Shown here: positions 1-64,000 of the stretch, one piece after another
How the letters are laid out: every line of letters begins with the position of its first letter
Position numbering within the stretch: the stretch's first letter is position 1
DNA from: a virus
Strand: one strand, 5' to 3'
DNA: 64,000 bases
Virus record (IMG/VR): IMGVR_UViG_3300019752_000001
Made by a program: the position numbers and the translations under genes
Notes under the pieces: generated by a model
What the model was told of the DNA's origin: nothing
The model's input: only the letters and a program-made list of their open reading frames with translations
Database searches by the model: none

Positions 1-239
1 ACCTTAAAGCTGTCTATGAAGGGTATAAAAAGGTTTTAGGTGATACAGTTAAGTACACAACTTGGGAAGGTGATGAAGTAGAGGTTGATGTAATTGAATG
101 TATAGATATGATATTTACATGTGCATATATGTTGAAAAGTAAAAATGATAAGACTAGCTTCTCAGGTTTGTGTGAGAAATATGGTGTAGATCTTAGCGAA
201 AGTGTTGAAGATGAAGAAACTGAGGGCGTTGAACCATGA
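1..239 (+). CDS. 3' end of upstream gene (partial; possibly phage 5'-3' exonuclease)
   Basis: Open frame from nt 3 (LKAVYEGYKKVLGDTVKYTTWEG...) to TGA 237-239, overlapping the next ATG; product guessed from context only. Confidence 0.4.
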   Translation, partial: LKAVYEGYKKVLGDTVKYTTWEGDEVEVDVIECIDMIFTCAYMLKSKNDKTSFSGLCEKYGVDLSESVEDEETEGVEP

Positions 240-808
240 CACAACACAAACCTTGGGAGGGGCCTCTATCTACGTGGGAATCAAAGGCAAAGTATTTTGA
301 ATGGCTTAGAGGTAAAATTCGACAGATCTGGTCAGATTACCCTGTGAGGAATGAGTTTAAAACCAGTAAACTTAGACCTTTAACTCAGAGGGAAAAGTCG
401 AATAAACTATTTCATCCTCTGACTAAGAAAGTTGGTCAATGTGTTCTATGTGATAACTGGTTTCCTGCAAGCAAGCTACAGGTAGATCATATCCAAGACA
501 CTGATGGATGCACATCGTTTGAGACAGCTGAGAAGTTCTTGTGGAGGATGGCTGCTGAACCTGAATCTAATATGGCTCTTGTCTGTGTACCTTGTCATAA
601 GATTAAAAGCTACGCTGATAAGTATAACTTAACTTTCGAAGAGGCTGTGTTAGCTAAGAAAGTTATTGCAGAAGAGAATAGGTTAGGTAATAATGCTAAA
701 GCTTACCTGATGAAACAGGGATATACAGAAGGTGAAGTGAGTAACCACAGTAAGAGACGAAATGTTATTGAAGAGATTATTATTAAAACAGAAGGAGAAG
801 CACAATGA
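236..808 (+). CDS. HNH endonuclease
   Basis: CxxC...QVDHI...CVPCHKIK Zn/HNH pattern. Confidence 0.75.
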   Translation: MTQHKPWEGPLSTWESKAKYFEWLRGKIRQIWSDYPVRNEFKTSKLRPLTQREKSNKLFHPLTKKVGQCVLCDNWFPASKLQVDHIQDTDGCTSFETAEKFLWRMAAEPESNMALVCVPCHKIKSYADKYNLTFEEAVLAKKVIAEENRLGNNAKAYLMKQGYTEGEVSNHSKRRNVIEEIIIKTEGEAQ

Positions 809-1083
809 AAACTTTTAACACAAACCTGACTATGGAACAAATTGCAGCTGGTGCAGCGTTGATGGCGATTGGTAGCGGGTTTAAAAACAATGGTTTTGAA
901 AAGCATATTGAGGGTGATGGTCGAAATGAAGCACTTCAAGCGTATGGAGCTTACTGTACAGCCTCTGAAGAGGATAAACTTCAGCTTGCAGAAGAGATGC
1001 TAGATGGTGTAGAAGCTTTGTTAGTAAAATGTGAAGAGTATAAGAAGATTATTACACAGACAACTGAAGAAGGCACTAAATAA
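805..1083 (+). CDS. hypothetical protein
   Basis: ATGA overlap, GGAG RBS. Confidence 0.6.
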   Translation: MKTFNTNLTMEQIAAGAALMAIGSGFKNNGFEKHIEGDGRNEALQAYGAYCTASEEDKLQLAEEMLDGVEALLVKCEEYKKIITQTTEEGTK

Positions 1084-1325
1084 TGGCCACTAAAACCATT
1101 CTCGACCCTAAAGACTTCTACATGGCATACACTTTGGTTTATGCTTCCGCAACAGCTAATGAGATTCCTGCGGATGTAATGGCTAAGTACAATGAGTATC
1201 TGGAGTATTGTCGTGAACAGGGATCTGAAGCTACTAATGAAGCACTTGTACAGAGTTGCCAGACAGCTTATTACATGCTGAAACGTATTGTTGAAGGTGA
1301 TGACTGGGCAGCACGATTGCACTGA
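1083..1325 (+). CDS. hypothetical protein
   Basis: TAATG-coupled ORF in operon. Confidence 0.6.
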   Translation: MATKTILDPKDFYMAYTLVYASATANEIPADVMAKYNEYLEYCREQGSEATNEALVQSCQTAYYMLKRIVEGDDWAARLH

Positions 1326-1405
1326 GGAGGGAAAAGTATGCCTGTAGATGAAGTAGATAAAGCGGATGTTATTATGTTCACACAATACTCTTGAGGAGAA
1401 ATATT

Positions 1406-1615
1406 ATGACAGACAATGAAACTGATAAACTAAAAGAACTGTGTAAGCTTGTTGACGCACACAGTGCCTTAGGTTGGGAAGTGACCTTAGGAGGAAATGG
1501 AGTAAACTCGTCTGGAGCTAGAACAACACTTTATGCTGTATGCAATATTTTGGGTATAGAGTTTGAGATAGCTGATGATGAATATGTAGATAAACTCGCT
1601 GAAGAATACCTATGA
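1406..1615 (+). CDS. hypothetical protein
   Basis: GAGGAG RBS before ATG at 1406. Confidence 0.55.
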   Translation: MTDNETDKLKELCKLVDAHSALGWEVTLGGNGVNSSGARTTLYAVCNILGIEFEIADDEYVDKLAEEYL

Positions 1616-2145
1616 CAATTATTGTAAACCTCTACAGAGGACCAGGAACAGGTAAGTCTACTAATGCAGCTCGTCTATTCAGTATGTTGAAAGATGAAGG
1701 GGTTGAAGTGGAGCTTGTTACAGAGTATGCCAAAGATTTGGTATGGGAAGACAATTTAGCAACACTTGATAACCAACTGTTTGTGTTTGCTAATCAGCAT
1801 CATAAACTCTATCGACTACTGGACAAGGTTGATGTGGTAATCACTGATAGTCCGTTGCTACTTAGTGTCTTGTATGGACGTATGAATAAAGACTGGACAG
1901 AAGAGTTTGAAGATTTTGTACAGTCTGTTTATTCAGGCTTCAATAATCTTGATGTTATGTTGGAACGAGTTAAGCCATATAAAAGCAATGGTAGGTTGCA
2001 GACGGAGGAAGAAGCTAGGGAACTGGACAATTACATTAACCTCTTGATTGATGCGGATATGTTTGTAAAGGGAAATAAGAAAGGTTGTAAGAAGATATTT
2101 AAAGCTGTTATGAAACTATTAAAATCGGAGCATCGTGATAGGTGA
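1612..2145 (+). CDS. P-loop kinase/ATPase, NadR/Ttd14 (AAA_28)-like
   Basis: Walker A GPGTGKST, EYAKDLVW, VITDSPLL, R-x-Q-TEEEA lid. Confidence 0.75.
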   Translation: MTIIVNLYRGPGTGKSTNAARLFSMLKDEGVEVELVTEYAKDLVWEDNLATLDNQLFVFANQHHKLYRLLDKVDVVITDSPLLLSVLYGRMNKDWTEEFEDFVQSVYSGFNNLDVMLERVKPYKSNGRLQTEEEARELDNYINLLIDADMFVKGNKKGCKKIFKAVMKLLKSEHRDR

Positions 2146-2375
2146 AAGTTTAGCAGGTGGACAGCACTTAAACAGGTAAAGCTAGAAGGTGCACGTACAA
2201 AATGGGTATGTTCTTGCTGTAAAGGAAAGAGAAGCTTGTGAGGTTAAGTATTACAGGGAAGTTAAACGCACCTACGGAGGGCCTGATGACTAATAAACGA
2301 TACCAGTTAACAACCTGTGCAGTAAGAACCAGTTGAAGAGCACACTAGCCAACATTATGTAAGAGGAATACCATT

Positions 2376-3185
2376 ATGAGCGAAGATGAAAATGTGGAAT
2401 ACAAAACTTGTGTAATTGATGGAGTAGAAGTAACCTACACTCCGCTGCAAGAACAACCTGAACAACTCGCAATTGGTCAGATTTGGGAAGAGATTGGTGT
2501 GGAATGTTTTGAAATATCCGAAAAACAAAGAATGGGTATTAGTGTAGCGTGGTATTGTGCTGAAGGTGTGATTGTCCCCGACAATATTATGACTTCTGAG
2601 AGGTTTCAGTGTAAAGGTATTGCTGTAGAAGAGGAAAAGGAAGCTACTGAAATGAAAGGGGAGTACAAAGGTACACAACTAACTGCCAAGGTTAGTCCCC
2701 CTACAACCTTAGAAGTGGGGCAACAGTGGAAAGGGATCTCTTCAGGAACTATATACAAGGTTTCTAGTGTTTATGAAGATTACGGAGAAGCTGTGTGTGA
2801 CTTAGAGGACGAGGAAGGTTATGTTCTAGACTACTGCACCTTTAGTAGGATAAAAGCTGAGTGTAGATATATAGGCAGGGAACAGGAACAACCTGAAACA
2901 CCTCCTACCTCAACACTTGACATGGTGAGTAAGCCACCACACTACCTCCTGTTCCCTGAGCACGAACTTGAGGCTAAACATATTGTTAAACGTGTTATGG
3001 ATAATGCTGACTCACAAGACTTCGATATGTCTAGCCATGAAGCAAGCTGGTTAGTACAATCTATCCTGTACATGCTACGGTTTTATGGAAAGAATGGTTG
3101 GGAGGATATTAAGAAAGCTCAAGAAACATTAGGTATTGCCATTGACAGTTATGAGGAACGTATGCACAATACAGAGGCTGATTAA
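2376..3185 (+). CDS. protein with C-terminal DUF3310-like domain
   Basis: DMVSKPPHY...KNGWEDIKKA motif. Confidence 0.6.
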   Translation: MSEDENVEYKTCVIDGVEVTYTPLQEQPEQLAIGQIWEEIGVECFEISEKQRMGISVAWYCAEGVIVPDNIMTSERFQCKGIAVEEEKEATEMKGEYKGTQLTAKVSPPTTLEVGQQWKGISSGTIYKVSSVYEDYGEAVCDLEDEEGYVLDYCTFSRIKAECRYIGREQEQPETPPTSTLDMVSKPPHYLLFPEHELEAKHIVKRVMDNADSQDFDMSSHEASWLVQSILYMLRFYGKNGWEDIKKAQETLGIAIDSYEERMHNTEAD

Positions 3186-3187
3186 GT

Positions 3188-3415
3188 ATGTGTCAATGCA
3201 ACCCTCAGATTAAAACACCTTTCTGTGGTGTTGGAGATTGTGTATGGCCTTACCAACAAAAACTCCCTGTAACACTGGAGAGGTTAAAATTTAGAAAAGG
3301 CTTGGCAGAGATGAACTATGAAGATAGTATGAAGGCTGCTGAAAGGTACAAGAGAGAGATTTATACACTTACTAAGAAGATTGAAGCTTTCAACAAGGAG
3401 AACAACGATGAGTAA
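3188..3415 (+). CDS. hypothetical protein, Cys-rich N-terminus
   Basis: MCQCNPQIKTPFCG; operon position. Confidence 0.5.
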   Translation: MCQCNPQIKTPFCGVGDCVWPYQQKLPVTLERLKFRKGLAEMNYEDSMKAAERYKREIYTLTKKIEAFNKENNDE

Positions 3416-4532
3416 CAATGTTGAATACACACTGGATACACAAGCTGTGACAAACTTTTACAAAGGCGTTATTAAGTTCAACGAAGTAGCAGGTGGTACA
3501 CGAGAAAATTATGATCACCAACTACAGATGAAGTTGATGGAGGAAGAGTGGCAGGAGACGTTGAAGGCTTACAATGATAAAGATCCTGTGGAGTTTCTTG
3601 ACGGAGTGTTGGATGTTCTGGTTACACATGGTTATGCTTGGCAGATGAATGAAGTAGAATCAGTTTTTAAAGGTAGTTGGGAAGGTGTGGAAACGAAATT
3701 CTCTAGTGTAGTTGATCAGGGTGGCTGGCCAGAACGTTTCGACATAATGGAACAGTTTTGTGCAACGTTGAAACATAAGTACGGTGTAGACGTTGAAGGG
3801 GCTATGGCTGAAGTTAACCGTAGTAATATGAGTAAGTTTTGTGATACCAACAATAGAGCTTGTTTTGTGGGAGAGCTTACACAGTATTGTGAAATTATTA
3901 ATTCAGAGGGACGTTACACAGATGTTCACTGGGGTAAAAAAGGTAACTATGTCGTCTTCAAAGATGGTAACGGAAAAGTGATGAAGGGTCCAGACTTCAC
4001 ACCTCCTGACCTGAAACCTTATGTTGGGAACCTGAGCAAGTTGTTTGAGGAGGATGGTAGTAATGGGCGAGTGTTGATGAGGGACCCTTGTAGTCCTACA
4101 GGATCTTCTTGGGGAAGTTTTACTCTACCAAGAACTAAACCCAACCTTGATGATGTGATTACTATTGAAGATTTGTTTGGTGAGCTTATCACTGAAGCAG
4201 AAAAGGTTTATAAGGAGCTAGGTGGAGCACAAAATGAGGATGAAGATACGAAGCAACCTGAACAAATCCCTGCCAAGGTATCTTCTTCCCTCTCCTTCAC
4301 AACAGAAGAGGTGGATGTTATATTTGAGCTGCTGTGTATGACTCACACAGAAGATGGAGCAGCACACTCAGCTATGGCTAAGCTGGAGAGTTATGCCTCA
4401 GATGAAGCTATGCAGCGGCTTGAAACGTGTGATCAACGGTTTACATCTGTGGATACAGATACAGGGTTTGAGCTGAACAAGGAAGGACATATTACTTTGC
4501 TTGAGAAGAACAACGACGAAGGAGGTATTTGA
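3408..4532 (+). CDS. MazG-like / PRA-PH all-alpha NTP pyrophosphohydrolase with long C-terminal extension
   Basis: EEWQE...EFLDGVLD, EVNRSNMSK, DGNGKVMKGPDF; start moved to ATG 3408 after GGAG. Confidence 0.75.
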   Translation: MSNNVEYTLDTQAVTNFYKGVIKFNEVAGGTRENYDHQLQMKLMEEEWQETLKAYNDKDPVEFLDGVLDVLVTHGYAWQMNEVESVFKGSWEGVETKFSSVVDQGGWPERFDIMEQFCATLKHKYGVDVEGAMAEVNRSNMSKFCDTNNRACFVGELTQYCEIINSEGRYTDVHWGKKGNYVVFKDGNGKVMKGPDFTPPDLKPYVGNLSKLFEEDGSNGRVLMRDPCSPTGSSWGSFTLPRTKPNLDDVITIEDLFGELITEAEKVYKELGGAQNEDEDTKQPEQIPAKVSSSLSFTTEEVDVIFELLCMTHTEDGAAHSAMAKLESYASDEAMQRLETCDQRFTSVDTDTGFELNKEGHITLLEKNNDEGGI

Positions 4533-5362
4533 TATACATGCGTGAACCTACTAAGCAGTTTGATGAAGAATACTTAGGAGTTCTTCGTCAGATATTTGAA
4601 AAAGGTATTGATCACGAAGACCGAACAGGAACAGGACGTAGAAGCTTAAACTCTGTACAGATGTGTTTTGACATAACTGAGGAGTTTCCTCTTCTAACTA
4701 CTAAGCGGGTGAACTTCAAAGCTGTTGTTAATGAGTTCATCTGGATGGTTCTTAGAGGTAGTGTAGATGTAAACTGGTTAAATGAGCGAGGACATACTTT
4801 CTGGGATGAGTGGAAAGGTGATGATGGAACTATTGGCCCTGGTTATGGTAAACAGTTCAGAGACTGTAAAGGTGTTGATCAAGTTGAACAGGTAGTTGAC
4901 AGCATCAAGAACGACCCTTACAGTTCCAGACACATCATAAGCTTGTGGCAACCAGATGAAATAGTTGATATGATGTTACCGCCTTGTCATGGAGTTGTTA
5001 TTCAGTTCTTTGTAGAGAAAGGTGAAAGTGGAGAACCTGAATGGTTGTCTTGTCAGATGTACCAAAGGAGTGGAGATTTCTTCCTTGGTATTCCTTTCAA
5101 TATTGCTTTCTACTCCTTGTTTACTAAGGTGTTGGCTTATGCAACCGGGTTGAAACCTAAAAGTTTCTCTCATATAGTAGGAGATGCTCATATATATCTT
5201 AATCACCTTGAACAGGTAGAGGAGCAGCTAACAAGAACACCTAAGAGTTACCCTTATGTTCTTATTGCAGGAGCGCCTGAAAACCTGAGCTTCTTCTGGG
5301 AAGATATTGTCGTAGTGGGGTATAATCCTCACCCCGCGATCAAAGCACCTATTAGTATTTAA
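4529..5362 (+). CDS. thyA: thymidylate synthase
   Basis: DRTGTG, FPLLTTK, LPPCH, YQRSGDFFLGIPFN, DAHIYLNH. Confidence 0.97.
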   Translation: MIYMREPTKQFDEEYLGVLRQIFEKGIDHEDRTGTGRRSLNSVQMCFDITEEFPLLTTKRVNFKAVVNEFIWMVLRGSVDVNWLNERGHTFWDEWKGDDGTIGPGYGKQFRDCKGVDQVEQVVDSIKNDPYSSRHIISLWQPDEIVDMMLPPCHGVVIQFFVEKGESGEPEWLSCQMYQRSGDFFLGIPFNIAFYSLFTKVLAYATGLKPKSFSHIVGDAHIYLNHLEQVEEQLTRTPKSYPYVLIAGAPENLSFFWEDIVVVGYNPHPAIKAPISI

Positions 5363-5378
5363 CAAGAAGGTTAAAAAC

Positions 5379-5684
5379 ATGTCACACGTACCAAGCAACT
5401 CACCAGAGGATATTGCAGAACAAATTCGTAAGGTTCTGCATGATAAGAATCCAAATGTGATAGGAAAAGGTAAAGCTTTTATTCCAGATATTGAGAAAGC
5501 TTTATCTATGTCTCCTGCACTAGAGTTTGGGTATGAACCTTTTGAACATGTTGAGTTCATGGGTTGGGAGCAAGACTACTTCCATTACTGGGAACCTTAT
5601 GATAAGGTTGGATGGTTGTGTATCTACGGAGACAAGCATTATGGTAATTACACAATTCAATGGGTGAAGGAGAAAGAAGAATGA
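5379..5684 (+). CDS. hypothetical protein
   Basis: ORF in operon. Confidence 0.55.
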   Translation: MSHVPSNSPEDIAEQIRKVLHDKNPNVIGKGKAFIPDIEKALSMSPALEFGYEPFEHVEFMGWEQDYFHYWEPYDKVGWLCIYGDKHYGNYTIQWVKEKEE

Positions 5685-5908
5685 ACGTTTACGATTACGA
5701 AGTTAAGAATTATACTAAGAGGCAAGTTCAACCCATGTTTCCTTGGGATGAAACAGTAGATATGTTTTGTGTGTCTGTATCAGAAGCGGATAGTGAAAAT
5801 GGTTCACCTAAACAAGGTGATATGATAGCCTTCAACCCTAACAACATGGTTGATAAATGGTTGGTGGCAGAGAAGTTTTACAAAGATAATTATCAGGAGG
5901 TGATGTAA
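5681..5908 (+). CDS. small conserved-type phage protein
   Basis: ATGA overlap; GSPKQGDMIAFNP...DKWLVA motif. Confidence 0.55.
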   Translation: MNVYDYEVKNYTKRQVQPMFPWDETVDMFCVSVSEADSENGSPKQGDMIAFNPNNMVDKWLVAEKFYKDNYQEVM

Positions 5909-5911
5909 TAT

Positions 5912-6076
5912 ATGAGTGTAAAAATTAACAACGGTAAAGATAAAGTGGGTATTCATACATTATCCTGGAAAGAACTCCTGACTATGTACACGAGTAACAA
6001 CACCACGAAGAAGGATAAACAGAAGATTAATAATACTATGTTCAAGAACTTTCCAGAGGGCTATCAAGAAAACTAG
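5912..6076 (+). CDS. 54-aa hypothetical protein (below ORF-track cutoff)
   Basis: GGAGGTGA RBS, MSVKINNGKD...YQEN*. Confidence 0.45.
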   Translation: MSVKINNGKDKVGIHTLSWKELLTMYTSNNTTKKDKQKINNTMFKNFPEGYQEN

Positions 6077-6159
6077 AAGGCACCACCTTACATTGAAACA
6101 CATAGAAAGTTGTAAAGGGAGATACTCCGTCTCCCTAATTAGAAGGATGATAAACATAT

Positions 6160-6570
6160 ATGACGCACTATATCGGTATGCGGGATTTGATGATTACTAA
6201 GTTTGCTGCAGAGGAAGATTGTCCTGAGGAAGTGGCTGCAGCAGCTTTTGAAGGTGACTTAGAAGCTCTTTCAGACCTATTGAATACACACTACCCAGAT
6301 TACCTAGCTAGCTTGCTGGAGCATGGAGGGCTTGATACGCAGCGTGAATATTTCCCTCTGTTTGGTAATCGTATTTCAGCCTTTACCGGAGAACAATGGG
6401 AGGGTACTTACTGGGTAGGTAATCTACGGAGTGATCTAGGCTTCACTACAGAGCATCAAGTGTATAAGGATATGGCTACAGAACAGCGCTATAATGGAGC
6501 TTTTGATGAGCTTAATCAGCAGCACTTGAATAGTGTTACAGCAACTGGTGAAATGGGAGAGGAAGTTTGA
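6160..6570 (+). CDS. hypothetical protein
   Basis: ORF coupled to nrdB. Confidence 0.55.
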   Translation: MTHYIGMRDLMITKFAAEEDCPEEVAAAAFEGDLEALSDLLNTHYPDYLASLLEHGGLDTQREYFPLFGNRISAFTGEQWEGTYWVGNLRSDLGFTTEHQVYKDMATEQRYNGAFDELNQQHLNSVTATGEMGEEV

Positions 6571-7586
6571 AGTGGAAAAATCAGATCCCTGTTATGACTC
6601 CGAAAACAACTTTTACAGTTGATTACCCAGAGGCTGTAGAGTTTGCTGACCAACAAGCCTTAGTATTCTGGCCACACTCTGAGGTTAAGGTTCATAAGGA
6701 TAAGCACGATATCTTAGTAGGTATGACTGAAGCTGAACGTCATGCTACGACAACAACGTTGAAGCTCTTTACAAAGTACGAACAGATAATTGGTGATGAG
6801 TTTTGGCTTAACTTTGTATACAAAACTTTTCCTCGACCAGCAGATATACAACCTATGGCTGCCTTATTCGGGGCTATGGAGTTGCAAGTTCATGCTAAGT
6901 TTTACAGCAAACTTAATGAAGAACTTGGTCTAGCTACTGATGAGTTTTATGAAGAGTACTTAAAAGATCCAGACTTAAAAGATCGTATTGCGCATCTGGA
7001 GAATATACTTAAAACTGGTGATCCTCTGGAGAAACTTGGAGCGTTCACTTTCGGAGAGGGGGCTGTACTCTATACAAGTTTTGCATTTCTTAAACACTTC
7101 CAGTCAGTTGGTAAGAATAAACTGTTGAATGGTGTAAGCGGTATTAACTTTAGTAGTCGTGATGAGAACCTTCATAGTGAAGCCGCAGCTTGGCTGTTTA
7201 AGCAGACTAAGAAGGAGTTGATGGAGGCTAAACTGATTGATGAAGATTATTTAAGCTTCCTGGAACAAACTATCACAGATACTGGATTCCAAGTGTATGA
7301 ACATGAAAAAATCATAATCAAGAAACTGTTTGAGAAAGGAGAGATTGAAGGTATAACCCCTAAGCAGTTGGAGTATTTCTCACAGAGTCGTATTAACCTT
7401 TGTATGCGTAATTTGGGTTACACAAATATCTTCCGTGTAGATTACAACCCTATTGCTGATTGGTTTTATAAAGGTATTAACGGTTATCAAATGCAGGATC
7501 ATTTCAATAGTCAAGGTAATCAGTATACACGTGGTTGGTCTGAACCAGATTTCCCATTCAACCCACCACCTAAGATGTACGTCTAG
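6567..7586 (+). CDS. nrdB: ribonucleotide reductase class Ia beta subunit
   Basis: ELQVHAKFYS, EGAVLYTSF, SRDENLH di-iron motifs. Confidence 0.93.
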   Translation: MKWKNQIPVMTPKTTFTVDYPEAVEFADQQALVFWPHSEVKVHKDKHDILVGMTEAERHATTTTLKLFTKYEQIIGDEFWLNFVYKTFPRPADIQPMAALFGAMELQVHAKFYSKLNEELGLATDEFYEEYLKDPDLKDRIAHLENILKTGDPLEKLGAFTFGEGAVLYTSFAFLKHFQSVGKNKLLNGVSGINFSSRDENLHSEAAAWLFKQTKKELMEAKLIDEDYLSFLEQTITDTGFQVYEHEKIIIKKLFEKGEIEGITPKQLEYFSQSRINLCMRNLGYTNIFRVDYNPIADWFYKGINGYQMQDHFNSQGNQYTRGWSEPDFPFNPPPKMYV

Positions 7587-7600
7587 GAGTAGTATAAAGA

Positions 7601-9289
7601 ATGTCTAATGTATATGATAAGTTGAGTAAAGAACGGAAAAAGATGCAATCCGAAGGAGTTATGCCTGAGTGGTATACTACTGGAGGTTGGCAGTTATTTA
7701 AAAACAAATACCTATACCAAGCTGATAACCCAAAAGAACAGTACCAGCGTATTGCATCGACATTAGCTGTGCATACAAAAGACCCAAACACGTGGAAGGA
7801 GAAGTTTTTTAATCTCCTCTGGAAAGGGTGGCTTAGTCCATCAACTCCTGTACTGTCTAACACGGGGACTTGTCGAGGGCTTCCTGTGGCTTGTTCAGGT
7901 AATTACTTATCTGATTGTATGTATGAGATATATAAAGGGCGTTCTGAGAATGCTATGCTTACAAAGTATGGCTTTGGCACAGCAAGCTACTTAGGTGATA
8001 TTCGCTCACGAGGTAGTGTTATCTCTGTAGGAGGTACAGCTGAAGGAGTTATCCCTATCATCGAGGGTGCTCAGAAGGATATGGAATATGTTGCTCAGGG
8101 TACAGCTCGTCGAGGTAGCTGGGCAGGGTATCTTCCTATCGATCATGGGGACTTTGACGAGGTTTGTACATACCTTGAACATAACCCTGATGGTTGTAAT
8201 ATTGGGTGGAACATCTCAGATGGGTTTGTAGAGAATCTTATGCGGGGTGATGAAGAGGCTGTACGTCGCTTCCAGAAGGCTATGAAGACTAAGATGATCA
8301 CAGGTAAAGGTTATTTCTTCTTCCCAGACAAAGCTAACAGGCAGCGACCTGAGATGTATGTTGATAAAGGTTTAGATGTTAAGGCTTCTCAGTTGTGCAA
8401 TGAAATATCACTACATTGTGATGATAATCATACATACACTTGCACCTTGTCATCAATGAATATTGCAAAGTATGATGAGTGGAAAGATACTGAGGCTGTT
8501 CAGGAAGCTATTGTCTTCTTAGACTGTGTTGTACAGGAGTTTATTGAGCGAGCTAAGAATATTCCTGGTTTGGAGAAGGCTGTAGACTTCACACGTAAAG
8601 GTCGTCCTCTTGGGTTAGGTGTTTGTGGTTTGCACACGTATTATCAGCAGAATATGATTCCGTTTGAGAGCTATGATGCGTTCCTATTCAATCGGGAACT
8701 GTTCAAAGGTATTAGATCAGAGGCTGATAAAGCCACTCGCTACATCGCTGAAACGTGGGGTGAGCCAGAATGGTGTAAGGGTTATGGTGTTGCTAATACT
8801 CACCTGTTGGCTGTAGCCCCTACAAAATCTACAGCACTTATTATGGGAGGTATCTCAGAAGGTATTAACCCTGATGCTGCAATGGTTTACACACAACGTT
8901 CAGCAGGAGGAGAAGTAGATCGAGTTAATCCTATCCTGTTAGGTATTATGAAGGAACGAGGAGTTAACACTAAGAAGGTCAGAGAAGATATACGGGACAA
9001 GATGGGAAGTGTTCAGCATGTTGATTGGCTATCTCCTCAAGAGAAGTATGTGTTCAGAACAGGCTTTGAAATGTGCCAGTTCAATATACTTCAGCAGGCT
9101 GGTGATCGAGGTGAGAGTTTGGATCAGTGGCAGAGTTTGAACTTGTTCTTTGAAGGAAGTGCAGATGGTGAGTATATTTCTGCAGTGCATACTAAAGCTT
9201 TTCTTGACGAACGCATCATTGGGCTCTACTATGTGAACTCGACAGCTGGTGTACAAGCTAGTAAAGATGAATGTGAGGCTTGCCAATGA
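7601..9289 (+). CDS. nrdA: ribonucleotide reductase class Ia alpha subunit (short, no ATP cone)
   Basis: SPSTPV, SQLCNEI, LGLGVCG, AVAPTKST, GLYY, C-terminal ECEACQ. Confidence 0.95.
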   Translation: MSNVYDKLSKERKKMQSEGVMPEWYTTGGWQLFKNKYLYQADNPKEQYQRIASTLAVHTKDPNTWKEKFFNLLWKGWLSPSTPVLSNTGTCRGLPVACSGNYLSDCMYEIYKGRSENAMLTKYGFGTASYLGDIRSRGSVISVGGTAEGVIPIIEGAQKDMEYVAQGTARRGSWAGYLPIDHGDFDEVCTYLEHNPDGCNIGWNISDGFVENLMRGDEEAVRRFQKAMKTKMITGKGYFFFPDKANRQRPEMYVDKGLDVKASQLCNEISLHCDDNHTYTCTLSSMNIAKYDEWKDTEAVQEAIVFLDCVVQEFIERAKNIPGLEKAVDFTRKGRPLGLGVCGLHTYYQQNMIPFESYDAFLFNRELFKGIRSEADKATRYIAETWGEPEWCKGYGVANTHLLAVAPTKSTALIMGGISEGINPDAAMVYTQRSAGGEVDRVNPILLGIMKERGVNTKKVREDIRDKMGSVQHVDWLSPQEKYVFRTGFEMCQFNILQQAGDRGESLDQWQSLNLFFEGSADGEYISAVHTKAFLDERIIGLYYVNSTAGVQASKDECEACQ

Positions 9290-9528
9290 ATGAAGAAGTG
9301 GGATATACCATTTACAGTAAGAAGTTTTGTCCTTGGTGTGATAAAGCTAAAATTATGTTGCATGTTGAAGGGAAAGACTTTATAGTAGTTGACTGTACAG
9401 ATAGTGACGAACCTCGACAACACTTGCTTGATGAAGGTAAGAAGACTGTACCACAGATCTTCAAAGGTGATGAGTATGTTGGTGGTTTTGAACAACTGTT
9501 CAATATGAAACACTCAATTGGTTTGTAA
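9286..9528 (+). CDS. glutaredoxin
   Basis: CPWC, TVPQIF, YVGGF; follows nrdA. Confidence 0.9.
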   Translation: MNEEVGYTIYSKKFCPWCDKAKIMLHVEGKDFIVVDCTDSDEPRQHLLDEGKKTVPQIFKGDEYVGGFEQLFNMKHSIGL

Positions 9529-9542
9529 ATTAGGAGAAACAC

Positions 9543-9911
9543 ATGACCACACAAAACACTCTACCAGAAAACTTGGTAGCTGTATTAGTTGTTTGGGAAG
9601 TAGTTCCTGAAGAGGTGAGACTATACAGCATCGTTATGGAGAAATCCTTGTATGAAGAACTTTCCGTAGCTAACGGGAAATATGCAAACTGTGTGGGTCT
9701 TTCTGAAGAGGAAGAGGCAGCCCTTTCCTACATCAGCTGGGCACTCCTTGATGAACCTTATGAAGGCTACCTAGCACACATGGCTGAGGAAGGTGTGGAA
9801 GCGGAGGTAGCTTGTAAGTGGAAGGATACACAGATTAACACTTATGAAATTAACCCTCCTCTTGGTTCCTTGTACTTCAACCATATTATTCAGACAGGCT
9901 TCCTCCTCTAA
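9543..9911 (+). CDS. hypothetical protein
   Basis: GGAG RBS. Confidence 0.55.
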   Translation: MTTQNTLPENLVAVLVVWEVVPEEVRLYSIVMEKSLYEELSVANGKYANCVGLSEEEEAALSYISWALLDEPYEGYLAHMAEEGVEAEVACKWKDTQINTYEINPPLGSLYFNHIIQTGFLL

Positions 9912-9935
9912 GGAGGAAGCTTTACAGGAGGCTAT

Positions 9936-10391
9936 ATGATAGACGCTTTCACTGGTTGGTTCAGCCAACACAGTACAACTCCACGTGTACAGCACTGTAA
10001 TCGTTGTGCTGAAGCAGATGCAGCTATACCAGGTATCGTAAAACAGATGACTGAGGCTGCTATCGAGATGGTTAAGTTACAGGAAGAGAACAAATACTTA
10101 AAACTAACTATTCAACGGCTAGAAGGAGACAACTGAATGAGCGATAACCTAACTAAAGTTGTTTGGGAAGTAGATGAAGAAACTCAGACAGTTAAGCAGG
10201 TAAATATCTCTGTGGGAAGGGAAATGGGTGTGTGGAACACACAGATACACGATTTAACAGAAACAGGGCCAATGTGGTATTACGCTGAAACCGAAGCAGC
10301 TGCATGGAAAGCTTGGGAGCTGAAAGTGGAATCTCAGCTTGAAGAGCTTGAGAAGCTACTCTATGAAACTATTTACCGGAGAAACACATGA
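9936..10391 (+). CDS. two small hypothetical proteins (9936-10136, 10137-10391)
   Basis: RBS and coupled ORFs. Confidence 0.5.
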
Positions 10392-11500
10392 CAACAAACT
10401 TCCCACCTCTTTACAAAAAGTCAGCAGCTAGCGGAAAAGTTAACTGTTGGAAGGTATCAGTACAAGGTGACACAATTACTGTTGAACAGGGTCAAGTTGG
10501 AGGTGCTACACAGACCTACCCAACAACCTGTGAAGGTAAGAACTTAGGAAGATCTAATGAAACCTCCCCTTCTGAACAGGCTATTCTGGAGGCTCAAAGT
10601 AAGTGGAACAAGCAAGTTAAGAAGGGCTACGTACAAGACTCTTCAGGTGGTGGTGATATTCTCCTACCTATGAAGGTGAGTACATATCAAGGTAATGAAC
10701 AAAAAGTAGTGTTCCCTTGCATTTTGTCACCTAAACTTAACGGTGTGAATGCTGAAGCTCGTCTGTTAGAGGATGGTAGTATTGTCCTTCTTAGTCGTGG
10801 AGGAGAAGAATACCTCCTACCGCCTCACTGGGAAGGGGAGCTTCGTGAAGCCTTCTCAGCGTTGAATACAACAAGTCTTAATGGTGAAGTGTATAAGCAT
10901 GGAGAGTGGCTACAGGACATTACAGGAGCTATGAAGAAGCCTAACAAACTTACTGAGGAGTTGGAGTTTCATATCTTTGATCTTCCATGTTCATCAGAAA
11001 ATTATGATTACCGTTCAACTGGACTTGGTATACTTTTTGGTATGTTTTCTTTCACATATTTAAAAGAAGTTGATTGGTTCGTAGCAGAGAACCACAAACA
11101 CATCGAGAACTTTCACAAAACCTGTGTGGAAGATGGCTACGAAGGTATTATCATCCGTAACCTTGAAGGTTTGTACAGATACAACACACGTAGTAATGAT
11201 GTGTTCAAGTATAAGGTAGCCTTGTCAGAAGAGTTTAAAATCACCTCTTACTTCGAGGATAAGCTTGGTCATGCTGTGTTCTGGTGTGAGTCTAAAGGCG
11301 GGACATTTAAGGCTAAGCCTAAAGGTACTGATGCACACCGTAAGGCTATCAGAGCAGAAGCTGATGAGTGGATTGGTAAATATATGACTGTTGAATTTGA
11401 GAGCTACAGTAAGGGTGGTAAGCCTACTAAACCTGTTGGTATTGGATTACGGAAAGGAGAATGGAATGAAGAGACTGAAGAGTTTATTCCTTCAGAGTGA
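10388..11500 (+). CDS. ATP-dependent DNA ligase with N-terminal WGR-like domain
   Basis: KLNG (motif I), LNGEVY, FHIFD, GYEGIIIR, KYK; OB-fold C-terminus. Confidence 0.9.
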   Translation: MTTNFPPLYKKSAASGKVNCWKVSVQGDTITVEQGQVGGATQTYPTTCEGKNLGRSNETSPSEQAILEAQSKWNKQVKKGYVQDSSGGGDILLPMKVSTYQGNEQKVVFPCILSPKLNGVNAEARLLEDGSIVLLSRGGEEYLLPPHWEGELREAFSALNTTSLNGEVYKHGEWLQDITGAMKKPNKLTEELEFHIFDLPCSSENYDYRSTGLGILFGMFSFTYLKEVDWFVAENHKHIENFHKTCVEDGYEGIIIRNLEGLYRYNTRSNDVFKYKVALSEEFKITSYFEDKLGHAVFWCESKGGTFKAKPKGTDAHRKAIRAEADEWIGKYMTVEFESYSKGGKPTKPVGIGLRKGEWNEETEEFIPSE

Positions 11501-11507
11501 GGAAATA

Positions 11508-12069
11508 ATGTACGCAGAAGCCCTCTGCAGAAGGTTATGGTGGAAGTTGTGTTTTGTGTATGAAGTCTATAACGAATATGGGTACGTTCTCCCTCGTTCT
11601 TGGATGATGGCTAAAGATGCTCAATCAAAGTATGGATATCTTTATTCCTACAAATACGCTGTTAAAGATTACGTGGAGGACATCTGATGTGTACAAACAC
11701 CAATGTGGAAATTGAACAAGTGTCTGTTGAACAAGTGTTAAACAACCCTGAGAAGTATGTGGCAGAAGCTTTATGCAACCCTAACCTGAGCTACTCAGAA
11801 ACTATTGAGTTGTTCAGCCAGTGGATTGGAGCAGCGTATGATGAGGGAAGGATTGAGGGGGCACAACAATGACCTCTCCTATCAAACCTATCCAGAGATA
11901 CACATTCACCTACGTTAACAAGGATGATGAAGGTAATGTTCAACACATCATATCCTGCCTTGCTTCAGGAACAACTATCAAAGCTGCTAAGATGTCAGCT
12001 CTTGAGACTATTAAGTGTAAGGAGGGTGGTGAGCAAGCTACCCTGAACAGTCTGAAACGTAACAAATAA
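11508..12069 (+). CDS. three small hypothetical proteins (11508-11687, 11687-11872, 11869-12069)
   Basis: Translationally coupled ORFs with RBS. Confidence 0.5.
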
Positions 12070-12079
12070 ACTTAATGAC

Positions 12080-12130
12080 AAAGCCTCTACCAATGACTAT
12101 ACTGTTGTTGGTAGAGGCTTTTTTTTTTTT
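12080..12130 (+). terminator. rho-independent terminator
   Basis: AAAGCCTCTACCAA...TTGGTAGAGGC followed by a T12 run. Confidence 0.85.
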
Positions 12131-12143
12131 GTGGGAGAAATAT

Positions 12144-12359
12144 ATGAAAGTGATTTACAACGGCGATGAAGGAACTTGGTTAGGTGTTCATTGTGATGGG
12201 TTGGTAGAGTATCATGTAATACTTTTCTCAACAGGAGACTATACAGGGCAGGAAATGTTGTGCTATGATATTCCTAAATTGAAGTGGGTGGATAAGAAGC
12301 CTGCAGAGATGCAGACTGTGGCATTTGCTGACACATTAAATAAGTATGAACTATTTTGA
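12144..12359 (+). CDS. hypothetical protein
   Basis: GGGAG RBS; true start lies after the terminator. Confidence 0.5.
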   Translation: MKVIYNGDEGTWLGVHCDGLVEYHVILFSTGDYTGQEMLCYDIPKLKWVDKKPAEMQTVAFADTLNKYELF

Positions 12360-12371
12360 GGAGAAAACACA

Positions 12372-13604
12372 ATGATTGAGATTGTAGTTAACGAAGAAGA
12401 TATGTCTGTCAGTGCTGGAGAACTTACTTACAAGTTTGTTAAGAAACTCCACTGGGCGGAAATTGCGAGACGGGTTACAGGAGTTGACTACATAAAGACT
12501 TCAGCCCCTGTTACAAAGAGAGATTGTTTTTCAGATGCTGCACATACAGACAGGAAGGTTAAGTGGGACGCCTCAATAAAACGTTGGGAGGCTATACTTG
12601 GGTGTCATCCTGTTAAGTTCGGTAAGATGTTCAACGGAGTTGTTTATCGATTGTGGATAGGGGAACACAAGGATCTCCTATACAAATACTGCTACCGAGG
12701 TTATGGGTTTGACCAAGAAAGCTTGAGACTTTTCTACAACAACAAAGAGCTAGCTTTGCAGATGGTTGAAGATAAGCAATACAATATACTCCCTTTTCTT
12801 TTTGAAGGTGTGTTTGATCAGGAAGGGTTTAACAGTATTAATGATTTTAAGAATGAACTAGGAAAGGGGTTATGGAAAAAGATAGTTAACAACTCTGTAA
12901 CTAGGAATAAACACATGGCGGCCTGTGTTGATATGGTTAGTGTGCACAGGAAGCGTGAGTTCTTTTCTGTAGCTAATACCCTCCCTTCTTCATATTTACA
13001 ACACGCAAAATTTGTGTATCGTTTCTCTGTGTTTGTTGCCAACAATAGCAAAGGTTTTCTTACCAAGAAGAAGAGTTATCATCTAAGAGGTAAAATACGA
13101 GATTTGATAAACTTAGCACGAGATACAGAAAATATGGCCAACAGGTTAGGTCTTCCTTACAACAACTCCTGGTCAGTTAAACGGATGAAGGCTGAACATG
13201 ATAAATACTCCAAGATAATTACAGCTCAGAAGAATCCCAAAGACCCTTTCTCACGTATTGGTTGGGCACCTAAAGAGATAGTTTGGGAGGAAGGGTTTAC
13301 AGCAACACTTTTAACCTCTCCTTTTGATGTGGCTATGGAAGGAAAAGATATGCGACATTGCGTTGCAGGGTATATTGGTAGTGTTGAAAAAGGAGAGTAC
13401 TTAATCTACTCTATAACAAATGCTGAAGAGGAAAAGGTTAGTACACTGGGCCTGTCTCGTGCCCGTACTGTTACATCGCAGGTACTATGGAGTATTGACC
13501 AGCACTACTTGAAAGGTAATACCTCTGTGAAGTGCGACATTCAAAAAGTTTTAGCCTTAACAACTGTTGATCAAGTGAACAACAACTGGAGAAAAACACA
13601 ATGA
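12372..13604 (+). CDS. PcfJ-domain protein
   Basis: EGKDMRHCVAGY...IYSI...STL. Confidence 0.8.
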   Translation: MIEIVVNEEDMSVSAGELTYKFVKKLHWAEIARRVTGVDYIKTSAPVTKRDCFSDAAHTDRKVKWDASIKRWEAILGCHPVKFGKMFNGVVYRLWIGEHKDLLYKYCYRGYGFDQESLRLFYNNKELALQMVEDKQYNILPFLFEGVFDQEGFNSINDFKNELGKGLWKKIVNNSVTRNKHMAACVDMVSVHRKREFFSVANTLPSSYLQHAKFVYRFSVFVANNSKGFLTKKKSYHLRGKIRDLINLARDTENMANRLGLPYNNSWSVKRMKAEHDKYSKIITAQKNPKDPFSRIGWAPKEIVWEEGFTATLLTSPFDVAMEGKDMRHCVAGYIGSVEKGEYLIYSITNAEEEKVSTLGLSRARTVTSQVLWSIDQHYLKGNTSVKCDIQKVLALTTVDQVNNNWRKTQ

Positions 13605-13843
13605 ACAAATTGACAACACGTACTACCCTTCTGGGGGCTTCGTTAATCACACTGATAGGGACTTTGACAGGATGTAATACAATGACTGTACAACGAGCTT
13701 CAGTAGGTATTCAATACTCTTCCCCGCCACCTATCAGGCAGATAATCATCACAAATGGACGTAGGTTGTCCTCAGATGTTATCCTGCCTAGTAGACCTGT
13801 ACAGATCATTCCTCGTAGGATCTACAGAGAGTATATCTACTGA
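13601..13843 (+). CDS. putative lipoprotein
   Basis: Hydrophobic N-terminus with LTGC lipobox. Confidence 0.5.
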   Translation: MNKLTTRTTLLGASLITLIGTLTGCNTMTVQRASVGIQYSSPPPIRQIIITNGRRLSSDVILPSRPVQIIPRRIYREYIY

Positions 13844-13990
13844 TGTGTGAGATAGATGATGAAAAGGAAAGCTTTGAAAAGGTTAGTGGTAAGGATGACC
13901 TGTTTGTTATAGGGGTGTATTTAGGAGGGTTTATTCTTAGTAGCTCTCTATACACTCTCTGGTTGTTAAGTGTTACGTGATGGAGGGGTT

Positions 13991-15265
13991 ATGAAGACTT
14001 CTATAAAAGAACTAAACAGTTACCTTGTTGGAGGTGCTGTAAGGGATAAACTCCTTGGTGTAGTTCCTAAAGATAAAGACTATGTAGTTGTTGGAAGTAG
14101 TGTTGCTGAGATGCTACACTTAGGGTTTAAACAAGTGGGTGCAGACTTTCCTGTATTCTTACACCCTGAAACAGGTGATGAATGGGCACTGGCTCGCACA
14201 GAGAAGAAAACTGGACAAGGTTATACTGGATTCACCTGGGACAGTAGTGATAGTGTCAGCCTCAAGCAGGACTTACTTCGTCGTGACCTAACCATAAACG
14301 CCCTCGCCATATCCTCAACAGGAGAGGTTATAGAACCTTATGTAGGCTGTATTGATGATGTACACAACAAAGTGTTGAGGCATACATCAGCTGCCTTCTC
14401 AGATGACCCTGTGCGTGTTCTGCGAGTTTGTCGATTATTATCTAGGTATGGGGAAGGTTGGACTATTTCCAGAAAGACTGAGTATATGTGTGACAACATA
14501 GTTGAATCAGAGGAATGGTCGCATTTGACAGCAGAAAGGGTTTGGAAGGAAACTGAAAAAGCTCTACAGGAGAAACACACTGACAAGTATTTTAAGCAGA
14601 TCCTGTACAACGAAGCGGTGGTTAATTTCCAGTGGTTCTCAGAACTTGCTCCTCTTTGTTTTGTACCTCAACCTGTTGATCATCACCCAGAGGGAGATGT
14701 ACTAACACACACATTAAAATCTCTGGAACAGGCTAGTGTATTAGGTGCTTCTCCTGTTGAGAAGTGGGCTGTACTATGTCATGATCTAGGGAAAGCGGTA
14801 GCATATTCTGCCAGAGGGAACCTATACGGGCATGAAGCAGCTGGACTGCCCCCAGTAAACTCTCTATGTGATCGGTTGAAGGTTCCTAACAAATACAGAG
14901 AGCTTGCATTGAAAGTGTGTGAGTGGCATACCTTGTGCCACAGGGCTTTCGAGTTATCTCCTAAACGTATTGTTAAGTTATTCAATGACCTTGACGCATT
15001 CAGGCGGCCTGATCAACTGTTCAGCTTCCTTCTGTGTTGTGAGGCAGATGCTAAAGGTAGAGGTAAAGGAGAAGATACAACATATTCTCGAATGTACTAT
15101 GCTCAGAAAGATTACTTGAAAGCTTGTTATGAGAGTTGTCTTGAGGTAGATTGTAATAAGATTGCTAACGAGGTGAGGTGTAAAGACTTTAATAATCCTG
15201 GACAAAGAATTAAACAGCTTATCCATCAAGCTAGAATTAAACAAGTTAAGAGGTGTATAAAATGA
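13991..15265 (+). CDS. cca: multifunctional CCA tRNA nucleotidyltransferase with HD domain
   Basis: YLVGGAVRD, DKDYVVVG, DLLRRDLTINA, DDPVRVLR, HHPEGD...HT, LCHDLGK. Confidence 0.95.
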   Translation: MKTSIKELNSYLVGGAVRDKLLGVVPKDKDYVVVGSSVAEMLHLGFKQVGADFPVFLHPETGDEWALARTEKKTGQGYTGFTWDSSDSVSLKQDLLRRDLTINALAISSTGEVIEPYVGCIDDVHNKVLRHTSAAFSDDPVRVLRVCRLLSRYGEGWTISRKTEYMCDNIVESEEWSHLTAERVWKETEKALQEKHTDKYFKQILYNEAVVNFQWFSELAPLCFVPQPVDHHPEGDVLTHTLKSLEQASVLGASPVEKWAVLCHDLGKAVAYSARGNLYGHEAAGLPPVNSLCDRLKVPNKYRELALKVCEWHTLCHRAFELSPKRIVKLFNDLDAFRRPDQLFSFLLCCEADAKGRGKGEDTTYSRMYYAQKDYLKACYESCLEVDCNKIANEVRCKDFNNPGQRIKQLIHQARIKQVKRCIK

Positions 15266-15750
15266 CTTCACAGAAACTACGAGCCTACTTCTTCCAGAAT
15301 ATGTATGTAGGTGGTGTTCAAGCAGGTATTCAAGCTCAACATTGTACAGCTCGGTTGTTTACAAAGTATCCACACAACTCAATTGAGAATGACACCATAC
15401 ATACTTGGGCAAATGAACACGAAACTACTATCCTTTTAAACGGAGGTATGTCTAAGGATCTGCGTGAGATCATGATGTGTCTCTGCACATTACCCTACCC
15501 ATGGGCTACCTTCTCAGAGTCTGATGAGGCTCTTGCTGGAGCAATTACAAGTGTCGGTGTAATATTGCCTGAGCATATCTGGATGCATAGAAAGTGGATT
15601 GAGGTACAGGGCCTTTCTGACGATGTAATCTACGCTGACCATGAGTATGTTATTCTGCCAGGGGATGGTATGAGGACAAGGGAGTACAAATACAGCTCCG
15701 GTGAACAAAACTTGACAAATCTCTTATCAACAAAACGATTAATGACTTAA
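15262..15750 (+). CDS. peptidyl-tRNA hydrolase Pth2-like protein
   Basis: GIQAQHC, TILLNGG, FSE.D...AITSVG pattern; coupled to cca. Confidence 0.6.
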   Translation: MTSQKLRAYFFQNMYVGGVQAGIQAQHCTARLFTKYPHNSIENDTIHTWANEHETTILLNGGMSKDLREIMMCLCTLPYPWATFSESDEALAGAITSVGVILPEHIWMHRKWIEVQGLSDDVIYADHEYVILPGDGMRTREYKYSSGEQNLTNLLSTKRLMT

Positions 15751-15760
15751 GGAACACAGA

Positions 15761-16861
15761 ATGAACCTACCAGATAAAGTTCTACGTAACAAAGCTCGTG
15801 AGCAGGTGACAGAGGCTTGCATTCCAGACCTGATTGTATCCCATATGTCAGGTAGTCATGCGTATGGAATGAACACACCTACCTCTGATGTAGATGTACG
15901 AGGTATCTTCTGTGCCCCTCGTAAGTGCATCTGCACACCATTCAATAACATTAATGAGCAGACTATTCCTTCTATGGAAGACGCTAAAGTGTATGAGGTG
16001 TCCCGATTCATCCAAATGTACACAGATGCTAATCCAAACATCTTAGAAACTTTGTGGGTGGATGAAGAAGATATTCTTACAGGCTCCGAGGCTTACACAC
16101 TACTACGTAACCACAGACAACAACTTTTATCTAAGAAGGTGGCATTTACCTACTCAGGCTATGCACTATCACAACTCAAACGTGTTAAGGGTCATAAGAA
16201 GTGGATTAACAATCCCTGTCCAGTAAACCCACCTAAGCAGAGCGACTACGTAAGCCTTGTACAAAACTTTACAGATGATAAGATTCTTCCTTCTGAGTTC
16301 TCATTAATTAACTATAAAGAAGGTTGTCGTCTAATCCCGTTTGGTAATAATTTGTTTGGTTTGTATGTTGGTGGTAAAGGGGGTGACTACAACACACATA
16401 CAGATGATGGTATGCTCAACATGGTATTTGTTGATGAGAGTCGTGTTGACTGGGGTGCTCCTCAGATGATTGTCAAATGGAACAAGGAAGATTGGGCTAG
16501 GGAGAAAGAAACTCATAAGAACTACTGGACTTGGAAACGTAACCGTAACCCTATACGTGCAGCTCTGGAAGAAGAACATGGTGCAGATATGAAACATGTA
16601 TCACACTTAGTACGCCTACTCCGTAGTGTTGAGGAGATCTTGACAGAAGGTGTTGTCAAGGTAAGACGACCAGACGCTGAAGAACTCCTTGCAATCCGTA
16701 ACGGAAGCTGGCAGTATGATGACATTATCAAGTGGGCTGAGGATAAGGATAAACTAATCCGCACAACACTGTACAACCAAAGTGAGCTTCGTAATAAGCC
16801 TAACCTGAACCTGGCAGGAAAACTTATGATGACTATTCAAGATATATATTGGGAGAAATGA
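15761..16861 (+). CDS. Pol-beta superfamily nucleotidyltransferase (RlaP / Nuc-transf-like)
   Basis: GSHAYGMNTPTSDVDVRGIF, NPNILE, KHVSHLVRLL, LLAIRNG. Confidence 0.85.
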   Translation: MNLPDKVLRNKAREQVTEACIPDLIVSHMSGSHAYGMNTPTSDVDVRGIFCAPRKCICTPFNNINEQTIPSMEDAKVYEVSRFIQMYTDANPNILETLWVDEEDILTGSEAYTLLRNHRQQLLSKKVAFTYSGYALSQLKRVKGHKKWINNPCPVNPPKQSDYVSLVQNFTDDKILPSEFSLINYKEGCRLIPFGNNLFGLYVGGKGGDYNTHTDDGMLNMVFVDESRVDWGAPQMIVKWNKEDWAREKETHKNYWTWKRNRNPIRAALEEEHGADMKHVSHLVRLLRSVEEILTEGVVKVRRPDAEELLAIRNGSWQYDDIIKWAEDKDKLIRTTLYNQSELRNKPNLNLAGKLMMTIQDIYWEK

Positions 16862-16864
16862 AAG

Positions 16865-17642
16865 ATGGAAGGGTATAAAGGTGATATTGATCCGCGTGTT
16901 GAGGGGATGACGCAACTACAAATATCCAGAAGTTTTGTTCATTACAATCTGACAAAGGAAGAAAAGGAGGAAGACTTAGGAAAAAAGAATAAAATTGTAG
17001 AGGAATACATAACGTTCAACTGTTTTGATAAAGAAGAGGCTTTAGTGGGGTTGCAGAGGTTAACTGACCTTATTACTTCGCTTGAGGAGATAGTATGTGT
17101 ATCTATTGGTGATGGAGAAATACGAGTAGTAGGAACAACCTCTGTCAAAATAGATAACATCGAGCATTACATGTACAAATGGCGATCCCAAGTAGCTAAC
17201 CAAGCCTCTTGGCAGAAGGATCACAATGAATACCTACTACTGAAGAAGAAGTTTGAAGGAGAGTAATATGTCTTTACCTGAAACACCTAACCCTGTAGGT
17301 TATAAACTCAACCACCACCCTTCACAGCAAGGACTCTGGTTCAAGTATGACGGAGGTCGCTACAAAGATGTATACAACATTAAGCTTCACTCTGGAGAGG
17401 TGATGTGTAACATGTTTCCTAATGGAAATGGTTGGTTTCCACACTTCGGTAGTGATGACAATGCAGCACATTGTATAGATGAGGATGTTGCAGAAGTTAT
17501 GCTTACACCTGACAAAAACCTTAGTAGGTTCTCACGTACAGGTGTAGCCAGAGTGGAACATAGTGTGAAATTGTTTGGTGATATGGTGCCGTGCATAACT
17601 ACATGTATTCCTCCAGAAACAACCTCGGAGCTCATCCTATGA
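16865..17642 (+). CDS. two hypothetical proteins (16865-17266, ~17268-17642)
   Basis: Coupled ORFs. Confidence 0.5.
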
Positions 17643-18118
17643 CAACTATTGCATACAAAGATGGCGTTATAGCCTACGACTCAAGACGCTCAGCAGGTAG
17701 CTTAATAGTCTGTGATACACAAGATAAGAAGCACATCATCCGCGAAGGAAGGGATGGAAGTACTGAAGGAAGTACTGAAGGCAGTATCATCCTGTTTGCG
17801 TCTGGTGCAGCTAATGATATAGAAAACTTAGTAGCTCACCTTCGAGACAACACCACTAAGCTGCACACAAACAATTATGCTAGCGGGTTGCTTGTTCAGG
17901 ATGGAGTGGTGTATGATATTGGAGTTAACAACACAGACGGGGTGTGGAAGTATGTCTCCTCAGACCCCTGGGCAGATGGGAGCGGACGAGAGTTTGCACT
18001 AGCTGCTATGGATATGGGAGCCTCTGCTAAGAAAGCTGTCAAGCAAGCTATTAAAAGGGATGCTAATTCTGGTGGTAAGGTGAATGTGTTTGTTGTGAAG
18101 GAGAATGATGATGCATAA
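17639..18118 (+). CDS. Ntn-hydrolase, HslV / proteasome-beta-like peptidase
   Basis: N-terminal M-TTIAY...DSR, GSG..FALAAM, D..SGG. Confidence 0.8.
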   Translation: MTTIAYKDGVIAYDSRRSAGSLIVCDTQDKKHIIREGRDGSTEGSTEGSIILFASGAANDIENLVAHLRDNTTKLHTNNYASGLLVQDGVVYDIGVNNTDGVWKYVSSDPWADGSGREFALAAMDMGASAKKAVKQAIKRDANSGGKVNVFVVKENDDA

Positions 18119-18969
18119 TCTCTATGAGGTGTTGGCTAACAACGGGGCTGGTAGTTTCCCTATACTTATAGGGTCTGCGTTTTTGTTGTGTCTAGTCTTA
18201 GCCTTCTTATGTACTGCTTTGTATAAGATAATCGAGGTATACTATTGGATTAATGACTTGCCAACCCCTGTTAAAGCTTTAAAGGGTAAAATTAACAAGA
18301 TGTTTGTTACAAGCTGTCTGTCAGTAGGGGGCTTAGCAATCGGAACAATCATTTACTGGTATCCTCCTCTTCTCTGGGGAATAGTGGTTGCAATAGGGTT
18401 GACAGCCTCAGCTTACACAGCTAGAATGATCCTACGTAAATTGAAGAACAAACAAAACTAAGGAGAAACACATGAACACAATCTCAACAATCATTGAAAC
18501 AGGAACTGTTACATACACTCAAGCCGTATCACTCGGGTGTGTATTAGTTGTGGCTTACGTAGGAACCTACTTTGTTAGTTGGTTGTCCGGTATGGCTTGG
18601 CGATGGATTGATGACATCCCTTCTGAAGTGTTTGTGCATCACCCACTGCTGATGTTGAATCTTAAGATTTTTAAGATTGGTAAGTTGAAGTATGACGGAG
18701 GTTGTAATTGGATGCAGACAAAGGCAAGATACTGGGGTGACAGTAAGCACAAAGGTACTATGGTAGCAGCCTGTACATTCATCTGGCCAGGAGCACTCCT
18801 GTTACTCTTCCTACCACTTACAACTCTGCTTGCAGTAAACAACTTAGTAGTAGTAGGTGTGGCAGCTCTAGCAGTAGGAACTATCTGGTTAGCTCGTACA
18901 GCACGACGTACACACAAAACTCTGAAGTCTCACATGGAAGATCTAGCTGTCCACAAGAAGACTAAATAA
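18105..18969 (+). CDS. two related-looking membrane proteins (18105-18461, 18472-18969)
   Basis: Multiple hydrophobic helices; shared W-I-[ND]-D and AR..-R near the C-terminus. Confidence 0.55.
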
Positions 18970-18991
18970 GAAACTACACAGCCTCCCTAAC

Positions 18992-19012
18992 AAGCCTCTT
19001 AATTGAGGCTTT
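18992..19012 (+). terminator. hairpin / probable terminator
   Basis: AAGCCTC-TTAATT-GAGGCTTT. Confidence 0.55.
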
Positions 19013-19043
19013 CCTCGTAAAAACCTAAACAAGGAGCTACACA

Positions 19044-19337
19044 ATGTCATTAGTAGATGCAGCCTACAAAGCAGCTGAAGAGGAAATCTCTCAGCGCCTA
19101 CCTTCCCCCTCACACAATATCCTCTCCCCTTTGGTGGAAGCTGGACTATGCAGAGAGAAACACTTATGTATGATCCTGAGTAGCCTAGAAACAGCCTATG
19201 AGCAGTTGGTTATGCAGAGTAAGATAAACAATAAGACTTCTTATGAGAGTGTTACAGATGCTGAGAAGAAGCTTAACAATATGCTGGCTGGCAAACCTCC
19301 CTATGCGGGACTGCATAACACAGAAGGAAACTCATGA
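19044..19337 (+). CDS. hypothetical protein
   Basis: AGGAG RBS. Confidence 0.55.
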   Translation: MSLVDAAYKAAEEEISQRLPSPSHNILSPLVEAGLCREKHLCMILSSLETAYEQLVMQSKINNKTSYESVTDAEKKLNNMLAGKPPYAGLHNTEGNS

Positions 19338-19588
19338 ACAACACAACACCAATTACAGTATTAAGTCTTTTCGATGGAATATCATCAGGCCACATAGCCC
19401 TAGACAGGGTGGGAATCCCTGTAGATAAATACTATGCAAGTGAGATTGATAAGTGGGTTATAAAATGCACACAACATAACTACCCAGACACTATTCAACT
19501 TGGTGATGTATGCAGCTGGAGAGATTGGGACATCCCAGCAAACTCTACAGTGAACCCTATAACTACACATAAACCTATTCTTCAATAG
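19334..19588 (+). pseudogene. truncated C5-cytosine DNA methyltransferase (motifs I-III only)
   Basis: VLSLFDGIS, YYASEID, QLGDV, then the frame ends before the catalytic PC motif. Confidence 0.75.
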
Positions 19589-20569
19589 TTATTTCTAATT
19601 ATTGTCACACATAACACAACAATGCTAACTACACCACTATATCCCTCCTTTGCACCATTCCCTTCCTTAGTGTGGCTGACACATTCCCTGTGTTGGCCTC
19701 CTCCACATCCACAAAATATCTGATATATTAATGCTCGCTGTCTAAGACAGAGGTGCTAGTTAGTTAGTACACAATTACACTACATCCCTTTATATATCTA
19801 CCTATCCCCGTAATCCTCTTTAAGCACCTATTAAGTCCCTCTTCCCGATAGGGCCTAAACACACGGCTACTTAACTACTAGCTAGCCCGTTCCCTAGCAC
19901 ACCTCTCCCGTGTAACAACATACACAAACACACATATTAAGAACAACCATCCAATGAAAATATCCCTCGTTAGCTCATTTAATTTATAATTAATTATTAC
20001 ACACTATAAAAGGTTGTATAGTCACCTTCCCTCCCTCTGAAATATACCTCATTCATCTCCTAATCAGCCCCTTCCTCCTCAGAAAATATCTGTAGACAAC
20101 ACACATAATCAAACAGAGGTAGATAGAAATATCTTAATAAGGCTAACTGTATCATATGTAACAGCCAGAGCTATCCAGTAACTTATGGAGGAACCTCTTT
20201 AATTATCTGTGTAGATAGCTTGTCAGGTGTGTTGTATGGCTTCTCTGTAGCTACCGTATAAGGTGTTGCTGATTATTATTGGATCACCGTCCGAGGTGTT
20301 TAACCAGTGCAGCCGAGGTATGTCCTCACTAGCCATAATCTGAAAATATCCTACCGTTAGCCCTATACCTGTACGCTTATTCATTATCTTCTTAGTCGAA
20401 CGCTCACTAACCCTCTGAACAACTATTCAACAACCATGCAGCCTGTAGCCTATCCAGTGTCTTATGTCAACAGCTTTTTAGTCCCATTGACAGCCATGTC
20501 ATAGAGTGCATCTATACATATTCTTTAATGATCATTATGTAGTGTCCTATTCAAAAACAGTCTAAAAAC

Positions 20570-20597
20570 ACTTCGCATAACACCCATTATGTTAAAT
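20570..20597 (+). other. XerC/XerD dif-like recombination site
   Basis: ACTTCGCATAA-CACCCA-TTATGTTAAAT; XerD arm 11/11 and XerC arm 8/11 identical to E. coli dif, 6-bp spacer. Confidence 0.85.
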
Positions 20598-20611
20598 CAG
20601 GAACATATACT

Positions 20612-20627
20612 TGGCATGATGTTTGCT
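20612..20627 (+). promoter_or_regulatory. sigma54 (-24/-12) box 1
   Basis: TGGCATGATGTTTGCT vs consensus TGGCACGNNNNTTGCW. Confidence 0.65.
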
Positions 20628-20691
20628 AAGGTTGTTGAACAGGTGTTATGTAGATAGTTGATTGAGTGTTAAGATGAAATAAATATTCAGT

Positions 20692-20707
20692 TGGCATGGT
20701 AGTTGCT
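20692..20707 (+). promoter_or_regulatory. sigma54 (-24/-12) box 2
   Basis: TGGCATGGTAGTTGCT. Confidence 0.65.
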
Positions 20708-20943
20708 AACTGAAATAGACTGTCTACTTATTGAATAGTCATCTAATAAGTAACTGAATGGTTACTTATTAAAACAGAGGATAGATGAATGAGGGCAAGA
20801 TAATAGGAGGTTGAATGGTTATTCAATAGTTATTCAATAGCCATTCAACTTGAGCAGCTATTCAGGTATAATTGTTGAGGATTTGTACAATTATGTTGGT
20901 AGAATAGTTGAATGAGTGTTTACAGTTGACAGGGAGATTGCGT

Positions 20944-21039
20944 TGTGCTTAACAAAACAAATAACAAAATAACTAAGTGTGCTTAACAAATGTAGTAACA
21001 AAATACTATAGAAACTTCCTCCTGAGTGTGCTTAACAAA
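20944..21039 (+). repeat. 3 x TGTGCTTAACAAA direct repeat
   Basis: Exact 13-mers at 20944, 20978, 21027. Confidence 0.8.
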
Positions 21040-21309
21040 ACAATAGCAAACTAAAAACAAAAACAAAGCCCCCTTAACAGCACTTTGCTATGTGTGCTCT
21101 GTAGGGGCTGTTCCAGCCAGCATTATACAGCGTCTATACAGGCTTTCCTATCCCTCTATGCAGCTCATCTATAGCCCATCTATATATATATATATATATC
21201 AAATGTTCATAAGAAAACCTCTTCTTAGATAATTGAACAACCACCTAACAATAAACAGCATTTACAGGCTTTGCCTGGCAGCCCTTGCGGCTGTCTCTTG
21301 TTAGAGGGT

Positions 21310-21362
21310 TGTTCCATATCCCTTTAGAAGCTCCTGTAAGCCCGTCTAAGCATCTTTAGGTA
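21310..21362 (+). repeat. 53-bp inverted repeat, left copy
   Basis: 52/53 match to reverse complement of 23316-23368. Confidence 0.9.
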
Positions 21363-21454
21363 GGCCCCTTGTGCTAGGTTGTCTTAACAGAGAAAACCAT
21401 AAAGCGCTTGTTCAATAATAATAATTAGGTGTTTGTATTGACATTGGGTAGCTA

Positions 21455-21502
21455 GTGTGTTAGAGGGTGTGTTAGAGGGTGTGTTAGAGGGTGTGTTAGA
21501 GG
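21455..21502 (+). repeat. 4 x 12-bp tandem repeat GTGTGTTAGAGG
   Basis: Exact tandem copies. Confidence 0.9.
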
Positions 21503-21621
21503 GGGTTGTATAGTAATCACTATTGAGAAGGATTCTTGTTTAGAGCATTGTTGAGTATTGTTGAGTGAGAATAATTTTATTCGGAGAATAGTTATTCAGG
21601 TAATAATTTATTCTTTTAGAA

Positions 21622-21696
21622 CAACATAATAGGAAGAATGTACAGGGCTTTTTAGTGACCAAGGGGAACGGTCTGTACATTCTTCCTATTATGTTG
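21622..21696. repeat. perfect 24-bp hairpin with 27-nt loop
   Basis: CAACATAATAGGAAGAATGTACAG / CTGTACATTCTTCCTATTATGTTG. Confidence 0.9.
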
Positions 21697-21929
21697 CCAC
21701 GCTTGCTGTACCCCGCTTCGCTCTATAAGCGTGGCCCTGCCTGAATAGGGGCTGTGTAAGGCTTGTTTAGTCTTAATGTAAAGGGGATAGCAAAAAGCCC
21801 TGTGAGTGGCGTACAGAGGCTTCTAGTTATATATTGAGTGTACGTATAACAATAAAAAAAAAAAACCCCTAACAGGTAGGAGCTTTTATTTATTTTGTTT
21901 GACAGAACTATAAGATGGAGGTTTGTTCT

Positions 21930-22232
21930 TTAAAAATCTTCTGCCGTCATGTACGAACGGCTTTCTATGAAGGTAGTAGTAGTAGTAGAAGGAATACCCA
22001 CCTTTTCAGGCCCCTTAACAACCCCCTTTACATCTATGCTTGTTTTATGCTCTGGTGTTTTGTGTCTTAGTTGGGACAGAGTTTGCAACAGATCTTTTTT
22101 AGTAGTGGCATAACAAGCACTGACAACATTGTGATCCTTTGCATATGTACGACAAGCCTCTAAGGTTGGAAAAGTAGCCGCCTGGCTAGTTGATAGTGAG
22201 AAGGAAACAATAACAGCAAAGATAGTATACAT
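21930..22232 (-). CDS. hypothetical secreted/periplasmic protein
   Basis: Signal-peptide-like N-terminus, two Cys. Confidence 0.55.
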   Translation of the reverse strand: MYTIFAVIVSFSLSTSQAATFPTLEACRTYAKDHNVVSACYATTKKDLLQTLSQLRHKTPEHKTSIDVKGVVKGPEKVGIPSTTTTTFIESRSYMTAEDF

Positions 22233-22342
22233 ATCAGTTCTCTTGTTTGTGTGTTGTTGAGCTCACAGTATAACAGGAAAATAAATAAATAGGGAAAATA
22301 AATTTCTTTTTCTGGTGTCACCCCCCAATTAATTGTTTTCCT

Positions 22343-22750
22343 TTACGAGACTATAGGGAACTCACGAGCTAACATCATCTCTACCACTGAATGTTTATTC
22401 CACATATCAATTCCATTATCAGCAGCCTTTTGCAACCGTGCTTGTATTTTCTTGCTGTTCTTTTGTTTTCTACTGTTAAAGATATTATCAATAATGTCCT
22501 TAACAGCTGTTTTATAGTCTGTCAAGGTGTATAACAAACCACCCTCATAATAATCTGTCATACTATCAGAAACATCCCAATCGAACAGTACGGTATCTTC
22601 CCACGTGTCGCTATCCTGGTTGTCGCTAGGAACAAATACATGGGTTGGGATTGTATTTTTCTGAATGTCGATGATCAGGCCCTTATACTGCACTGTAACT
22701 CCGTGGAGGAAATCTTCATTCGATACGTGGTTGACCAGTTTAGTACTCAT
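22343..22750 (-). CDS. hypothetical early protein
   Basis: AAGGTGAT RBS; upstream TTGCAA-17-TACTAT promoter. Confidence 0.6.
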   Translation of the reverse strand: MSTKLVNHVSNEDFLHGVTVQYKGLIIDIQKNTIPTHVFVPSDNQDSDTWEDTVLFDWDVSDSMTDYYEGGLLYTLTDYKTAVKDIIDNIFNSRKQKNSKKIQARLQKAADNGIDMWNKHSVVEMMLAREFPIVS

Positions 22751-23220
22751 GTTTATCACCTTTGTTTGTGTTGAGCTGATAAAGAGATAGTAACCTCTAT
22801 AGAGGGAGGTTGCAAGGCTTTCTGTTAATAGTTCCTTCTTTCGTGCTTGAGCATATACACCATATTTCTCAGACCATCTACAGCCAGCTGCACATAAAGA
22901 GGGCGGCTAGTGAGATGTAAATACAAGTTTCAAAGTTTACAATAATGTCCAGCATGTTGTTACACCTCCCCCTTAACAAGTTTAACGATGTTAGATACAG
23001 TGATTATCCCAGTGGTAGGTAAAACCACCAGGGTTACAACACTTACACAAAAAGAAATAGGATCAGCTAAACCGAACATAATCATCACCACTTTTTATTG
23101 GAAGGCTGAGTTGCCGTTCCATGTGGTATATAATAGCAGGGTGATTAAGGAGTGCAAGCACTTTTTGAAAAGACTTAGCAGAAGGTTTAGCAACAACAAT
23201 GATAAGAGATTCTAAGAAGT

Positions 23221-23255
23221 TGGCATACTAGGTGCATATAGCAAACCTTATGCCA
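23221..23255. promoter_or_regulatory. head-to-head pair of sigma54 boxes
   Basis: + TGGCATACTAGGTGCA (23221-23236); - TGGCATAAGGTTTGCT (23255-23240). Confidence 0.6.
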
Positions 23256-23315
23256 ACCGTTATGGAATGATCGATTTAGGGTTTTAAGCTCCAACTGATA
23301 CCAATGCAAGTGGGT

Positions 23316-23368
23316 TACCTAAAGATGCTTAGACGGGCTTACAGGAGCTTGTAAAGGGATATGGAACA
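23316..23368 (-). repeat. 53-bp inverted repeat, right copy
   Basis: Partner of 21310-21362. Confidence 0.9.
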
Positions 23369-23764
23369 GACGCTAAACAAAAACCTGTTGAAAGTTTTTG
23401 TTGACATAGAATTTTATTTGTGTAACCTTGTTTGCCTGTTCAAAGGGCGTTCTTGAAAGATTGCTAAGGAATGACTATTCCATAGTACCTATTCAGGAAT
23501 GACTATTCAATAAGGGCGTTTAAGAACAGATGATCAATTACAGAGGTCTATTCCTGAATAGGTGTTCCTTAATAGCCCTTTCTGCAGTAAACAGTAATAG
23601 TAGAATTGTTGAATACCCCTTCTCTTATTCGATTGAAAAATTAAATAAGGAGGGAGGGTTCAAATTACTCTACACTCCAGTATCTGAAAACCTCCTTATT
23701 ACAAAAATTTTCCAACTCTTTACAGCTTAGTAATTCCCTGTACTATTCCTGCGTGGTTGTTTTA

Positions 23765-24493
23765 TCACGCCGTTGTCATAAGCTGTTCATAGTTTGACAA
23801 CTGGTCTTTACTATTAATAGTCATCTGCTTTTTAGTCTTTCTGCCGGGGACATCCACCCATACAGTAATGGCTTGACTCAGGATAGCCCGTCTAACACTG
23901 ACACGTTTAAACCATTCAGGCTCTTCTATAGCATACTCAGTTTTACTTGTCCAGCTAGACGGGATAGCTAGATACTTCCCTGTATGCTTCTTGTCTACCA
24001 CCTCTGCACGTGCAAACCAGCTTTTATACGTGGCGTAGTACGCCCTGTAAGCCTCTACAGGGCATTTTAAACGTTTAGAAATACTATCAGGCATGGCCTT
24101 AGCAAAAGCCGTCATATGGCCCCCTGGGACGGATGAAGGGGCTACACTGAAATGATTAATAATCTTTACAAGGTCTTTATGTGCATCCACACGGCCCGAA
24201 CGCTTTTTAGCTTCACTATCAAGGGCTTTTGCAAGCTCTACACCAAAAACCCAGTTGTCAACACACTCTGATAGCCACACACTACAGGGGTGATTCCAGT
24301 AGCCCGGCTTCTTGACTTTTGGGTCTGCTAGCTCTACAGGGTTCATACCAGCGACTATTGTACGGGCTTCTAGCATCTGGCGTAGTTCGCTGATTATCTT
24401 GTTTACATGTTCATTGCAGTACGATTTAGCAATTCGGCTGCACCACACAGGGAGCGTGTCATCCTGCCTGTGTTCTAGGATGAAGATGTTCAT
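23765..24493 (-). CDS. pyrimidine-dimer DNA glycosylase (DenV / Pyr_excise)-like protein
   Basis: MNIFIL...HVNKIISE..QML, NHPCSVW, AMPD, VEAYRAYY. Confidence 0.7.
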   Translation of the reverse strand: MNIFILEHRQDDTLPVWCSRIAKSYCNEHVNKIISELRQMLEARTIVAGMNPVELADPKVKKPGYWNHPCSVWLSECVDNWVFGVELAKALDSEAKKRSGRVDAHKDLVKIINHFSVAPSSVPGGHMTAFAKAMPDSISKRLKCPVEAYRAYYATYKSWFARAEVVDKKHTGKYLAIPSSWTSKTEYAIEEPEWFKRVSVRRAILSQAITVWVDVPGRKTKKQMTINSKDQLSNYEQLMTTA

Positions 24494-24543
24494 AGTATCA
24501 CCAGAAAATAATAAAGGTTAATAACAAGTTTACAGTTTAATCA

Positions 24544-24814
24544 TTAAAAACTTTGAGTTGAAAGAGTGTTAGACATACAACGTACTAATTCTAGTGTGGT
24601 CATACACTCACAGATTCCCTTAAGAGCAACTGTCCGCACAAAGACTGGGGATTTTTCATCATTAATAGTATTTAATACTAAGTCCCAACCCGTCACCCCC
24701 TGGAGATTCTCCAGCATATTGAAACTCTGCATCGTAGAACAAAACAGCAGACTTTATCTCCGAAATTATTGCATTACGTGTTTCTGTATCCAACTGCTGG
24801 AAATTAGTAGTCAT
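24544..24814 (-). pseudogene. early gene with probable 1-nt frameshift
   Basis: GGTGAT RBS + ATG 24814 (MTTNFQQLDT...) joins the 24544-24732 frame if one T is removed from a T4 run. Confidence 0.4.
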
Positions 24815-24837
24815 AGCATCACCTTATAACGGTTTTG

Positions 24838-24901
24838 TTAAATTGTCTTTCTAAACAGGGCTTAGATATTACAAAACCCTGAGTAGAAAAGCAACTAAAC
24901 T
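24838..24901 (-). promoter_or_regulatory. promoter stem-loop cassette repeat, copy 1
   Basis: TTGCTT-17-TAATAT inside an inverted repeat; identical to 25231-25294. Confidence 0.85.
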
Positions 24902-24913
24902 GCCCCTTAAAAC

Positions 24914-25204
24914 TTATTTAAACAACTCCCTTTTAAGCTTTTCTACAGTTCTTTTTCCAACCGCTCTGTATGGTTTGTGCCAGTCTTTATTATTTGCTCT
25001 TACACGATAACCAGCAGCCTCTAAAGCTTCCTGTACAGCCTGATAATCCCCAGGGTTTCCGTATTTGTAGGGTATTTCGTAACTTTCTTTATTAATCATA
25101 ACTTCAGCGTCATGATAAGTGTTTCCATTAAGTTTGTCGCGCCATTCACCAAACAGAATAAAAACTTCATCTTTGCTTGACAACACTTTCAATTTAGTAG
25201 CCAT
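24914..25204 (-). CDS. hypothetical early protein
   Basis: AAGGTGAT RBS; flanked by identical 64-bp repeats. Confidence 0.65.
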   Translation of the reverse strand: MATKLKVLSSKDEVFILFGEWRDKLNGNTYHDAEVMINKESYEIPYKYGNPGDYQAVQEALEAAGYRVRANNKDWHKPYRAVGKRTVEKLKRELFK

Positions 25205-25230
25205 GATTCATCACCTTGTTTCATGTTGTA

Positions 25231-25294
25231 TTAAATTGTCTTTCTAAACAGGGCTTAGATATTACAAAACCCTGAGTAGAAAAGCAACTAAACT
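25231..25294 (-). promoter_or_regulatory. promoter stem-loop cassette repeat, copy 2
   Basis: 64/64 identical to copy 1. Confidence 0.85.
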
Positions 25295-25537
25295 TTAAAC
25301 TGTAATAGTACTATTTTCATTGCATGACCATCTATCACCTTTCGCTATCTTAAACCCCATGTATTCTGTACCTCTTATACTACACTGTTTCTGTACAGCC
25401 TCCCTTGCTACTTGACAGGCGTTATAAATAGATAATCGACCATCAACCTGGAAGTTTAAGGAGCTTCCACAACTCATAATAAGTTCACCCTGATTGGTTA
25501 CACTGCGTTGCATAGCTGTAACATAGTAAGTAGACAT
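25295..25537 (-). CDS. hypothetical early protein
   Basis: GGTGGTGAT RBS. Confidence 0.6.
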   Translation of the reverse strand: MSTYYVTAMQRSVTNQGELIMSCGSSLNFQVDGRLSIYNACQVAREAVQKQCSIRGTEYMGFKIAKGDRWSCNENSTITV

Positions 25538-25565
25538 ACTGATCACCACCTTGTTTCATGTTGTA

Positions 25566-25625
25566 TTAAATTGTCTTTCTAAACAGGACTGCAATAATAA
25601 ACAATCCTGAGTAGAAAAGCAACTA
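25566..25625 (-). promoter_or_regulatory. promoter stem-loop cassette repeat, copy 3 (diverged)
   Basis: TTGCTT-17-TATTAT; compensatory changes in the inner stem. Confidence 0.8.
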
Positions 25626-25635
25626 TAACCTCTGT

Positions 25636-25737
25636 TTATTTAGCCTCGCTGTCTAGATACGTCCGTTTACGGTTGCGTTCATTCCGTCGCTTCTTAACTT
25701 CCTTTCGTTGCTTCTTGCTTAGCCGTTGCTGTGTCAT
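25636..25737 (-). CDS. 33-aa Arg/Lys-rich peptide (not in ORF track)
   Basis: AGAGGT RBS; MTQQRLSKKQRKEVKKRRNERNRKRTYLDSEAK*. Confidence 0.55.
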   Translation of the reverse strand: MTQQRLSKKQRKEVKKRRNERNRKRTYLDSEAK

Positions 25738-25769
25738 TTTTTGTGTACCTCTTTATCGTTGATTGTTTA

Positions 25770-26391
25770 TCACGTTTTCCAGCAGGTTACAGGGGTTATT
25801 GTCAACCCTCTGTAACCTACCCTCTTTATCCTCTTGTTTCCTCTGTCCTGCATTTCCAGGCCAGACAAAACCCTCAGAAACCAACCAAGTTGCATCCCTG
25901 TATAGACCTGTACAACATCTTTATCATCCAGCTGTATAATCACCTTGTAATGCTTGTCCTTATCTATTTGGTGGCCATACTCTGACAAAGGATCACCACC
26001 TAGACAGCACGGCGTTAGAGGGCCTACGCTGGCTGTAGCTGCCTGTCTCATACTCTTTTTGTATATCTGTTCAGCTTTAGCCTGTAGTGTAGCTTGTTCT
26101 CTATCCATCATCTAGGCCCCTGTCAGTGATTAGGCAGGTACTTACAAGCTCCAGATGATCAGGAGAAGCTTGCACGCTATACAGGTTCCAAACCTCTAAG
26201 GGTTGGTGTTTGTACAAGTTTCCTTTGTACCGGAAGGTATAGAGCTTATCAACAGGGTTGCCCTTTACAGTGGTATTACTTCGTAACTTCTTACCTACCC
26301 ACCAGGTGGTTATTACAAAGCCTGCAACGAATATTAGTTGAGCAATAGGCACTGTTTCCCAAAGATTTGACAACGTGATTAAAGTATCCAT
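25770..26391 (-). CDS. two hypothetical early proteins (26101-26391 membrane-anchored; 25770-26111)
   Basis: Coupled ORFs. Confidence 0.5.
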
Positions 26392-26405
26392 GTTGTACGC
26401 CTCTG

Positions 26406-26972
26406 TTAAATATTGTACAAGTATTCGGCGATACGCCGAATCACAGGGCTGTCGTACAAGCTGTAGTCCGTAGACGCCCAGACATTCAAACCACAAAAAT
26501 CCTCATCAATGGTTTCACCTTGTTCAGCTAACTTTTCGCAGAGGAAATTACTAACAGACCAGTGGTTCATAATCTCTACAGGCTCAACATCTATATTCTG
26601 TTCTTGACAAAGATCCACCCAGCTATCTGCATAACTTACTTCTAACACTTCCCCATCAGCGCTGTCTGTCACCTGAAAATTGTACTCCTCTTCCTCCTCA
26701 GAGATATTCCAACCTTCTCCCTTTGCTGCAGCTTGTGCGTTTTCTTCAGAAAGTGGTGCACAATTAAGCGCTATCACTTGTTCAAGTTCACCCTGATCCT
26801 GTTCAGAACTGCTAGCCAAGCGTCCTACAACCTCAACCATATAGGATACTTGACAAAAAATTTCCCGGTCCACCAGACGAGCAATAATCTCCTGTATAGC
26901 TTCTTTCTTAGTTTCTTCAGAGATTGCAACAGCGTTCTGAATAGTGTTCTGGGTGGCATTTTGAGTAGACAT
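26406..26972 (-). CDS. highly acidic early protein
   Basis: AAGGTGAT RBS; E/D-rich; HWSVSNFLCEKLAEQGE. Confidence 0.65.
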   Translation of the reverse strand: MSTQNATQNTIQNAVAISEETKKEAIQEIIARLVDREIFCQVSYMVEVVGRLASSSEQDQGELEQVIALNCAPLSEENAQAAAKGEGWNISEEEEEYNFQVTDSADGEVLEVSYADSWVDLCQEQNIDVEPVEIMNHWSVSNFLCEKLAEQGETIDEDFCGLNVWASTDYSLYDSPVIRRIAEYLYNI

Positions 26973-27055
26973 ATTATCACCTTGTATTGTGTTTAGCCTG
27001 TATCGGCTATGTGTTGTAAATAGTCTTCTTTACATACCTGTAAAGTTTCTACGAA

Positions 27056-27098
27056 AGAGGCTGTATATTATCTTCTAAGCTAAAAGATTACAACCTCT
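27056..27098 (-). promoter_or_regulatory. sigma70 promoter within a hairpin
   Basis: TTGTAA-17-TAATAT flanked by AGAGGTTGTA / TACAGCCTCT. Confidence 0.65.
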
Positions 27099-27117
27099 TT
27101 GATGCAAACTTTTTCGG

Positions 27118-28665
27118 TTAAAAGATTTCCATGTTATCTAACCACTCCTCGAAACTTGCTTGACTCATCCCCGCACAATAGAGACTTTTAGCTTCTTTAC
27201 GGTTTGTTGGTACAGGATACTTATTGTACCTATAGTCAAAAACATCACAAGCCTCTTTTCGTTCTTTTTCGCTACGGAAGACTAATAAATCTCCGTTACA
27301 GCTATAGCAACCTGTAACAGGATGGGGGCTACCGATAGTTGCATTATCCCCCACCCACGCCAAAAACACACGTTTAACATCTTTTACCATAAGAATATTC
27401 ATTGTGTAGCTCCTTGTACTATTTTTCAGATAAAGATCAAACTTACCAGTAACAGTCCCAGTAACGCCATCCAAAGTACGTTATGCTTGCTACCTTTGAT
27501 GTGGTTCATATTAATCCCCCTGGCGTGGACTGTCAAGTAAAAACCCATAAGTATTTTCTAAATCAACCTTTATACTTTTAGCCCGTGACTGTAACACTGT
27601 AGCAATAGCTTTAAGCATCAAAGGCTGCAACTCTACCATATCCTGATCAGAAATGCCAAGCTGTTTTATAGATGCTGCATTACCATACAACTCTAACATA
27701 CCACCATCAACCATTTTCAGAGCTTTTAACATGAGGTCGTGCTCATTTCGTTTAGCCTGTACCTGGTCCATTTCCTGCCGGGTGGTTATTGAACGTTTCA
27801 TGGTACATCTCCTTGAGTTTCTGATTGTACAGGGTAGTAATAACCCTATCTACATTACAACCCCTTACACCTACTTTTTTCAATAACTTTGGAGTAACGT
27901 TGGTAAGCAGTGTAATAGATGTAGTACGTATTGTCAATTTGTTTTTCTGCTGTAAAACTACCAATGATTGAACGAGCCATCTCTATTCCCTATTCAGTGT
28001 GTTGTGATTGTGTTAGGAACTAACTTTTTCATAACAACTACATTATAACCTGAATAAATCTGTTTGAACAACTTTAGCAAATCTCTATACTCATTATCTA
28101 CCACCTTGACAGCGGTTGTGCGGTCACGGTAATAATCATACTCACCTGTTGCGTGTTCACCATGATTAAAAAACACTAAATCACTCTTATACGCCGCCCC
28201 TTCCCAAAACACAATAGATAAATTATACGGGGCTTTTTCTTGTCTGATAACAACTTTCAGTGTAGGTTTTTGAGTGGACATAATCATCACCTGTTAGCTA
28301 GGGGTTGTTAATTGTCTTAACGAGGAAGCTGTATTCTTGCACAGCTTCCTGATTAAAGCAACTGTTTAATGTACAGCTTTACGGATCATAACAGGTACAG
28401 TCTGCCCCTTCAAACCTTTAGCAGAGGTTTTTATGATCCCTCCACAGGCTTTCTGTACGCCCTCTGCCGGGCCATACAAGTCAACCACTGCCCAGCGCTT
28501 GCCGTTCTCAACTGCATCCTGAAGCGGCTGTAGTTTATATTTACCAAACAGCTCCTGGGCAGCCTTACTTTTAAGGTCTACCAGTTTGTCCCGATCAGTA
28601 CATTTTGATCGGGCGATTGCACGGGTCTGGTAAATAGTCACAGCAGAGCCAGTAAAGTTGTTCAT
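27118..28665 (-). CDS. four hypothetical early proteins (27118-27402, 27511-27801, 27994-28281, 28366-28665)
   Basis: Each has an RBS; spaced by promoter-bearing intergenic regions. Confidence 0.55.
28309..28365 (-). promoter_or_regulatory. promoter stem-loop cassette repeat, copy 4
   Basis: Same outer arms (TTGCTTT...AAGACAATT), TTGCTT-17-AAGAAT, different inner stem AGGAAGCTGT / ACAGCTTCCT. Confidence 0.7.
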
Positions 28666-28857
28666 AATATCACCTTGTTAGTAGCTAGGGGGCTGCCTGT
28701 TTGGCTTGCCCTGTTGATGAGATATATATTAGCAGGTCTTACCAGGATGTAAAGAGGAAATGTTAAACAGGTGAGAAATAATTAGGGCAAGTTTTACCCC
28801 TCCCTTCTATATAGGTAGGTTTTAACACGATGAATTAACACTGGATAGGGCTGATGT

Positions 28858-29153
28858 GGAGCGTATGCTCAATAGTTAATGGTATGAGGGTTCACTCAAA
28901 GGGTTACGATATGAGTGTTTATTCAAGGGCTGTTGAGCGGACGTTCATCTTGTTGTGGAAAGGTTGCTCAATAAATAGGGAAAATAATTGAGCGAGTGTT
29001 TAAGAATATGGTTGAGCGAGCGTTTCATAACTATTTGGTAGGTAATACTCTGCGATTTCAAATCCGAAATCAACACAGCTATAAAAAATTTTTAGTAATC
29101 TTTCATTAACTTGTTGAGCAAACATTTCATAATTATTGTTGAGCTTGCGTTAC
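28858..29153. repeat. array of ~9 TGARY-N4-RYTCA-type palindromes
   Basis: Starts at 28858, 28885, 28912, 28934, 28957, 28989, 29013, 29115, 29140. Confidence 0.7.
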
Positions 29154-29216
29154 AGTGTAAGAATAAGATATAATTACTGTGATAGTGGATCTGAAAGTCG
29201 TGTCGTTATAAAAATT

Positions 29217-30041
29217 TTAAGGTTTTATTATTCCATCTTTTAAACATTGTTCGTACTCTTCAAGGTAGGATTTAGGGAATTTCCTTGACCTGTAACCTTT
29301 GTAGATATTATTACAATGAACCAATACAGCTTTTGGTGTAATACCTTTCTTGTGTAAACTGATAAAAATTGTTGTTTCCTCTTCTGTTAAAACATTGTTA
29401 TTAGCCCCAACTCCTACCATCATCAATTTGCAAACGTCTCACAAAGGCTTACAGAGAGTCTGAGACAGAGAGGTAGTTTGTAGAGTTGTATATACTACCT
29501 CCTCTCTTGTTAAGAATACTCCAGCACAGCAAATGGGTGCTCTGTGTCAGGACTTTGATTAACATAGTGATCCAACAAACTGTTTAAACTCTTAATTGTA
29601 TCAGACTGGATGATCAGTTCCATCTCCAATTTCTCAATGTAGGTTTCAATTATTTGTGCATCACAGGCTTGCAAGTTTTCCAACGTAGCAAACACTATAG
29701 CAGGTCTTGCATCCAACCCTTTACCTTTACTCTCTTTCATTAGTTTCTCCTATCATAAATGAAGGCAGCCACTGCCTAGCCCACTCAATATCTTCTCTGT
29801 AACTACTGATCAGAATTACAGCCTCACCTAGTTGGTTATTCAAAATACTACGTCTAGTAATCTCCGCAGCAATCTGACTATCAGCACTGCCTCCAATCTT
29901 TTTCAGCTCAACATTCCAAGCATAAAGTTTCAAAAGTTCCTTATCTGAAATTAACATCTGTTCTTCAAGCTTGACAGCAGCGTTAGTTACATTTGCTAGT
30001 TCTCTCTTTGAATCCTCAGCATAACTGCTAATAATATGCAT
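29217..30041 (-). CDS. three small hypothetical proteins
   Basis: ORFs 29217-29426, 29510-29740, 29727-30041. Confidence 0.45.
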
Positions 30042-30160
30042 ACCAATTACAAGTATACTCAGGATAATAACCCACTCGGTAAAAGATTTTTTTATTTCCT
30101 ATAACCAGAAACCCTATTACAACAAACAAAGAGACAACTCCTACCAAGTGTACAGTTTCT

Positions 30161-30550
30161 TCAATCATCTTCCTGCTCCACAAGGCCATACTTCAGCATA
30201 ACCGCCTCACACACTGCCATACGCAACATCTGGCTAGCTGATGATCCAGATGTTGGGAACCAACTACCTGAGTATGTGTATACTAGAGGATCACTAAGCC
30301 ATTGTTCTTCAACCTCACTCCATTCAATAGCCACCTGGCCCTCTTCATGAACAACATCCAACTTCTCCTTCATCATAAGTGTCATACAGTCTGCTGCTGA
30401 TGACCATGGATCAAACCGGCTACCATCTGATAAGATGATCTTTACAGAAGAAGCTAAATCACCATCGTAGATTGTAACCTCCTTAACTTCAGATAGTAGT
30501 TCTGCGATAGCAATCAAAACTTGTTTAGGTGTCATATCAGTGAACTTCAT
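30161..30550 (-). CDS. NinX / DUF2591-like protein
   Basis: FDPWSSAADCMTLM...RMAVCEAV. Confidence 0.5.
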   Translation of the reverse strand: MKFTDMTPKQVLIAIAELLSEVKEVTIYDGDLASSVKIILSDGSRFDPWSSAADCMTLMMKEKLDVVHEEGQVAIEWSEVEEQWLSDPLVYTYSGSWFPTSGSSASQMLRMAVCEAVMLKYGLVEQEDD

Positions 30551-30591
30551 AGGTTTTCTCCTTTATAGTATTATTAGTGTTATTACTCTTA

Positions 30592-31429
30592 TTACGTATT
30601 CCCGCTAGTTAGCCCGCTCTTAGTGAGCGGTGTACGCTCTACAAATACAGCTCGATCTTCACTAACAACGGTGTAGGTGTATACATAGCGCTCATCTTTC
30701 ACTGGCCCCCAACTTTCAACCTTGATCAACCCTTTGATTGCAGAGCCTTGCAGAGTTTTGTTATGGAGAGGGCCGCCTATTAGAGTATACATGTTATTAG
30801 TCATAAATTCTTACCTTGTTCATTTAAATAACAATAGAATAGGGTTACACAATCACCTGTCAAGATAAAACTTCACCAACCACCCCTTCAGCTATAATTC
30901 TACACTGTTGACTAGAAACACCTTCACCAATTTGTAACAGTTGTTCCTGTATAGAAGCTATAGCTTGTAACTTTTTATAGGCAGTAACCTTGTCCATAAC
31001 TACCTGTTTCTTCTTGCTGGTGTTATAGGCTTCTCTGGTTTCAGCCATCTCTGAGATCATATTGGTGAAGGTAGCTGATAATTCATCTGTAAATGCCTTC
31101 CCTTCTAACACTGCGAACAATTCTTCCCAACCAGATACACCTGTAATAACGAGGAAGGGGTGCTGCCGTTTATCTCCGTTCTTATCAGAATACTCCTTGC
31201 GGAATAGTTTGAACAAGTACCCTTCGAAGCAGAGAGGTTTTTCAGCACACCTTGTAATAGTAAACCTTGCACCGCAATACTTAGAATGAAGGAGTATTGT
31301 GGTAGTAGTCCAGAAGTTATCCACTTTCGATATTGTAAACATTTCATCTTCAGAGCAGAGATTGTTCAGTTTACTCAATAGTAATTTAGCTGTTTGCATT
31401 TCACCGGAATGTTGTATCGGGGTTGTCAT
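30592..31429 (-). CDS. two hypothetical proteins (30592-30804, 30860-31429)
   Basis: Each preceded by a TTGACA promoter. Confidence 0.55.
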
Positions 31430-31469
31430 TATGATTATCCTCTGATCGTTTGCTATAAACTCTACCTGA

Positions 31470-31498
31470 ATATTACAACTGTTAAGTGTTCCTGTCAA
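31470..31498 (-). promoter_or_regulatory. sigma70 promoter
   Basis: TTGACA-17-TAATAT. Confidence 0.75.
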
Positions 31499-31642
31499 AC
31501 ACTATTCACATTTTACTACTCATTCTACAAGCTTATATTCCCTATGTACAAGGCGTTTTAATCATCCCTTATACAATCACACTACTCATATGTTAAAACC
31601 TCTCACAGAGGCTTACAGAGCGTCTCAGACAGTCACACATAG

Positions 31643-31698
31643 AAAAGCCTCAACCATTCCCTCTCAGATTAATTAAGAAGGGGTGGTTGAGGCTTTTT
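31643..31698. terminator. bidirectional terminator
   Basis: AAAAGCCTCAACCA...TGGTTGAGGCTTTTT. Confidence 0.8.
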
Positions 31699-31708
31699 GT
31701 GTATAGCA

Positions 31709-32321
31709 TTACCAACTTACTACGGTGTAAGGAGGTGTAGCATCCCAGTGAGTATTAACTGTGTAGCCTAATGAAAATAGATACCTAATAACTTCGTTTT
31801 CATTTCCTGTTAAAAGTTTTTCCAGTTGCACACAGGTTTTACCCTTTTCGGAGGCTTCGGTGATTAGAGTGTTAAGCTCCTCAAGATCTAGCAGGGCTCC
31901 CTCTTTTAGTTCCTCTCCCCTCTTGGACAGGTATTCATCAACCAAGTGTTTAGCTCTCAGGGCACTGATAACCATACTAAGTAATATCCTCTCTCAGGTT
32001 CTCTTTAAGCAGGTGACTCGTTGTGTTCTGACTCATGAACAATCTCTCAGCCCAGTCTCCCTCACGAGGATTGAAACCACTAACACTACCTTCACAGATA
32101 AGCTTATGCAAAACGTTCAACTGCTCCACTAATGCATCATGCTGGTTAATGGCTAAGGCAATATTCTGTGCAGCTTGTTCTGTTTCCTCTTTTCCACAGT
32201 AGTTACGGATGTTAACACCGAACCAAAGGTAATTAACCAACACTCCTTCACTGTCAGGTTTCAGGTTGTAAACTGTCGAATGTTCAGCTTTAACATCTGG
32301 GTAGTTATTTTTGATAGTCAT
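31709..32321 (-). CDS. two hypothetical proteins (31709-31975, 31977-~32321)
   Basis: Coupled ORFs. Confidence 0.5.
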
Positions 32322-32739
32322 GTTTGTTCCTCTTCTTAAACCAGAACACAATAGGGGTTGTCTTGACAACAATCTGACCAAACCTCTCAGCAGTTCTGAA
32401 GTTTACACTACTATTACGTCCACGCTCAACTTGCTTCTCAAGCTCCTTCCTAAATTCCTCCACAGAAAAACACACTCTTGGATAAGTTGCAAGGAGCACA
32501 TGACGAAACCATATTATCCAGTGTATCTATAAATCTTCATGCTGCATATCTCCTGTAAATCTCACCTCTGTCTAGTGAATATTCTTCCGTTCATGCACAG
32601 GAACTATCTCAGACTTCCTATGTATAGGATGAAAGTGGTCAACATGCCAGCCCTTTTAAGGAAGCTGACAACCACAATACCAGCAGATTCCGTTAGACTT
32701 ATTCCATACCAGCTGCCTAGTTTTCTTAGATATTGCCAT
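32305..32739 (-). pseudogene. HNH endonuclease, disrupted
   Basis: MAISKKTRQLVWNKSNGICWYCG..*KGWHVDH...CAPCNLSK with two in-frame stops and frameshifts. Confidence 0.75.
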
Positions 32740-32742
32740 TAG

Positions 32743-33148
32743 TTAGTTTCCTCTGATCCCTGTACTGCTGATACAACATAGGCTTTCTGGACAAGGAAGA
32801 TACATAACATCTACCCCCCAAACCTGTTGAGCGTGACGAGTCATAGCTTGCTCATATTCGAAGTCTTTTGTGTCACGTAATCCTCTTACTACAACCTCCA
32901 CGTTTTCAGACTTCAAGTAATCACCGAGATCAGAATCTTTTCTGTAGGTAACTTGGGTGTTATGTAAATGTGACACCTCCTCCCAAAAGTAATCTGCCCT
33001 ATCCTCTCCAGAGGTATCGTAAACCTTATCAGGGTTATCCGCAACAACCACTAACAGTTCAAAACCCAACCAGTTACACATCTCTACTACCCCAGAGGTG
33101 CCCTTCGTGTACAGGGTTAAAACTCCTTATAAATGCAACCTTTTTCAT
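32743..33148 (-). pseudogene. coaD: phosphopantetheine adenylyltransferase (CoaD), split by a +1 frameshift
   Basis: ATG 33148 gives MKKVAFIRSFNPVHEGHLW (HxGH); removing one G from the G4 run (33090-33093) joins VVVRGLRDTKDFEYEQAM...ISSTGIR. Confidence 0.8.
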
Positions 33149-33663
33149 AGTAGATCTCCTCTATGCTCCACAAACCACTCCGTACATTTCTGCTTGAACT
33201 CCTGAGAAGAGGAAGTATCATTAATCAAGACCCAATCAGCGACCTCTTCCCTTTGCTCCCTAGCTAATTGTGTATTGTGGATTCTCTGAGTCAGTGACAC
33301 ATTTCTGTGTGTATCCCGAAGTATAGCTGCTTCCTGGTTAGCTTTACGCTCAACCGTTAGAATCTTATAAGAAGGCTTTATATCAAAACCCTCTAAGTTA
33401 GGGATGACACAAACTTCTGGAGTGTTAGAGGTTAAGTACATATCAAAGTGTTGCATCAACCACCTTTCGTATTCCTTCCAGTTAGGATGAATGAAGGCTA
33501 CAGGACTACTGCCAAACCAACCTTTAAAAGTGTAGTGATGTAAAGCTGTTCCTTTCATTTCTTCGTGGAACCAGTCATCAACATCTAAGCATTTGTACCC
33601 CAACTCTTCAGCAGCTTGCAATAGTGTACTTTTACCACAAGCTATACCTCCAGTTACAATCAA
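33145..33663 (-). CDS. coaE: dephospho-CoA kinase (CoaE)-like
   Basis: IVTGGIACGKST, LDVD, RD.......RIHNTQL, ADWVLIND; ATGA-coupled to coaD. Confidence 0.7.
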   Translation of the reverse strand: MIVTGGIACGKSTLLQAAEELGYKCLDVDDWFHEEMKGTALHHYTFKGWFGSSPVAFIHPNWKEYERWLMQHFDMYLTSNTPEVCVIPNLEGFDIKPSYKILTVERKANQEAAILRDTHRNVSLTQRIHNTQLAREQREEVADWVLINDTSSSQEFKQKCTEWFVEHRGDLL

Positions 33664-33906
33664 TATGTTAAGGTCTACTTTGTCAATAACCTAAGTTCGT
33701 TCTGTACATCTCCACTAATTATATTAACTCGACCTACTAATTATAGGTAGCTAAACAATGATTATTTGTACTCAGCCTTAGCTGGTGATTTCTGCGATGT
33801 GTTTTTCTTAACTCTTGGAACCTATTATAAACACATAGATACACATTGCAACAACTATTTTTAACTTTATCATTCAACGAACTACCGGCGATTACACCAA
33901 GGCATT

Positions 33907-33938
33907 AAAAAAGCCAGCTACTCTTTAGTAGTGGCTTT
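33907..33938 (-). terminator. terminator
   Basis: AAAAAAGCCAGCTACT-CTTT-AGTAGTGGCTTT. Confidence 0.55.
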
Positions 33939-33963
33939 CTAGTAATAGGTTTATCTTCCAATA

Positions 33964-35817
33964 TCAACGTTTAATTACTCGGCCAATAAACAAATAAAGC
34001 TGCCGTGAAAACGCATAATGTGCATTGAAGTTAAATGAAAAGCAATCTTTTTCTACGCTAAATTCAAGTGCATATCGTGGCTTTGGTTGTGACACGTATA
34101 TCCGGCCAACTTTTTTAGGGTTGTCAATCCTAACTTCTTCCTGGGTTACAGTATACCCTTCACCTTCAAGAAATGCAATAAATGTTTTCTTGTTTATCGG
34201 CGCTCTGCCTGTCTTGACGCTGTGCTGACTATCTTTCCAATCCTTCAGGGTGTCCCACGTTAATTTAGCCATAACCACGCTCCTTATTTAAGTTACACAA
34301 TTTTACCAGAAAACCTTGGCTGTTACCAGCCATTATTGCCCAGGTATGTCTTAACTTCATTCATGTTATTGAACCACTTCTCACCACCGCAGTAGTTGTA
34401 AGACATGTTAGTGCTACCGTCTTTCTTCCATACTGTTACTGTAGCGCTTTTGTTATCATTATCAGTCCAGACATTATATTCGGTGAATAGCTCGTTGTCA
34501 CGCTTTACTTCGGTGTGGATAGTAACCTCTACAACATCATCGCCCTGCATTTCTAACCACTCAGAAGCGCTTACAGTAGCAACGTTACCGAATTCATCTG
34601 TTACTGTGTTGCCGCGTACTGTGAATGTCTTACCGGTGAATCGATCTTTGTAAGTGGTCATGGTGTGTCTCCCTAAGTGATGTAACCATTATAGCGATTA
34701 TGGATATGATTGCAATAGCTTATCCATCATTTAATTATCATTCCATCCTAACGACATGTAGCATATCCCTTTGGTTTACAGAACAGTATAAGTTTTTCAC
34801 TTCAAACATTTTTAGTTCTCCTTGTCAGGCAAAATTATCCCTACAAATAAAGGTATTCTCTACCTTCAACTCGTAGTTTTCTCTTACATCCCCGTCCCAC
34901 ACTTCTATATGGAAATGATAAATATTCTTTATCGAGTGTGTGAATACAACATTCACTTGTGTTGCATTAGGAAACTGAACCTCAACCATCTTCTTAACCG
35001 CTAAATTCTTCATTACTCTACCTCTCCCTTTTAGATTCTAAGATATCAATCTCATCGCGGTGCACCCAGATACCATTGCGCATTTTTTTCTGCATATCAA
35101 CGGTCTTCTGAACATCGGCACGAAGCTGCTCCACAACATCTTGAGCAGTCTCTTTTTTGATCTTCAAATTATGAAATTTAACCACGAGAGCCTCCGTCAT
35201 CAATATTTTCATTATGCTCTAGAGGTTCATTAGCTGCAATGGCACTAGAGAACTCCTCCTGCTTGTAGGTTAGTATATATTCGCCATCACCTTTCTTACG
35301 AATCCCGTACTGTTTATTATTATGCATCGGCCTTCTCCATCTCAATCAAAACATTAATAATGTAATCCTGTAAATAAACACAACCAAGGTGCGCTTCTGG
35401 ATTGATTGCAATCTTGTTAATGTGTACTTGTTCATCTTTAAGGTATTCTTTGTCGGTTATGTTTGCGCAATACAACTTTTTAGGGTGCAATTTGCCATCA
35501 ATTGTGAAGGTGCTGTAGATATAAGAATCATCATCTTTACAGAGTTCTGCATAAGTGCTTCGGTAATAATGAATCTCAACTTTTACCTTCTTGCTGACAG
35601 ATGGTGGGGTATTGTTACGATACCAACTCTTTTTACCACCCTCGACTGGAGAAGTGTAAACCATCCCCATCCGGGTTTCAAACCACTTACCGTCACACCA
35701 GTAGTAAGTGTCACTTTCAAATTCCTCGATAGTGTTGTTGTGAAACTCTTCCACAAAACCATCAAAAGAAATTACACAAAAATCACCAGATACTGTTAGA
35801 TCGTTAATGCTTGTCAT
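33964..35817 (-). CDS. five small hypothetical proteins
   Basis: ORFs 33964-34278, 34323-34661, 34825-35013, 35018-35212, 35320-35817. Confidence 0.5.
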
Positions 35818-35867
35818 TGTAAGTTACCTGTTCAGTTGTTTGTTTGATGTGATTACAGTTTAGTTGT

Positions 35868-37166
35868 TCAGAAAGCCCTTGTCAACACTAAATTATCATG
35901 TGTACCCAACACCTCCCACCAAGCTTCTCTGAATGTGTCAACAAGCAACTGCTCATCTTCCTGCTTAACTACAGCTGAATCATGATACGGAAGGAGAGGT
36001 TTGTCAAGGGCTGTGAAGGTGTTTATTACATTCATGAGGATGGAGGAATCTAAGTATTGTAGTTGTTGCCAAAGGAGAGAGGATGAACCAGGATATAAAG
36101 AGTTGCTTAGTAACACTTCAGAGATGCGATGATTAGTTTTTAACAAAGAGTTTACTACATCAGTTGGACACAACACATCATAATTTACTGTGGGGTAGTC
36201 TCTATCATCCACTGACTGCTTTATTTGGTTCAGTGTAAACCACCCGCATGACCTTTCAGCTTTCTTAAGGTTTTCACAATAGAGGAGCGACATAAAGAAC
36301 TTCTTACACAACCCTCTGATATCCTCGTACCCTCCCTGTACAAGCCCTTGTTCAACCTTATAAGGTTCAAAGTGTTCCGGTAAGTTTATTCCTAAATGGC
36401 AGGCTATCAGGTTTGGGTGAAGACACTTAATATCCACCTCAACAGTTCTCTGTCCATCAATAGTGATAGTTGGTCTTAGCTTAGAAGGGAGAGATTGAAA
36501 CCCTCCACAACTATAAACTCTTCCTGCTAGCGTTATCTTCTCTGAGAATATACGTCTGTAACAAGGACTGCAAGAGTAGTCCCCCACTTTGACTGTATGA
36601 CCACTTAACATATTGTTATAATCTTTCATATCCTGCTTAAGCTGACCAATACCTTTAGGCTTGACACCTGTAACCTGCTTACCTTTCAAGTCGCGTATAA
36701 CCACTTCCTCTTCATTCCCTCTACTGGCCCCTTCAGAGCTAACAGGAAGCTCTGAGAAGAGATTTATAAGAGGTTGTAGAGGTTTTATAGAGGACTTGCA
36801 ATAGTCCTCCTCGTGCAGGTAATAGCCTTTGTAGAGGGTTATTAATCCCAACTCTTCAAGTAATGGTAAGAGTTCAAGCATCTTCTTGTATGAAAGTTTC
36901 TGTTTGTACTTTTTGTTTGCTTCTGAGTATCTTACAGGTTTCAGAGAGATATTAAAGAAATCTCCTCCGTATCTCAAGGTTTTAGATATAGCTGTAACTA
37001 GGCACCAAACTTCATTATCGTACTTAGAACCTACATTAAGTAATTTTGTAACTTCTTTGTGTACATACAAGAAATAAGTACTTCTCTTTATCTGTAGATT
37101 GAATGGTTCAGAAGTAGCTCTAATCTTTATCTGTTGTTCTTTCTCCAGGGTCAGGAGTTCTATCAT
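35868..37166 (-). CDS. minimal A-family (PolA / T7-RNAP-like) nucleotide polymerase
   Basis: GRVYS, motif A EVDIKCLHP, motif B RGLCKKFFMSLLY, LQYLDS, motif C LPYHDSAVV; no exonuclease domain. Confidence 0.7.
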   Translation of the reverse strand: MIELLTLEKEQQIKIRATSEPFNLQIKRSTYFLYVHKEVTKLLNVGSKYDNEVWCLVTAISKTLRYGGDFFNISLKPVRYSEANKKYKQKLSYKKMLELLPLLEELGLITLYKGYYLHEEDYCKSSIKPLQPLINLFSELPVSSEGASRGNEEEVVIRDLKGKQVTGVKPKGIGQLKQDMKDYNNMLSGHTVKVGDYSCSPCYRRIFSEKITLAGRVYSCGGFQSLPSKLRPTITIDGQRTVEVDIKCLHPNLIACHLGINLPEHFEPYKVEQGLVQGGYEDIRGLCKKFFMSLLYCENLKKAERSCGWFTLNQIKQSVDDRDYPTVNYDVLCPTDVVNSLLKTNHRISEVLLSNSLYPGSSSLLWQQLQYLDSSILMNVINTFTALDKPLLPYHDSAVVKQEDEQLLVDTFREAWWEVLGTHDNLVLTRAF

Positions 37167-37335
37167 TATTCTTACCTTCTAATTTATCAGATGCTTCGAT
37201 GATGGCTTCTGACATAGTTAAGTTTTTATTCGCTGTTAATCTCATCAAGACAGTAACTAAAAAGGTTTGTCTGCTGTACTTTCCTCTGTGTTTCTCTAAC
37301 ATCCTTGTAACATTTCTTGGAAGTACTAAATTCAT
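37120..37335 (-). CDS. small putative DNA-binding (RHH-like) protein
   Basis: MNLVLP...LEK.RGKYSRQTFL; overlaps the polymerase start. Confidence 0.4.
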   Translation of the reverse strand: MNLVLPRNVTRMLEKHRGKYSRQTFLVTVLMRLTANKNLTMSEAIIEASDKLEGKNNDRTPDPGERTTDKD

Positions 37336-37443
37336 CACAAACTCCTTTATATTATTTGTTCTTTACTTATAGCTTATACTCATTGTCTTTATTATCTGTT
37401 CTTCTAAGTCCTCTGTTGAGATATATACTATGAAGGAGAGCAA

Positions 37444-37572
37444 GAGCATTAGATCAAGGGAGAGAGGAATCCCCAAGGGGCGCTCAATGGGAATCTAAAT
37501 AACCGTGAAACCCACACAGCACTAAGGCTGCAGAGCAGAGGTTGACCTCTATTGTGGAAAATCCCTCTCTTT
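37444..37572. other. multi-branched structured non-coding element
   Basis: Nested complementary segments (see finding). Confidence 0.5.
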
Positions 37573-37599
37573 TACATGACCTTTACACCACCTATCACA

Positions 37600-39086
37600 T
37601 CACCCTTTATGCCCTACAATATCCCCACACTCACAGTCCTTGGCAATCATCTTAGCGACTAACAAAGTTTGCTCATGAAGCTCATATAGAATGGTATGAA
37701 CAAACTTATATTTCACTTGCTCATCATTTTCTGTATCGTTAGCCCATTTAACCAGGTTCCTCATAACACAGGCGTAGGAGTCACAAGCAAGAATTTCCCC
37801 GTACAGATCCTCTACTTCGTCATAGGTAACAGGGATATATTTCTTATGCAGAAGAGGTAGTACATTACCAACAGGTTCGAATATACGCCAAGGGTTTGTC
37901 AGTCTACGTGTATCAGCCAGAGCATCTTGGAACATCTTCATACGTTCTGGGTTGCGACGCTTCTTATAATACTGTGCAGTGTTGGTCACAGTACGTCGAG
38001 ACATCGCTCCAGAGTTCAGTGCATCAATTACTTCTTGTTTGGTGTTATACTTCGGTTTCATTAGTGTTCCTTATTCAAATTAAGTGTAATACAACTACAT
38101 TATACAACACAAGGAGGGCAGAATCAACTATTTAAGCCCATAAAATCCTCCCTTCCCATCATCCTCTTCCTTAGCAAACTCAGCCAGCCACTCCAAGTCC
38201 TTTATCAGCTGAAACACTCCCTCTTTCACAGGAATAAATCTGCTATCATTCTCAGCAAGCTTAGTCAAAGCTCTCTTACACTTCAACTCTGACCCTGTTG
38301 CATCGATCATCTCAATAACTCTGTGAAGGTCTGTAGGGATAATCCTGCCAGCTAGCACCTCTAACAGCTCCTGATCAACGTTCTTCAACCTAAGAGGGAG
38401 AGTTATCTCTCCCTGTCAACTTACTCCACCACACACCCACCTTGTACAAGCGTGTAACATTCTTCACCTTCTCCCACAAAGACAGCGGAGGTTCTCTTTC
38501 GAAAAACCCATAAGCCCAGTAACCTTCTTCACCACAAACTGTGCAGATTGTTTCCGTCTCTGATACATGACCTCCGTCGGTGTAGAACTTTCCCAGCTTG
38601 TTGTTGCCTCCACAAGCTTGACAGGTGTACTTGTTGTCATATTTAGTCGTCATTACTCTCTCCCTTACAGCTAGCCCACACACTAACAAACTTCACCTGA
38701 TCACTGCTTAGCAGGCAAACTCTTGAATCTTGTCCTGAGACAATACCAGATAAGGTGTTCGCCAACTTATACTGTGTACGTCCTTCAAAGTATTCAGCAA
38801 TCTTTCCTTCTCCTTCTGTAATCCAACCTTTGTCTGCGAAGTAAGCGGCATAACTACCTCCCCAATTCCCTCTATACATATCCTTATGTACCTCAGCAAG
38901 CTCTGTAGTGTCTCCTAACAGGAGATTGCCAAGCCAATGACGTTTCACAGGTGTGGTTTCTAACCGTTCTATAACCTCGGTTATCACCTCTTCACTGGCT
39001 TGCTTAGCTGAGTTGTAGTTGTGTAGAGCTTCTGATACTTCCTGTGAAGTGTATTGTGCAGCTCCGTTAAAGACTCCTGAGTTCAT
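37600..39086 (-). CDS. four hypothetical proteins incl. a Zn-ribbon protein (38390-~38656)
   Basis: ORFs 37600-38061, 38128-38388, 38390-38689 (CxxC...CxxC), 38643-39086. Confidence 0.5.
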
Positions 39087-39326
39087 CTAAACAACCACCT
39101 CTTCAAACTTCTCGATAAACACATCATACTCTCTGGTAAAAACCTCTCCTGTATTACAGCTTACATAGGTTACTAATGTAGGCCACTTTGCCTTATCTGT
39201 GGTGGTCTGATTACCTACACTTAGCACAATATAACGAGCACCTGAATGGTGGGTATATATTGGTAATTTTGATTTAATCATTTGTAACCCTTCTTTAATA
39301 TTAACTGTTACGTAACTTATTAGCAC
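39087..39326 (-). CDS. DUF1653-like protein
   Basis: IYTHHSGARYIV...LVTY...GEVFTREYDVFIEKF. Confidence 0.6.
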   Translation of the reverse strand: MLISYVTVNIKEGLQMIKSKLPIYTHHSGARYIVLSVGNQTTTDKAKWPTLVTYVSCNTGEVFTREYDVFIEKFEEVVV

Positions 39327-39642
39327 GTTTCCTCAACAGTAGCGCTTGCACCTCGAATTTTGGTGACACTCTTTCCAAGTAATTAGTTGCATCATCCACA
39401 GCTTTGGCAGCCACCTTTCTGTGGTGATCACACATTAAAACATAACCACGACCTGACAAACTACACCGATCTCATCTTTACCTTTAACAACCTATCCTGT
39501 AGGTGCTGTCCAGTCCTTCATAACAAACTTGTAAGTTATTCCTCTCCCCCAGTTACTTAAAGCATTACAACCTAGTTCTCCTTTTAGATTAATAGAAGGA
39601 GAAGCCTTTAGGAGTGCATCTGTGAAAGTTTTATGTGTTTAT

Positions 39643-40113
39643 TCATTTGAACAGCCACCTCCATAGGGAAGTATCTCGTTTGTGTTGTGCATCACAGGCT
39701 GCATTTCTATCATCCCACCAACAAGGCAACCCTTTTTCCTCCCTTTCTCGTTCATCATCCATAACCTTTTGTGCATCCCAACCCCCTTTGTATTTATCAA
39801 ACCCGCAGACAGCCTTATCCAAGCTTAAGGTTCCTATATTTCTGAGGAAAGCTCGCTCATTGTATACTCTCAAAGATGTCATAGCAAGATCTTGCTTCCA
39901 TCCTTTATATCTGTTATGTGCAGCTTTGTCTACATCTTCACGAAGTCTTCCACAATACTCTATTAAGTCTCTGCCATGAGGACAAATCACAGTAACATAA
40001 TAACCTGCATTACCCTCGAAAGGTATACTCCACTTATTACAGTCCTCTTCTGTCATCATCCAGACTTCTAAATCTAAGTCTTTATACTTGATATTCTCCT
40101 TAGTTCCCATCAA
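39643..40113 (-). CDS. hypothetical protein
   Basis: Coupled ORF. Confidence 0.5.
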   Translation of the reverse strand: MMGTKENIKYKDLDLEVWMMTEEDCNKWSIPFEGNAGYYVTVICPHGRDLIEYCGRLREDVDKAAHNRYKGWKQDLAMTSLRVYNERAFLRNIGTLSLDKAVCGFDKYKGGWDAQKVMDDEREREEKGLPCWWDDRNAACDAQHKRDTSLWRWLFK

Positions 40114-40486
40114 ACCCCTCCTTAAGTACCCTATGCAAAGAAACTATAGCTCTACATCCTGTAATCTTAACATCCTTCCTAGAATAACACTGAGTACCTG
40201 ATAACAAGCAATCTGCAGAAGCATACTCAAACTTACCTTCACCATCTGTGTGATTGTGTAGGTTTATATCGAAGTTCTTAATAATATCCAAAAACTGAGC
40301 AGAGTTAGTTGTGGGAGAGAAGTCACACTTATTCATAATCCTGCCAAATGGAGCACGTTCAGCATCTAAGTGCCAAACTGTTCCACACTCAACACTATCA
40401 GAGGGATAATCAATGTACCCAAGCGCATACCCTACAGCTTCGTCTAACTCTTCTCCTGACAAGCTATCTACATTATCCATAGCCAT
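40100..40486 (-). CDS. NinX / DUF2591-like protein
   Basis: LSGEELDEAVGYALG...FSPTTN.AQ...GCRAIV. Confidence 0.65.
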   Translation of the reverse strand: MAMDNVDSLSGEELDEAVGYALGYIDYPSDSVECGTVWHLDAERAPFGRIMNKCDFSPTTNSAQFLDIIKNFDINLHNHTDGEGKFEYASADCLLSGTQCYSRKDVKITGCRAIVSLHRVLKEGFDGN

Positions 40487-41201
40487 AACTCCCTTCCCAA
40501 CTTTTCACTTCATCATCCACAGATTCATTAGCCTTCCTAATAAACTCAAAAGCTATCTCCTTAGGCGATGCAACACTCATACACATCTCAGCGACTAAGT
40601 AAACCTGTCTATACCGGAGAATATCTCCACGATTACTCCATTCAACCTGAACAAACACTTCCTGAAGATCATCCTCATCTTCTTCACATGTTACAACTTC
40701 CCAGGATAACTTTCCCCAACCTAGAATATCTTCTTCACACTGTTCAAGTGTGTCTGTGAAAACCTTTACAGTATTATTCACACTCTCACTCCCTAAACCA
40801 CTAAGCACCTTACTACAAAAATAGAGATAAAACTAACCCAAAAAGGAGCTGTACCATTTGAAGTAGGCTCTAAGTAGCTCCACACTGTTGAGATAGCTGA
40901 AGCAACTATTCCACTAACGAACAATAGAAATACATAGTACATATCAAGCCCCCTCTCCAGTATAATTACCAAGCCCCTTCATAATTTCATCAACTCGTTG
41001 CTTAGTATACCTTCCTGTATGATCAGGTTCCTTTTCCACCATAGCCTGAATCACAGAAAGCCTAGTCTTCTCGTTAGCAGCTTTGATAATCAGCTGGTCA
41101 AGTTCATAATTTCCACTCTCAGGGATGCACAGACGGATACAGGCATCTACTCTGGCTTCTGGTGAGAGGAGTGTAGTAGTGGGTTTGTATTGTTCAGTCA
41201 T
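40473..41201 (-). CDS. hypothetical proteins (40473-40808, 40944-41201)
   Basis: ORFs in operon. Confidence 0.45.
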
Positions 41202-41203
41202 TG

Positions 41204-41617
41204 TTAATCTCCTTGTGCAGGTACTAGTAAGAAGCAGTTTGCAGCTGCCTCTAAACCATCTTCTTTGTTTAGGAACTCTATAACAATATCTTCACCTTTA
41301 CTAAGGTATTTACTAACTTGTCCTATGCACCCATACCCTTCACCCTCTGGCCACTCCATATCAATACCATTATCCTGTATAATCTGTCCCATATCATCCC
41401 AGCAGTAAGCAGAGAACTGTGACCAAACTGTATCTTGTTCACCCTCCTCATTCTTCCCAGCAATCCAGCAAAGGTTTGGGTAGTTCTTGTGAAACCTCTC
41501 AGTGAAGCCGAAGTTATCCTGTATCTCCTTCTGAACCAAAAATCCTAACTTTTCAGCTACTGCACAGGATAACTCAAAACCTTGAAGCAAATTTTCTTTA
41601 GTGTAATACTTTGTCAT
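41204..41617 (-). CDS. NinX / DUF2591-like protein
   Basis: LQGFELSCAVAEKLG...CWDDMGQII...AAANCFL. Confidence 0.55.
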   Translation of the reverse strand: MTKYYTKENLLQGFELSCAVAEKLGFLVQKEIQDNFGFTERFHKNYPNLCWIAGKNEEGEQDTVWSQFSAYCWDDMGQIIQDNGIDMEWPEGEGYGCIGQVSKYLSKGEDIVIEFLNKEDGLEAAANCFLLVPAQGD

Positions 41618-42000
41618 CGTCCAGCTCCTTCACAGAATTCTTTCTCAAAATCTTCATCAGACATAAGTTTCAGTTGTTCTACTAAGTACAGACAAAACCG
41701 TTTACGAGATGCTCCGTACTCACTTTCCCAGTACTTCCCTTTTGAAAAGTAGAAACCTTGTTCAGCTCCATATTCAGGGTAAGGTACTGGAAAGTCTATA
41801 TCCCCGCTCCACTCCTCCCAACCTGAACAGAAAAAATCCGGTATCTGCCCAATATCTCCCCTGAATTCCTTCCAGAGAGCATAACAGATACCTCCATAAG
41901 CAGGCTTAGTACTCCCATCAGCCAACCCACCAAGAAACTCTATAACTTCCTGTTTAGGTGTAGCCTTATTATTCATCTCACTGTCCCTATTATGGCTCAT
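41614..42000 (-). CDS. GIC/PVP/GEYG family paralog 1
   Basis: GICYAL..WEEWSG..FPVP..W.SEYGASRKRFCLYL. Confidence 0.65.
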   Translation of the reverse strand: MSHNRDSEMNNKATPKQEVIEFLGGLADGSTKPAYGGICYALWKEFRGDIGQIPDFFCSGWEEWSGDIDFPVPYPEYGAEQGFYFSKGKYWESEYGASRKRFCLYLVEQLKLMSDEDFEKEFCEGAGR

Positions 42001-42001
42001 A

Positions 42002-42415
42002 TCATTCTCCTAAGATAAGGTTGTTAAAGGCTGCAATTGTCCAATGTGGTTTCTTAATCCGTGCGTTAGCAAATTGTTTAGCTAACCAGAGACATAAGCA
42101 CTTACGAGAGTTTCCGTATTCTCCTGTCCACTTATTTTCAGTGTGTCGGAAGATCACATAAGCCGCATACCTGCCTTCTATGTTAGGGTCAGGTACAGGG
42201 TGTGATAGGCTTCCTGTATATTCAGGCCATAAGGGCATCAACTGCCATGTAAGATTTCTGAGGTAGTAAGGAAGACGTAGTCCTTCAAGATTACCACAGA
42301 TACCAGTATCCTTGTTAGGTGCATCAGTTGCTAAGCTGGTAAATATATCTGACATCTTCTCTCTCCACGCAAAGTATGAAGCATCCAGCGTCAGGTAGGA
42401 ATAGAAAGTGTTCAT
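42002..42415 (-). CDS. GIC/PVP/GEYG family paralog 2
   Basis: GICGNL..WPEYTG..HPVP..WTGEYGNSRKCLCLWL. Confidence 0.65.
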   Translation of the reverse strand: MNTFYSYLTLDASYFAWREKMSDIFTSLATDAPNKDTGICGNLEGLRLPYYLRNLTWQLMPLWPEYTGSLSHPVPDPNIEGRYAAYVIFRHTENKWTGEYGNSRKCLCLWLAKQFANARIKKPHWTIAAFNNLILGE

Positions 42416-43347
42416 TGTGCATTCTCCTTCTGCTTGCAACCAGAACTCTTCCGAGCTTTGTCAGGGTTGTTTTCCATCCACTGCTGCACAAAATGTAACT
42501 GACCGCAACCTCCACCAATATCATCCTGCCCAGCAGGGTCAAAAACTCTTACACCGTAACCGTAGTTAAGTAGTTTCTCAGAGAAAGAAGTAGCCATCTT
42601 CCAAGCTTCTGTGTCACGACCTTTTGTAATATCCTTCTCACAAATTACAGAGACAGTAGCCTGCCATGTTTCTGGCTTGAACACCTCAGATAACCGCTGA
42701 GCATCCTCCTCTGTATCATTTCCGATATGTGTGCAATAGTTGAAGAAAGGAGACCGACCCGTTGCTGCATAAAACTCTTCACCCTTTTGGGCAATACCTT
42801 GTAAGTCTAGCTTAGCCTTGAATGGAATAAGTTTACTACGTTCCTCATCCAAGCTCTCATGTACACTGAATTGTAACCCAATGTTAGGGATACGAGAAGC
42901 TTGCTCAAACAACCACTGATAATCAACATCAGGTCCAGAAGTACTGACAAGGAGGGCTGCAGCAGGGTAACGAGAAGCCAACTCTTCCAAAACCTGTTCC
43001 ATGGTATTAGGTGTAAGCATTGGTTCGCCCATGGACATGAACATGATCTGGAGTTTATCAATTTTGTGAGGATCTTGTCCTGTCATAGACAAAGAATACT
43101 CAACCTGTTCTAACACCTCATTAACTGTAAGGTTACGTACAAAGTATTTCCCTGTTCCACAGAATGTGCAACCTACAGGACAACCACTCTGCACAGAACA
43201 ACAGATAACTGTACGTGTAAGGTAATCCGGGTAGGCGTATAGTACACTTTCAACAACAGCGTCATCTTTGGTGAATACAAACTTCTTAACTGATGTTTCT
43301 TCAGAGTTGAACTGTTCGATATTTGGCCAGTTTTTAGTAGAGGTCAT
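42412..43347 (-). CDS. RlmN/Cfr-family radical SAM RNA methyltransferase
   Basis: CSVQSGCPVGCTFCGTG, RNLT..E, MSMGEP, STSG, SVH, DIGGGCGQL. Confidence 0.85.
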   Translation of the reverse strand: MTSTKNWPNIEQFNSEETSVKKFVFTKDDAVVESVLYAYPDYLTRTVICCSVQSGCPVGCTFCGTGKYFVRNLTVNEVLEQVEYSLSMTGQDPHKIDKLQIMFMSMGEPMLTPNTMEQVLEELASRYPAAALLVSTSGPDVDYQWLFEQASRIPNIGLQFSVHESLDEERSKLIPFKAKLDLQGIAQKGEEFYAATGRSPFFNYCTHIGNDTEEDAQRLSEVFKPETWQATVSVICEKDITKGRDTEAWKMATSFSEKLLNYGYGVRVFDPAGQDDIGGGCGQLHFVQQWMENNPDKARKSSGCKQKENAQ

Positions 43348-43786
43348 TGTGCATTCTCCTGGATAGTTGAGTTTATAAGCTTTTTGATTGTGTGTAAGTT
43401 TTTAATCCTCTCGTCACCTGTACAGCAAAGTAATTCCTCTCCTTCTTGCAGCATTTTTTCTGCATACTCCAAGGCATCTGCGGCAGTTGGAGGGCAGTAT
43501 GCATAAATCTCACCTTCACTTAATAAGCACCATCTTAACTCTGCTGATCCAGTATCGATAATATTCATTGTACATTCTCCTTAACAGTTTCGTCATAACC
43601 ATGAAAACTTGTGTATGCAATGATAGGTTCTTGGTCATAGTGGAAATGCCCACCTACAACTATAAATTTACCATTAGGTTGAACACTAACATCTGCAACA
43701 TGATAAGGGAAGTGCTTAGATGCAATCTTAACCAACCAAGTACCCTCAGGTAGATCTTTGTAGTTGTCAATTTCTTTCCAGTTCAT
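43344..43786 (-). CDS. two small hypothetical proteins
   Basis: ATGA-coupled ORFs 43344-43568, 43565-43786. Confidence 0.5.
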
Positions 43787-44304
43787 TGTGTAGCTCCTTG
43801 TAAGGTTATTAGTTCTTCAATAGTGACTGGACGATAGTTCACTTGTTCACAGCATACTGACAAATACCGCTCATCGTCAACAGGTTTGTGATGTGTATGC
43901 CCGTAGATATTTTTAGCACCTCTCAACTCACAAGGGTGAATTGGACAGTGACTTAACCAAAACCCCTTATACTTAACTAAAGAGTGAATCTTAGCTGTCT
44001 GAGCCATGATACGTAGGTTTTGTTGCCTAACAGGTCTGTCTGTACAGTGATTACCTAGCACAACTTGAATATTCTTACAAGCCTTACTATAAGCCTCCCA
44101 ATATTTCATACTATCTTCTGTAAAGAATAGATCTCCAAGCAACCACAAAGTGTCTCTCTTGCCAACACCACTAAGAATTCTGTCTGACAAGATTTCATCG
44201 TGTTCCTCTACCGAGGTTATTTCTTGTCCAGCAATGTGTGTACGAAACTTACAGATGTTTGTGTGGCCATGGTGGAGGTCTGAGATGAACTTAACTTGAC
44301 TCAT
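43783..44304 (-). CDS. calcineurin-like metallophosphoesterase
   Basis: SDLHHGH, LLGD, LGNH, LSHCP, GHTH. Confidence 0.88.
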   Translation of the reverse strand: MSQVKFISDLHHGHTNICKFRTHIAGQEITSVEEHDEILSDRILSGVGKRDTLWLLGDLFFTEDSMKYWEAYSKACKNIQVVLGNHCTDRPVRQQNLRIMAQTAKIHSLVKYKGFWLSHCPIHPCELRGAKNIYGHTHHKPVDDERYLSVCCEQVNYRPVTIEELITLQGATQ

Positions 44305-44496
44305 ATTTATAACCTATCTCATTTACTCGTTCAATTTTACAGAGTTCAACACACAAACCATTATCACAAAGGACATATGTGTCATCTACATCAACCACTG
44401 TGCCGAAAGATTTAGTGTTAGGTACTATATCACTACTGTCGAACCTTATGAAGTCACCTACCAAAGGAGCTGGGCTTGTACGGAATCCCTGGAGAG

Positions 44497-44838
44497 TCAT
44501 AAACAATACTCCTCAAATTCCTCATCAGTCATCTTCTCAAGCACTTCTGCTAAGTACAGGCACAGACGCTTGCGAGATGCTCCATACTCACCTTCCCAGA
44601 GGTCATATATGTCAGTATAAGCTTGTTCTGCTCCACAAGGACTAGGTACAGGATACTCTGTATTTCCTGAGAACTCTTTCCACTCTGAACAATAAGATAC
44701 TACAAAGCGAGAACTAATTTTACAACATAAGAATAGATTTCGACAAATACCTTGGTAACACTTAACTCCAACAGTCCCCTCAGCCAGACCACGAAGATGT
44801 TCTATAGTGTTTTGTTTACGTTCTGTAATATTCATCAT
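44497..44838 (-). CDS. GIC/PVP/GEYG family paralog 3
   Basis: GICRNL..WKEFSG..YPVP..LWEGEYGASRKRLCLYL. Confidence 0.65.
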   Translation of the reverse strand: MMNITERKQNTIEHLRGLAEGTVGVKCYQGICRNLFLCCKISSRFVVSYCSEWKEFSGNTEYPVPSPCGAEQAYTDIYDLWEGEYGASRKRLCLYLAEVLEKMTDEEFEEYCL

Positions 44839-45376
44839 TAAGCCTCTACAAAGGTTTCATAAAATTTACTCAATACTACACTATCATCCAGCTCATTGTA
44901 GAAATCCATGTACGTGCCTACATAAATTTCCGTAAACTCTGCGGGAAGTTCGTCCCACAAAGCCTGACCGAAACGAAGACCTGGTGAGCTTTCCTGTTCA
45001 GAACGTACACGATTGATAAGAGTTTGAGCATCTGTATATGAAAGTTTCTGGTAGGTAGTCATCATAGGGTCTCCAACAAGGTTACAATTAAAGATACAGC
45101 TTTACTCATCTCATCTTCCGAAACAATAAAGATAGTGTAGCAGAAACTTTTATCGGTATCTACAATGGTGCAACCTTCACTCAATAAGGTGTCAACATGT
45201 TTTTGGAAACTGTACCAATACTGTGTGTTAGGGAAGTTTATCTCCAAATTTACCAGCCCTTCATCTGCTGTCATAACAATCAAGTTAAAATCTTTACCCA
45301 GGTTGTAGGTAATCTCTTGACAACCAGGCAGTTTGTTAATGTCTAAAAGATCCTGTTCGTTGTCTACCATATTCAT
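44838..45376 (-). CDS. two hypothetical proteins
   Basis: ORFs 44838-45065 (LRFGQAL), 45062-45376. Confidence 0.5.
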
Positions 45377-45420
45377 TGTGTAGTCCTCTACAATGTTGTG
45401 TTTCTTAGTTGATGTTGAGA

Positions 45421-45449
45421 AGTGTAGGTGAAGGGGATTGTCTTGTCAA
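45421..45449 (-). promoter_or_regulatory. sigma70 promoter
   Basis: TTGACA-17-TACACT. Confidence 0.75.
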
Positions 45450-45557
45450 TAACCTTAGAGACAAATACCTTAGTATTTCCTGTATAGCTCTGTGGCCTTG
45501 TGAGAACCTCTGTAAGGAGTTTTAATAACTCCCTATATAATCACATTACTAGAACGC

Positions 45558-45605
45558 AAAAAGACTCCACAGCCCTGTTTAGGAAGGCTGTGGAGTCTTT
45601 GTTTT
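45558..45605. terminator. bidirectional terminator
   Basis: AAAAAGACTCCACAGCC...GGCTGTGGAGTCTTT. Confidence 0.8.
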
Positions 45606-45657
45606 AGTGGTTGTCGTCTAACCAACGTTTAGATCATTTACATTTATGTACCTGTTC

Positions 45658-46427
45658 TCACATACGTCCTGTCAGAAAATACTTCAGTCGCTTACCAAAT
45701 CCTGCTGAAGCAATTTCTAAGTAGGTTTTATCTACCGTATCCTTCTCAGCACAAATGTCCTCTCGCAATTCATTGATAACCTTCTGCTGTTCATCTACCT
45801 GTGCAGTAAGTCCATCGATTACAGTGTTACGCTCAGCGAGACGCAGGTCTGTGTGTGAGGCTGAGTATTCATGAGCTGAAATAAGACTCTTAAGGTTATC
45901 TAAGTAGAAGTTTACACCTCCTAACATCTGATCAACCTCTTCTGTAAAGGCTACGCACTTAGATTCCTCCTCTCCTTGAATATCCACACCGTACACTGCT
46001 TCAGGTTCACCACCTCGGAACAGTTTCCAACTCATAGCATCACCTCGTGGGATATCCACTACTTGCGTAGTGATACCTGTGACAATAGTCATTTCTGTTG
46101 TGTTGTTAGTATTAGTCTTAATAGTCATCTTCTCATCCTCTCTCATTAAAATGTATGTACAATATCAACCCAGTGTGCTTGAGTTCCGTCATTGTACAGG
46201 ATACAAATCTGTTTACTTGTTTGTCCAATCTTGTTCATTAGAAACGGAACATGATAGTTTGTCAATGGAAATGACATACGAAACTCAGGAGGTAGATGAT
46301 TCACATGTAAACGTCTCACCTCAATGTGTTTGTCAGCTGCTCTGATGATTAGTTGTTTCTCAAACTCTTCTGTCAAGGAGAGCATCGCTTTGCTCTGCTT
46401 GATAGGTTCTCTTATGAAGTTGTCCAC
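45658..46427 (-). CDS. two hypothetical proteins
   Basis: ORFs 45658-46146 (coiled coil), 46146-46427. Confidence 0.5.
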
Positions 46428-46440
46428 ACTTTACCTTTTA

Positions 46441-46788
46441 TCATTTCACTGCCTCATACACAAAGATAGTTTTCTCTACTTCCTGTACTTGGAAGCAATC
46501 CCCTTCAGACCAATCTGTACCCTCCCAACTACTGTAGAAAGCCGTGTGCATCCAGTACTCTTCACAGCCTAACTTTTTATCTTTAATTAGAAGTACAACG
46601 TGGTAGTTCTCTCCTTCCCCTTCCCCACCTTCCTGCTCCGCACTGCATATAGTGTACTTTCCATCCTCTGTTTCGTAGGAAGAGGTACACTCTAGTTCTG
46701 AAAACATACTACCAAGTTCTTCCTCAAAACCTGCGGAGATAGCAACATCGTTAATATCAATAACACTGTCAGTGTTTTTAGTAGTCAT
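46441..46788 (-). CDS. small acidic protein coupled to the nucleotidyltransferase
   Basis: EQEGGEGEGENY...FYSSWEGTDW...EKTIFVYE. Confidence 0.6.
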   Translation of the reverse strand: MTTKNTDSVIDINDVAISAGFEEELGSMFSELECTSSYETEDGKYTICSAEQEGGEGEGENYHVVLLIKDKKLGCEEYWMHTAFYSSWEGTDWSEGDCFQVQEVEKTIFVYEAVK

Positions 46789-47558
46789 AGTAATTCCTTT
46801 ATCTTAGTTATGAAATGTTTATCTAAATCTTTTCTCTTCTTCATTACAGTTACAGCGTTCTCTATTACATAAGTGTTCCACCACCCTTTTGACAAAGAAG
46901 TTATTAACAAGTCTAAAGCCTTACTCTTAGCTACTGACAGCGGTAATTGTTTTTGTTTGTCCACAAACACCCATCGTTCAGCAGCTATAACATACAACTC
47001 TTCAAACACTGTTAGAAGTTTTTCCTCTTGAGACAAACCGCAGAACAACACCTCACTACAAATAGGTTTATCTTTATCCTGTCTGATAAGATTGTGTACA
47101 GGTTCTTCTCTAAAAGCTAGAAGTTTGTGCAGCTCGTCATGATCAAACCTCCTAGTAATTACATCTTTAAAGAAAGTTTGATTATTCTTATCAGAGAACG
47201 ATGCGCACTTTTTCCCAAACTTCCTTTCCCACAGAGACGTTAATATACTGTGAAGGTGTTTATCCAACCTAGCTCCGCACCTTTTCATAATATCAATATC
47301 TTTTAGGTGTTGTATCCATTTCCCATTCTTACCTTTCCAAGGGCAATGAGAAACCTTAATTGTATAAAGATAGTCCAGGTCTACGTACAGAGGGTGGTTA
47401 TTATTATCTACGACATATTGAAATGCCTCATCCCAATGTACATCTACACCAAGTTGCTTTTCTGTTGTACTTGACAGGACATCTAAATCAGAAGGAACAC
47501 GACCTAGCGTACCTCTTCCAACCCAATAATCAAGAGCTGTTGATCCAAAGATTAACAT
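46785..47558 (-). CDS. phage nucleotidyltransferase-fold protein
   Basis: LIFGSTAL...PSDLDV (GS..DxD), LYTIKVSH, FDHDELH, EELYVIAAER. Confidence 0.65.
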   Translation of the reverse strand: MLIFGSTALDYWVGRGTLGRVPSDLDVLSSTTEKQLGVDVHWDEAFQYVVDNNNHPLYVDLDYLYTIKVSHCPWKGKNGKWIQHLKDIDIMKRCGARLDKHLHSILTSLWERKFGKKCASFSDKNNQTFFKDVITRRFDHDELHKLLAFREEPVHNLIRQDKDKPICSEVLFCGLSQEEKLLTVFEELYVIAAERWVFVDKQKQLPLSVAKSKALDLLITSLSKGWWNTYVIENAVTVMKKRKDLDKHFITKIKELL

Positions 47559-47586
47559 AAGCTTTTTTAATTTCCTACTTTACCTT

Positions 47587-48582
47587 TTATAGGGTTCCTA
47601 CTCCAGTTGCTGCCTGCTCCATACGCTGCTTCTCAGCCTTATCAAGAACAGCTTTCTCAGCCCAATATTCAGGGTTATTGACCTTCTTACTAGGCTTCTT
47701 AGGGCCTTGTGGAGGCGTCTGTACAGCAGGCTTCTTAAGTCCACCTGCAATAGTAAGTTTATAACTGTCATCGAAAGGAACACTAACAACTTCACCATTA
47801 ACCTTATACAGGATAATCCCAGCAAGATGTTTTACAGGAACATTTACAACATTTGTACTGTTTACTGAGAATGTGTCTGTATTAGTGGTTGGTGATTGCA
47901 CATACTCAACATAGCGATTATCAACCTGATCATCACCTCCACCTTCTACGCTTCCCTGAACACCGTTCCAAGTAGTGATCTGAGTAGCTGTGAAGGTTGA
48001 AGCTTCCTCCCCTTTATCATCGCCCTCCTCAGCCTTGTAGATGAATGTTACTTTGTGTACCAGAGTTGCTGGGCAATGAACGAGAGGCTTCATCAAGGAT
48101 TCCTTCTTATTTTTGGTAGAGGTGTTATTCCTACCTTTCATCGAACTCTTACCCCGGAGTGTCCCTTGTTCAGCTTCATTCTTAGCCAGGAGGAAGGCAA
48201 CTGGGTGTATTGTTAGAAGATGCTTAACATTTACATAATGCCAATCATTTCCCTCAGAATTTAAAACAGCGATCTCATTATCCCTGTCAACCCCACGATC
48301 ACTGGTACTCCGAATGCTACCTTCTACGAAAATACTAGGGTGTTCCTCTTCTCCAACCAAGAACTTATTAAATGTCTTAGCGTCAGAAGCAAACACATAA
48401 ACCTTATCACCTCGCTCCCAACCTAACTGTTTGTTATAGTGCTTTCCTTCCACCAATTGCTCAGTGAATGAGAATCCAATCTGACCTGCTGCAGCCTTAC
48501 GTTCCTCCTTAGAGTAATTATCAAGGATTGACAAATCTTCTACGTAGTTCTCTGCGAAGTTTTTCTCATTAAATGTGGTCAT
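47587..48582 (-). CDS. hypothetical protein
   Basis: GGAG RBS at ATG 48582; own promoter TTGACA-17-TATTCT (48671-48643). Confidence 0.6.
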   Translation of the reverse strand: MTTFNEKNFAENYVEDLSILDNYSKEERKAAAGQIGFSFTEQLVEGKHYNKQLGWERGDKVYVFASDAKTFNKFLVGEEEHPSIFVEGSIRSTSDRGVDRDNEIAVLNSEGNDWHYVNVKHLLTIHPVAFLLAKNEAEQGTLRGKSSMKGRNNTSTKNKKESLMKPLVHCPATLVHKVTFIYKAEEGDDKGEEASTFTATQITTWNGVQGSVEGGGDDQVDNRYVEYVQSPTTNTDTFSVNSTNVVNVPVKHLAGIILYKVNGEVVSVPFDDSYKLTIAGGLKKPAVQTPPQGPKKPSKKVNNPEYWAEKAVLDKAEKQRMEQAATGVGTL

Positions 48583-48681
48583 TGTGTTCTCCTGTTGTAT
48601 AGTTTGTTGAGGTTTGTTAAGTTTTGTTGAGTCGATGAAGAGAGAATAATACACCCACTTCTCTCTGTCAACGTTTATTTC

Positions 48682-50049
48682 TCAGGCATTCAAAGCTTTC
48701 TCTTTCATCATATTGTAAAACTCCATGACATCTTCATCAATGACAATATCCTCTCTCCGTATCTTCCTGACAAGGTGAAGGTTCTCTACATTGGTCAGAC
48801 GAGAGAGTGCTACATAGGCTTGCCCTGCTGCAAAACATTTCCAACCTAAGTCAATAACAGCTCCATCTCGTATGGTGCTTCCCTGTACACGATGAACTGT
48901 CAATGCATCAGCCTGCAACACAGGAAATTGTGTCCAGCTCCCTACTACAACCTGATCAACTCTGTTACGTGCAGGGGTATCATCTGTGGCTGCTACAGCT
49001 GTTGTTACATAGTCTCGCTTCTCCCACTTAAATGGCTCAATCAGCACCTCCTCTCCTGTTGAGGCAAGCTTCACAACAATCTCAGTTACAGATAGATATG
49101 TAATCACTCCTGTAGATCCATTGTTGTATTGTCCGTTTACATCATTGGCTGTCAACAACACATTCAAACCTACCTTCAAGGCTAAGGTTTTAGGTGCTGG
49201 TTCCTCAGTCTTCTTGAATGTCCCCTTCACAACAGCTGGGTAGATGTGTTCCTCACTCCGATTCAAACTGTAATGCTTAGCGTTCTCAGCCTCAACCTTT
49301 GCATTAGTTGTGACAATTTTCAATGTATTTGTTGGAGGTCGAGTTGTGTAACAGTTTTGATTGAACCATGGAATAGCTATATCTAGTTCATGTCCGAAAC
49401 GAATACGTTCAAGGTTTTCTTTGAACACAGGATCAGAAGTACGCTCTACTTTATGGAGAATGATATAGTCAAAGTTTAGTTCATCCCACACATCACAATG
49501 GAAAGGGTATTTCCCTCCAAAGTGATCCATTACAAGTGTATGTTCTTTAGTCTTGGGTTGAAGGACAGGTTCAAGCTGGAACACATCTCCCATAACAACT
49601 ACTTGTAACCCCCCAAAAGGTAGGTTATTATTTTTAAGTTTACGTAGCTTCTGATCAATAGCCCAAAAACTATCTACTCTGTTCATGAATATTTCATCAA
49701 TGTAGACAGTTTTTATAACGTTTCCGCTGAACAGTTTCTTAGTTTTAGGGGATACCTTAGCCAACCCTTTCTCTGTAGGATACCCAATAGGGATACCAAA
49801 CACAGAATGACATGTAGAACCTCCAATATTGATAGCAGCCTTACCAGTAGGAGCTACGAAGATGGCACTGTCAGCTTGCAACAGTTTCATGTGATTGAGT
49901 AGCCAACTCTTACCACAACCTCCTGATCCAGATATGCAGACATTACTTCCAGATAGGATAGCATCACGGGCAGCTGCTTGTCCTTCGTTAAGAGGGAACT
50001 GCTTATCGGCTTCTTGTGTAACGGGGTTTACAGGTGTAAATAGTTTCAA
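48682..50049 (-). CDS. Pif1 / RecD-like SF1B helicase
   Basis: GSGGCGKS, APTGKAAINIGGSTCHS, IDE, PFGGLQV..GD..QL, TVHRVQG, GQAYVALSR. Confidence 0.93.
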   Translation of the reverse strand: MKLFTPVNPVTQEADKQFPLNEGQAAARDAILSGSNVCISGSGGCGKSWLLNHMKLLQADSAIFVAPTGKAAINIGGSTCHSVFGIPIGYPTEKGLAKVSPKTKKLFSGNVIKTVYIDEIFMNRVDSFWAIDQKLRKLKNNNLPFGGLQVVVMGDVFQLEPVLQPKTKEHTLVMDHFGGKYPFHCDVWDELNFDYIILHKVERTSDPVFKENLERIRFGHELDIAIPWFNQNCYTTRPPTNTLKIVTTNAKVEAENAKHYSLNRSEEHIYPAVVKGTFKKTEEPAPKTLALKVGLNVLLTANDVNGQYNNGSTGVITYLSVTEIVVKLASTGEEVLIEPFKWEKRDYVTTAVAATDDTPARNRVDQVVVGSWTQFPVLQADALTVHRVQGSTIRDGAVIDLGWKCFAAGQAYVALSRLTNVENLHLVRKIRREDIVIDEDVMEFYNMMKEKALNA

Positions 50050-50576
50050 TTATGCAAGCCCTCTAAAGTTTTATTAAGCTCTGCTTCAGTCAGAACATAC
50101 ACAATCACCTTCCAACCTTTATCACACAGCTCCTCTTCAATAATCTTTGACACAACTCGCCAGTCTCCTCCAGCCAATCCACAACCTATAAGAGGAAGGC
50201 CAATCTTAATATCCTCTCTTTCTCTGAATACATCAAGACATTGTTGCATACCTTTAAAGGAACTACGTAGGGCTGTGTAGTCTGTATCTAGTTCACCACG
50301 TTGACGACCATTCCAATGATACTGTCCGTATAGTCCAAAGACTGCAGGGTTATTGTGCGGAATAATGTCTGCAACAATAAACGTACCAAGCTTCTCTTTA
50401 TCACCCCTCTCTGTGTCATCATCAGCTTCACCCATTAAAGGAAAAGCCTTATCAATAAGAGGAGCAATCCCACTTTTACGTGTACAGAAACAGTTGAGCT
50501 GTTGAGCAATAACATCTACCTCACCAACCTTTGCAGCTTCTATTAAGTCACCTACTTTGTATTCTATCTTTGTCAT
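50046..50576 (-). CDS. macro domain (ADP-ribose) protein
   Basis: GDLI...IAQQLNC....SGIA, LPLIGCGLAGGDW. Confidence 0.88.
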   Translation of the reverse strand: MTKIEYKVGDLIEAAKVGEVDVIAQQLNCFCTRKSGIAPLIDKAFPLMGEADDDTERGDKEKLGTFIVADIIPHNNPAVFGLYGQYHWNGRQRGELDTDYTALRSSFKGMQQCLDVFREREDIKIGLPLIGCGLAGGDWRVVSKIIEEELCDKGWKVIVYVLTEAELNKTLEGLHN

Positions 50577-50764
50577 TAGTTGTTCCTCTTGATTAATAGT
50601 GTGCAGTCCTATCAGCAGCCTGTCTATCCTCGTGCATACAGCGTTTTATCTCTTCAGTCATACAATCACACCACTTAATAGAAAGCCTATCACAGAGCCT
50701 TACAGACGCTGTGAGAGGCTATACTGTTTATCTTATCTCAAATAACTATTACATCACACAAGAT

Positions 50765-52477
50765 CTACATAACACCAAGCTTACTACGGATCTCAGATAG
50801 AGTGTATTGGTTGTAGAGTTCACCATCCTCAAACACAACCTTCAGCTCCCCTTGAGCTTCCTGTTCAACAGTTTGGTTATCATATGTCACATACATCTCC
50901 TGTCCATCTTCTCCCTTCTCAAGCTCAACACGTAACAATCCTTCACGAGAAGCCTTAGACATATCGGTCTTAGGAGTTTTGTTCATACCAAAACCTTCAC
51001 CACCTACTACGGAGTAACCTCCCTTCAACGCAATACCATAAGAATCTCGTGAGGAGTTTTTCAGCTTAGCCCAACTACCAACACCAAGCAATAGGTTTGT
51101 TACACAGAATCCTAATTCTTCCATACGGCTATAGATAGCTTCTTGCATCTCCATTGTAATAGCTTCTCCGTAGATCAGTCCAACAGAAGGATGCAACACT
51201 TTATAACCTTTCTCGTTAACCACCCCTCCAAACACTTCCCAGAGTATTTGTAAACTACCCTTCACTTCTTCTTCTGAGATTTCCTTGTAACTGAGGTTTC
51301 CATCAACTTCATAATATTTACCTGAAGTTTTGCACCGGAACACCTGATAACCTCGTTGTATTAATGATGGGGTGATGAGGTTGTTAAGACCCCGTCCTTG
51401 TAGGTAAGGTCTGAAGTTAGGAATATCTTTATACCGTTCACCACAAATAACTTCTAGTGGGGTTTTAGGGCTGCTATCAGGACGGAACACAAGCTTACCA
51501 GGCAAACCTAAAGAGTCTGGCTCACGGGACACAATTACAGGTTCAAGCTTAGCAGCTAGCTCTGAGATAACGTAATAGTAATCTTTACTATCTGCTACAT
51601 AACTCAGAATGCCACGTGGGTAAACATCTGTCAGGAGACGCTTAAGACTCTCTTCTTCACTTCCGTAATAATGGATACCTTGTGTGGTTGTTGCGTGTTC
51701 AGTTGCATTAACAGAGACGCCAACCCATTCCTTATCACTATCTGCACCATAATATTGTTCAAGTCCATCAATAGCCCATAAAGTGTCTGTTCCAACACCA
51801 AACATAAGGTGTGCTACTCCAGACATCATAGCATCCTGATCACCACGCAGACCACGAGCTGAGAAGTCATGGTTAGCAATAGGCAACCAAGCAGCAGCTG
51901 CTTCTGGAGTAGCAGTCTTCTCAGCCCAGCGCTTACTTGTCAGGAAATACTGTTGAGCTACGGATGCAGAGTTACACATTGACCACACCATACAACTCAG
52001 GAATGTCTCACAATTGTTTGTCAACCAGAAGAAGCGATCATCTGTATTAACTACTGTGAAGAATGGTGTGTTCTTATTAACCAAACTACCTTCAGGGAGG
52101 GACTTAATACGCAGAGGAAGATAACCTAGATCATGTAGGTCAGCCATAGCAGCAATCTGTACATCTCCGTTGTCAGGGCCTACACAGTTTTTAACCCGAC
52201 GACGATAGGCATTGATAACTTTTTCTTTAGGCTGACTGAAGAATGTAGCATTCCAGTTATCCTTCAACATGTGTACAGCCAACTGAACACCCACCATCAC
52301 CATCTTATCGGTGTTGTTCTGAGGGATTGTGTGAGCCAGTCTGAAGTTACGAGCTGTACAGCTGCTGTACACTACCTCTGTTCCAGGGACATACTGTTCA
52401 ATATGACCTAGTTTATAAGCATCTGTCTTGTGAGCTTGAGAGATGGCGAAAATTGAATTGTTCATTGTGTTAATCAT
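50765..52477 (-). CDS. Nampt-family protein (probable NARP1 Namat)
   Basis: TDAYKLGH..QY, HDFSARG, GTDT, ATEH, VFRPDS, GLIYGEAIT. Confidence 0.9.
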   Translation of the reverse strand: MINTMNNSIFAISQAHKTDAYKLGHIEQYVPGTEVVYSSCTARNFRLAHTIPQNNTDKMVMVGVQLAVHMLKDNWNATFFSQPKEKVINAYRRRVKNCVGPDNGDVQIAAMADLHDLGYLPLRIKSLPEGSLVNKNTPFFTVVNTDDRFFWLTNNCETFLSCMVWSMCNSASVAQQYFLTSKRWAEKTATPEAAAAWLPIANHDFSARGLRGDQDAMMSGVAHLMFGVGTDTLWAIDGLEQYYGADSDKEWVGVSVNATEHATTTQGIHYYGSEEESLKRLLTDVYPRGILSYVADSKDYYYVISELAAKLEPVIVSREPDSLGLPGKLVFRPDSSPKTPLEVICGERYKDIPNFRPYLQGRGLNNLITPSLIQRGYQVFRCKTSGKYYEVDGNLSYKEISEEEVKGSLQILWEVFGGVVNEKGYKVLHPSVGLIYGEAITMEMQEAIYSRMEELGFCVTNLLLGVGSWAKLKNSSRDSYGIALKGGYSVVGGEGFGMNKTPKTDMSKASREGLLRVELEKGEDGQEMYVTYDNQTVEQEAQGELKVVFEDGELYNQYTLSEIRSKLGVM

Positions 52478-52815
52478 ACTTTGTTCTCCTGTTTTACGAA
52501 AATAGCGTGGAAATAATTACAGAAATCATAAGCTTCTGAGTTTACTACACCGGAAGAGGAACTGCTTAGTGTATACCCTTGAGCTAATAGTTCATTACAC
52601 TCCTTTTCAAACTCTGCTGGTGTTAATACGTCTACAACTTTTACAGAAGGTGTAGTTATGTCTTCCTGAACCTTCTCCTCAAAAACTGTTCCATCCTTAA
52701 CCCACTCCCAAGTTATATATCGGGGATTAACAGCTCCACAGTCACAAACCCAACCATTACGCCCTTCCATTACAGAACTCTTGCAGACATCACAAGAAAT
52801 AACTGAATGCCCCAT
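52474..52815 (-). CDS. Zn-ribbon hypothetical protein between the Prs and Nampt genes
   Basis: CxxC...CxC. Confidence 0.5.
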   Translation of the reverse strand: MGHSVISCDVCKSSVMEGRNGWVCDCGAVNPRYITWEWVKDGTVFEEKVQEDITTPSVKVVDVLTPAEFEKECNELLAQGYTLSSSSSGVVNSEAYDFCNYFHAIFVKQENKV

Positions 52816-52826
52816 AACTTTCTCCT

Positions 52827-53684
52827 TTAATATGTGTAGTTTAATTTCATCAGTTTGATACGTTCATCTTTGCAGTAACCAAACAAACTATCTGTTGTCC
52901 AGATGTCATCAACTCCTCCCTCAAAGATGTGATCAACTCCGTTAGGGAATATACCATGTACAACACAAAGTACAACCTTTGCAGCTCCCTTTTCCTTAAG
53001 CTTCTTTGCCAGAGCTATAAAGGTTCCTCCGTTATCACAGATGTCATCAAAGATATAACATGTTCGTCCCACCACTTCATCATCTTTACAATACACTTCT
53101 GTAGATGTGATTGCACCAGATACTACATCTCGCACTTTAGCTGCTTGTACTACACGGGATATACTGAGCTTCTTACAAACTTTCAAACTCTTCTTGCTAG
53201 CACCTGCGTCAGGGATAACCACAACGTCCTGATCAGAAATGATGTTATGGAAAGGTCTAAACACTTCTTCTTGCTTAACTTCAATGCAGCGAGCTAAGCA
53301 GGCTGTTGCCACATCTGAGTGGCTATCCACCACCATAACCAAGTCAAACTGCATAGCGTTGATTGCTTCACAGAATACCTTAATAGATAATGCTTCTCCA
53401 TTGTCCATAACACGATCCTGTCGAGCATATGGAATGTAGGGCATACGAAGCTTCATATGAGAGGGACGACACATACGAACTACAGCATCCTTCAGCATCA
53501 TAAGGATAATTAAATCCTCTGGCTTAGACATCTTAGCTTCAATCGTACAAGCCTGTCCACAGAAGACAGTAAAAGGAGGAAGAAGTTTTACATTAACCTC
53601 TCCTCCACTAAAGACTGAATAGGTGAACGGGATAGTTTGTGTCCCATATTGAATATCGAATCGTTCATTAACTCTTGTCATCAT
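52827..53684 (-). CDS. Prs-family pyrophosphokinase (probable NARP1 Adps)
   Basis: FSGGEVNV, MPYIPYARQDR, VDSHS, PDAGA, DDICDNGGTF. Confidence 0.9.
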   Translation of the reverse strand: MMTRVNERFDIQYGTQTIPFTYSVFSGGEVNVKLLPPFTVFCGQACTIEAKMSKPEDLIILMMLKDAVVRMCRPSHMKLRMPYIPYARQDRVMDNGEALSIKVFCEAINAMQFDLVMVVDSHSDVATACLARCIEVKQEEVFRPFHNIISDQDVVVIPDAGASKKSLKVCKKLSISRVVQAAKVRDVVSGAITSTEVYCKDDEVVGRTCYIFDDICDNGGTFIALAKKLKEKGAAKVVLCVVHGIFPNGVDHIFEGGVDDIWTTDSLFGYCKDERIKLMKLNYTY

Positions 53685-53692
53685 TTGTTCTC

Positions 53693-54727
53693 CTATTTAT
53701 GTTTTTCTTTCTGCCTCAACCACTCATCACGAGCAGCCTCATGGTCTAGTTTTTCCTGCAGGTTGTCAAGCCAAACTTGTTTATATTCTTCTTCTTCCTT
53801 CTCAAGAGTTGATACAGTTAGCATCTCAGAGAGAGGAACAATATGACAGATGAACACACTTGTATCTGTATGCTTACTGAAACCTTCCTCTACATTTAAA
53901 TACATAATACAGGGGTACTCTGACCACACCCCAGTATCAAGCTCCAAAGAGTCTTGTGAATACAAATTCCAGGTAGTAGAGATATAAGCCTTCTGATCCA
54001 CAAAAGCAAGGTAAGGGTTATTATGGAAGGTTGGTAACGTTACTGCGTGGTGTCCATAGATGTTCTCTTCCTCGTCGTTGAAAGAGGTGTCTTCTTTAAC
54101 ACCCACTCCACAGGTGTACATACTCTCTTCATCCATACCTGTCTTGCTGAAGAACTTCCTCACCTCTTCTTCACTATTGAACAAGAACATCTTCCCAGTA
54201 GGAATTCCCCAAAAGATTGGCAGGTCGTTTAGTGGTTTGTTTTCTTTATCAGTCATTCACCAACTCCATATTTTCTTCAAACTCTTCCTTAGTGAAGTAA
54301 GTTGTAGAGTTTACTGCCACATATGGTTGATCCCCTTCAACATACCATTTATCTCCTGACCAGAAACCCTCTACACCTGTTGTTAGTATGTGTGGCCAAT
54401 ATTCTAAGAAGCAATGCCCTCCAAAGACTGTAGCCTCTAACTGTGCAGCACTTTTCGCTCTAGCTTTCATTCTTCTTCTCCTGCTTTGTCCAGAAGAGCT
54501 TCCAACATAAGCCCTGCCTGTAGTGCATGATTATCAAAATCCCCACGAATCTTACTACGTTCAGCCTCCTGTAAGGCTTCTTGGTGCTCAAGAATCTCTT
54601 CCATATAGGAATACAGATCTTCTGCTAAACTGTGCATACCAATTGTATCAAGTGCTCGTGATTTAGACTGTAATGCACTTGCAACTCTGATAAGCCCTGT
54701 ATGTGCCTGTTCTGTAGCTACACTCAT
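53693..54727 (-). CDS. three hypothetical proteins
   Basis: ORFs 53693-54256, 54249-54470, 54467-54727. Confidence 0.5.
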
Positions 54728-54767
54728 ATCCGTTCTCCTGTGAAGGTGTTTGAAGTTGATGACTAGA

Positions 54768-54838
54768 ATAGTAATAGAGCTTCCTCTTCCTGTCAACACA
54801 AACATTTATATTGACAACATTAAACATTCAGTTACTAT
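54768..54838. promoter_or_regulatory. divergent sigma70 promoter pair at the strand switch
   Basis: - strand TTGACA-17-TACTAT (54796-54768); + strand TTGACA-16-TACTAT (54811-54838). Confidence 0.8.
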
Positions 54839-54872
54839 GAGGGCATCACTTAGACAACGAGGTAAACGCACA

Positions 54873-55520
54873 ATGAAGACTAATAATCCTGGTAACAACA
54901 ATCCCCCTAAGTATGTCAAAGGAGAAGCCCCTCAGTTCAATGAAACATCATTGAACAAGGTTTGGAATGAAGCGACTAGCATGACTACTGATCAGCTAAT
55001 TGCTAAGATCCAGAAGCTGCACACTGCTGTAGCCAAGAAGAATAAAGGCTGGCACCGTGCTGAGAAGGCTCTCCCTATGTGGAAGTTTGTAGCAGATAAA
55101 AGTGGAGTGGTGTGGGAAGGAGAGGATGATAAAGCTTTCCAACAAGTTGTAGATGCAGAGTTAATTCTTGCGCAACAATATAGTAAGAAAAGTGAACGAG
55201 CTAAACAACGATCTGTTGAATGGAAGTTGACATTTGCTCAGTTTAAGAAGATCATGTCACGACGTACCTGTGCATATACGGGAAACAAGTTTACAGAGGT
55301 TAACTTTCCAACACTAGATAGACTTGATCCAGGAAAACCTTACATTGTAGGGAATGTGTATAAGGTGGGTAATGTAGCTAATCAGTTAAAGAATACTCTG
55401 TTTGAGAAGCCTAGTAATCAACCTGCTAATCTGAGTATGCGTATCAAGTTTGAAGATATGGAGAAGTTGATGGCAGGACTGAAAAAGGTAGGGTTTGATA
55501 AAGTAGTTGTTGAACGTTAA
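54873..55520 (+). CDS. T4 Srd-like protein (HNH-related fold)
   Basis: AKQRSVEWKLTF..FKKIM...CAYTG...TLDRLD..KPY..GNV.....ANQLK. Confidence 0.65.
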   Translation: MKTNNPGNNNPPKYVKGEAPQFNETSLNKVWNEATSMTTDQLIAKIQKLHTAVAKKNKGWHRAEKALPMWKFVADKSGVVWEGEDDKAFQQVVDAELILAQQYSKKSERAKQRSVEWKLTFAQFKKIMSRRTCAYTGNKFTEVNFPTLDRLDPGKPYIVGNVYKVGNVANQLKNTLFEKPSNQPANLSMRIKFEDMEKLMAGLKKVGFDKVVVER

Positions 55521-55696
55521 TTTAAGTCCGTAGTAGGAGAGGGATGTGAAAAACTTTTATGGGAAAGCTCTACAAGCTAAACGTGTACGACAGCTTATGG
55601 ATGCTACTGAACAAGAACATCCCAGGGATGTAAACTGGGAAGAAGTGAATGAAGAGATTGATAAAATTAACCTGACAGTTTTGGACATGGAGTTAT

Positions 55697-56086
55697 ATGA
55701 AGATGACTGAACAAGATAAGAAAGATGTTGCAGAGTTTTTAGGAAATAAGGATAAGAGGTCTTTATATCATTGTAGTAAAGACCTTAAGCTCTTAGCTAC
55801 AGAAACAGGAAAAGGTAATGTACTATCAGAAGGAGACCTTATGTTTGGGATATGTAACGCTATACCAGACAGTAATATTGTTTGTGTTTTAAGCCTGTAC
55901 TGGTTAGAGTTCTCTGGAAAAATCGCTTACCCGGTTCCTCACCCAACAGGTGCCCGCACTGGATTCGATAATTCTGACAACCTCTGGATAGGAGAATATG
56001 GAGCAGCCCGAAAACGTCTCTGTCTATGGCTGGCTGAAACAATTGACAACTTCTTAATAAAAATAGGGGTAGAAGATGTCCAATAA
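55697..56086 (+). CDS. GIC/PVP/GEYG family paralog 4
   Basis: GICNAI..WLEFSG..YPVP..LWIGEYGAARKRLCLWL. Confidence 0.65.
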   Translation: MKMTEQDKKDVAEFLGNKDKRSLYHCSKDLKLLATETGKGNVLSEGDLMFGICNAIPDSNIVCVLSLYWLEFSGKIAYPVPHPTGARTGFDNSDNLWIGEYGAARKRLCLWLAETIDNFLIKIGVEDVQ

Positions 56087-57303
56087 TTCCTCCTCCTGTA
56101 CACCTTGTTTGAGAAGCGCATTCAAAAACACTTCTGAAAGCACCTTGAACATTGAGAACGGTGATAGTTTCATTCGTCAACTACGTTTGAAGTTGGCTGC
56201 TGAGTTTTATATCACAGAGCAGAATAAACCGGGGGATAAGAAGATTCCTGGCATTGCATGTGCGAAACAGTCCTTGACTTTGGCTGATACTTTGATTAAA
56301 GTTGAGGAAGAAATTTACGGAACAGGAGAGGATGTATGAACAACACAACTACAGCCAAACCACCTTGTAAACTCATCTTCGCAGACTTCAAGAACAAGGT
56401 GAAAGTTGGTGAGCGTTATGTAACTCAAACTCCATGGATGTGTAATGTCTGTGGACACAGCTACCTGTACACACCAGAAGTTGATCGTAAACCTGGGCAG
56501 AAGGTTATGAAGTATCTACCTCTTACTGTGAATATTCCAGTAGCTAATAAAATGAATAAGGTAGAGATGAAAGATACGGTAATAAACGTTTGTGAGAAGT
56601 GTGCTGATCAAGTACACTTGGCATTCCAAGAATAAGGAGAAATACTATGAAACCTACTAAGAAAACCAAAGCTTACAAAGCTACGATGAAAAAGATTAAG
56701 AAGCTACCTATAAAGGTGATGAAGGCTAAGGATGTCCCTGAGGGTGCCGATGTTATAGATGAGGAAGGAGACTTCCTAGCACTTCACTCAGATGGTAAAT
56801 TAACCTTGTGGAGTTTAAAAAGTCAATGGTCTGATATTAAAGGTTTCCATAGTTTGCAGGACTTGTTCGGTGCTAAACGGATCAAAATCAAGCGTAAGAA
56901 GAAGGCTAAGCCAGTTATTACTCCAGACCTTACTCCAGACCTTACTCCAGCAGAACTACCCAGTTTTCCTTTTAAGCTGACATGCGGAGATCGTCCTGAA
57001 GTGAGGGCGTGGCTGGAGAGTAAAGGGTGTAATTGGGTTAGCGGGAGATATTTAACTGGTTGGAAAACAGAGGAGAAAACAATCTATGTATCTGGTTCCT
57101 CCGTGTACCTTTCGGTTGTTGAAGTAGGTAACTATCCAGAGATTAACCTTGCATTTCTTGGCGGTGTTGTAGTTGATTGGAGTTGCTCACCCTCTAACAA
57201 AACCCGTTTACAAGAAGCTCTGGATAGTTTAACCTCTGCAAACAATCAAGCACAAGAAGCTGCTAACACTGTTCAGCAGATTATCGATACTATGGAAGAA
57301 TAA
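56076..57303 (+). CDS. three hypothetical proteins
   Basis: ORFs 56076-56339, 56336-56635 (two CxxC), 56647-57303. Confidence 0.5.
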
Positions 57304-57313
57304 GGAGAGGAGT

Positions 57314-58408
57314 ATGACTAAACTTGAATTATCCATCGACCCAGAAGGACTTCCTGGTTGGGGAGTTTGGGAGGCTGTACGAGAGTTTGTACAGAATTGG
57401 GCAGACAATACTGAAGATAGTGATTGGTTCTGGAATGACAACTATGATGGACGTGGAGGTTATCTTTACCTGAGTAACAAAAACACATCACTACCTCGTA
57501 AGTCGCTTCTCGTAGGCAATAGTACAAAACGTGAGGATAACACTACACGAGGTCGTCATGGGGATGGACTTAAGTCTGCTATGGCTGTATTGTTACGTCA
57601 AGGAAAAGAGATTAGAATTCATAACGATAATGTTGTGTGGACTCCAACTCTCTCTCATTCTGACATATACGGTTGCGAGCTTCTAACTATTGTTGAGCAG
57701 GAAGTTGATAGTACAGGGCACTTAGAAGTTTTCATTACTATGACCTGTGAAGATTTTGAAACTGTTATAGCTAACTGTCTACTCCTCCAAGAAGATGGTC
57801 GTAAGCTACATTCAACAGATAAAGGTGACATCCTTCTTGACGAAGAGTACAAAGGTAAGATATTCTGTGGAGGGATCTATGTAAACACTCTTCAGCAGCT
57901 TGAGTATGGATATGACTTCAAACCTGAAGTGTTGTCCCTTGACCGAGACAGACAAGCTATAGACTCCTTTGATATTAAGTGGATCACTAAGGAGATGTGG
58001 CGAGAGATCGGAACAGACCCTGACAAAGCTTCTGATGTAGCTGAGATGATCCATGATGAGATTGAAGATACTAAGTACTTAGTAAGTCACGCAAGTCCTT
58101 CTACCTCCCTGAAAGAGGCAGCTATGGAGATCTATAGAGACAATTACCAAGGGAATATGCTTGCTGAGAGTTTTGTAGAGGCTGAGGAGCTTAAAGCTGC
58201 AGGCAATGATAATGTTGTCTACCTGGGCAAAGAAGACTTCACGAACCTTGTGAAGTCTTCTGACAAGTATAAGACTATTGACTTTGGGATCGTACAGACT
58301 GTCAAAACTTCTCCCAAGGAAAAGGTTGAAAATTGGCTTGAAGAATGGCAAGATGAAATCACAGAAGAGGTGTACATCTCACTGCAAGACTTGATCAATA
58401 CTTTATAA
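57314..58408 (+). CDS. GHKL (Hsp90/MutL-type) ATPase domain protein
   Basis: EAVREFVQNWAD, LLVGNSTK, GRHGDGLK. Confidence 0.75.
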   Translation: MTKLELSIDPEGLPGWGVWEAVREFVQNWADNTEDSDWFWNDNYDGRGGYLYLSNKNTSLPRKSLLVGNSTKREDNTTRGRHGDGLKSAMAVLLRQGKEIRIHNDNVVWTPTLSHSDIYGCELLTIVEQEVDSTGHLEVFITMTCEDFETVIANCLLLQEDGRKLHSTDKGDILLDEEYKGKIFCGGIYVNTLQQLEYGYDFKPEVLSLDRDRQAIDSFDIKWITKEMWREIGTDPDKASDVAEMIHDEIEDTKYLVSHASPSTSLKEAAMEIYRDNYQGNMLAESFVEAEELKAAGNDNVVYLGKEDFTNLVKSSDKYKTIDFGIVQTVKTSPKEKVENWLEEWQDEITEEVYISLQDLINTL

Positions 58409-58459
58409 ACCATCTCACAAACTACTTTGTAATTAAGATAAACCTAAGAGGAAACAGAC

Positions 58460-58753
58460 ATGACTACTAACAACACCACTACACGTACCATCCGTAACAT
58501 TGTCCTGCTTGATGAAGATTCAAAGCTTCCTGTGGCTGATTCCATTGTTCATAACTTTGGAGATATTGTGACAGAAGATTGTGATCAAGCTACTCTGATG
58601 CAGCTTATGGTTGATCACGATATTAAAGGTATTATTGATAAACACAACAGTGTGCTAGCTAATCGCGCTAATCAGACAGTGTTGGAACGTACAGGTAAAA
58701 GGGTAATGCTACCTCCTATCACTATTAAGGACTTGTCTTGGAAGATTAAGTGA
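58460..58753 (+). CDS. hypothetical protein
   Basis: GAGG RBS. Confidence 0.55.
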   Translation: MTTNNTTTRTIRNIVLLDEDSKLPVADSIVHNFGDIVTEDCDQATLMQLMVDHDIKGIIDKHNSVLANRANQTVLERTGKRVMLPPITIKDLSWKIK

Positions 58754-58833
58754 CCGAAAGAGATATATTGAAATAATAACTAGACAGGAGAGATTATACC
58801 TTCTCTCCTTCACCATTTTATGTAGGAGGTGTT

Positions 58834-60678
58834 TTGGGAGATATTGTAGTAAGGCATAAGGAGTGTATAAATCCTTCTTGTGAGTCAAGTGACGCACTCT
58901 CAGTGTATGAAGAAGAGTTAGATAATGGTGATGTTGAATACAATGCCACTTGCTATAGTTGTGAACAATTCTTTACACAGAAACAATTAGCAGCCTCCTA
59001 CTTAGGTGAAGAACTAGGTATAACAAGTGAAGGAGGATACACATCAGGAGGTAGGAATAAATTGGTTGTCAAAGCAAAACCTAAAAAATATATTACAGAT
59101 GAACAAATTCAGCATGTAAAAAATATTAGTGTTACAGATAAGACTAAGTATCGTACACTTGTCCCTGGAGTTAATTCTAAGTATAAGGTGTTGTCTGAGT
59201 TTAATAAAGATGATGATCTTATTAAACGATACTATCCTGTGTATGATATTGAAGAAGCTAAACTTTGTGGTTATAAGATCAGAGTTGTGGCTACAAAGGA
59301 TTTCTACTCAGTAGGTCACACAGGAGACTCTACAGCCCTCTTTGGACAACATGCTATGAAGCCTGGAGGTAAGTATGTGGGGTTGTTTGGTGGTGAAGAG
59401 GATGCGTTAGCTGCCTACTCAATGTTGGCTAAGGACCAAGCTGCTAAGGGTTATGACCCTATAGCTTGTGTTTCTCCATCTACATCTGAAACAGCCTCTA
59501 TCAAGAATGTTAAGCAGAACTATGAGTGGCTTGACACCTTTGAGAGAATTATCATTGGTTTTGATGATGATGCTAAAGGTAAAGAGTATGCTGTGAAGGT
59601 AGCTGAGGTATGCCCTCCTGGTAAAGCTTACCTTATGAAGATGCCTGTCCCAAAAGATCCTTGTGATGTTAAGATTGCAGGTAAAGAGAAGGAATTTGTT
59701 CGGGCCTTCTACTGGGAAAGTGTTAAGTATAAACCTCAAGGTATTGTTGGTAGTGGTGAACTAGAAGATGCTGTATTTGAAGAGTTGATGGTTGAGAAGA
59801 TACCCCTACCACCCTTCATGTTAGGTCTTCAGAATAAACTCGCTGGAGGGATACCATTAGGTGTTATTGTAAATATTGGAGCAGCTTCAGGATGCGGGAA
59901 GACTAGTATTATCAATGAGATGATCTATTATTGGTTGTTTCACAGCCCTCACAAGGTAGGTGTAGTTAGCTTAGAGTTGTCTAAAGGCCAGTATGGTATG
60001 GCTATGCTATCAAGACACCTTGGTAAGAAACTACAGCTATTTGAAAAGCCACAAGATGCAGTTGACTTTGTAAGATTACCAAAAAACCAAGAAGCTCGGT
60101 CTAAATTGTGGAGGGATGAAGAAGGAGAACATCGATGGTATCTTGTTGATGAACGTGAAGGTAGTGTTGAAGATATAAAGAACCTTATTAGTCAGCTTGT
60201 CATCTCATGTGGTTGTAAAGTTATAGTTCTTGATCCTCTACAGGATATTTTAGATGCTATGTCTAACGAAGATCAGGCCAACTTTATGAAGTTCCAGAAG
60301 AGCATGATTAAATCTGGTATCACCTTCGTTAACATAAACCATGTAAGGAAGAGTGGTAGTGGGGAAAAGGCAGGCAGTCAAGGTAAGGACTTGGTAGAAG
60401 AGGACTTCGCAGGAAGCAGTACCATCTTCAAATCTGGTGCTATCAATCTACTTATGATGAGGGATAAGGAAGCTGAAGATGAAATTATGAAGAACACTAT
60501 AATACCTAAGCTTAGTAAGAATCGTGGTCCTGGTTTTACAGGTTATGTAGATCCTTGGTATTACGACTTTAAGACACACACAATACATGACAAGAAAACT
60601 TACTTCGAAAACAATAGTATAGAAGGTGCTGTAGCTTCTGATGATAAAGATGACTTCGTAGGAAGTTTTAAAGAATGA
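58834..60678 (+). CDS. T7 gp4-like primase-helicase
   Basis: N-terminal Zn finger, TOPRIM (GEEDAL, FDDDAKG), Walker A AASGCGKT, VLDPL, HVRK. Confidence 0.93.
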   Translation: MGDIVVRHKECINPSCESSDALSVYEEELDNGDVEYNATCYSCEQFFTQKQLAASYLGEELGITSEGGYTSGGRNKLVVKAKPKKYITDEQIQHVKNISVTDKTKYRTLVPGVNSKYKVLSEFNKDDDLIKRYYPVYDIEEAKLCGYKIRVVATKDFYSVGHTGDSTALFGQHAMKPGGKYVGLFGGEEDALAAYSMLAKDQAAKGYDPIACVSPSTSETASIKNVKQNYEWLDTFERIIIGFDDDAKGKEYAVKVAEVCPPGKAYLMKMPVPKDPCDVKIAGKEKEFVRAFYWESVKYKPQGIVGSGELEDAVFEELMVEKIPLPPFMLGLQNKLAGGIPLGVIVNIGAASGCGKTSIINEMIYYWLFHSPHKVGVVSLELSKGQYGMAMLSRHLGKKLQLFEKPQDAVDFVRLPKNQEARSKLWRDEEGEHRWYLVDEREGSVEDIKNLISQLVISCGCKVIVLDPLQDILDAMSNEDQANFMKFQKSMIKSGITFVNINHVRKSGSGEKAGSQGKDLVEEDFAGSSTIFKSGAINLLMMRDKEAEDEIMKNTIIPKLSKNRGPGFTGYVDPWYYDFKTHTIHDKKTYFENNSIEGAVASDDKDDFVGSFKE

Positions 60679-60710
60679 TATAACACTTATTAATATAATA
60701 GGAGATACTA

Positions 60711-63125
60711 TTGGCAATCCCTAATAACTACAAAAACAGAGTATTCTCTGGAGACATTGAAGCCAATGGACTCCTAGAGACAGTTGATAAAGTTTGGTGT
60801 ATTGTAACTGAGGATATTGAGTCTGAAGAGATGTACACTTTCCACGACTACCCTGAATTGTGTGGTCAAGAGGTTGTAGATCCTCATGATAATATAACCT
60901 ACACCATCCCAGAGCGCACTGGGAGCCTTGTGGAGGGTGTTCGATTCTGGTACTTAGCAGGACGCAATGGAAGTAAACTTGCTGTACACAACTGTGCAGG
61001 ATATGACAAGCTGCTTGTTGAGAAGTTCTGGCCTAAGTGTGTTATTCCTGATGAAGCTTGGGATGACACATTAATATGGAGCAAGATTCAGTGGTTTGAA
61101 CGAGGAACCCCTAAAGGTGCTAAAGGTGTACATGGTCTTCAAGCATGGGGTTGTAGGTTTGGTATCAATAAACCTGATATTGTAGACTGGACAGTGATGG
61201 ACGCTTTCATGCTGCATCGTTGTATAGAAGATGTTAAGATTCAAACTAAGACGTACAACTATTTATTGAAGGAAAGGAAAGCTGTAAAGTCTAAACTTAA
61301 CATTGACTTCACCGAAGGCTATCAATTAGAGTTTAAAGTCAGACAGGAAGATACTTGGCAGGAACTTAATGGAGCTAATATAGACAAACCTGCTTGTGAG
61401 GACTGCATAGTAGAGCTTGATAAGCTATCTAGTGAACTTAGAAATGAAATTGAACCACAACTCCCACAACATGTTAAGGCTAAAACTCAGAAAGTGAGTT
61501 TGTCTGAGTTAGGTGAATTGTTAGGGTTGAAAAGAAAGCTTGTGGATGAAACTGAAAGGGTTGTTGTTAAAGGTGAGTGGGTGGAGAAGGTTAAGAAGCC
61601 TTACCACAAACCTTCTGTTAATTACACTTCTAGGAAAAAACTTCTCCAATACTCTGGCGAACATGTAGTATATGGTAAGACTTTAACCTATGAAAAACGT
61701 GCACAATTATCTACATGGATAAAAGAAACCTTCCCAGACACTAAGCAGAAAGATTGGAATATTAAGAAGGTTGAAATTGAGTACGAAGTGTTGAATCATC
61801 ACACAGTTAATCATTTTGAATGTGATCCAACTGATACAGAGTATGTGTGTGGGCCTCATACACGTGTTGAATGGCTTGATACTAAGATGAGTCAGCATGA
61901 CAAGGTTAAACAGTTCTTGTTGAAGCTGGGATGGGTTCCTGATGAATGGAACTATAAGAAAGATCCTATCAAGGGTGGGTTGATGAAGGATGATGACAGG
62001 AAACCTATTCCAACATCACCGAAGTTAACAGAGAGCAGTTATGAAACTCTTCCGCCTGGCTTAGGTATGCAGATTGCTGAGTACAACACATACATGCACC
62101 GTAGGCGCTTTCTAGCTAACCCAGAAGATGATGAGAAAGGTATCCTTAACATGCTGCGTGAAGATGGAAGGTTGTCCTGTGGGCTTAACAACTTTGCTAC
62201 AGCTACTGGAAGGTATATACAGAGTAAGTGGGTGAATGCTCCTGGTGAAGGTGCTCTGTATGGAGAGAAGATTCGTAGTCTGCTAATCCCTTCTCCTGGG
62301 TGGGAGTTGGTTGGGGCTGATATGAAGAGTGCTCAGTTGAGTATTGCTGCATACTATGCTAATAATTTGGAGTATTACAACGCTGTTGCTGATGGACAAG
62401 AAGAGATAGAATTACCAGATGGAACTAAGAAGTATCTTGGGGAAAGTGGTCACTGTGTAAATGCTCGTGCATTCACCTTGGTAAGTGATGCTGAGTGGAA
62501 AGAGGCTGTACGTACACAAGATTCAGTGTTATTGAAAAGTATTATGCTTCGTCGTAAGAAGAGTAAAGGTGGTAGTTTTAGTACTATCTTTGGAGCATCT
62601 GGTAGGAAAGTTGCACAGACATTAGGTATTCCTGAGTCATTAGGGGAAGCTAAGAAGAATGCCTTCTTGAAGAACATTGGTCTTGACAGGGTGATAGAAA
62701 TCCTTAAAATGATGACCACAGCTAATGCAAGAGCAGGTGGAGGGTACATTGAACTACCCTTTGGTTATCATGTTTGGAGTAACCAGCAACATAAATACTT
62801 CAACTATCTTGACCAAGGAACTGAAGCTGCTTGTCAGAAGTTTGCTACTCATTACTTTGAAGATCAGTTGAAGGAAAGAAAACTTGACTCTCAAGCGATG
62901 AGGGTGTTAAATATACATGATGAGTATTTGGTAGATTGTCATCCAGATATTTCTAAAGAGGTTGGTAAGCTCATGTGTGAGTCTTATGAAGTTGCTAGCT
63001 ACGAATGTTGGGAATGGCATAAGAAGAACAGCAAATGGTTTACGGGAGATGACCTACCAACATTCATGTTTAACTTGGATGGTGGTTGTAAGATCTCTGC
63101 TAACAATTACCTTGAAACACATTGA
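60711..63125 (+). CDS. family A DNA polymerase with 3'-5' exonuclease
   Basis: DIEANG, HNCAGYD, RCIEDV; TATGR, ADMKSAQL, RKKSKGGSFSTIFG, NIHDE. Confidence 0.95.
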   Translation: MAIPNNYKNRVFSGDIEANGLLETVDKVWCIVTEDIESEEMYTFHDYPELCGQEVVDPHDNITYTIPERTGSLVEGVRFWYLAGRNGSKLAVHNCAGYDKLLVEKFWPKCVIPDEAWDDTLIWSKIQWFERGTPKGAKGVHGLQAWGCRFGINKPDIVDWTVMDAFMLHRCIEDVKIQTKTYNYLLKERKAVKSKLNIDFTEGYQLEFKVRQEDTWQELNGANIDKPACEDCIVELDKLSSELRNEIEPQLPQHVKAKTQKVSLSELGELLGLKRKLVDETERVVVKGEWVEKVKKPYHKPSVNYTSRKKLLQYSGEHVVYGKTLTYEKRAQLSTWIKETFPDTKQKDWNIKKVEIEYEVLNHHTVNHFECDPTDTEYVCGPHTRVEWLDTKMSQHDKVKQFLLKLGWVPDEWNYKKDPIKGGLMKDDDRKPIPTSPKLTESSYETLPPGLGMQIAEYNTYMHRRRFLANPEDDEKGILNMLREDGRLSCGLNNFATATGRYIQSKWVNAPGEGALYGEKIRSLLIPSPGWELVGADMKSAQLSIAAYYANNLEYYNAVADGQEEIELPDGTKKYLGESGHCVNARAFTLVSDAEWKEAVRTQDSVLLKSIMLRRKKSKGGSFSTIFGASGRKVAQTLGIPESLGEAKKNAFLKNIGLDRVIEILKMMTTANARAGGGYIELPFGYHVWSNQQHKYFNYLDQGTEAACQKFATHYFEDQLKERKLDSQAMRVLNIHDEYLVDCHPDISKEVGKLMCESYEVASYECWEWHKKNSKWFTGDDLPTFMFNLDGGCKISANNYLETH

Positions 63126-63240
63126 TAGGAAGAGAACTTTGAACTATCACACTTTATCCGTATTAGAAGTTCAAGAACTTAGGCAGGACTTGAAGAGTAG
63201 TTTGATTAAACTTGAAGAAATTATCGAAGAGGAGAAAACC

Positions 63241-63618
63241 ATGACTAACACAAAATACAAGCTATACAATGTTTATAAAGTAGTTGATGACGAGAGAAAA
63301 GAATTAGTGGAAACTTACATATCTTATCGAGGAGCTTATAATCAAGAGTCTGGAGCTTTTTACTTCGACGAACTAGGTGTTGATGACGATGATATTGTAG
63401 AATATCCAAGCAATACGTTCTATTGGGAAGAAGAACCTGATAAGAACAAAACTATTCAATCCCTATTTTCACACTCTTATTTCCGAGGTACACAGAACCC
63501 TCATGAGTGTTTTGCTCACTTGTTAGGTGTGTCTCGTAACCGAGCTAAAGAGTTGGCTGTAGCTATTAGTTATTATGGAGTACAAGCTACTACTCCTCCT
63601 GCACATACACTTTACTAA
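63241..63618 (+). CDS. hypothetical protein, paralog of the next gene
   Basis: GGAG RBS at 63241; MTNTKYKLYNVY...FAHLLGVSRNRAKEL. Confidence 0.6.
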   Translation: MTNTKYKLYNVYKVVDDERKELVETYISYRGAYNQESGAFYFDELGVDDDDIVEYPSNTFYWEEEPDKNKTIQSLFSHSYFRGTQNPHECFAHLLGVSRNRAKELAVAISYYGVQATTPPAHTLY

Positions 63619-63629
63619 GGAGAAAAACC

Positions 63630-64000
63630 ATGACTAACACAACTACAAAGTACAACGTTTACAATATCTACCGTAAGTTAGATAACGGTAAGAAGAAGCT
63701 TGAAGAGTGTTATGTGACTGATAATATCCACACAGCACATGATAATAAATTCTGGTTAACAGCTGTGAACATACCCGCAGAACCTAACTATAAAGTGTAC
63801 GACCCTGATCAGTATCTTTGGGAGATTGAAACCAGAGAGCATCGGAAGTTGATGGAGTTCTACTTAAACTCTTATTTCTACGGAGAGAGTAAAGACCGTC
63901 ACGGTAACTTCGCAAAGCTTTTGGGGATTTCTCGACGAGAAGCTAAAAATTTAGTTTATATGATTACCTACAGAGGGGTTACTTCTTACCTTAAAAACAA
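63630..64000 (+). CDS. hypothetical protein (runs off the window)
   Basis: MTNTTTKYNVYNIY...FAKLLGISRREAKNL. Confidence 0.6.
   Translation, partial: MTNTTTKYNVYNIYRKLDNGKKKLEECYVTDNIHTAHDNKFWLTAVNIPAEPNYKVYDPDQYLWEIETREHRKLMEFYLNSYFYGESKDRHGNFAKLLGISRREAKNLVYMITYRGVTSYLKN

Follow-up and report, generated by a model that had tools for sequence, protein, structure and literature searches.

Within the 64,000-nt stretch of viral DNA that was analysed (the window), an island at 19.6-29.2 kb contained three blocks in which the ORF map showed only ORFs of 66 aa or less (2341, 673 and 551 bp; Table 1). The plus-strand genes stop at 19588 and the minus-strand array ends at 21930, which makes block 1 a convergent junction; it is also the turning point of the GC skew. 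An earlier note on this DNA had described these non-coding blocks together with a dif-like site, four sigma-54 boxes, long inverted repeats and four AAAATATC copies, and all of these elements were recovered. The inverted repeats comprised a pair of 62-nt arms with a 94% match, a perfect 24-bp hairpin, and 34-nt arms at 23467/23550.

Table 1. Features of the island, with positions in the window
Feature	Position	Strand	Basis
Block 1, 2.3-kb gene-free convergent junction, predicted genome-terminus zone	19589-21929		ORF map, skew turn, equivalent gap in relatives
Five RAAATATC repeats on one strand in a pyrimidine-rich tract (AAAATATC at 19713, 19957, 20083 and 20343; GAAATATC at 20126)	19713-20350	+	
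Predicted short direct terminal repeat, roughly 0.5-0.6 kb	20301-20880		Analogy with the geometry of Hena1 (1-519) and DP (1-514)
Putative dif/cer-type XerC-XerD core site (XerC arm, 6-bp centre, XerD arm)	20570-20597	+	19/22 arm positions
Two putative tandem sigma-54-type -24/-12 boxes, pointing right	20611-20627 and 20691-20707	+	
A+T-rich segment (33% GC) with a cluster of TGAAT-N4-ATTCA palindromes and hairpins	20744-20922		
Three direct repeats TGTGCTTAACAAA... within an A-rich tract (48% A)	20944-21054	+	
62-nt inverted repeat, left arm, containing phased TNTAAG hexamers; unitig break here	21310-21371	+	
12-bp tandem repeat GTGTGTTAGAGG, about 4.5 copies	21443-21514	+	
Perfect 24-bp inverted repeat (hairpin), 27-nt spacer; right arm is CRISPR protospacer 21664-21696	21622-21696		
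Strong intrinsic terminator closing the minus-strand array	21850-21887	-	
Three small genes enclosed by the 62-nt arms (43-aa hydrophobic peptide; 138 aa, acidic; 100 aa, signal-peptide-like start)	21930-23091	-	Sigma-54 box upstream
Block 2, with face-to-face sigma-54 boxes, right 62-nt arm (23307-23368) and TGAATAG palindromes	23092-23764		
242-aa protein, PHROG 624, annotated DNA-binding protein	23765-24493	-	E = 5e-27
Small ORFan gene array, several genes with their own promoter, many with a GGTGAT Shine-Dalgarno	24544-28665	-	
Three 83-nt repeats (24815, 25208, 25543): TTGCTT-N17-TAATAT, hairpin with -10 element in the loop, GGTGAT site	24815-25625	-	
Block 3, with seven TTGAGC repeats and five TGARY-N4-RYTCA copies	28666-29216		

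The dif-like site reads ACTTCGCATAA-CACCCA-TTATGTTAAAT and combines a perfect XerD arm (11/11) with an XerC arm in which only 8 of 11 positions match. It was unique in the window, and shuffled sequences gave no match at 17 or more positions. The strict sigma-54 pattern was matched three times (0.085 expected) and the loose pattern four times (0.7 expected). In addition to the tandem pair of block 1, two boxes in block 2, at 23220 (+) and 23256-23240 (-), face each other over a 37-nt unit (23220-23256), and a face-to-face unit of equal length was present in KLEP7. The RAAATATC repeats, including a fifth copy beyond the four already described, all lie on the plus strand within 630 bp, compared with five copies in the remaining 61 kb.

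Palindromes of the form TGARY-N4-RYTCA were present in the window in six exact copies (1.68 expected), five of them in blocks 1 and 3. When up to one mismatch was allowed, 17 of 45 copies fell inside the three blocks, which represent 5.6% of the window. The single shared palindrome family of the earlier note is thus real but not uniform, because its copies cluster in the blocks while TGAATAG is common to blocks 1 and 2 and TTGAGC is mostly confined to block 3. The short minus-strand genes did show the distinct ribosome-binding site attributed to them, with 12 occurrences of GGTGAT in 7.4 kb of the island against 14 over the following 25 kb, most of them placed at start codons; several of these genes also have a sigma-70-like promoter of their own. 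In the 83-nt repeats the hairpin stem changes from CAGGG/CCCTG to CAGGA/TCCTG, and unitig depth was doubled on their shared core. These repeats resemble the PeSL promoter-stem-loop cassettes of T4-type phages, in which single ORFan genes of a variable region are likewise bordered by repeated sigma-70 promoter and hairpin units (PMC2839356, PMC4122927), but here the lineage is rV5-like, the hairpin loop contains the -10 element and every unit has a GGTGAT ribosome site. No Pfam or PDB match was obtained for the 242-aa PHROG 624 protein.

On the basis of its polymerase and nucleotidyltransferase, the phage is grouped as a large (about 140 kb) rV5-/2L372D-like myovirus. In protein comparisons, PolA was 54% identical to that of Aeromonas 2L372D-like phages, and the nucleotidyltransferase was 45-49% identical to its KLEP7, Vibrio phage and rV5-like counterparts. 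No alignable DNA was found between the window and the rV5-like or 2L372D-like relatives, with 45-50% identity in marker proteins. The CRISPR spacers point to Vibrio as the likely host: protospacers were located at 21664-21696, 22980-23012 and 23860-23891, and the repeats flanking the matching spacers are present, exact or with two mismatches, in Vibrio sp. MEBiC08052 and V. ruber. The genomes of these candidate hosts carry rpoN, and dif sites (dif1 and dif2) with exactly the XerD arm of the phage site.

Judged by its layout, block 1 is the counterpart of the gene-free convergent gap in rV5-like myophages, where the genome ends of those phages lie. A gap of 1-2.3 kb was observed a few kb beyond the nucleotidyltransferase gene in G001, G003, KLEP7, 496E54-1, 2L372D and PVP-SE1 (1.1 kb in G001, 2.2 kb in G003 and 2.24 kb in PVP-SE1), and block 1 shares with the rV5-like 2.2-kb gap the order AAAATATC repeats, sigma-54 box, dif-like site. 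The module recurs among relatives without alignable DNA. Dif-like sites with 19 to 22 of 22 arm positions were present in the window, G001, G003, PVP-SE1, Hena1 and DP. Same-strand RAAATATC clusters occupied the gaps of G001, KLEP7, 496E54-1, PVP-SE1, Hena1 and DP, upstream of a dif-like site or a sigma-54 box. Sigma-54 boxes were confined to the junction gap in G001 and KLEP7 (3/3 genome-wide in each), and the gaps of 2L372D and PVP-SE1 had a single consensus box each. An unrelated phage fragment, L232, carries AAATATCTTAA repeats, face-to-face boxes and a full, equivalent dif-like site within 150 nt, which at the sequence level is an independent recurrence of the module.

Among relatives, the module coincides with record ends or annotated terminal repeats. 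The PVP-SE1 module matches ends of records; 'direct terminal repeat 1' (1-519) of Erwinia phage Hena1 contains a dif-like site at 289-316, and the repeat_region (1-514) of Klebsiella phage DP contains one at 274-301. In both Hena1 and DP, 42 nt separate the last RAAATATC copy from the repeat boundary beyond it. The terminal repeats in relatives measured 342-519 bp, and for KPP-1 published data give a repeat of 514 bp, a doubling of coverage and packaging of the T7 type (PMC9862379). No paper was found that describes a dif site inside rV5-like terminal repeats. The window agrees with these Vequintavirinae repeats (Hena1, DP, KPP-1) in gap position beyond the nucleotidyltransferase and in module order, but their module lies inside an annotated repeat whereas that of the window is predicted by analogy, and the window additionally has two tandem boxes, palindromes and a cassette between 62-nt inverted repeats.

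We therefore give slightly better than even credence, by analogy with these relatives, to block 1 being the genome-end zone of a linear chromosome, with a short direct repeat carrying an XerCD site and variable cassettes to its right. We infer the repeat boundaries, the Xer activity and the sigma-54 dependence. The X2 unitig 20302-21362 had a depth of 7.68, compared with about 5 in its neighbours, which hints weakly at a terminal repeat. Several observations count against this reading: the imperfect XerC arm; the absence of RAAATATC repeats from the candidate host's own strict sigma-54 promoters; the presence of the XerD arm only, with one mismatch, in KLEP7 and 496E54-1; the start of the 2L372D record 2.2 kb inside the plus-strand array; and the finding of neither a site for a sigma-54 activator nor a phage-encoded activator. 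No XerD arm was detected in the parts of G002 and G004 that were searched. Xer recombination also usually depends on FtsK or accessory proteins. The packaging mode of the 2L372D cluster is reported as unknown (PMC6669705), and one vequintavirus report inferred headful packaging (PMC13211470), which again argues against such a terminus.

It is rather unlikely that phage proteins instead recognise the motifs, or that their likeness to host sites is fortuitous, in a phage-specific regulatory and terminator region where XerCD and sigma-54 play no role. The lack of an identified activator would fit this, as would the TGARY-N4-RYTCA palindromes, which are specific to the window phage, the PHROG 624 gene adjoining block 2, and the 37-nt palindromic unit of face-to-face boxes, which could bind a dimer; beside P1 loxP, a sequence resembling an Arg box did not bind ArgR (PMC2409434). 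Against this, asymmetric XerC/XerD arms with a variable 6-7-bp centre persist in phages whose hosts are Vibrio, Aeromonas-type, Salmonella, Erwinia and Klebsiella, spacing within the boxes is exactly GG-N10-GC with the extended consensus retained, and TTGGCAT copies beyond the gaps lack the TGC element.

A replication origin, which could coexist with a terminus, is unlikely as an alternative to it. Here transcription from the tandem promoters into DNA rich in A+T, palindromes and iterons would prime or activate initiation, for which the T7 primary origin and T4 oriF/oriG offer parallels, and the Xer site would only resolve circular dimers. In agreement with this, the two tandem boxes are followed by the 33% GC palindromic DNA and the 48% A tract, boxes in KLEP7 and 2L372D also face A+T-rich DNA with long inverted repeats, and PolA and the primase-helicase make up a T7/T5-type set of replication genes; plasmid Xer sites, too, are often near origins. 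Against it, the zone has neither DnaA boxes nor an adjoining initiator gene, the GC-skew polarity is of the terminus type (though skew here tracks transcription), and the annotated termini of relatives fall in the module.

We consider improbable a cer-type multimer-resolution site, in which the palindromes would be ARG boxes for ArgR (with PepA), Xer would act in resolution only and the nearby promoter would make a checkpoint RNA like Pcer/Rcd. The palindrome core TGAAT-N4-ATTCA is indeed an ARG-box core, the promoter boxes abut the core site, and the distance of TGAACAACTATTCA from the XerC arm is 138 bp, compared with 98 bp in cer (PMC2409434). However, the palindrome flanks and G/C-containing centre do not fit TNTGAATWWWWATTCANW, about 17 copies over three blocks far exceed the need of a cer site, relatives retaining the Xer site lack the palindromes, and the 6-bp centre is that of dif and psi, not the 8 bp of cer.

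Least probable by far is the T5-like long terminal repeat of the earlier note, with pre-early genes and an injection-stop region over about 19.6-29.2 kb: the region shares with T5 a probable nearby genome end, repeat- and palindrome-rich non-coding DNA and many small, early-looking genes with their own promoters, but the doubled coverage expected of a repeat was not seen (unitig depths of 195.4, 199.6 and 194.2 wholly within the island, 217.9 and 199.6 outside), no T5 pre-early families (A1/A2/dmp-like) were matched among island genes, the repeats of relatives reach only 342-519 bp, and PolA and nucleotidyltransferase assign the phage to another lineage. The 9.5-kb T5-style repeat is thereby largely refuted. 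What stands of that proposal is its kind, as opposed to its scale and T5 model: an entry or packaging control region borrowing host XerCD and RpoN is a fair reading because its elements (layout homology, a conserved Xer-type site, the boxes) are present and recur in non-alignable relatives.

If block 1 is the genome-end zone, the XerC/XerD site would lie near the centre of the predicted repeat, with the two sigma-54-type boxes inside it and the RAAATATC copies at and beyond its left border. The injected linear genome would then carry two directly repeated Xer sites, one per terminal repeat, which host XerCD could recombine into a closed circle, later also resolving multimeric circles. In P1, a recombination site in the terminal redundancy is used by Cre-loxP to cyclise the DNA and resolve dimers; the phage site could similarly circularise injected DNA without RecA, except that the recombinase would be the host's. 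The site resembles chromosomal dif and plasmid cer/psi in its 28-bp core, XerC arm, 6-bp centre and perfect XerD arm, but it sits on a large lytic-type phage, probably inside a terminal repeat, with a proposed role in linear genome closure beyond dimer resolution alone. IMEX phages (CTXphi, VGJphi, gokushoviruses, non-tailed vibriophages) also bear dif-like sites exploiting host XerCD, as is predicted here, but those are small integrating elements, whereas this phage of about 140 kb shows no sign of integration, and no integrase-family gene was found among the window proteins scanned. The sigma-54 boxes, dependent on a host activator, would fire non-coding transcription into the A+T-rich palindromic junction DNA, one of them also driving the three-gene cassette. 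Such transcription may help to prime replication or to process concatemers, as promoters near the T7 ends do. The 21.9-29.2 kb region would be an end-proximal variable region of single-gene ORFan cassettes, each with a sigma-70 promoter-hairpin and GGTGAT, which may be shuffled by recombination between the repeats.

All of the elements that the earlier note had listed for the island at 19.6-29.2 kb, namely the gene-free blocks, palindromes, dif-like site, sigma-54 boxes, repeats and promoters, were found in the window. The TGARY-N4-RYTCA palindrome was present in six exact copies (1.68 expected), five of them inside the blocks, and 17 of its 45 one-mismatch copies were within the blocks, which make up 5.6% of the window. 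This palindrome family was specific to the window phage among the phages compared. Five same-strand copies of RAAATATC occurred within 630 bp, and the inverted repeats were confirmed in the sequence. The island genes had been credited with their own promoters and a distinct ribosome-binding site; sigma-70-like promoters were present at several of them and GGTGAT at many start codons, with a GGTGAT density in the island approximately three times that further along the same strand.

Gene-free blocks of the island and the dif-like site (window coordinates)
Feature	Position	Description	Remarks
Block 1	19589-21929	2341 bp, gene-free	+ strand array ends at 19588, - strand array ends at 21930; convergent junction, GC-skew turn
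Blocks 2 and 3	23092-23764, 28666-29216	Gene-free	
dif-like site	20570-20597	ACTTCGCATAA-CACCCA-TTATGTTAAAT	One copy in the window

Sites of the dif/cer/psi type consist of an 11-bp XerC arm, a centre of 6-8 bp and an 11-bp XerD arm, and the window site has this structure, with 8/11 matches in the XerC arm, a 6-bp centre and 11/11 matches in the XerD arm. None of the shuffled sequences reached at least 17/22 dif-arm matches. An ARG-box-like palindrome, whose flanks are a poor fit, is located 138 bp from the XerC arm. A phage regulator is a likelier reader of the palindrome family than ArgR, though the core equals the ARG-box core. The KOPS-like motif GGGNAGGG was also recorded between 8121 and 46618, with seven of eight copies pointing toward the dif-like site; the copies are too few, and the count too confounded by G skew, for this to carry much weight.

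Three strict sigma-54 boxes were identified in the window (0.085 expected), as well as a fourth, looser one. The boxes TTGGCATGatgtTTGCT, TTGGCATGgtagTTGCT and TTGGCATAaggtTTGCT carry exactly spaced GG (-24) and GC (-12) elements and conform to the extended consensus YTGGCACGrNNNTTGCW. The four TTGGCAT copies outside the blocks all lacked the TGC element. In the related phages G001 and KLEP7, all genome-wide matches to TTGGCAY-N6-TGC (three of three in each) were in the junction gap. RAAATATC repeats, which are not known to be bound by any protein, lie upstream of the boxes; host sigma-54 promoters of the matching strict type were without them.

The earlier note had interpreted the island as a T5-type terminal repeat of ~9.5 kb, for which approximately twofold coverage of 19.6-29.2 kb was expected. 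In X1, the deepest metagenome run and probably the source of the window, the assembly graph is broken at internal repeats into separate unitigs, which gives each segment a depth of its own. The inner unitigs had depths of 195.4 (21474-23345), 199.6 (23321-24867) and 194.2 (25265-25576), compared with 217.9 for 16000-21357, in a 55.5-kb unitig, and 199.6 for 25558-33000, in a 41-kb unitig. Had a 9.5-kb repeat been collapsed in the assembly, the inner segments would show doubled depth; none does, and therefore the T5 model fails. As these depths are unitig means from Logan contigs rather than read-level values, they would not reveal a few-hundred-base repeat within the long left unitig. No PHROG or Pfam match to T5 pre-early genes (A1, A2, dmp type) was detected among the island proteins tested. 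A 59-nt piece of the 55.5-kb unitig, which ends at window position 21357, also fits 31570-31628 on the opposite strand; it was classed as a dispersed inverted repeat because an identical loose end occurs in X1 and in a second run, X2.

A T5-like lineage was likewise not borne out, as the best relatives of PolA and the nucleotidyltransferase were 2L372D-like phages, KLEP7 and rV5-like myophages. The large genes of the window encode a ribonucleotide reductase, an ATP-dependent ligase, a tRNA nucleotidyltransferase, a second nucleotidyltransferase, a Dda-like helicase, a nicotinamide phosphoribosyltransferase, a primase-helicase and a family-A polymerase. For the polymerase, identity is 54% with 2L372D-group Aeromonas phages and 48-49% with several Vibrio myophages; the nucleotidyltransferase is 45-49% identical to those of Pseudaeromonas phage KLEP7, Vibrio phages and the rV5-like phages PVP-SE1, SSE121, Av-05 and Hena1. 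On these protein identities, the window phage is placed as a distant member of the rV5-like supergroup and not as a T5 relative. A search of IMG/VR for related loci with three window proteins did not find close relatives.

The position of block 1 has a counterpart in these relatives. Beyond the nucleotidyltransferase-side array, G001, G003, KLEP7, 496E54-1, 2L372D and PVP-SE1 each have a 1-2.3-kb gap, and the window has a gene-free gap of ~2 kb at a convergent junction downstream of its tRNA-nucleotidyltransferase/nucleotidyltransferase array. No DNA-level alignment between the window region and the related loci was obtained by blastn. The dif-like site is conserved in relatives: the exact XerD arm TTATGTTAAAT is present in the gaps of G001, G003 and 2L372D, and full sites were found in G001 (20/22) and G003 (20/22, with a 7-bp centre). 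Same-strand RAAATATC clusters are located upstream in G001 and KLEP7, and 496E54-1 has clustered copies within its gap; the 2L372D gap holds a perfect sigma-54 box, TTGGCATGaaagTTGCA. Long inverted repeats were noted in the gaps of KLEP7 (L010:22520-22700) and 2L372D (L228:3290-3500), both Aeromonas-type phages, and their arms share ATATAACCAA / TTGGTTATAT. In a divergent intergenic region of phage G004 (L005:8478-8920), each of two sigma-54 boxes precedes a ribosome site and start codon by ~45 nt, and GTGACA/TGTCAC inverted repeats separate the boxes. The arrangement resembles a classic pair of enhancer-dependent promoters, here carried by a phage, and the distances to the two protein genes would suit working promoters.

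The rV5-like phages connect this gap to genome ends. In PVP-SE1 the gap (116552-118792; 2.24 kb) is 4 kb past the nucleotidyltransferase gene and contains, in order, AAAATATC twice, TTGGCACGatgaTTGCA, and GGTGCGTATAA-CGTGTA-TTATGTTAAAT (21/22). When the 361-nt PVP-SE1 module was used as a blastn query, matches were obtained at the ends of several records. Within the annotated 'direct terminal repeat 1' of Erwinia phage Hena1 (1-519), positions 289-316 match dif at 22/22 and AAAATATC occurs once, at 470; a further AAAATATC is found immediately beyond the repeat. In the repeat_region of Klebsiella phage DP (1-514), positions 274-301 form a 20/22 site and AAAATATC is at 465; two additional copies lie beyond the repeat. 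A module of AAAATATC repeats and a dif-like site (plus a sigma-54 box) was thus located in or at the annotated repeat, the border of which is 42 nt past the last AAAATATC copy in both Hena1 and DP. For phage KPP-1, a 514-bp repeat with doubled coverage and T7-type packaging was reported (PMC9862379). No dif-like site was found in BME3 (phi92-like, 342-bp repeat), so that not every short-repeat myophage has the site, and the device is a trait of a lineage rather than of short repeats generally. Just inside the annotated border, CTAGACGGACA is conserved in PVP-SE1 (L244:14600-14625), Hena1 and DP (L245, L246), and the 62-nt inverted repeat of the window contains a similar sequence, CTTAGACGGGC.

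The sites in the window exist, are non-random and keep a conserved position and order; their counterparts in relatives fall inside annotated terminal repeats, and we infer that the window phage has such a terminal repeat. Applying the Hena1 and DP border geometry to the window predicts a repeat from ~20301 to ~20870-20900, with the dif-like site near its centre and both tandem boxes inside. An X2 unitig covering 20302-21362 had a depth of 7.68 compared with ~5 for its neighbours, a weak hint that may be noise at such depth. The gap at 20251-20301 between two X2 contigs was not counted as evidence.

The combination was also found in an unrelated phage fragment, IMGVR_UViG_3300025889_003561 (L232:960-1300), with HK97-type head genes (terminase, portal, protease-capsid). 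Tandem AAATATCTTAA repeats are found there together with face-to-face boxes and a complete dif-like site, all within 150 nt; the face-to-face sigma-54 pair spans 36 nt, and there is a third box as well as a second XerD arm 75 nt away. This recurrence suggests that the repeats, boxes and dif-like site form a functional unit. Scans of IMG/VR for a dif-plus-box pattern gave mostly chance matches, L232 and G001 being the exceptions. In two further contigs (L106:3590-3660 and L046 near 6977), a consensus sigma-54 box was observed within ~60 nt of a dif-like site. Among 80 distant metagenome relatives (652 kb), no strict sigma-54 box was present and the sole dif-like match was at noise level (17/22).

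The remainder of the island resembles a variable region. Three 83-nt repeats (81-100% identity) each contain TTGCTT-N17-TAATAT, a hairpin whose loop includes the -10 element, and a GGTGAT site; the hairpin stem covaries between copies (compensatory change), one small gene follows each copy, and a matching design is also present upstream of 27994-28290. As in the PeSL cassettes of T4-type phages, which follow a promoter-stem-loop logic (PMC2839356, PMC4122927), early promoter and stem-loop repeats flank single ORFan genes. The 2-kb segment between the 62-nt inverted repeats contains a sigma-54 box, a strong terminator, a 12-bp tandem repeat, a 24-bp hairpin and three small genes; one encodes a hydrophobic peptide, another an acidic protein and the third a protein whose start is signal-peptide-like. 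The 62-nt repeats were considered as transposon ends or borders of an invertible segment and rejected: inspection by eye revealed no target duplication beside them, no recombinase was found and depth was not doubled. The segment is therefore at most a putative mobile unit. None of the 20 island proteins tested matched a Pfam family, and one matched PHROG 624, annotated as a DNA-binding protein. No tRNA genes were found, and generic promoter and terminator scans gave no enrichment over shuffles. Rfam returned only three sub-threshold chance matches, including CRISPR-DR22 at 29054-29087 (E = 0.087), and LuxO/Qrr and Y-RNA candidates were dropped for want of an Rfam match. RNA fold z-scores of -3.5 and -4.8 reflect the palindromes and do not separate RNA from DNA structure. 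Nucleotide searches with 19590-23800 found no match among phages, in near or distant mode, or among plasmids.

CRISPR spacers that target window positions 21664-21696, 22980-23012 and 23860-23891 occur on contigs of a microbial-mat metagenome (X3). Two of the three spacers are flanked by the type I-E repeat GTGTTCCCCGTATGCACGGGGATGAACC, exact copies of which occur in Vibrio sp. MEBiC08052 and V. ruber; the type I-F repeat GTTCACTGCCGGATAGGCAGCTTAGAAA, which also flanks X3 spacers, occurs with two mismatches in Vibrio sp. MEBiC08052 / V. ruber. As these repeats recur in the two genomes, the host is likely a Vibrio of the MEBiC08052 / V. ruber kind. Both candidate genomes contain rpoN (PF04552), and two dif sites were found in the candidate genomes. 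No protein with the sigma-54 activator domain PF00158 was detected in five relatives or among the window proteins scanned; a host activator would therefore be needed.

With direct repeats at both ends, injected linear DNA would carry two directly repeated Xer sites, and host XerCD could delete one repeat copy and close the circle. In P1, Cre-loxP is able to close the circle in a comparable way. The sigma-54 boxes would be promoters switched on by a host activator. Speculatively, their transcription might serve priming, concatemer processing or a checkpoint, and the RAAATATC repeats might be a terminase or activator site. The full proposal, which we regard as improbable, is that RAAATATC repeats, sigma-54 promoters and an XerCD site form an end-processing element, so far undescribed, that is widespread in large lytic phages. 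Host XerCD would circularise the incoming genome via the terminal repeats, and a sigma-54 transcript across the repeat, gated by a host activator, would tie circle formation, the start of replication or the cutting of concatemers to host state. On this proposal, independent presence in the unrelated HK97-type fragment would make the module a mobile, convergently used device.

The short repeats of rV5-like phages are already known and routinely annotated. Among the papers searched, we found none on a host dif within these repeats, or on sigma-54 boxes and a fixed repeat motif accompanying it, and no report of sigma-54 promoters in rV5-like phages; the phage Xer sites found were only those of small integrating phages. 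The window adds conservation in a distant Vibrio phage and an order of elements in three parts, the sigma-54 boxes among them. With the window, the module reaches from enterobacterial phages to a distant Vibrio-mat phage, a distribution that argues for long-standing selection. If host XerCD closes these genomes, the step that comes first after injection would require a host recombinase in a large, therapeutically used group of strictly lytic phages; this would bear on host range, on resistance via xer or rpoN mutations, and on phage engineering.

Follow-up and report, generated by a model that had tools for sequence, protein, structure and literature searches.

A divergent phage CoaE-CoaD gene pair, predicted to complete coenzyme A synthesis and probably decayed in an aquatic virus

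Introduction

The locus described here raises the question whether a phage that carries neighbouring genes for a CoaE-like kinase and a CoaD-like transferase is able to finish coenzyme A (CoA) synthesis, and whether such a pair would serve metabolism or the evasion of a host defence. The genes lie in a stretch of 64,000 nucleotides, the whole of which we refer to as the window, belonging to an aquatic virus of about 140 kb. Its PolA has 54% identity to those of the Aeromonas phages 2L372D and 4L372D, and its NAMPT-like gene has about 50% identity to counterparts in Vibrio and Pseudoalteromonas phages. Phage coaD and coaE genes as annotated auxiliary genes are already known: both are reported to be abundant among the auxiliary genes of snow viromes, alongside NAMPT, nadM and nadR (PMC11097641). 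A sequence-only reading of the window had gone further and proposed a candidate pathway by which CoA would be rebuilt from the products of its breakdown to counter a host defence. The explanation that we regard as probable is a more modest one, namely that a divergent CoaE and a short, coupled CoaD form a small phage auxiliary metabolic cassette which is decaying in this particular phage.

Results

Both genes of the pair are located on the minus strand, the kinase gene first. The CoaE-family (dephospho-CoA kinase-like) gene at 33145..33663 is an intact ORF of 172 aa with a TTG start and belongs to a phage subfamily, and the transferase follows at 32743-33148. As the sequence-only reading had pointed out, the kinase and CoaD genes are translationally coupled through an ATGA overlap in which the TGA of the kinase (33147-33145) shares bases with the ATG of the transferase (33148-33146). 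A candidate sigma-70-like promoter, TTGCAA-16-TATAAT with 10/12 matches, is present on the minus strand at 33824..33851, within the 300 bp that precede the kinase gene. It counts as a candidate only, since shuffled sequences contain sigma-70-like sites just as often as the region does. The next gene downstream of the transferase (32400-32739) is an HNH endonuclease pseudogene with an in-frame TAA and a frameshift. A Pfam scan of the neighbours of the pair in the window gave no matches. The earlier statement that the window holds neither coaA nor coaBC agrees with the Pfam-scanned ORFs, which comprised most, though not all, of those of at least 250 aa and contained neither gene.

The transferase is distributed over two reading frames. 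Its N-terminal fragment (33074..33148, minus strand) consists of 24 codons plus a TAA, carries the HxGH motif as HEGH and translates as MKKVAFIRSFNPVHEGHLWGSRDV up to the stop at 33076-33074; here the CoaD-family profile matches with its positions 1-18 (E = 2e-7). The remainder of the protein (32743..33093, minus strand; VVEM...RGLR..DFEYE..ISSTGIRGN) is read in a second frame, +1 to the first, that is open from 33126 and closes with the stop at 32745-32743. It translates as ...VVEMCNWLGFELLVVVADNPDK...RGLRDTKDFEYE...ISSTGIRGN and is matched by positions 15-132 of the profile. Gene callers report only a transferase ORF of 108 to 112 aa starting from the ATG at 33081. The break is found at 33090..33097 of the minus strand, in the sequence CTC-T-GGGG (CTCTGGGG), where the window has one surplus base compared with intact relatives, such that a +1 shift is needed to continue. 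When one base is skipped within this site, a read-through protein of 134 aa (P0002) results that aligns without any gap across the frame break with P0007, an intact relative of the same length. The 1-nt frameshift that had been said to hide the N-terminus of CoaD from view is therefore confirmed in the sequence, and the motifs named along with it (HEGH, RGLR..DFEYE and ISS..IR) were all recovered in the translations.

A profile search of the kinase against 1.84 billion representatives placed it in a subfamily of 11 clusters at E <= 1e-30. Below these clusters there is a sharp score gap followed by ordinary CoaE proteins at 60-85 bits, and hence the subfamily is small and distinct. The kinase gene is intact throughout, and in seven lineages (L001/L002, L008, L009, L010, L018, L019 and L020) an intact transferase gene overlaps with it. 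In an eighth lineage (L021/L022) the transferase is present and runs off the end of the contig. The T4-like contig L017 has a transferase remnant of 76 aa of which the first 35 residues alone are homologous, and on the contig encoding P0014 the kinase is followed by an ORF of 99 aa. Such a pair is found again in about ten further lineages of uncultured phages. In addition, the unrelated 735-kb uncultured phage LR756501.1 has a coaD gene adjoining that for a canonical CoaE of 110 bits, and Lak phages carry coaD among nucleotide-metabolism genes. Intact linked coaE-coaD genes, which the sequence-only reading had left to be sought in other phages, thus occur in the seven related metagenomic lineages and in LR756501.1. 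Two CoaD matches labelled "Bacteriophage sp." (L013 and L014) were set aside as the DNA looks bacterial. No match was obtained when two of the kinases were compared by tblastn with 50,697 phage records or when IMG/VR was scanned with patterns for the kinase and for the transferase. The DNA of the window has no similarity to cultured phages except for an 80-bp HNH fragment.

The two genes of the window have not fared equally. Of 32 transferase positions without variation among the seven other lineages, six are changed in the window (T7I, G8R in the nucleotide-binding loop, V31L, I78L, N106A and T114V), compared with 0-2 in any other lineage; the window kinase departs at one of 33 invariant positions. 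When transferase distances are divided by kinase distances, pairs involving the window give 1.02 and the remaining pairs 0.85 +/- 0.06. The relatives of the kinase start with M-L-IVTGG; the window has ATA-TTG at this place, so that the ATG is lost and TTG acts as the start, and no Shine-Dalgarno sequence is evident there. Given the 1-nt insertion and the loss of conserved residues, CoaD probably yields no active enzyme and the gene is most likely dead, from which it follows that CoA reconstitution is probably not operating in this phage. The lesion and the lost residues speak against a working pathway at this locus, as does a second assembled contig, L007 (JGI 3300019768), which carries the same lesion and is 100% identical over 4372 bp, GGGG included.

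Could the reading frame be broken on paper only? The frameshift might be an assembly or sequencing error at GGGG or a case of programmed +1 recoding, in which event a full-length, active CoaD would be made. The break does sit in a short homopolymer, and removal of a single base suffices for the gap-free full-length alignment. Moreover, the residues of phosphopantetheine adenylyltransferases (PPATs) that bind the 4'-phosphate or ATP according to mutagenesis or structure are T/S10, H18, K42, R88, R91 and S128-130 (PMC12784347), and P0002 keeps all eight of these catalytic or ligand residues as S9, H17, K41, R88, R91, S127, S128 and T129, which are conserved in eight lineages. The identical sequence of L007 argues against an error, although both contigs may derive from non-independent samples and a systematic assembly error at GGGG is conceivable. 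An error would also leave the excess of substitutions at otherwise invariant positions, such as G8R, without explanation, and the neighbouring HNH gene carries a nonsense substitution, a kind of change that does not stem from miscounted homopolymers. Recoding is not conserved, as all eight assessable relatives read through the site in a single frame, and by our reading 33090-33097 lacks the recognisable features of +1 shift sites (a slippery P-site codon, a stop or rare A-site codon). We therefore rejected programmed frameshifting as unlikely, and consider it unlikely overall that an active full-length enzyme is produced. Separate translation of the 112-aa fragment, or a split enzyme, is possible. 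On balance, and in view also of the lost kinase ATG, the interrupted HNH gene and the absence of a third gene that is described below for relatives, the module of the window looks decayed rather than affected by a sequencing slip.

The kinase also outlives its partner elsewhere, as L017 independently retains it beside a truncated transferase. A broken CoaD in the window and a truncated one in L017 indicate that at least two lineages are under weak selection to keep the pathway complete. From the same two cases it would seem that most of the benefit comes from the kinase step, or else that the kinase has an additional function; its survival without the transferase is a hint at a separate role of its own.

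We then asked to which families the two proteins belong. By profile and predicted fold, the transferase is a member of the CoaD family and fits poorly with NadR or NMNAT. P0002 scored 85.3 bits (E = 4e-24) with the CoaD model TIGR01510, which is below the equivalog cut-off of 103.3, and it passed the Pfam superfamily model PF01467 with 33 bits (cut-off 21); the models for NMNAT and NaMNAT gave E > 0.01. All 34 sequence matches of P0002 in the PDB are PPATs. For searches of the PDB with profiles, five sequences each were used for the kinase and for the transferase. The transferase profile retrieved 34 PPATs at E = 1e-19 to 1e-14, followed by TagD (5e-4), NadD (0.009), NadR 1lw7 (0.036) and 6gye (0.065), and its match to the phage NMNAT 9x6f had an E value of 0.22. 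An AF2 model of an intact relative (pLDDT 89) matched PPATs at TMq 0.80-0.89. In common with bacterial CoaD (TIGR01510; 1od6, 3x1j, 1b6t), the phage transferases have a predicted Rossmann-like nucleotidyltransferase fold and the HxGH, RGxR, DFxYE and ISS(T) motifs together with the K42 equivalent. The first frame of the window reads NPVHEGH, and the (T/H)xGH motif is invariant across the relatives. So is the PPAT-specific RGxR...DFxYE, along with the equivalents of the 4'-phosphate-binding Lys42 and Arg88. The phage proteins differ from the bacterial ones in their identity of 25-33% and in their length of 129-144 aa as compared with about 160. They end a few residues past ISST. The PDB matches cover residues 1 to about 133 of chains of 155-170 residues and in the model the chain stops behind a short helix (126-130), so that about 25 C-terminal residues, with the C-terminal helices of bacterial PPATs, are missing. 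This might alter oligomerisation, regulation or substrate. The copy in the window is further set apart from bacterial CoaD by its frameshift and by G8R, D11N and N106A.

The kinase, in turn, is a CoaE-family protein by profile and predicted fold and a poor fit to dNMP kinases. The window protein reached 39.4 bits with Pfam CoaE (PF01121; cut-off 27) and 35.2 bits with TIGR00152, below the cut-off of 65.55; the Pfam dNK model gave E = 0.044. The kinase profile found 13 dephospho-CoA kinases in the PDB (E = 1e-18 to 5e-3), the best being 4zo4 over the full length, and neither a NadR kinase domain nor a dNMP kinase rose above noise. The AF2 model of the kinase (pLDDT 88.8) was used for a fold search, in which the 23 matches listed to rank 26 are without exception dephospho-CoA kinases (TM 0.56-0.79), and among the matches listed other nucleoside, dNMP and adenylate kinases in the PDB rank below every one of them. 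The top match among viral models, at TM 0.75, is annotated as "Dephospho-CoA kinase [uncultured marine phage]", compared with TMq 0.46-0.49 for dNMP kinases. The possibility held open earlier that the protein is a dNMP kinase thus finds TM values below 0.5 set against 0.75 for the phage dephospho-CoA kinase. Like bacterial CoaE (PF01121, TIGR00152; 4zo4, 1jjv, 1vhl), the phage kinases have a P-loop, a D-x-D after strand 2, the lid RD and the C-terminal Q...AD..N motifs. The P-loop, which reads GGIACGKST in the translation of 33145-33663, is invariant in five kinase lineages, as are D27/D29, R116-D117, Q132, A142 and N148, and all of these align to 4zo4. The phage kinases deviate from their bacterial counterparts in length (172-200 aa), in identity (17-24%) and in forming a separate subfamily with a divergent central domain; within the kinase, divergence is greatest in the central region that binds the substrate.

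These differences bring up the alternative that both enzymes have been recruited to another substrate, for instance as an NR kinase with an NMN adenylyltransferase (a split NadR similar to NARP3) or to make a different metabolite that is adenylylated and phosphorylated, and that the resemblance to CoaE and CoaD reflects ancestry. NARP3 itself pairs a kinase with an adenylyltransferase (PMC13464706). That both proteins stay under their equivalog cut-offs (35 vs 66 bits for the kinase, 85 vs 103 bits for the transferase) would suit such a change of function, as would the missing C-terminal helices of the transferase, the divergence around the substrate site of the kinase and the position of the cassette of L001 inside an NAD cluster. 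However, the transferase profile matched structures of NadR and NMNAT at E = 0.036-0.22 only, with PPATs reaching about 1e-19. The kinase search brought up no NadR kinase domain, and the PPAT-specific residues listed above do not vary. The cluster in L001 already has an NMNAT-Nudix and a NAMPT of its own, and no PnuC-like neighbour was present in any Pfam-scanned locus. Recruitment to another substrate is in our view improbable. A preference of the transferase for NMN, which the sequence-only reading had named as a result that would speak against CoA, is likewise disfavoured at the sequence level with E = 0.009 to 0.2 for NMN adenylyltransferases vs about 1e-19 for PPATs. We thus continue with the two proteins as predicted CoaE and CoaD enzymes.

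In six lineages (L001, L010 and L018-L021) a gene for an HD-type metal-dependent phosphohydrolase is located directly upstream of the kinase. The protein has 170-200 aa and the motifs YH..H, HD, K.H and D.D. Among known families it corresponds to phrog_19425 (E = 5e-26), and the protein-atlas clusters closest to it bear the name "metal-dependent phosphohydrolase" (score 0.96). We considered whether it is a relative of the ACP phosphodiesterase AcpH and rejected this for want of sequence support: hhalign with E. coli AcpH returned a probability of 0.07%, and searches against Pfam ACP_PD, NCBIfam and PDB sequences gave no match. The HD gene is absent from the window, where a profile search revealed no remnant either. 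The HD family is also found in cultured Rhizobium and Rhodococcus phages, in which its gene context is uninformative.

With this third gene in mind, one may imagine a dedicated pathway in which the HD protein, the CoaE-like kinase and the miniature CoaD would strip or trim a host molecule that bears phosphopantetheine, be it holo-ACP, a product of CoA breakdown or a modified CoA, and then remake CoA for takeover of the host or to counter a CoA-directed defence not yet described. The window copy would then be a decaying remnant whose kinase still supplies the limiting step. We mention this scenario as speculation with a small chance of being correct.

The earlier claim of an NAD+ pathway in the same genome was substantiated. 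The window encodes a PRPP-synthetase-like protein (52827-53684) and a NAMPT-like protein (50765-52477) that together resemble NARP1, at a distance of 18 kb from the cassette. Closer links exist elsewhere: in L001/L002 the three-gene cassette is inserted between a gene for NMNAT-Nudix and genes for NAD kinase and NAMPT, and in Myxococcus phage Mx1 a PPAT-like gene adjoins those for NMNAT and NAMPT. All of these arrangements are in keeping with the proposal that the pair, by analogy with NARP1, NARP2 and NARP3 for NAD+, counters a defence by restoring CoA from what its cleavage leaves behind (4'-phosphopantetheine) after a host has depleted CoA or blocked CoaD or CoaE. The HD phosphohydrolase of the six lineages could release or trim the precursor needed in such a scheme. 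Yet linkage with NAD salvage was seen in only one of about ten related lineages, Mx1 aside, whereas the cassettes of the other relatives are found among replication or early genes. A CoaD that is broken in the window and truncated in L017 and an HD partner devoid of sequence similarity to AcpH also count against this proposal, and we found no CoA-depleting host defence described in the literature searched. Support was accordingly not found for the reconstitution of CoA as a counter-defence or for the CoA-depleting or CoaD/CoaE-blocking defence that the sequence-only reading had taken it to imply, and we judge the proposal very unlikely.

Discussion

If, as we think probable, the cassette is of the auxiliary metabolic type, the predicted CoaD of the intact relatives would convert 4'-phosphopantetheine to dephospho-CoA and the predicted CoaE would phosphorylate dephospho-CoA to CoA. 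The cassette would thereby raise, in infected cells, the capacity of the two steps with which the host pathway ends. The HD phosphohydrolase, which about half of the lineages encode, may supply or trim a precursor or otherwise tune the pathway. In the phage of the window the kinase ORF is the only intact one, so that only the kinase could still act.

Should the intact cassette really finish CoA synthesis, CoA would join NAD+ as a cofactor pool that phages top up, and a CoA-centred conflict between phage and host would become testable through the HD gene that so often accompanies the pair and through those cassettes that lie among NAD-salvage genes. For such work the intact relatives (L001, L009 and L018-L020) are better subjects than the copy in the window, for which we propose annotation as a CoaE-like kinase gene and a coaD pseudogene.

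From its sequence, the pair is a divergent, and in this phage degenerate, case of phage-borne coaD and coaE auxiliary genes. It shares with the viral genes described before (snow viromes, LR756501.1, Mx1 and Lak phages) that the last CoA steps are phage-borne, and those genes, too, are sometimes adjacent and sometimes beside NAMPT and NMNAT. The latter are of ordinary length and bacterial-like, whereas the subfamily described here is shorter and more divergent, has the order kinase then transferase with an overlap, and is often accompanied by the HD gene. With NARP1, NARP2 and NARP3 it has in common a phage module of two enzymes that would complete a cofactor of the adenine-dinucleotide type, in NARP3 likewise by means of a kinase and an adenylyltransferase. 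In contrast to the NARP modules, CoaE and CoaD stem from other enzyme families and have no transporter partner, a role in defence is hypothetical for them, and their linkage with NAD genes is limited to a single relative. Finally, both predicted activities are also kept together in the CoA synthases of eukaryotes and CPR bacteria, which are fusions of PPAT and dephospho-CoA kinase. The phage pair differs from these bifunctional proteins in that it consists of separate polypeptides whose genes overlap, that for the kinase preceding that for the transferase; the mouse structure 2f6r is one of the fold matches listed for the phage kinase.

Gene partners of the kinase and transferase in related lineages

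In six related, uncultured lineages, a gene for an HD-type metal-dependent phosphohydrolase (phrog_19425) lies directly 5' of the CoaE-like kinase gene and overlaps it, as in L001 (2230-2838), L018 (2137-2646), L020 (7483-8010) and likewise L010, L019 and L021, so that HD phosphohydrolase, CoaE-like and CoaD-like genes make up a three-gene cassette. The HD phosphohydrolase had no match in Pfam, NCBIfam or PDB sequences and shows no sequence similarity to E. coli AcpH. This gene is missing from the window, where a 300-bp stretch without genes lies upstream of the kinase. At the window kinase start (33663-33690, minus strand) there is no ATG, the sequence reading ATA-TTG where the relatives read ATG-CTN (M-L), and no Shine-Dalgarno sequence is evident there.

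Immediately 3' of coaD, the window carries an HNH homing-endonuclease pseudogene (32400-32739, minus strand), in which MAISKKTRQLVWNKSNGICWYCGCQLP is followed by an in-frame TAA and then KGWHVDHFHPI..., with a frameshift required before ...SSCAPCNLSKS. The only match of this region to cultured-phage DNA, about 80 bp in Vibrio phages, falls inside this pseudogene.

The transferase has been lost a second time, independently, in L017, a T4-like contig (Logan SRR24079438) with rIIB, gp45, gp44 and RegA, where positions 3748-4499 carry an intact CoaE-like kinase followed by a truncated CoaD remnant whose first 35 residues alone are homologous and are fused to unrelated sequence. A CoaD-like domain also forms the N-terminus of a 388-aa ORF (L016:7995-9158) of the uncultured 462-kb phage LR756500.1; the approximately 240 residues fused to it had no Pfam match.

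Cofactor genes in other phages and in the window

The related phage L001 (a 6.7-kb Logan contig, SRR11005199) carries a cofactor island with the gene order NMNAT-Nudix, 80-aa ORF, HD hydrolase, CoaE-like, CoaD-like, 162-aa ORF, NAD kinase and NAMPT. Myxococcus phage Mx1 (L011, OR576727.2:124349-134651) has an annotated PPAT gene and, after it, one for a 211-aa 'cytidylyltransferase' with 30% identity to the NMNAT domain of the L001 NMNAT-Nudix protein; three genes beyond this comes NAMPT, and then a second NMNAT.

The window itself encodes a NARP1-like pair (50765-53684, minus strand) of PRPP-synthetase-like (285 aa, 52827-53684) and NAMPT-like (570 aa, 50765-52477) genes, between which lies a 113-aa ORF without clear family (52474-52815, minus strand). 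A 432-aa ORF (35868-37166, minus strand) had no Pfam match at E <= 0.01. On the plus strand, a nucleotide and RNA-repair block (4529-16861) comprises thymidylate synthase (4529-5362), RNR small subunit (6567-7586), ATP-dependent DNA ligase (10388-11500), PcfJ-like (12372-13604), PolyA_pol/CCA-adding-like (13970-15265) and RlaP (15761-16861) genes.
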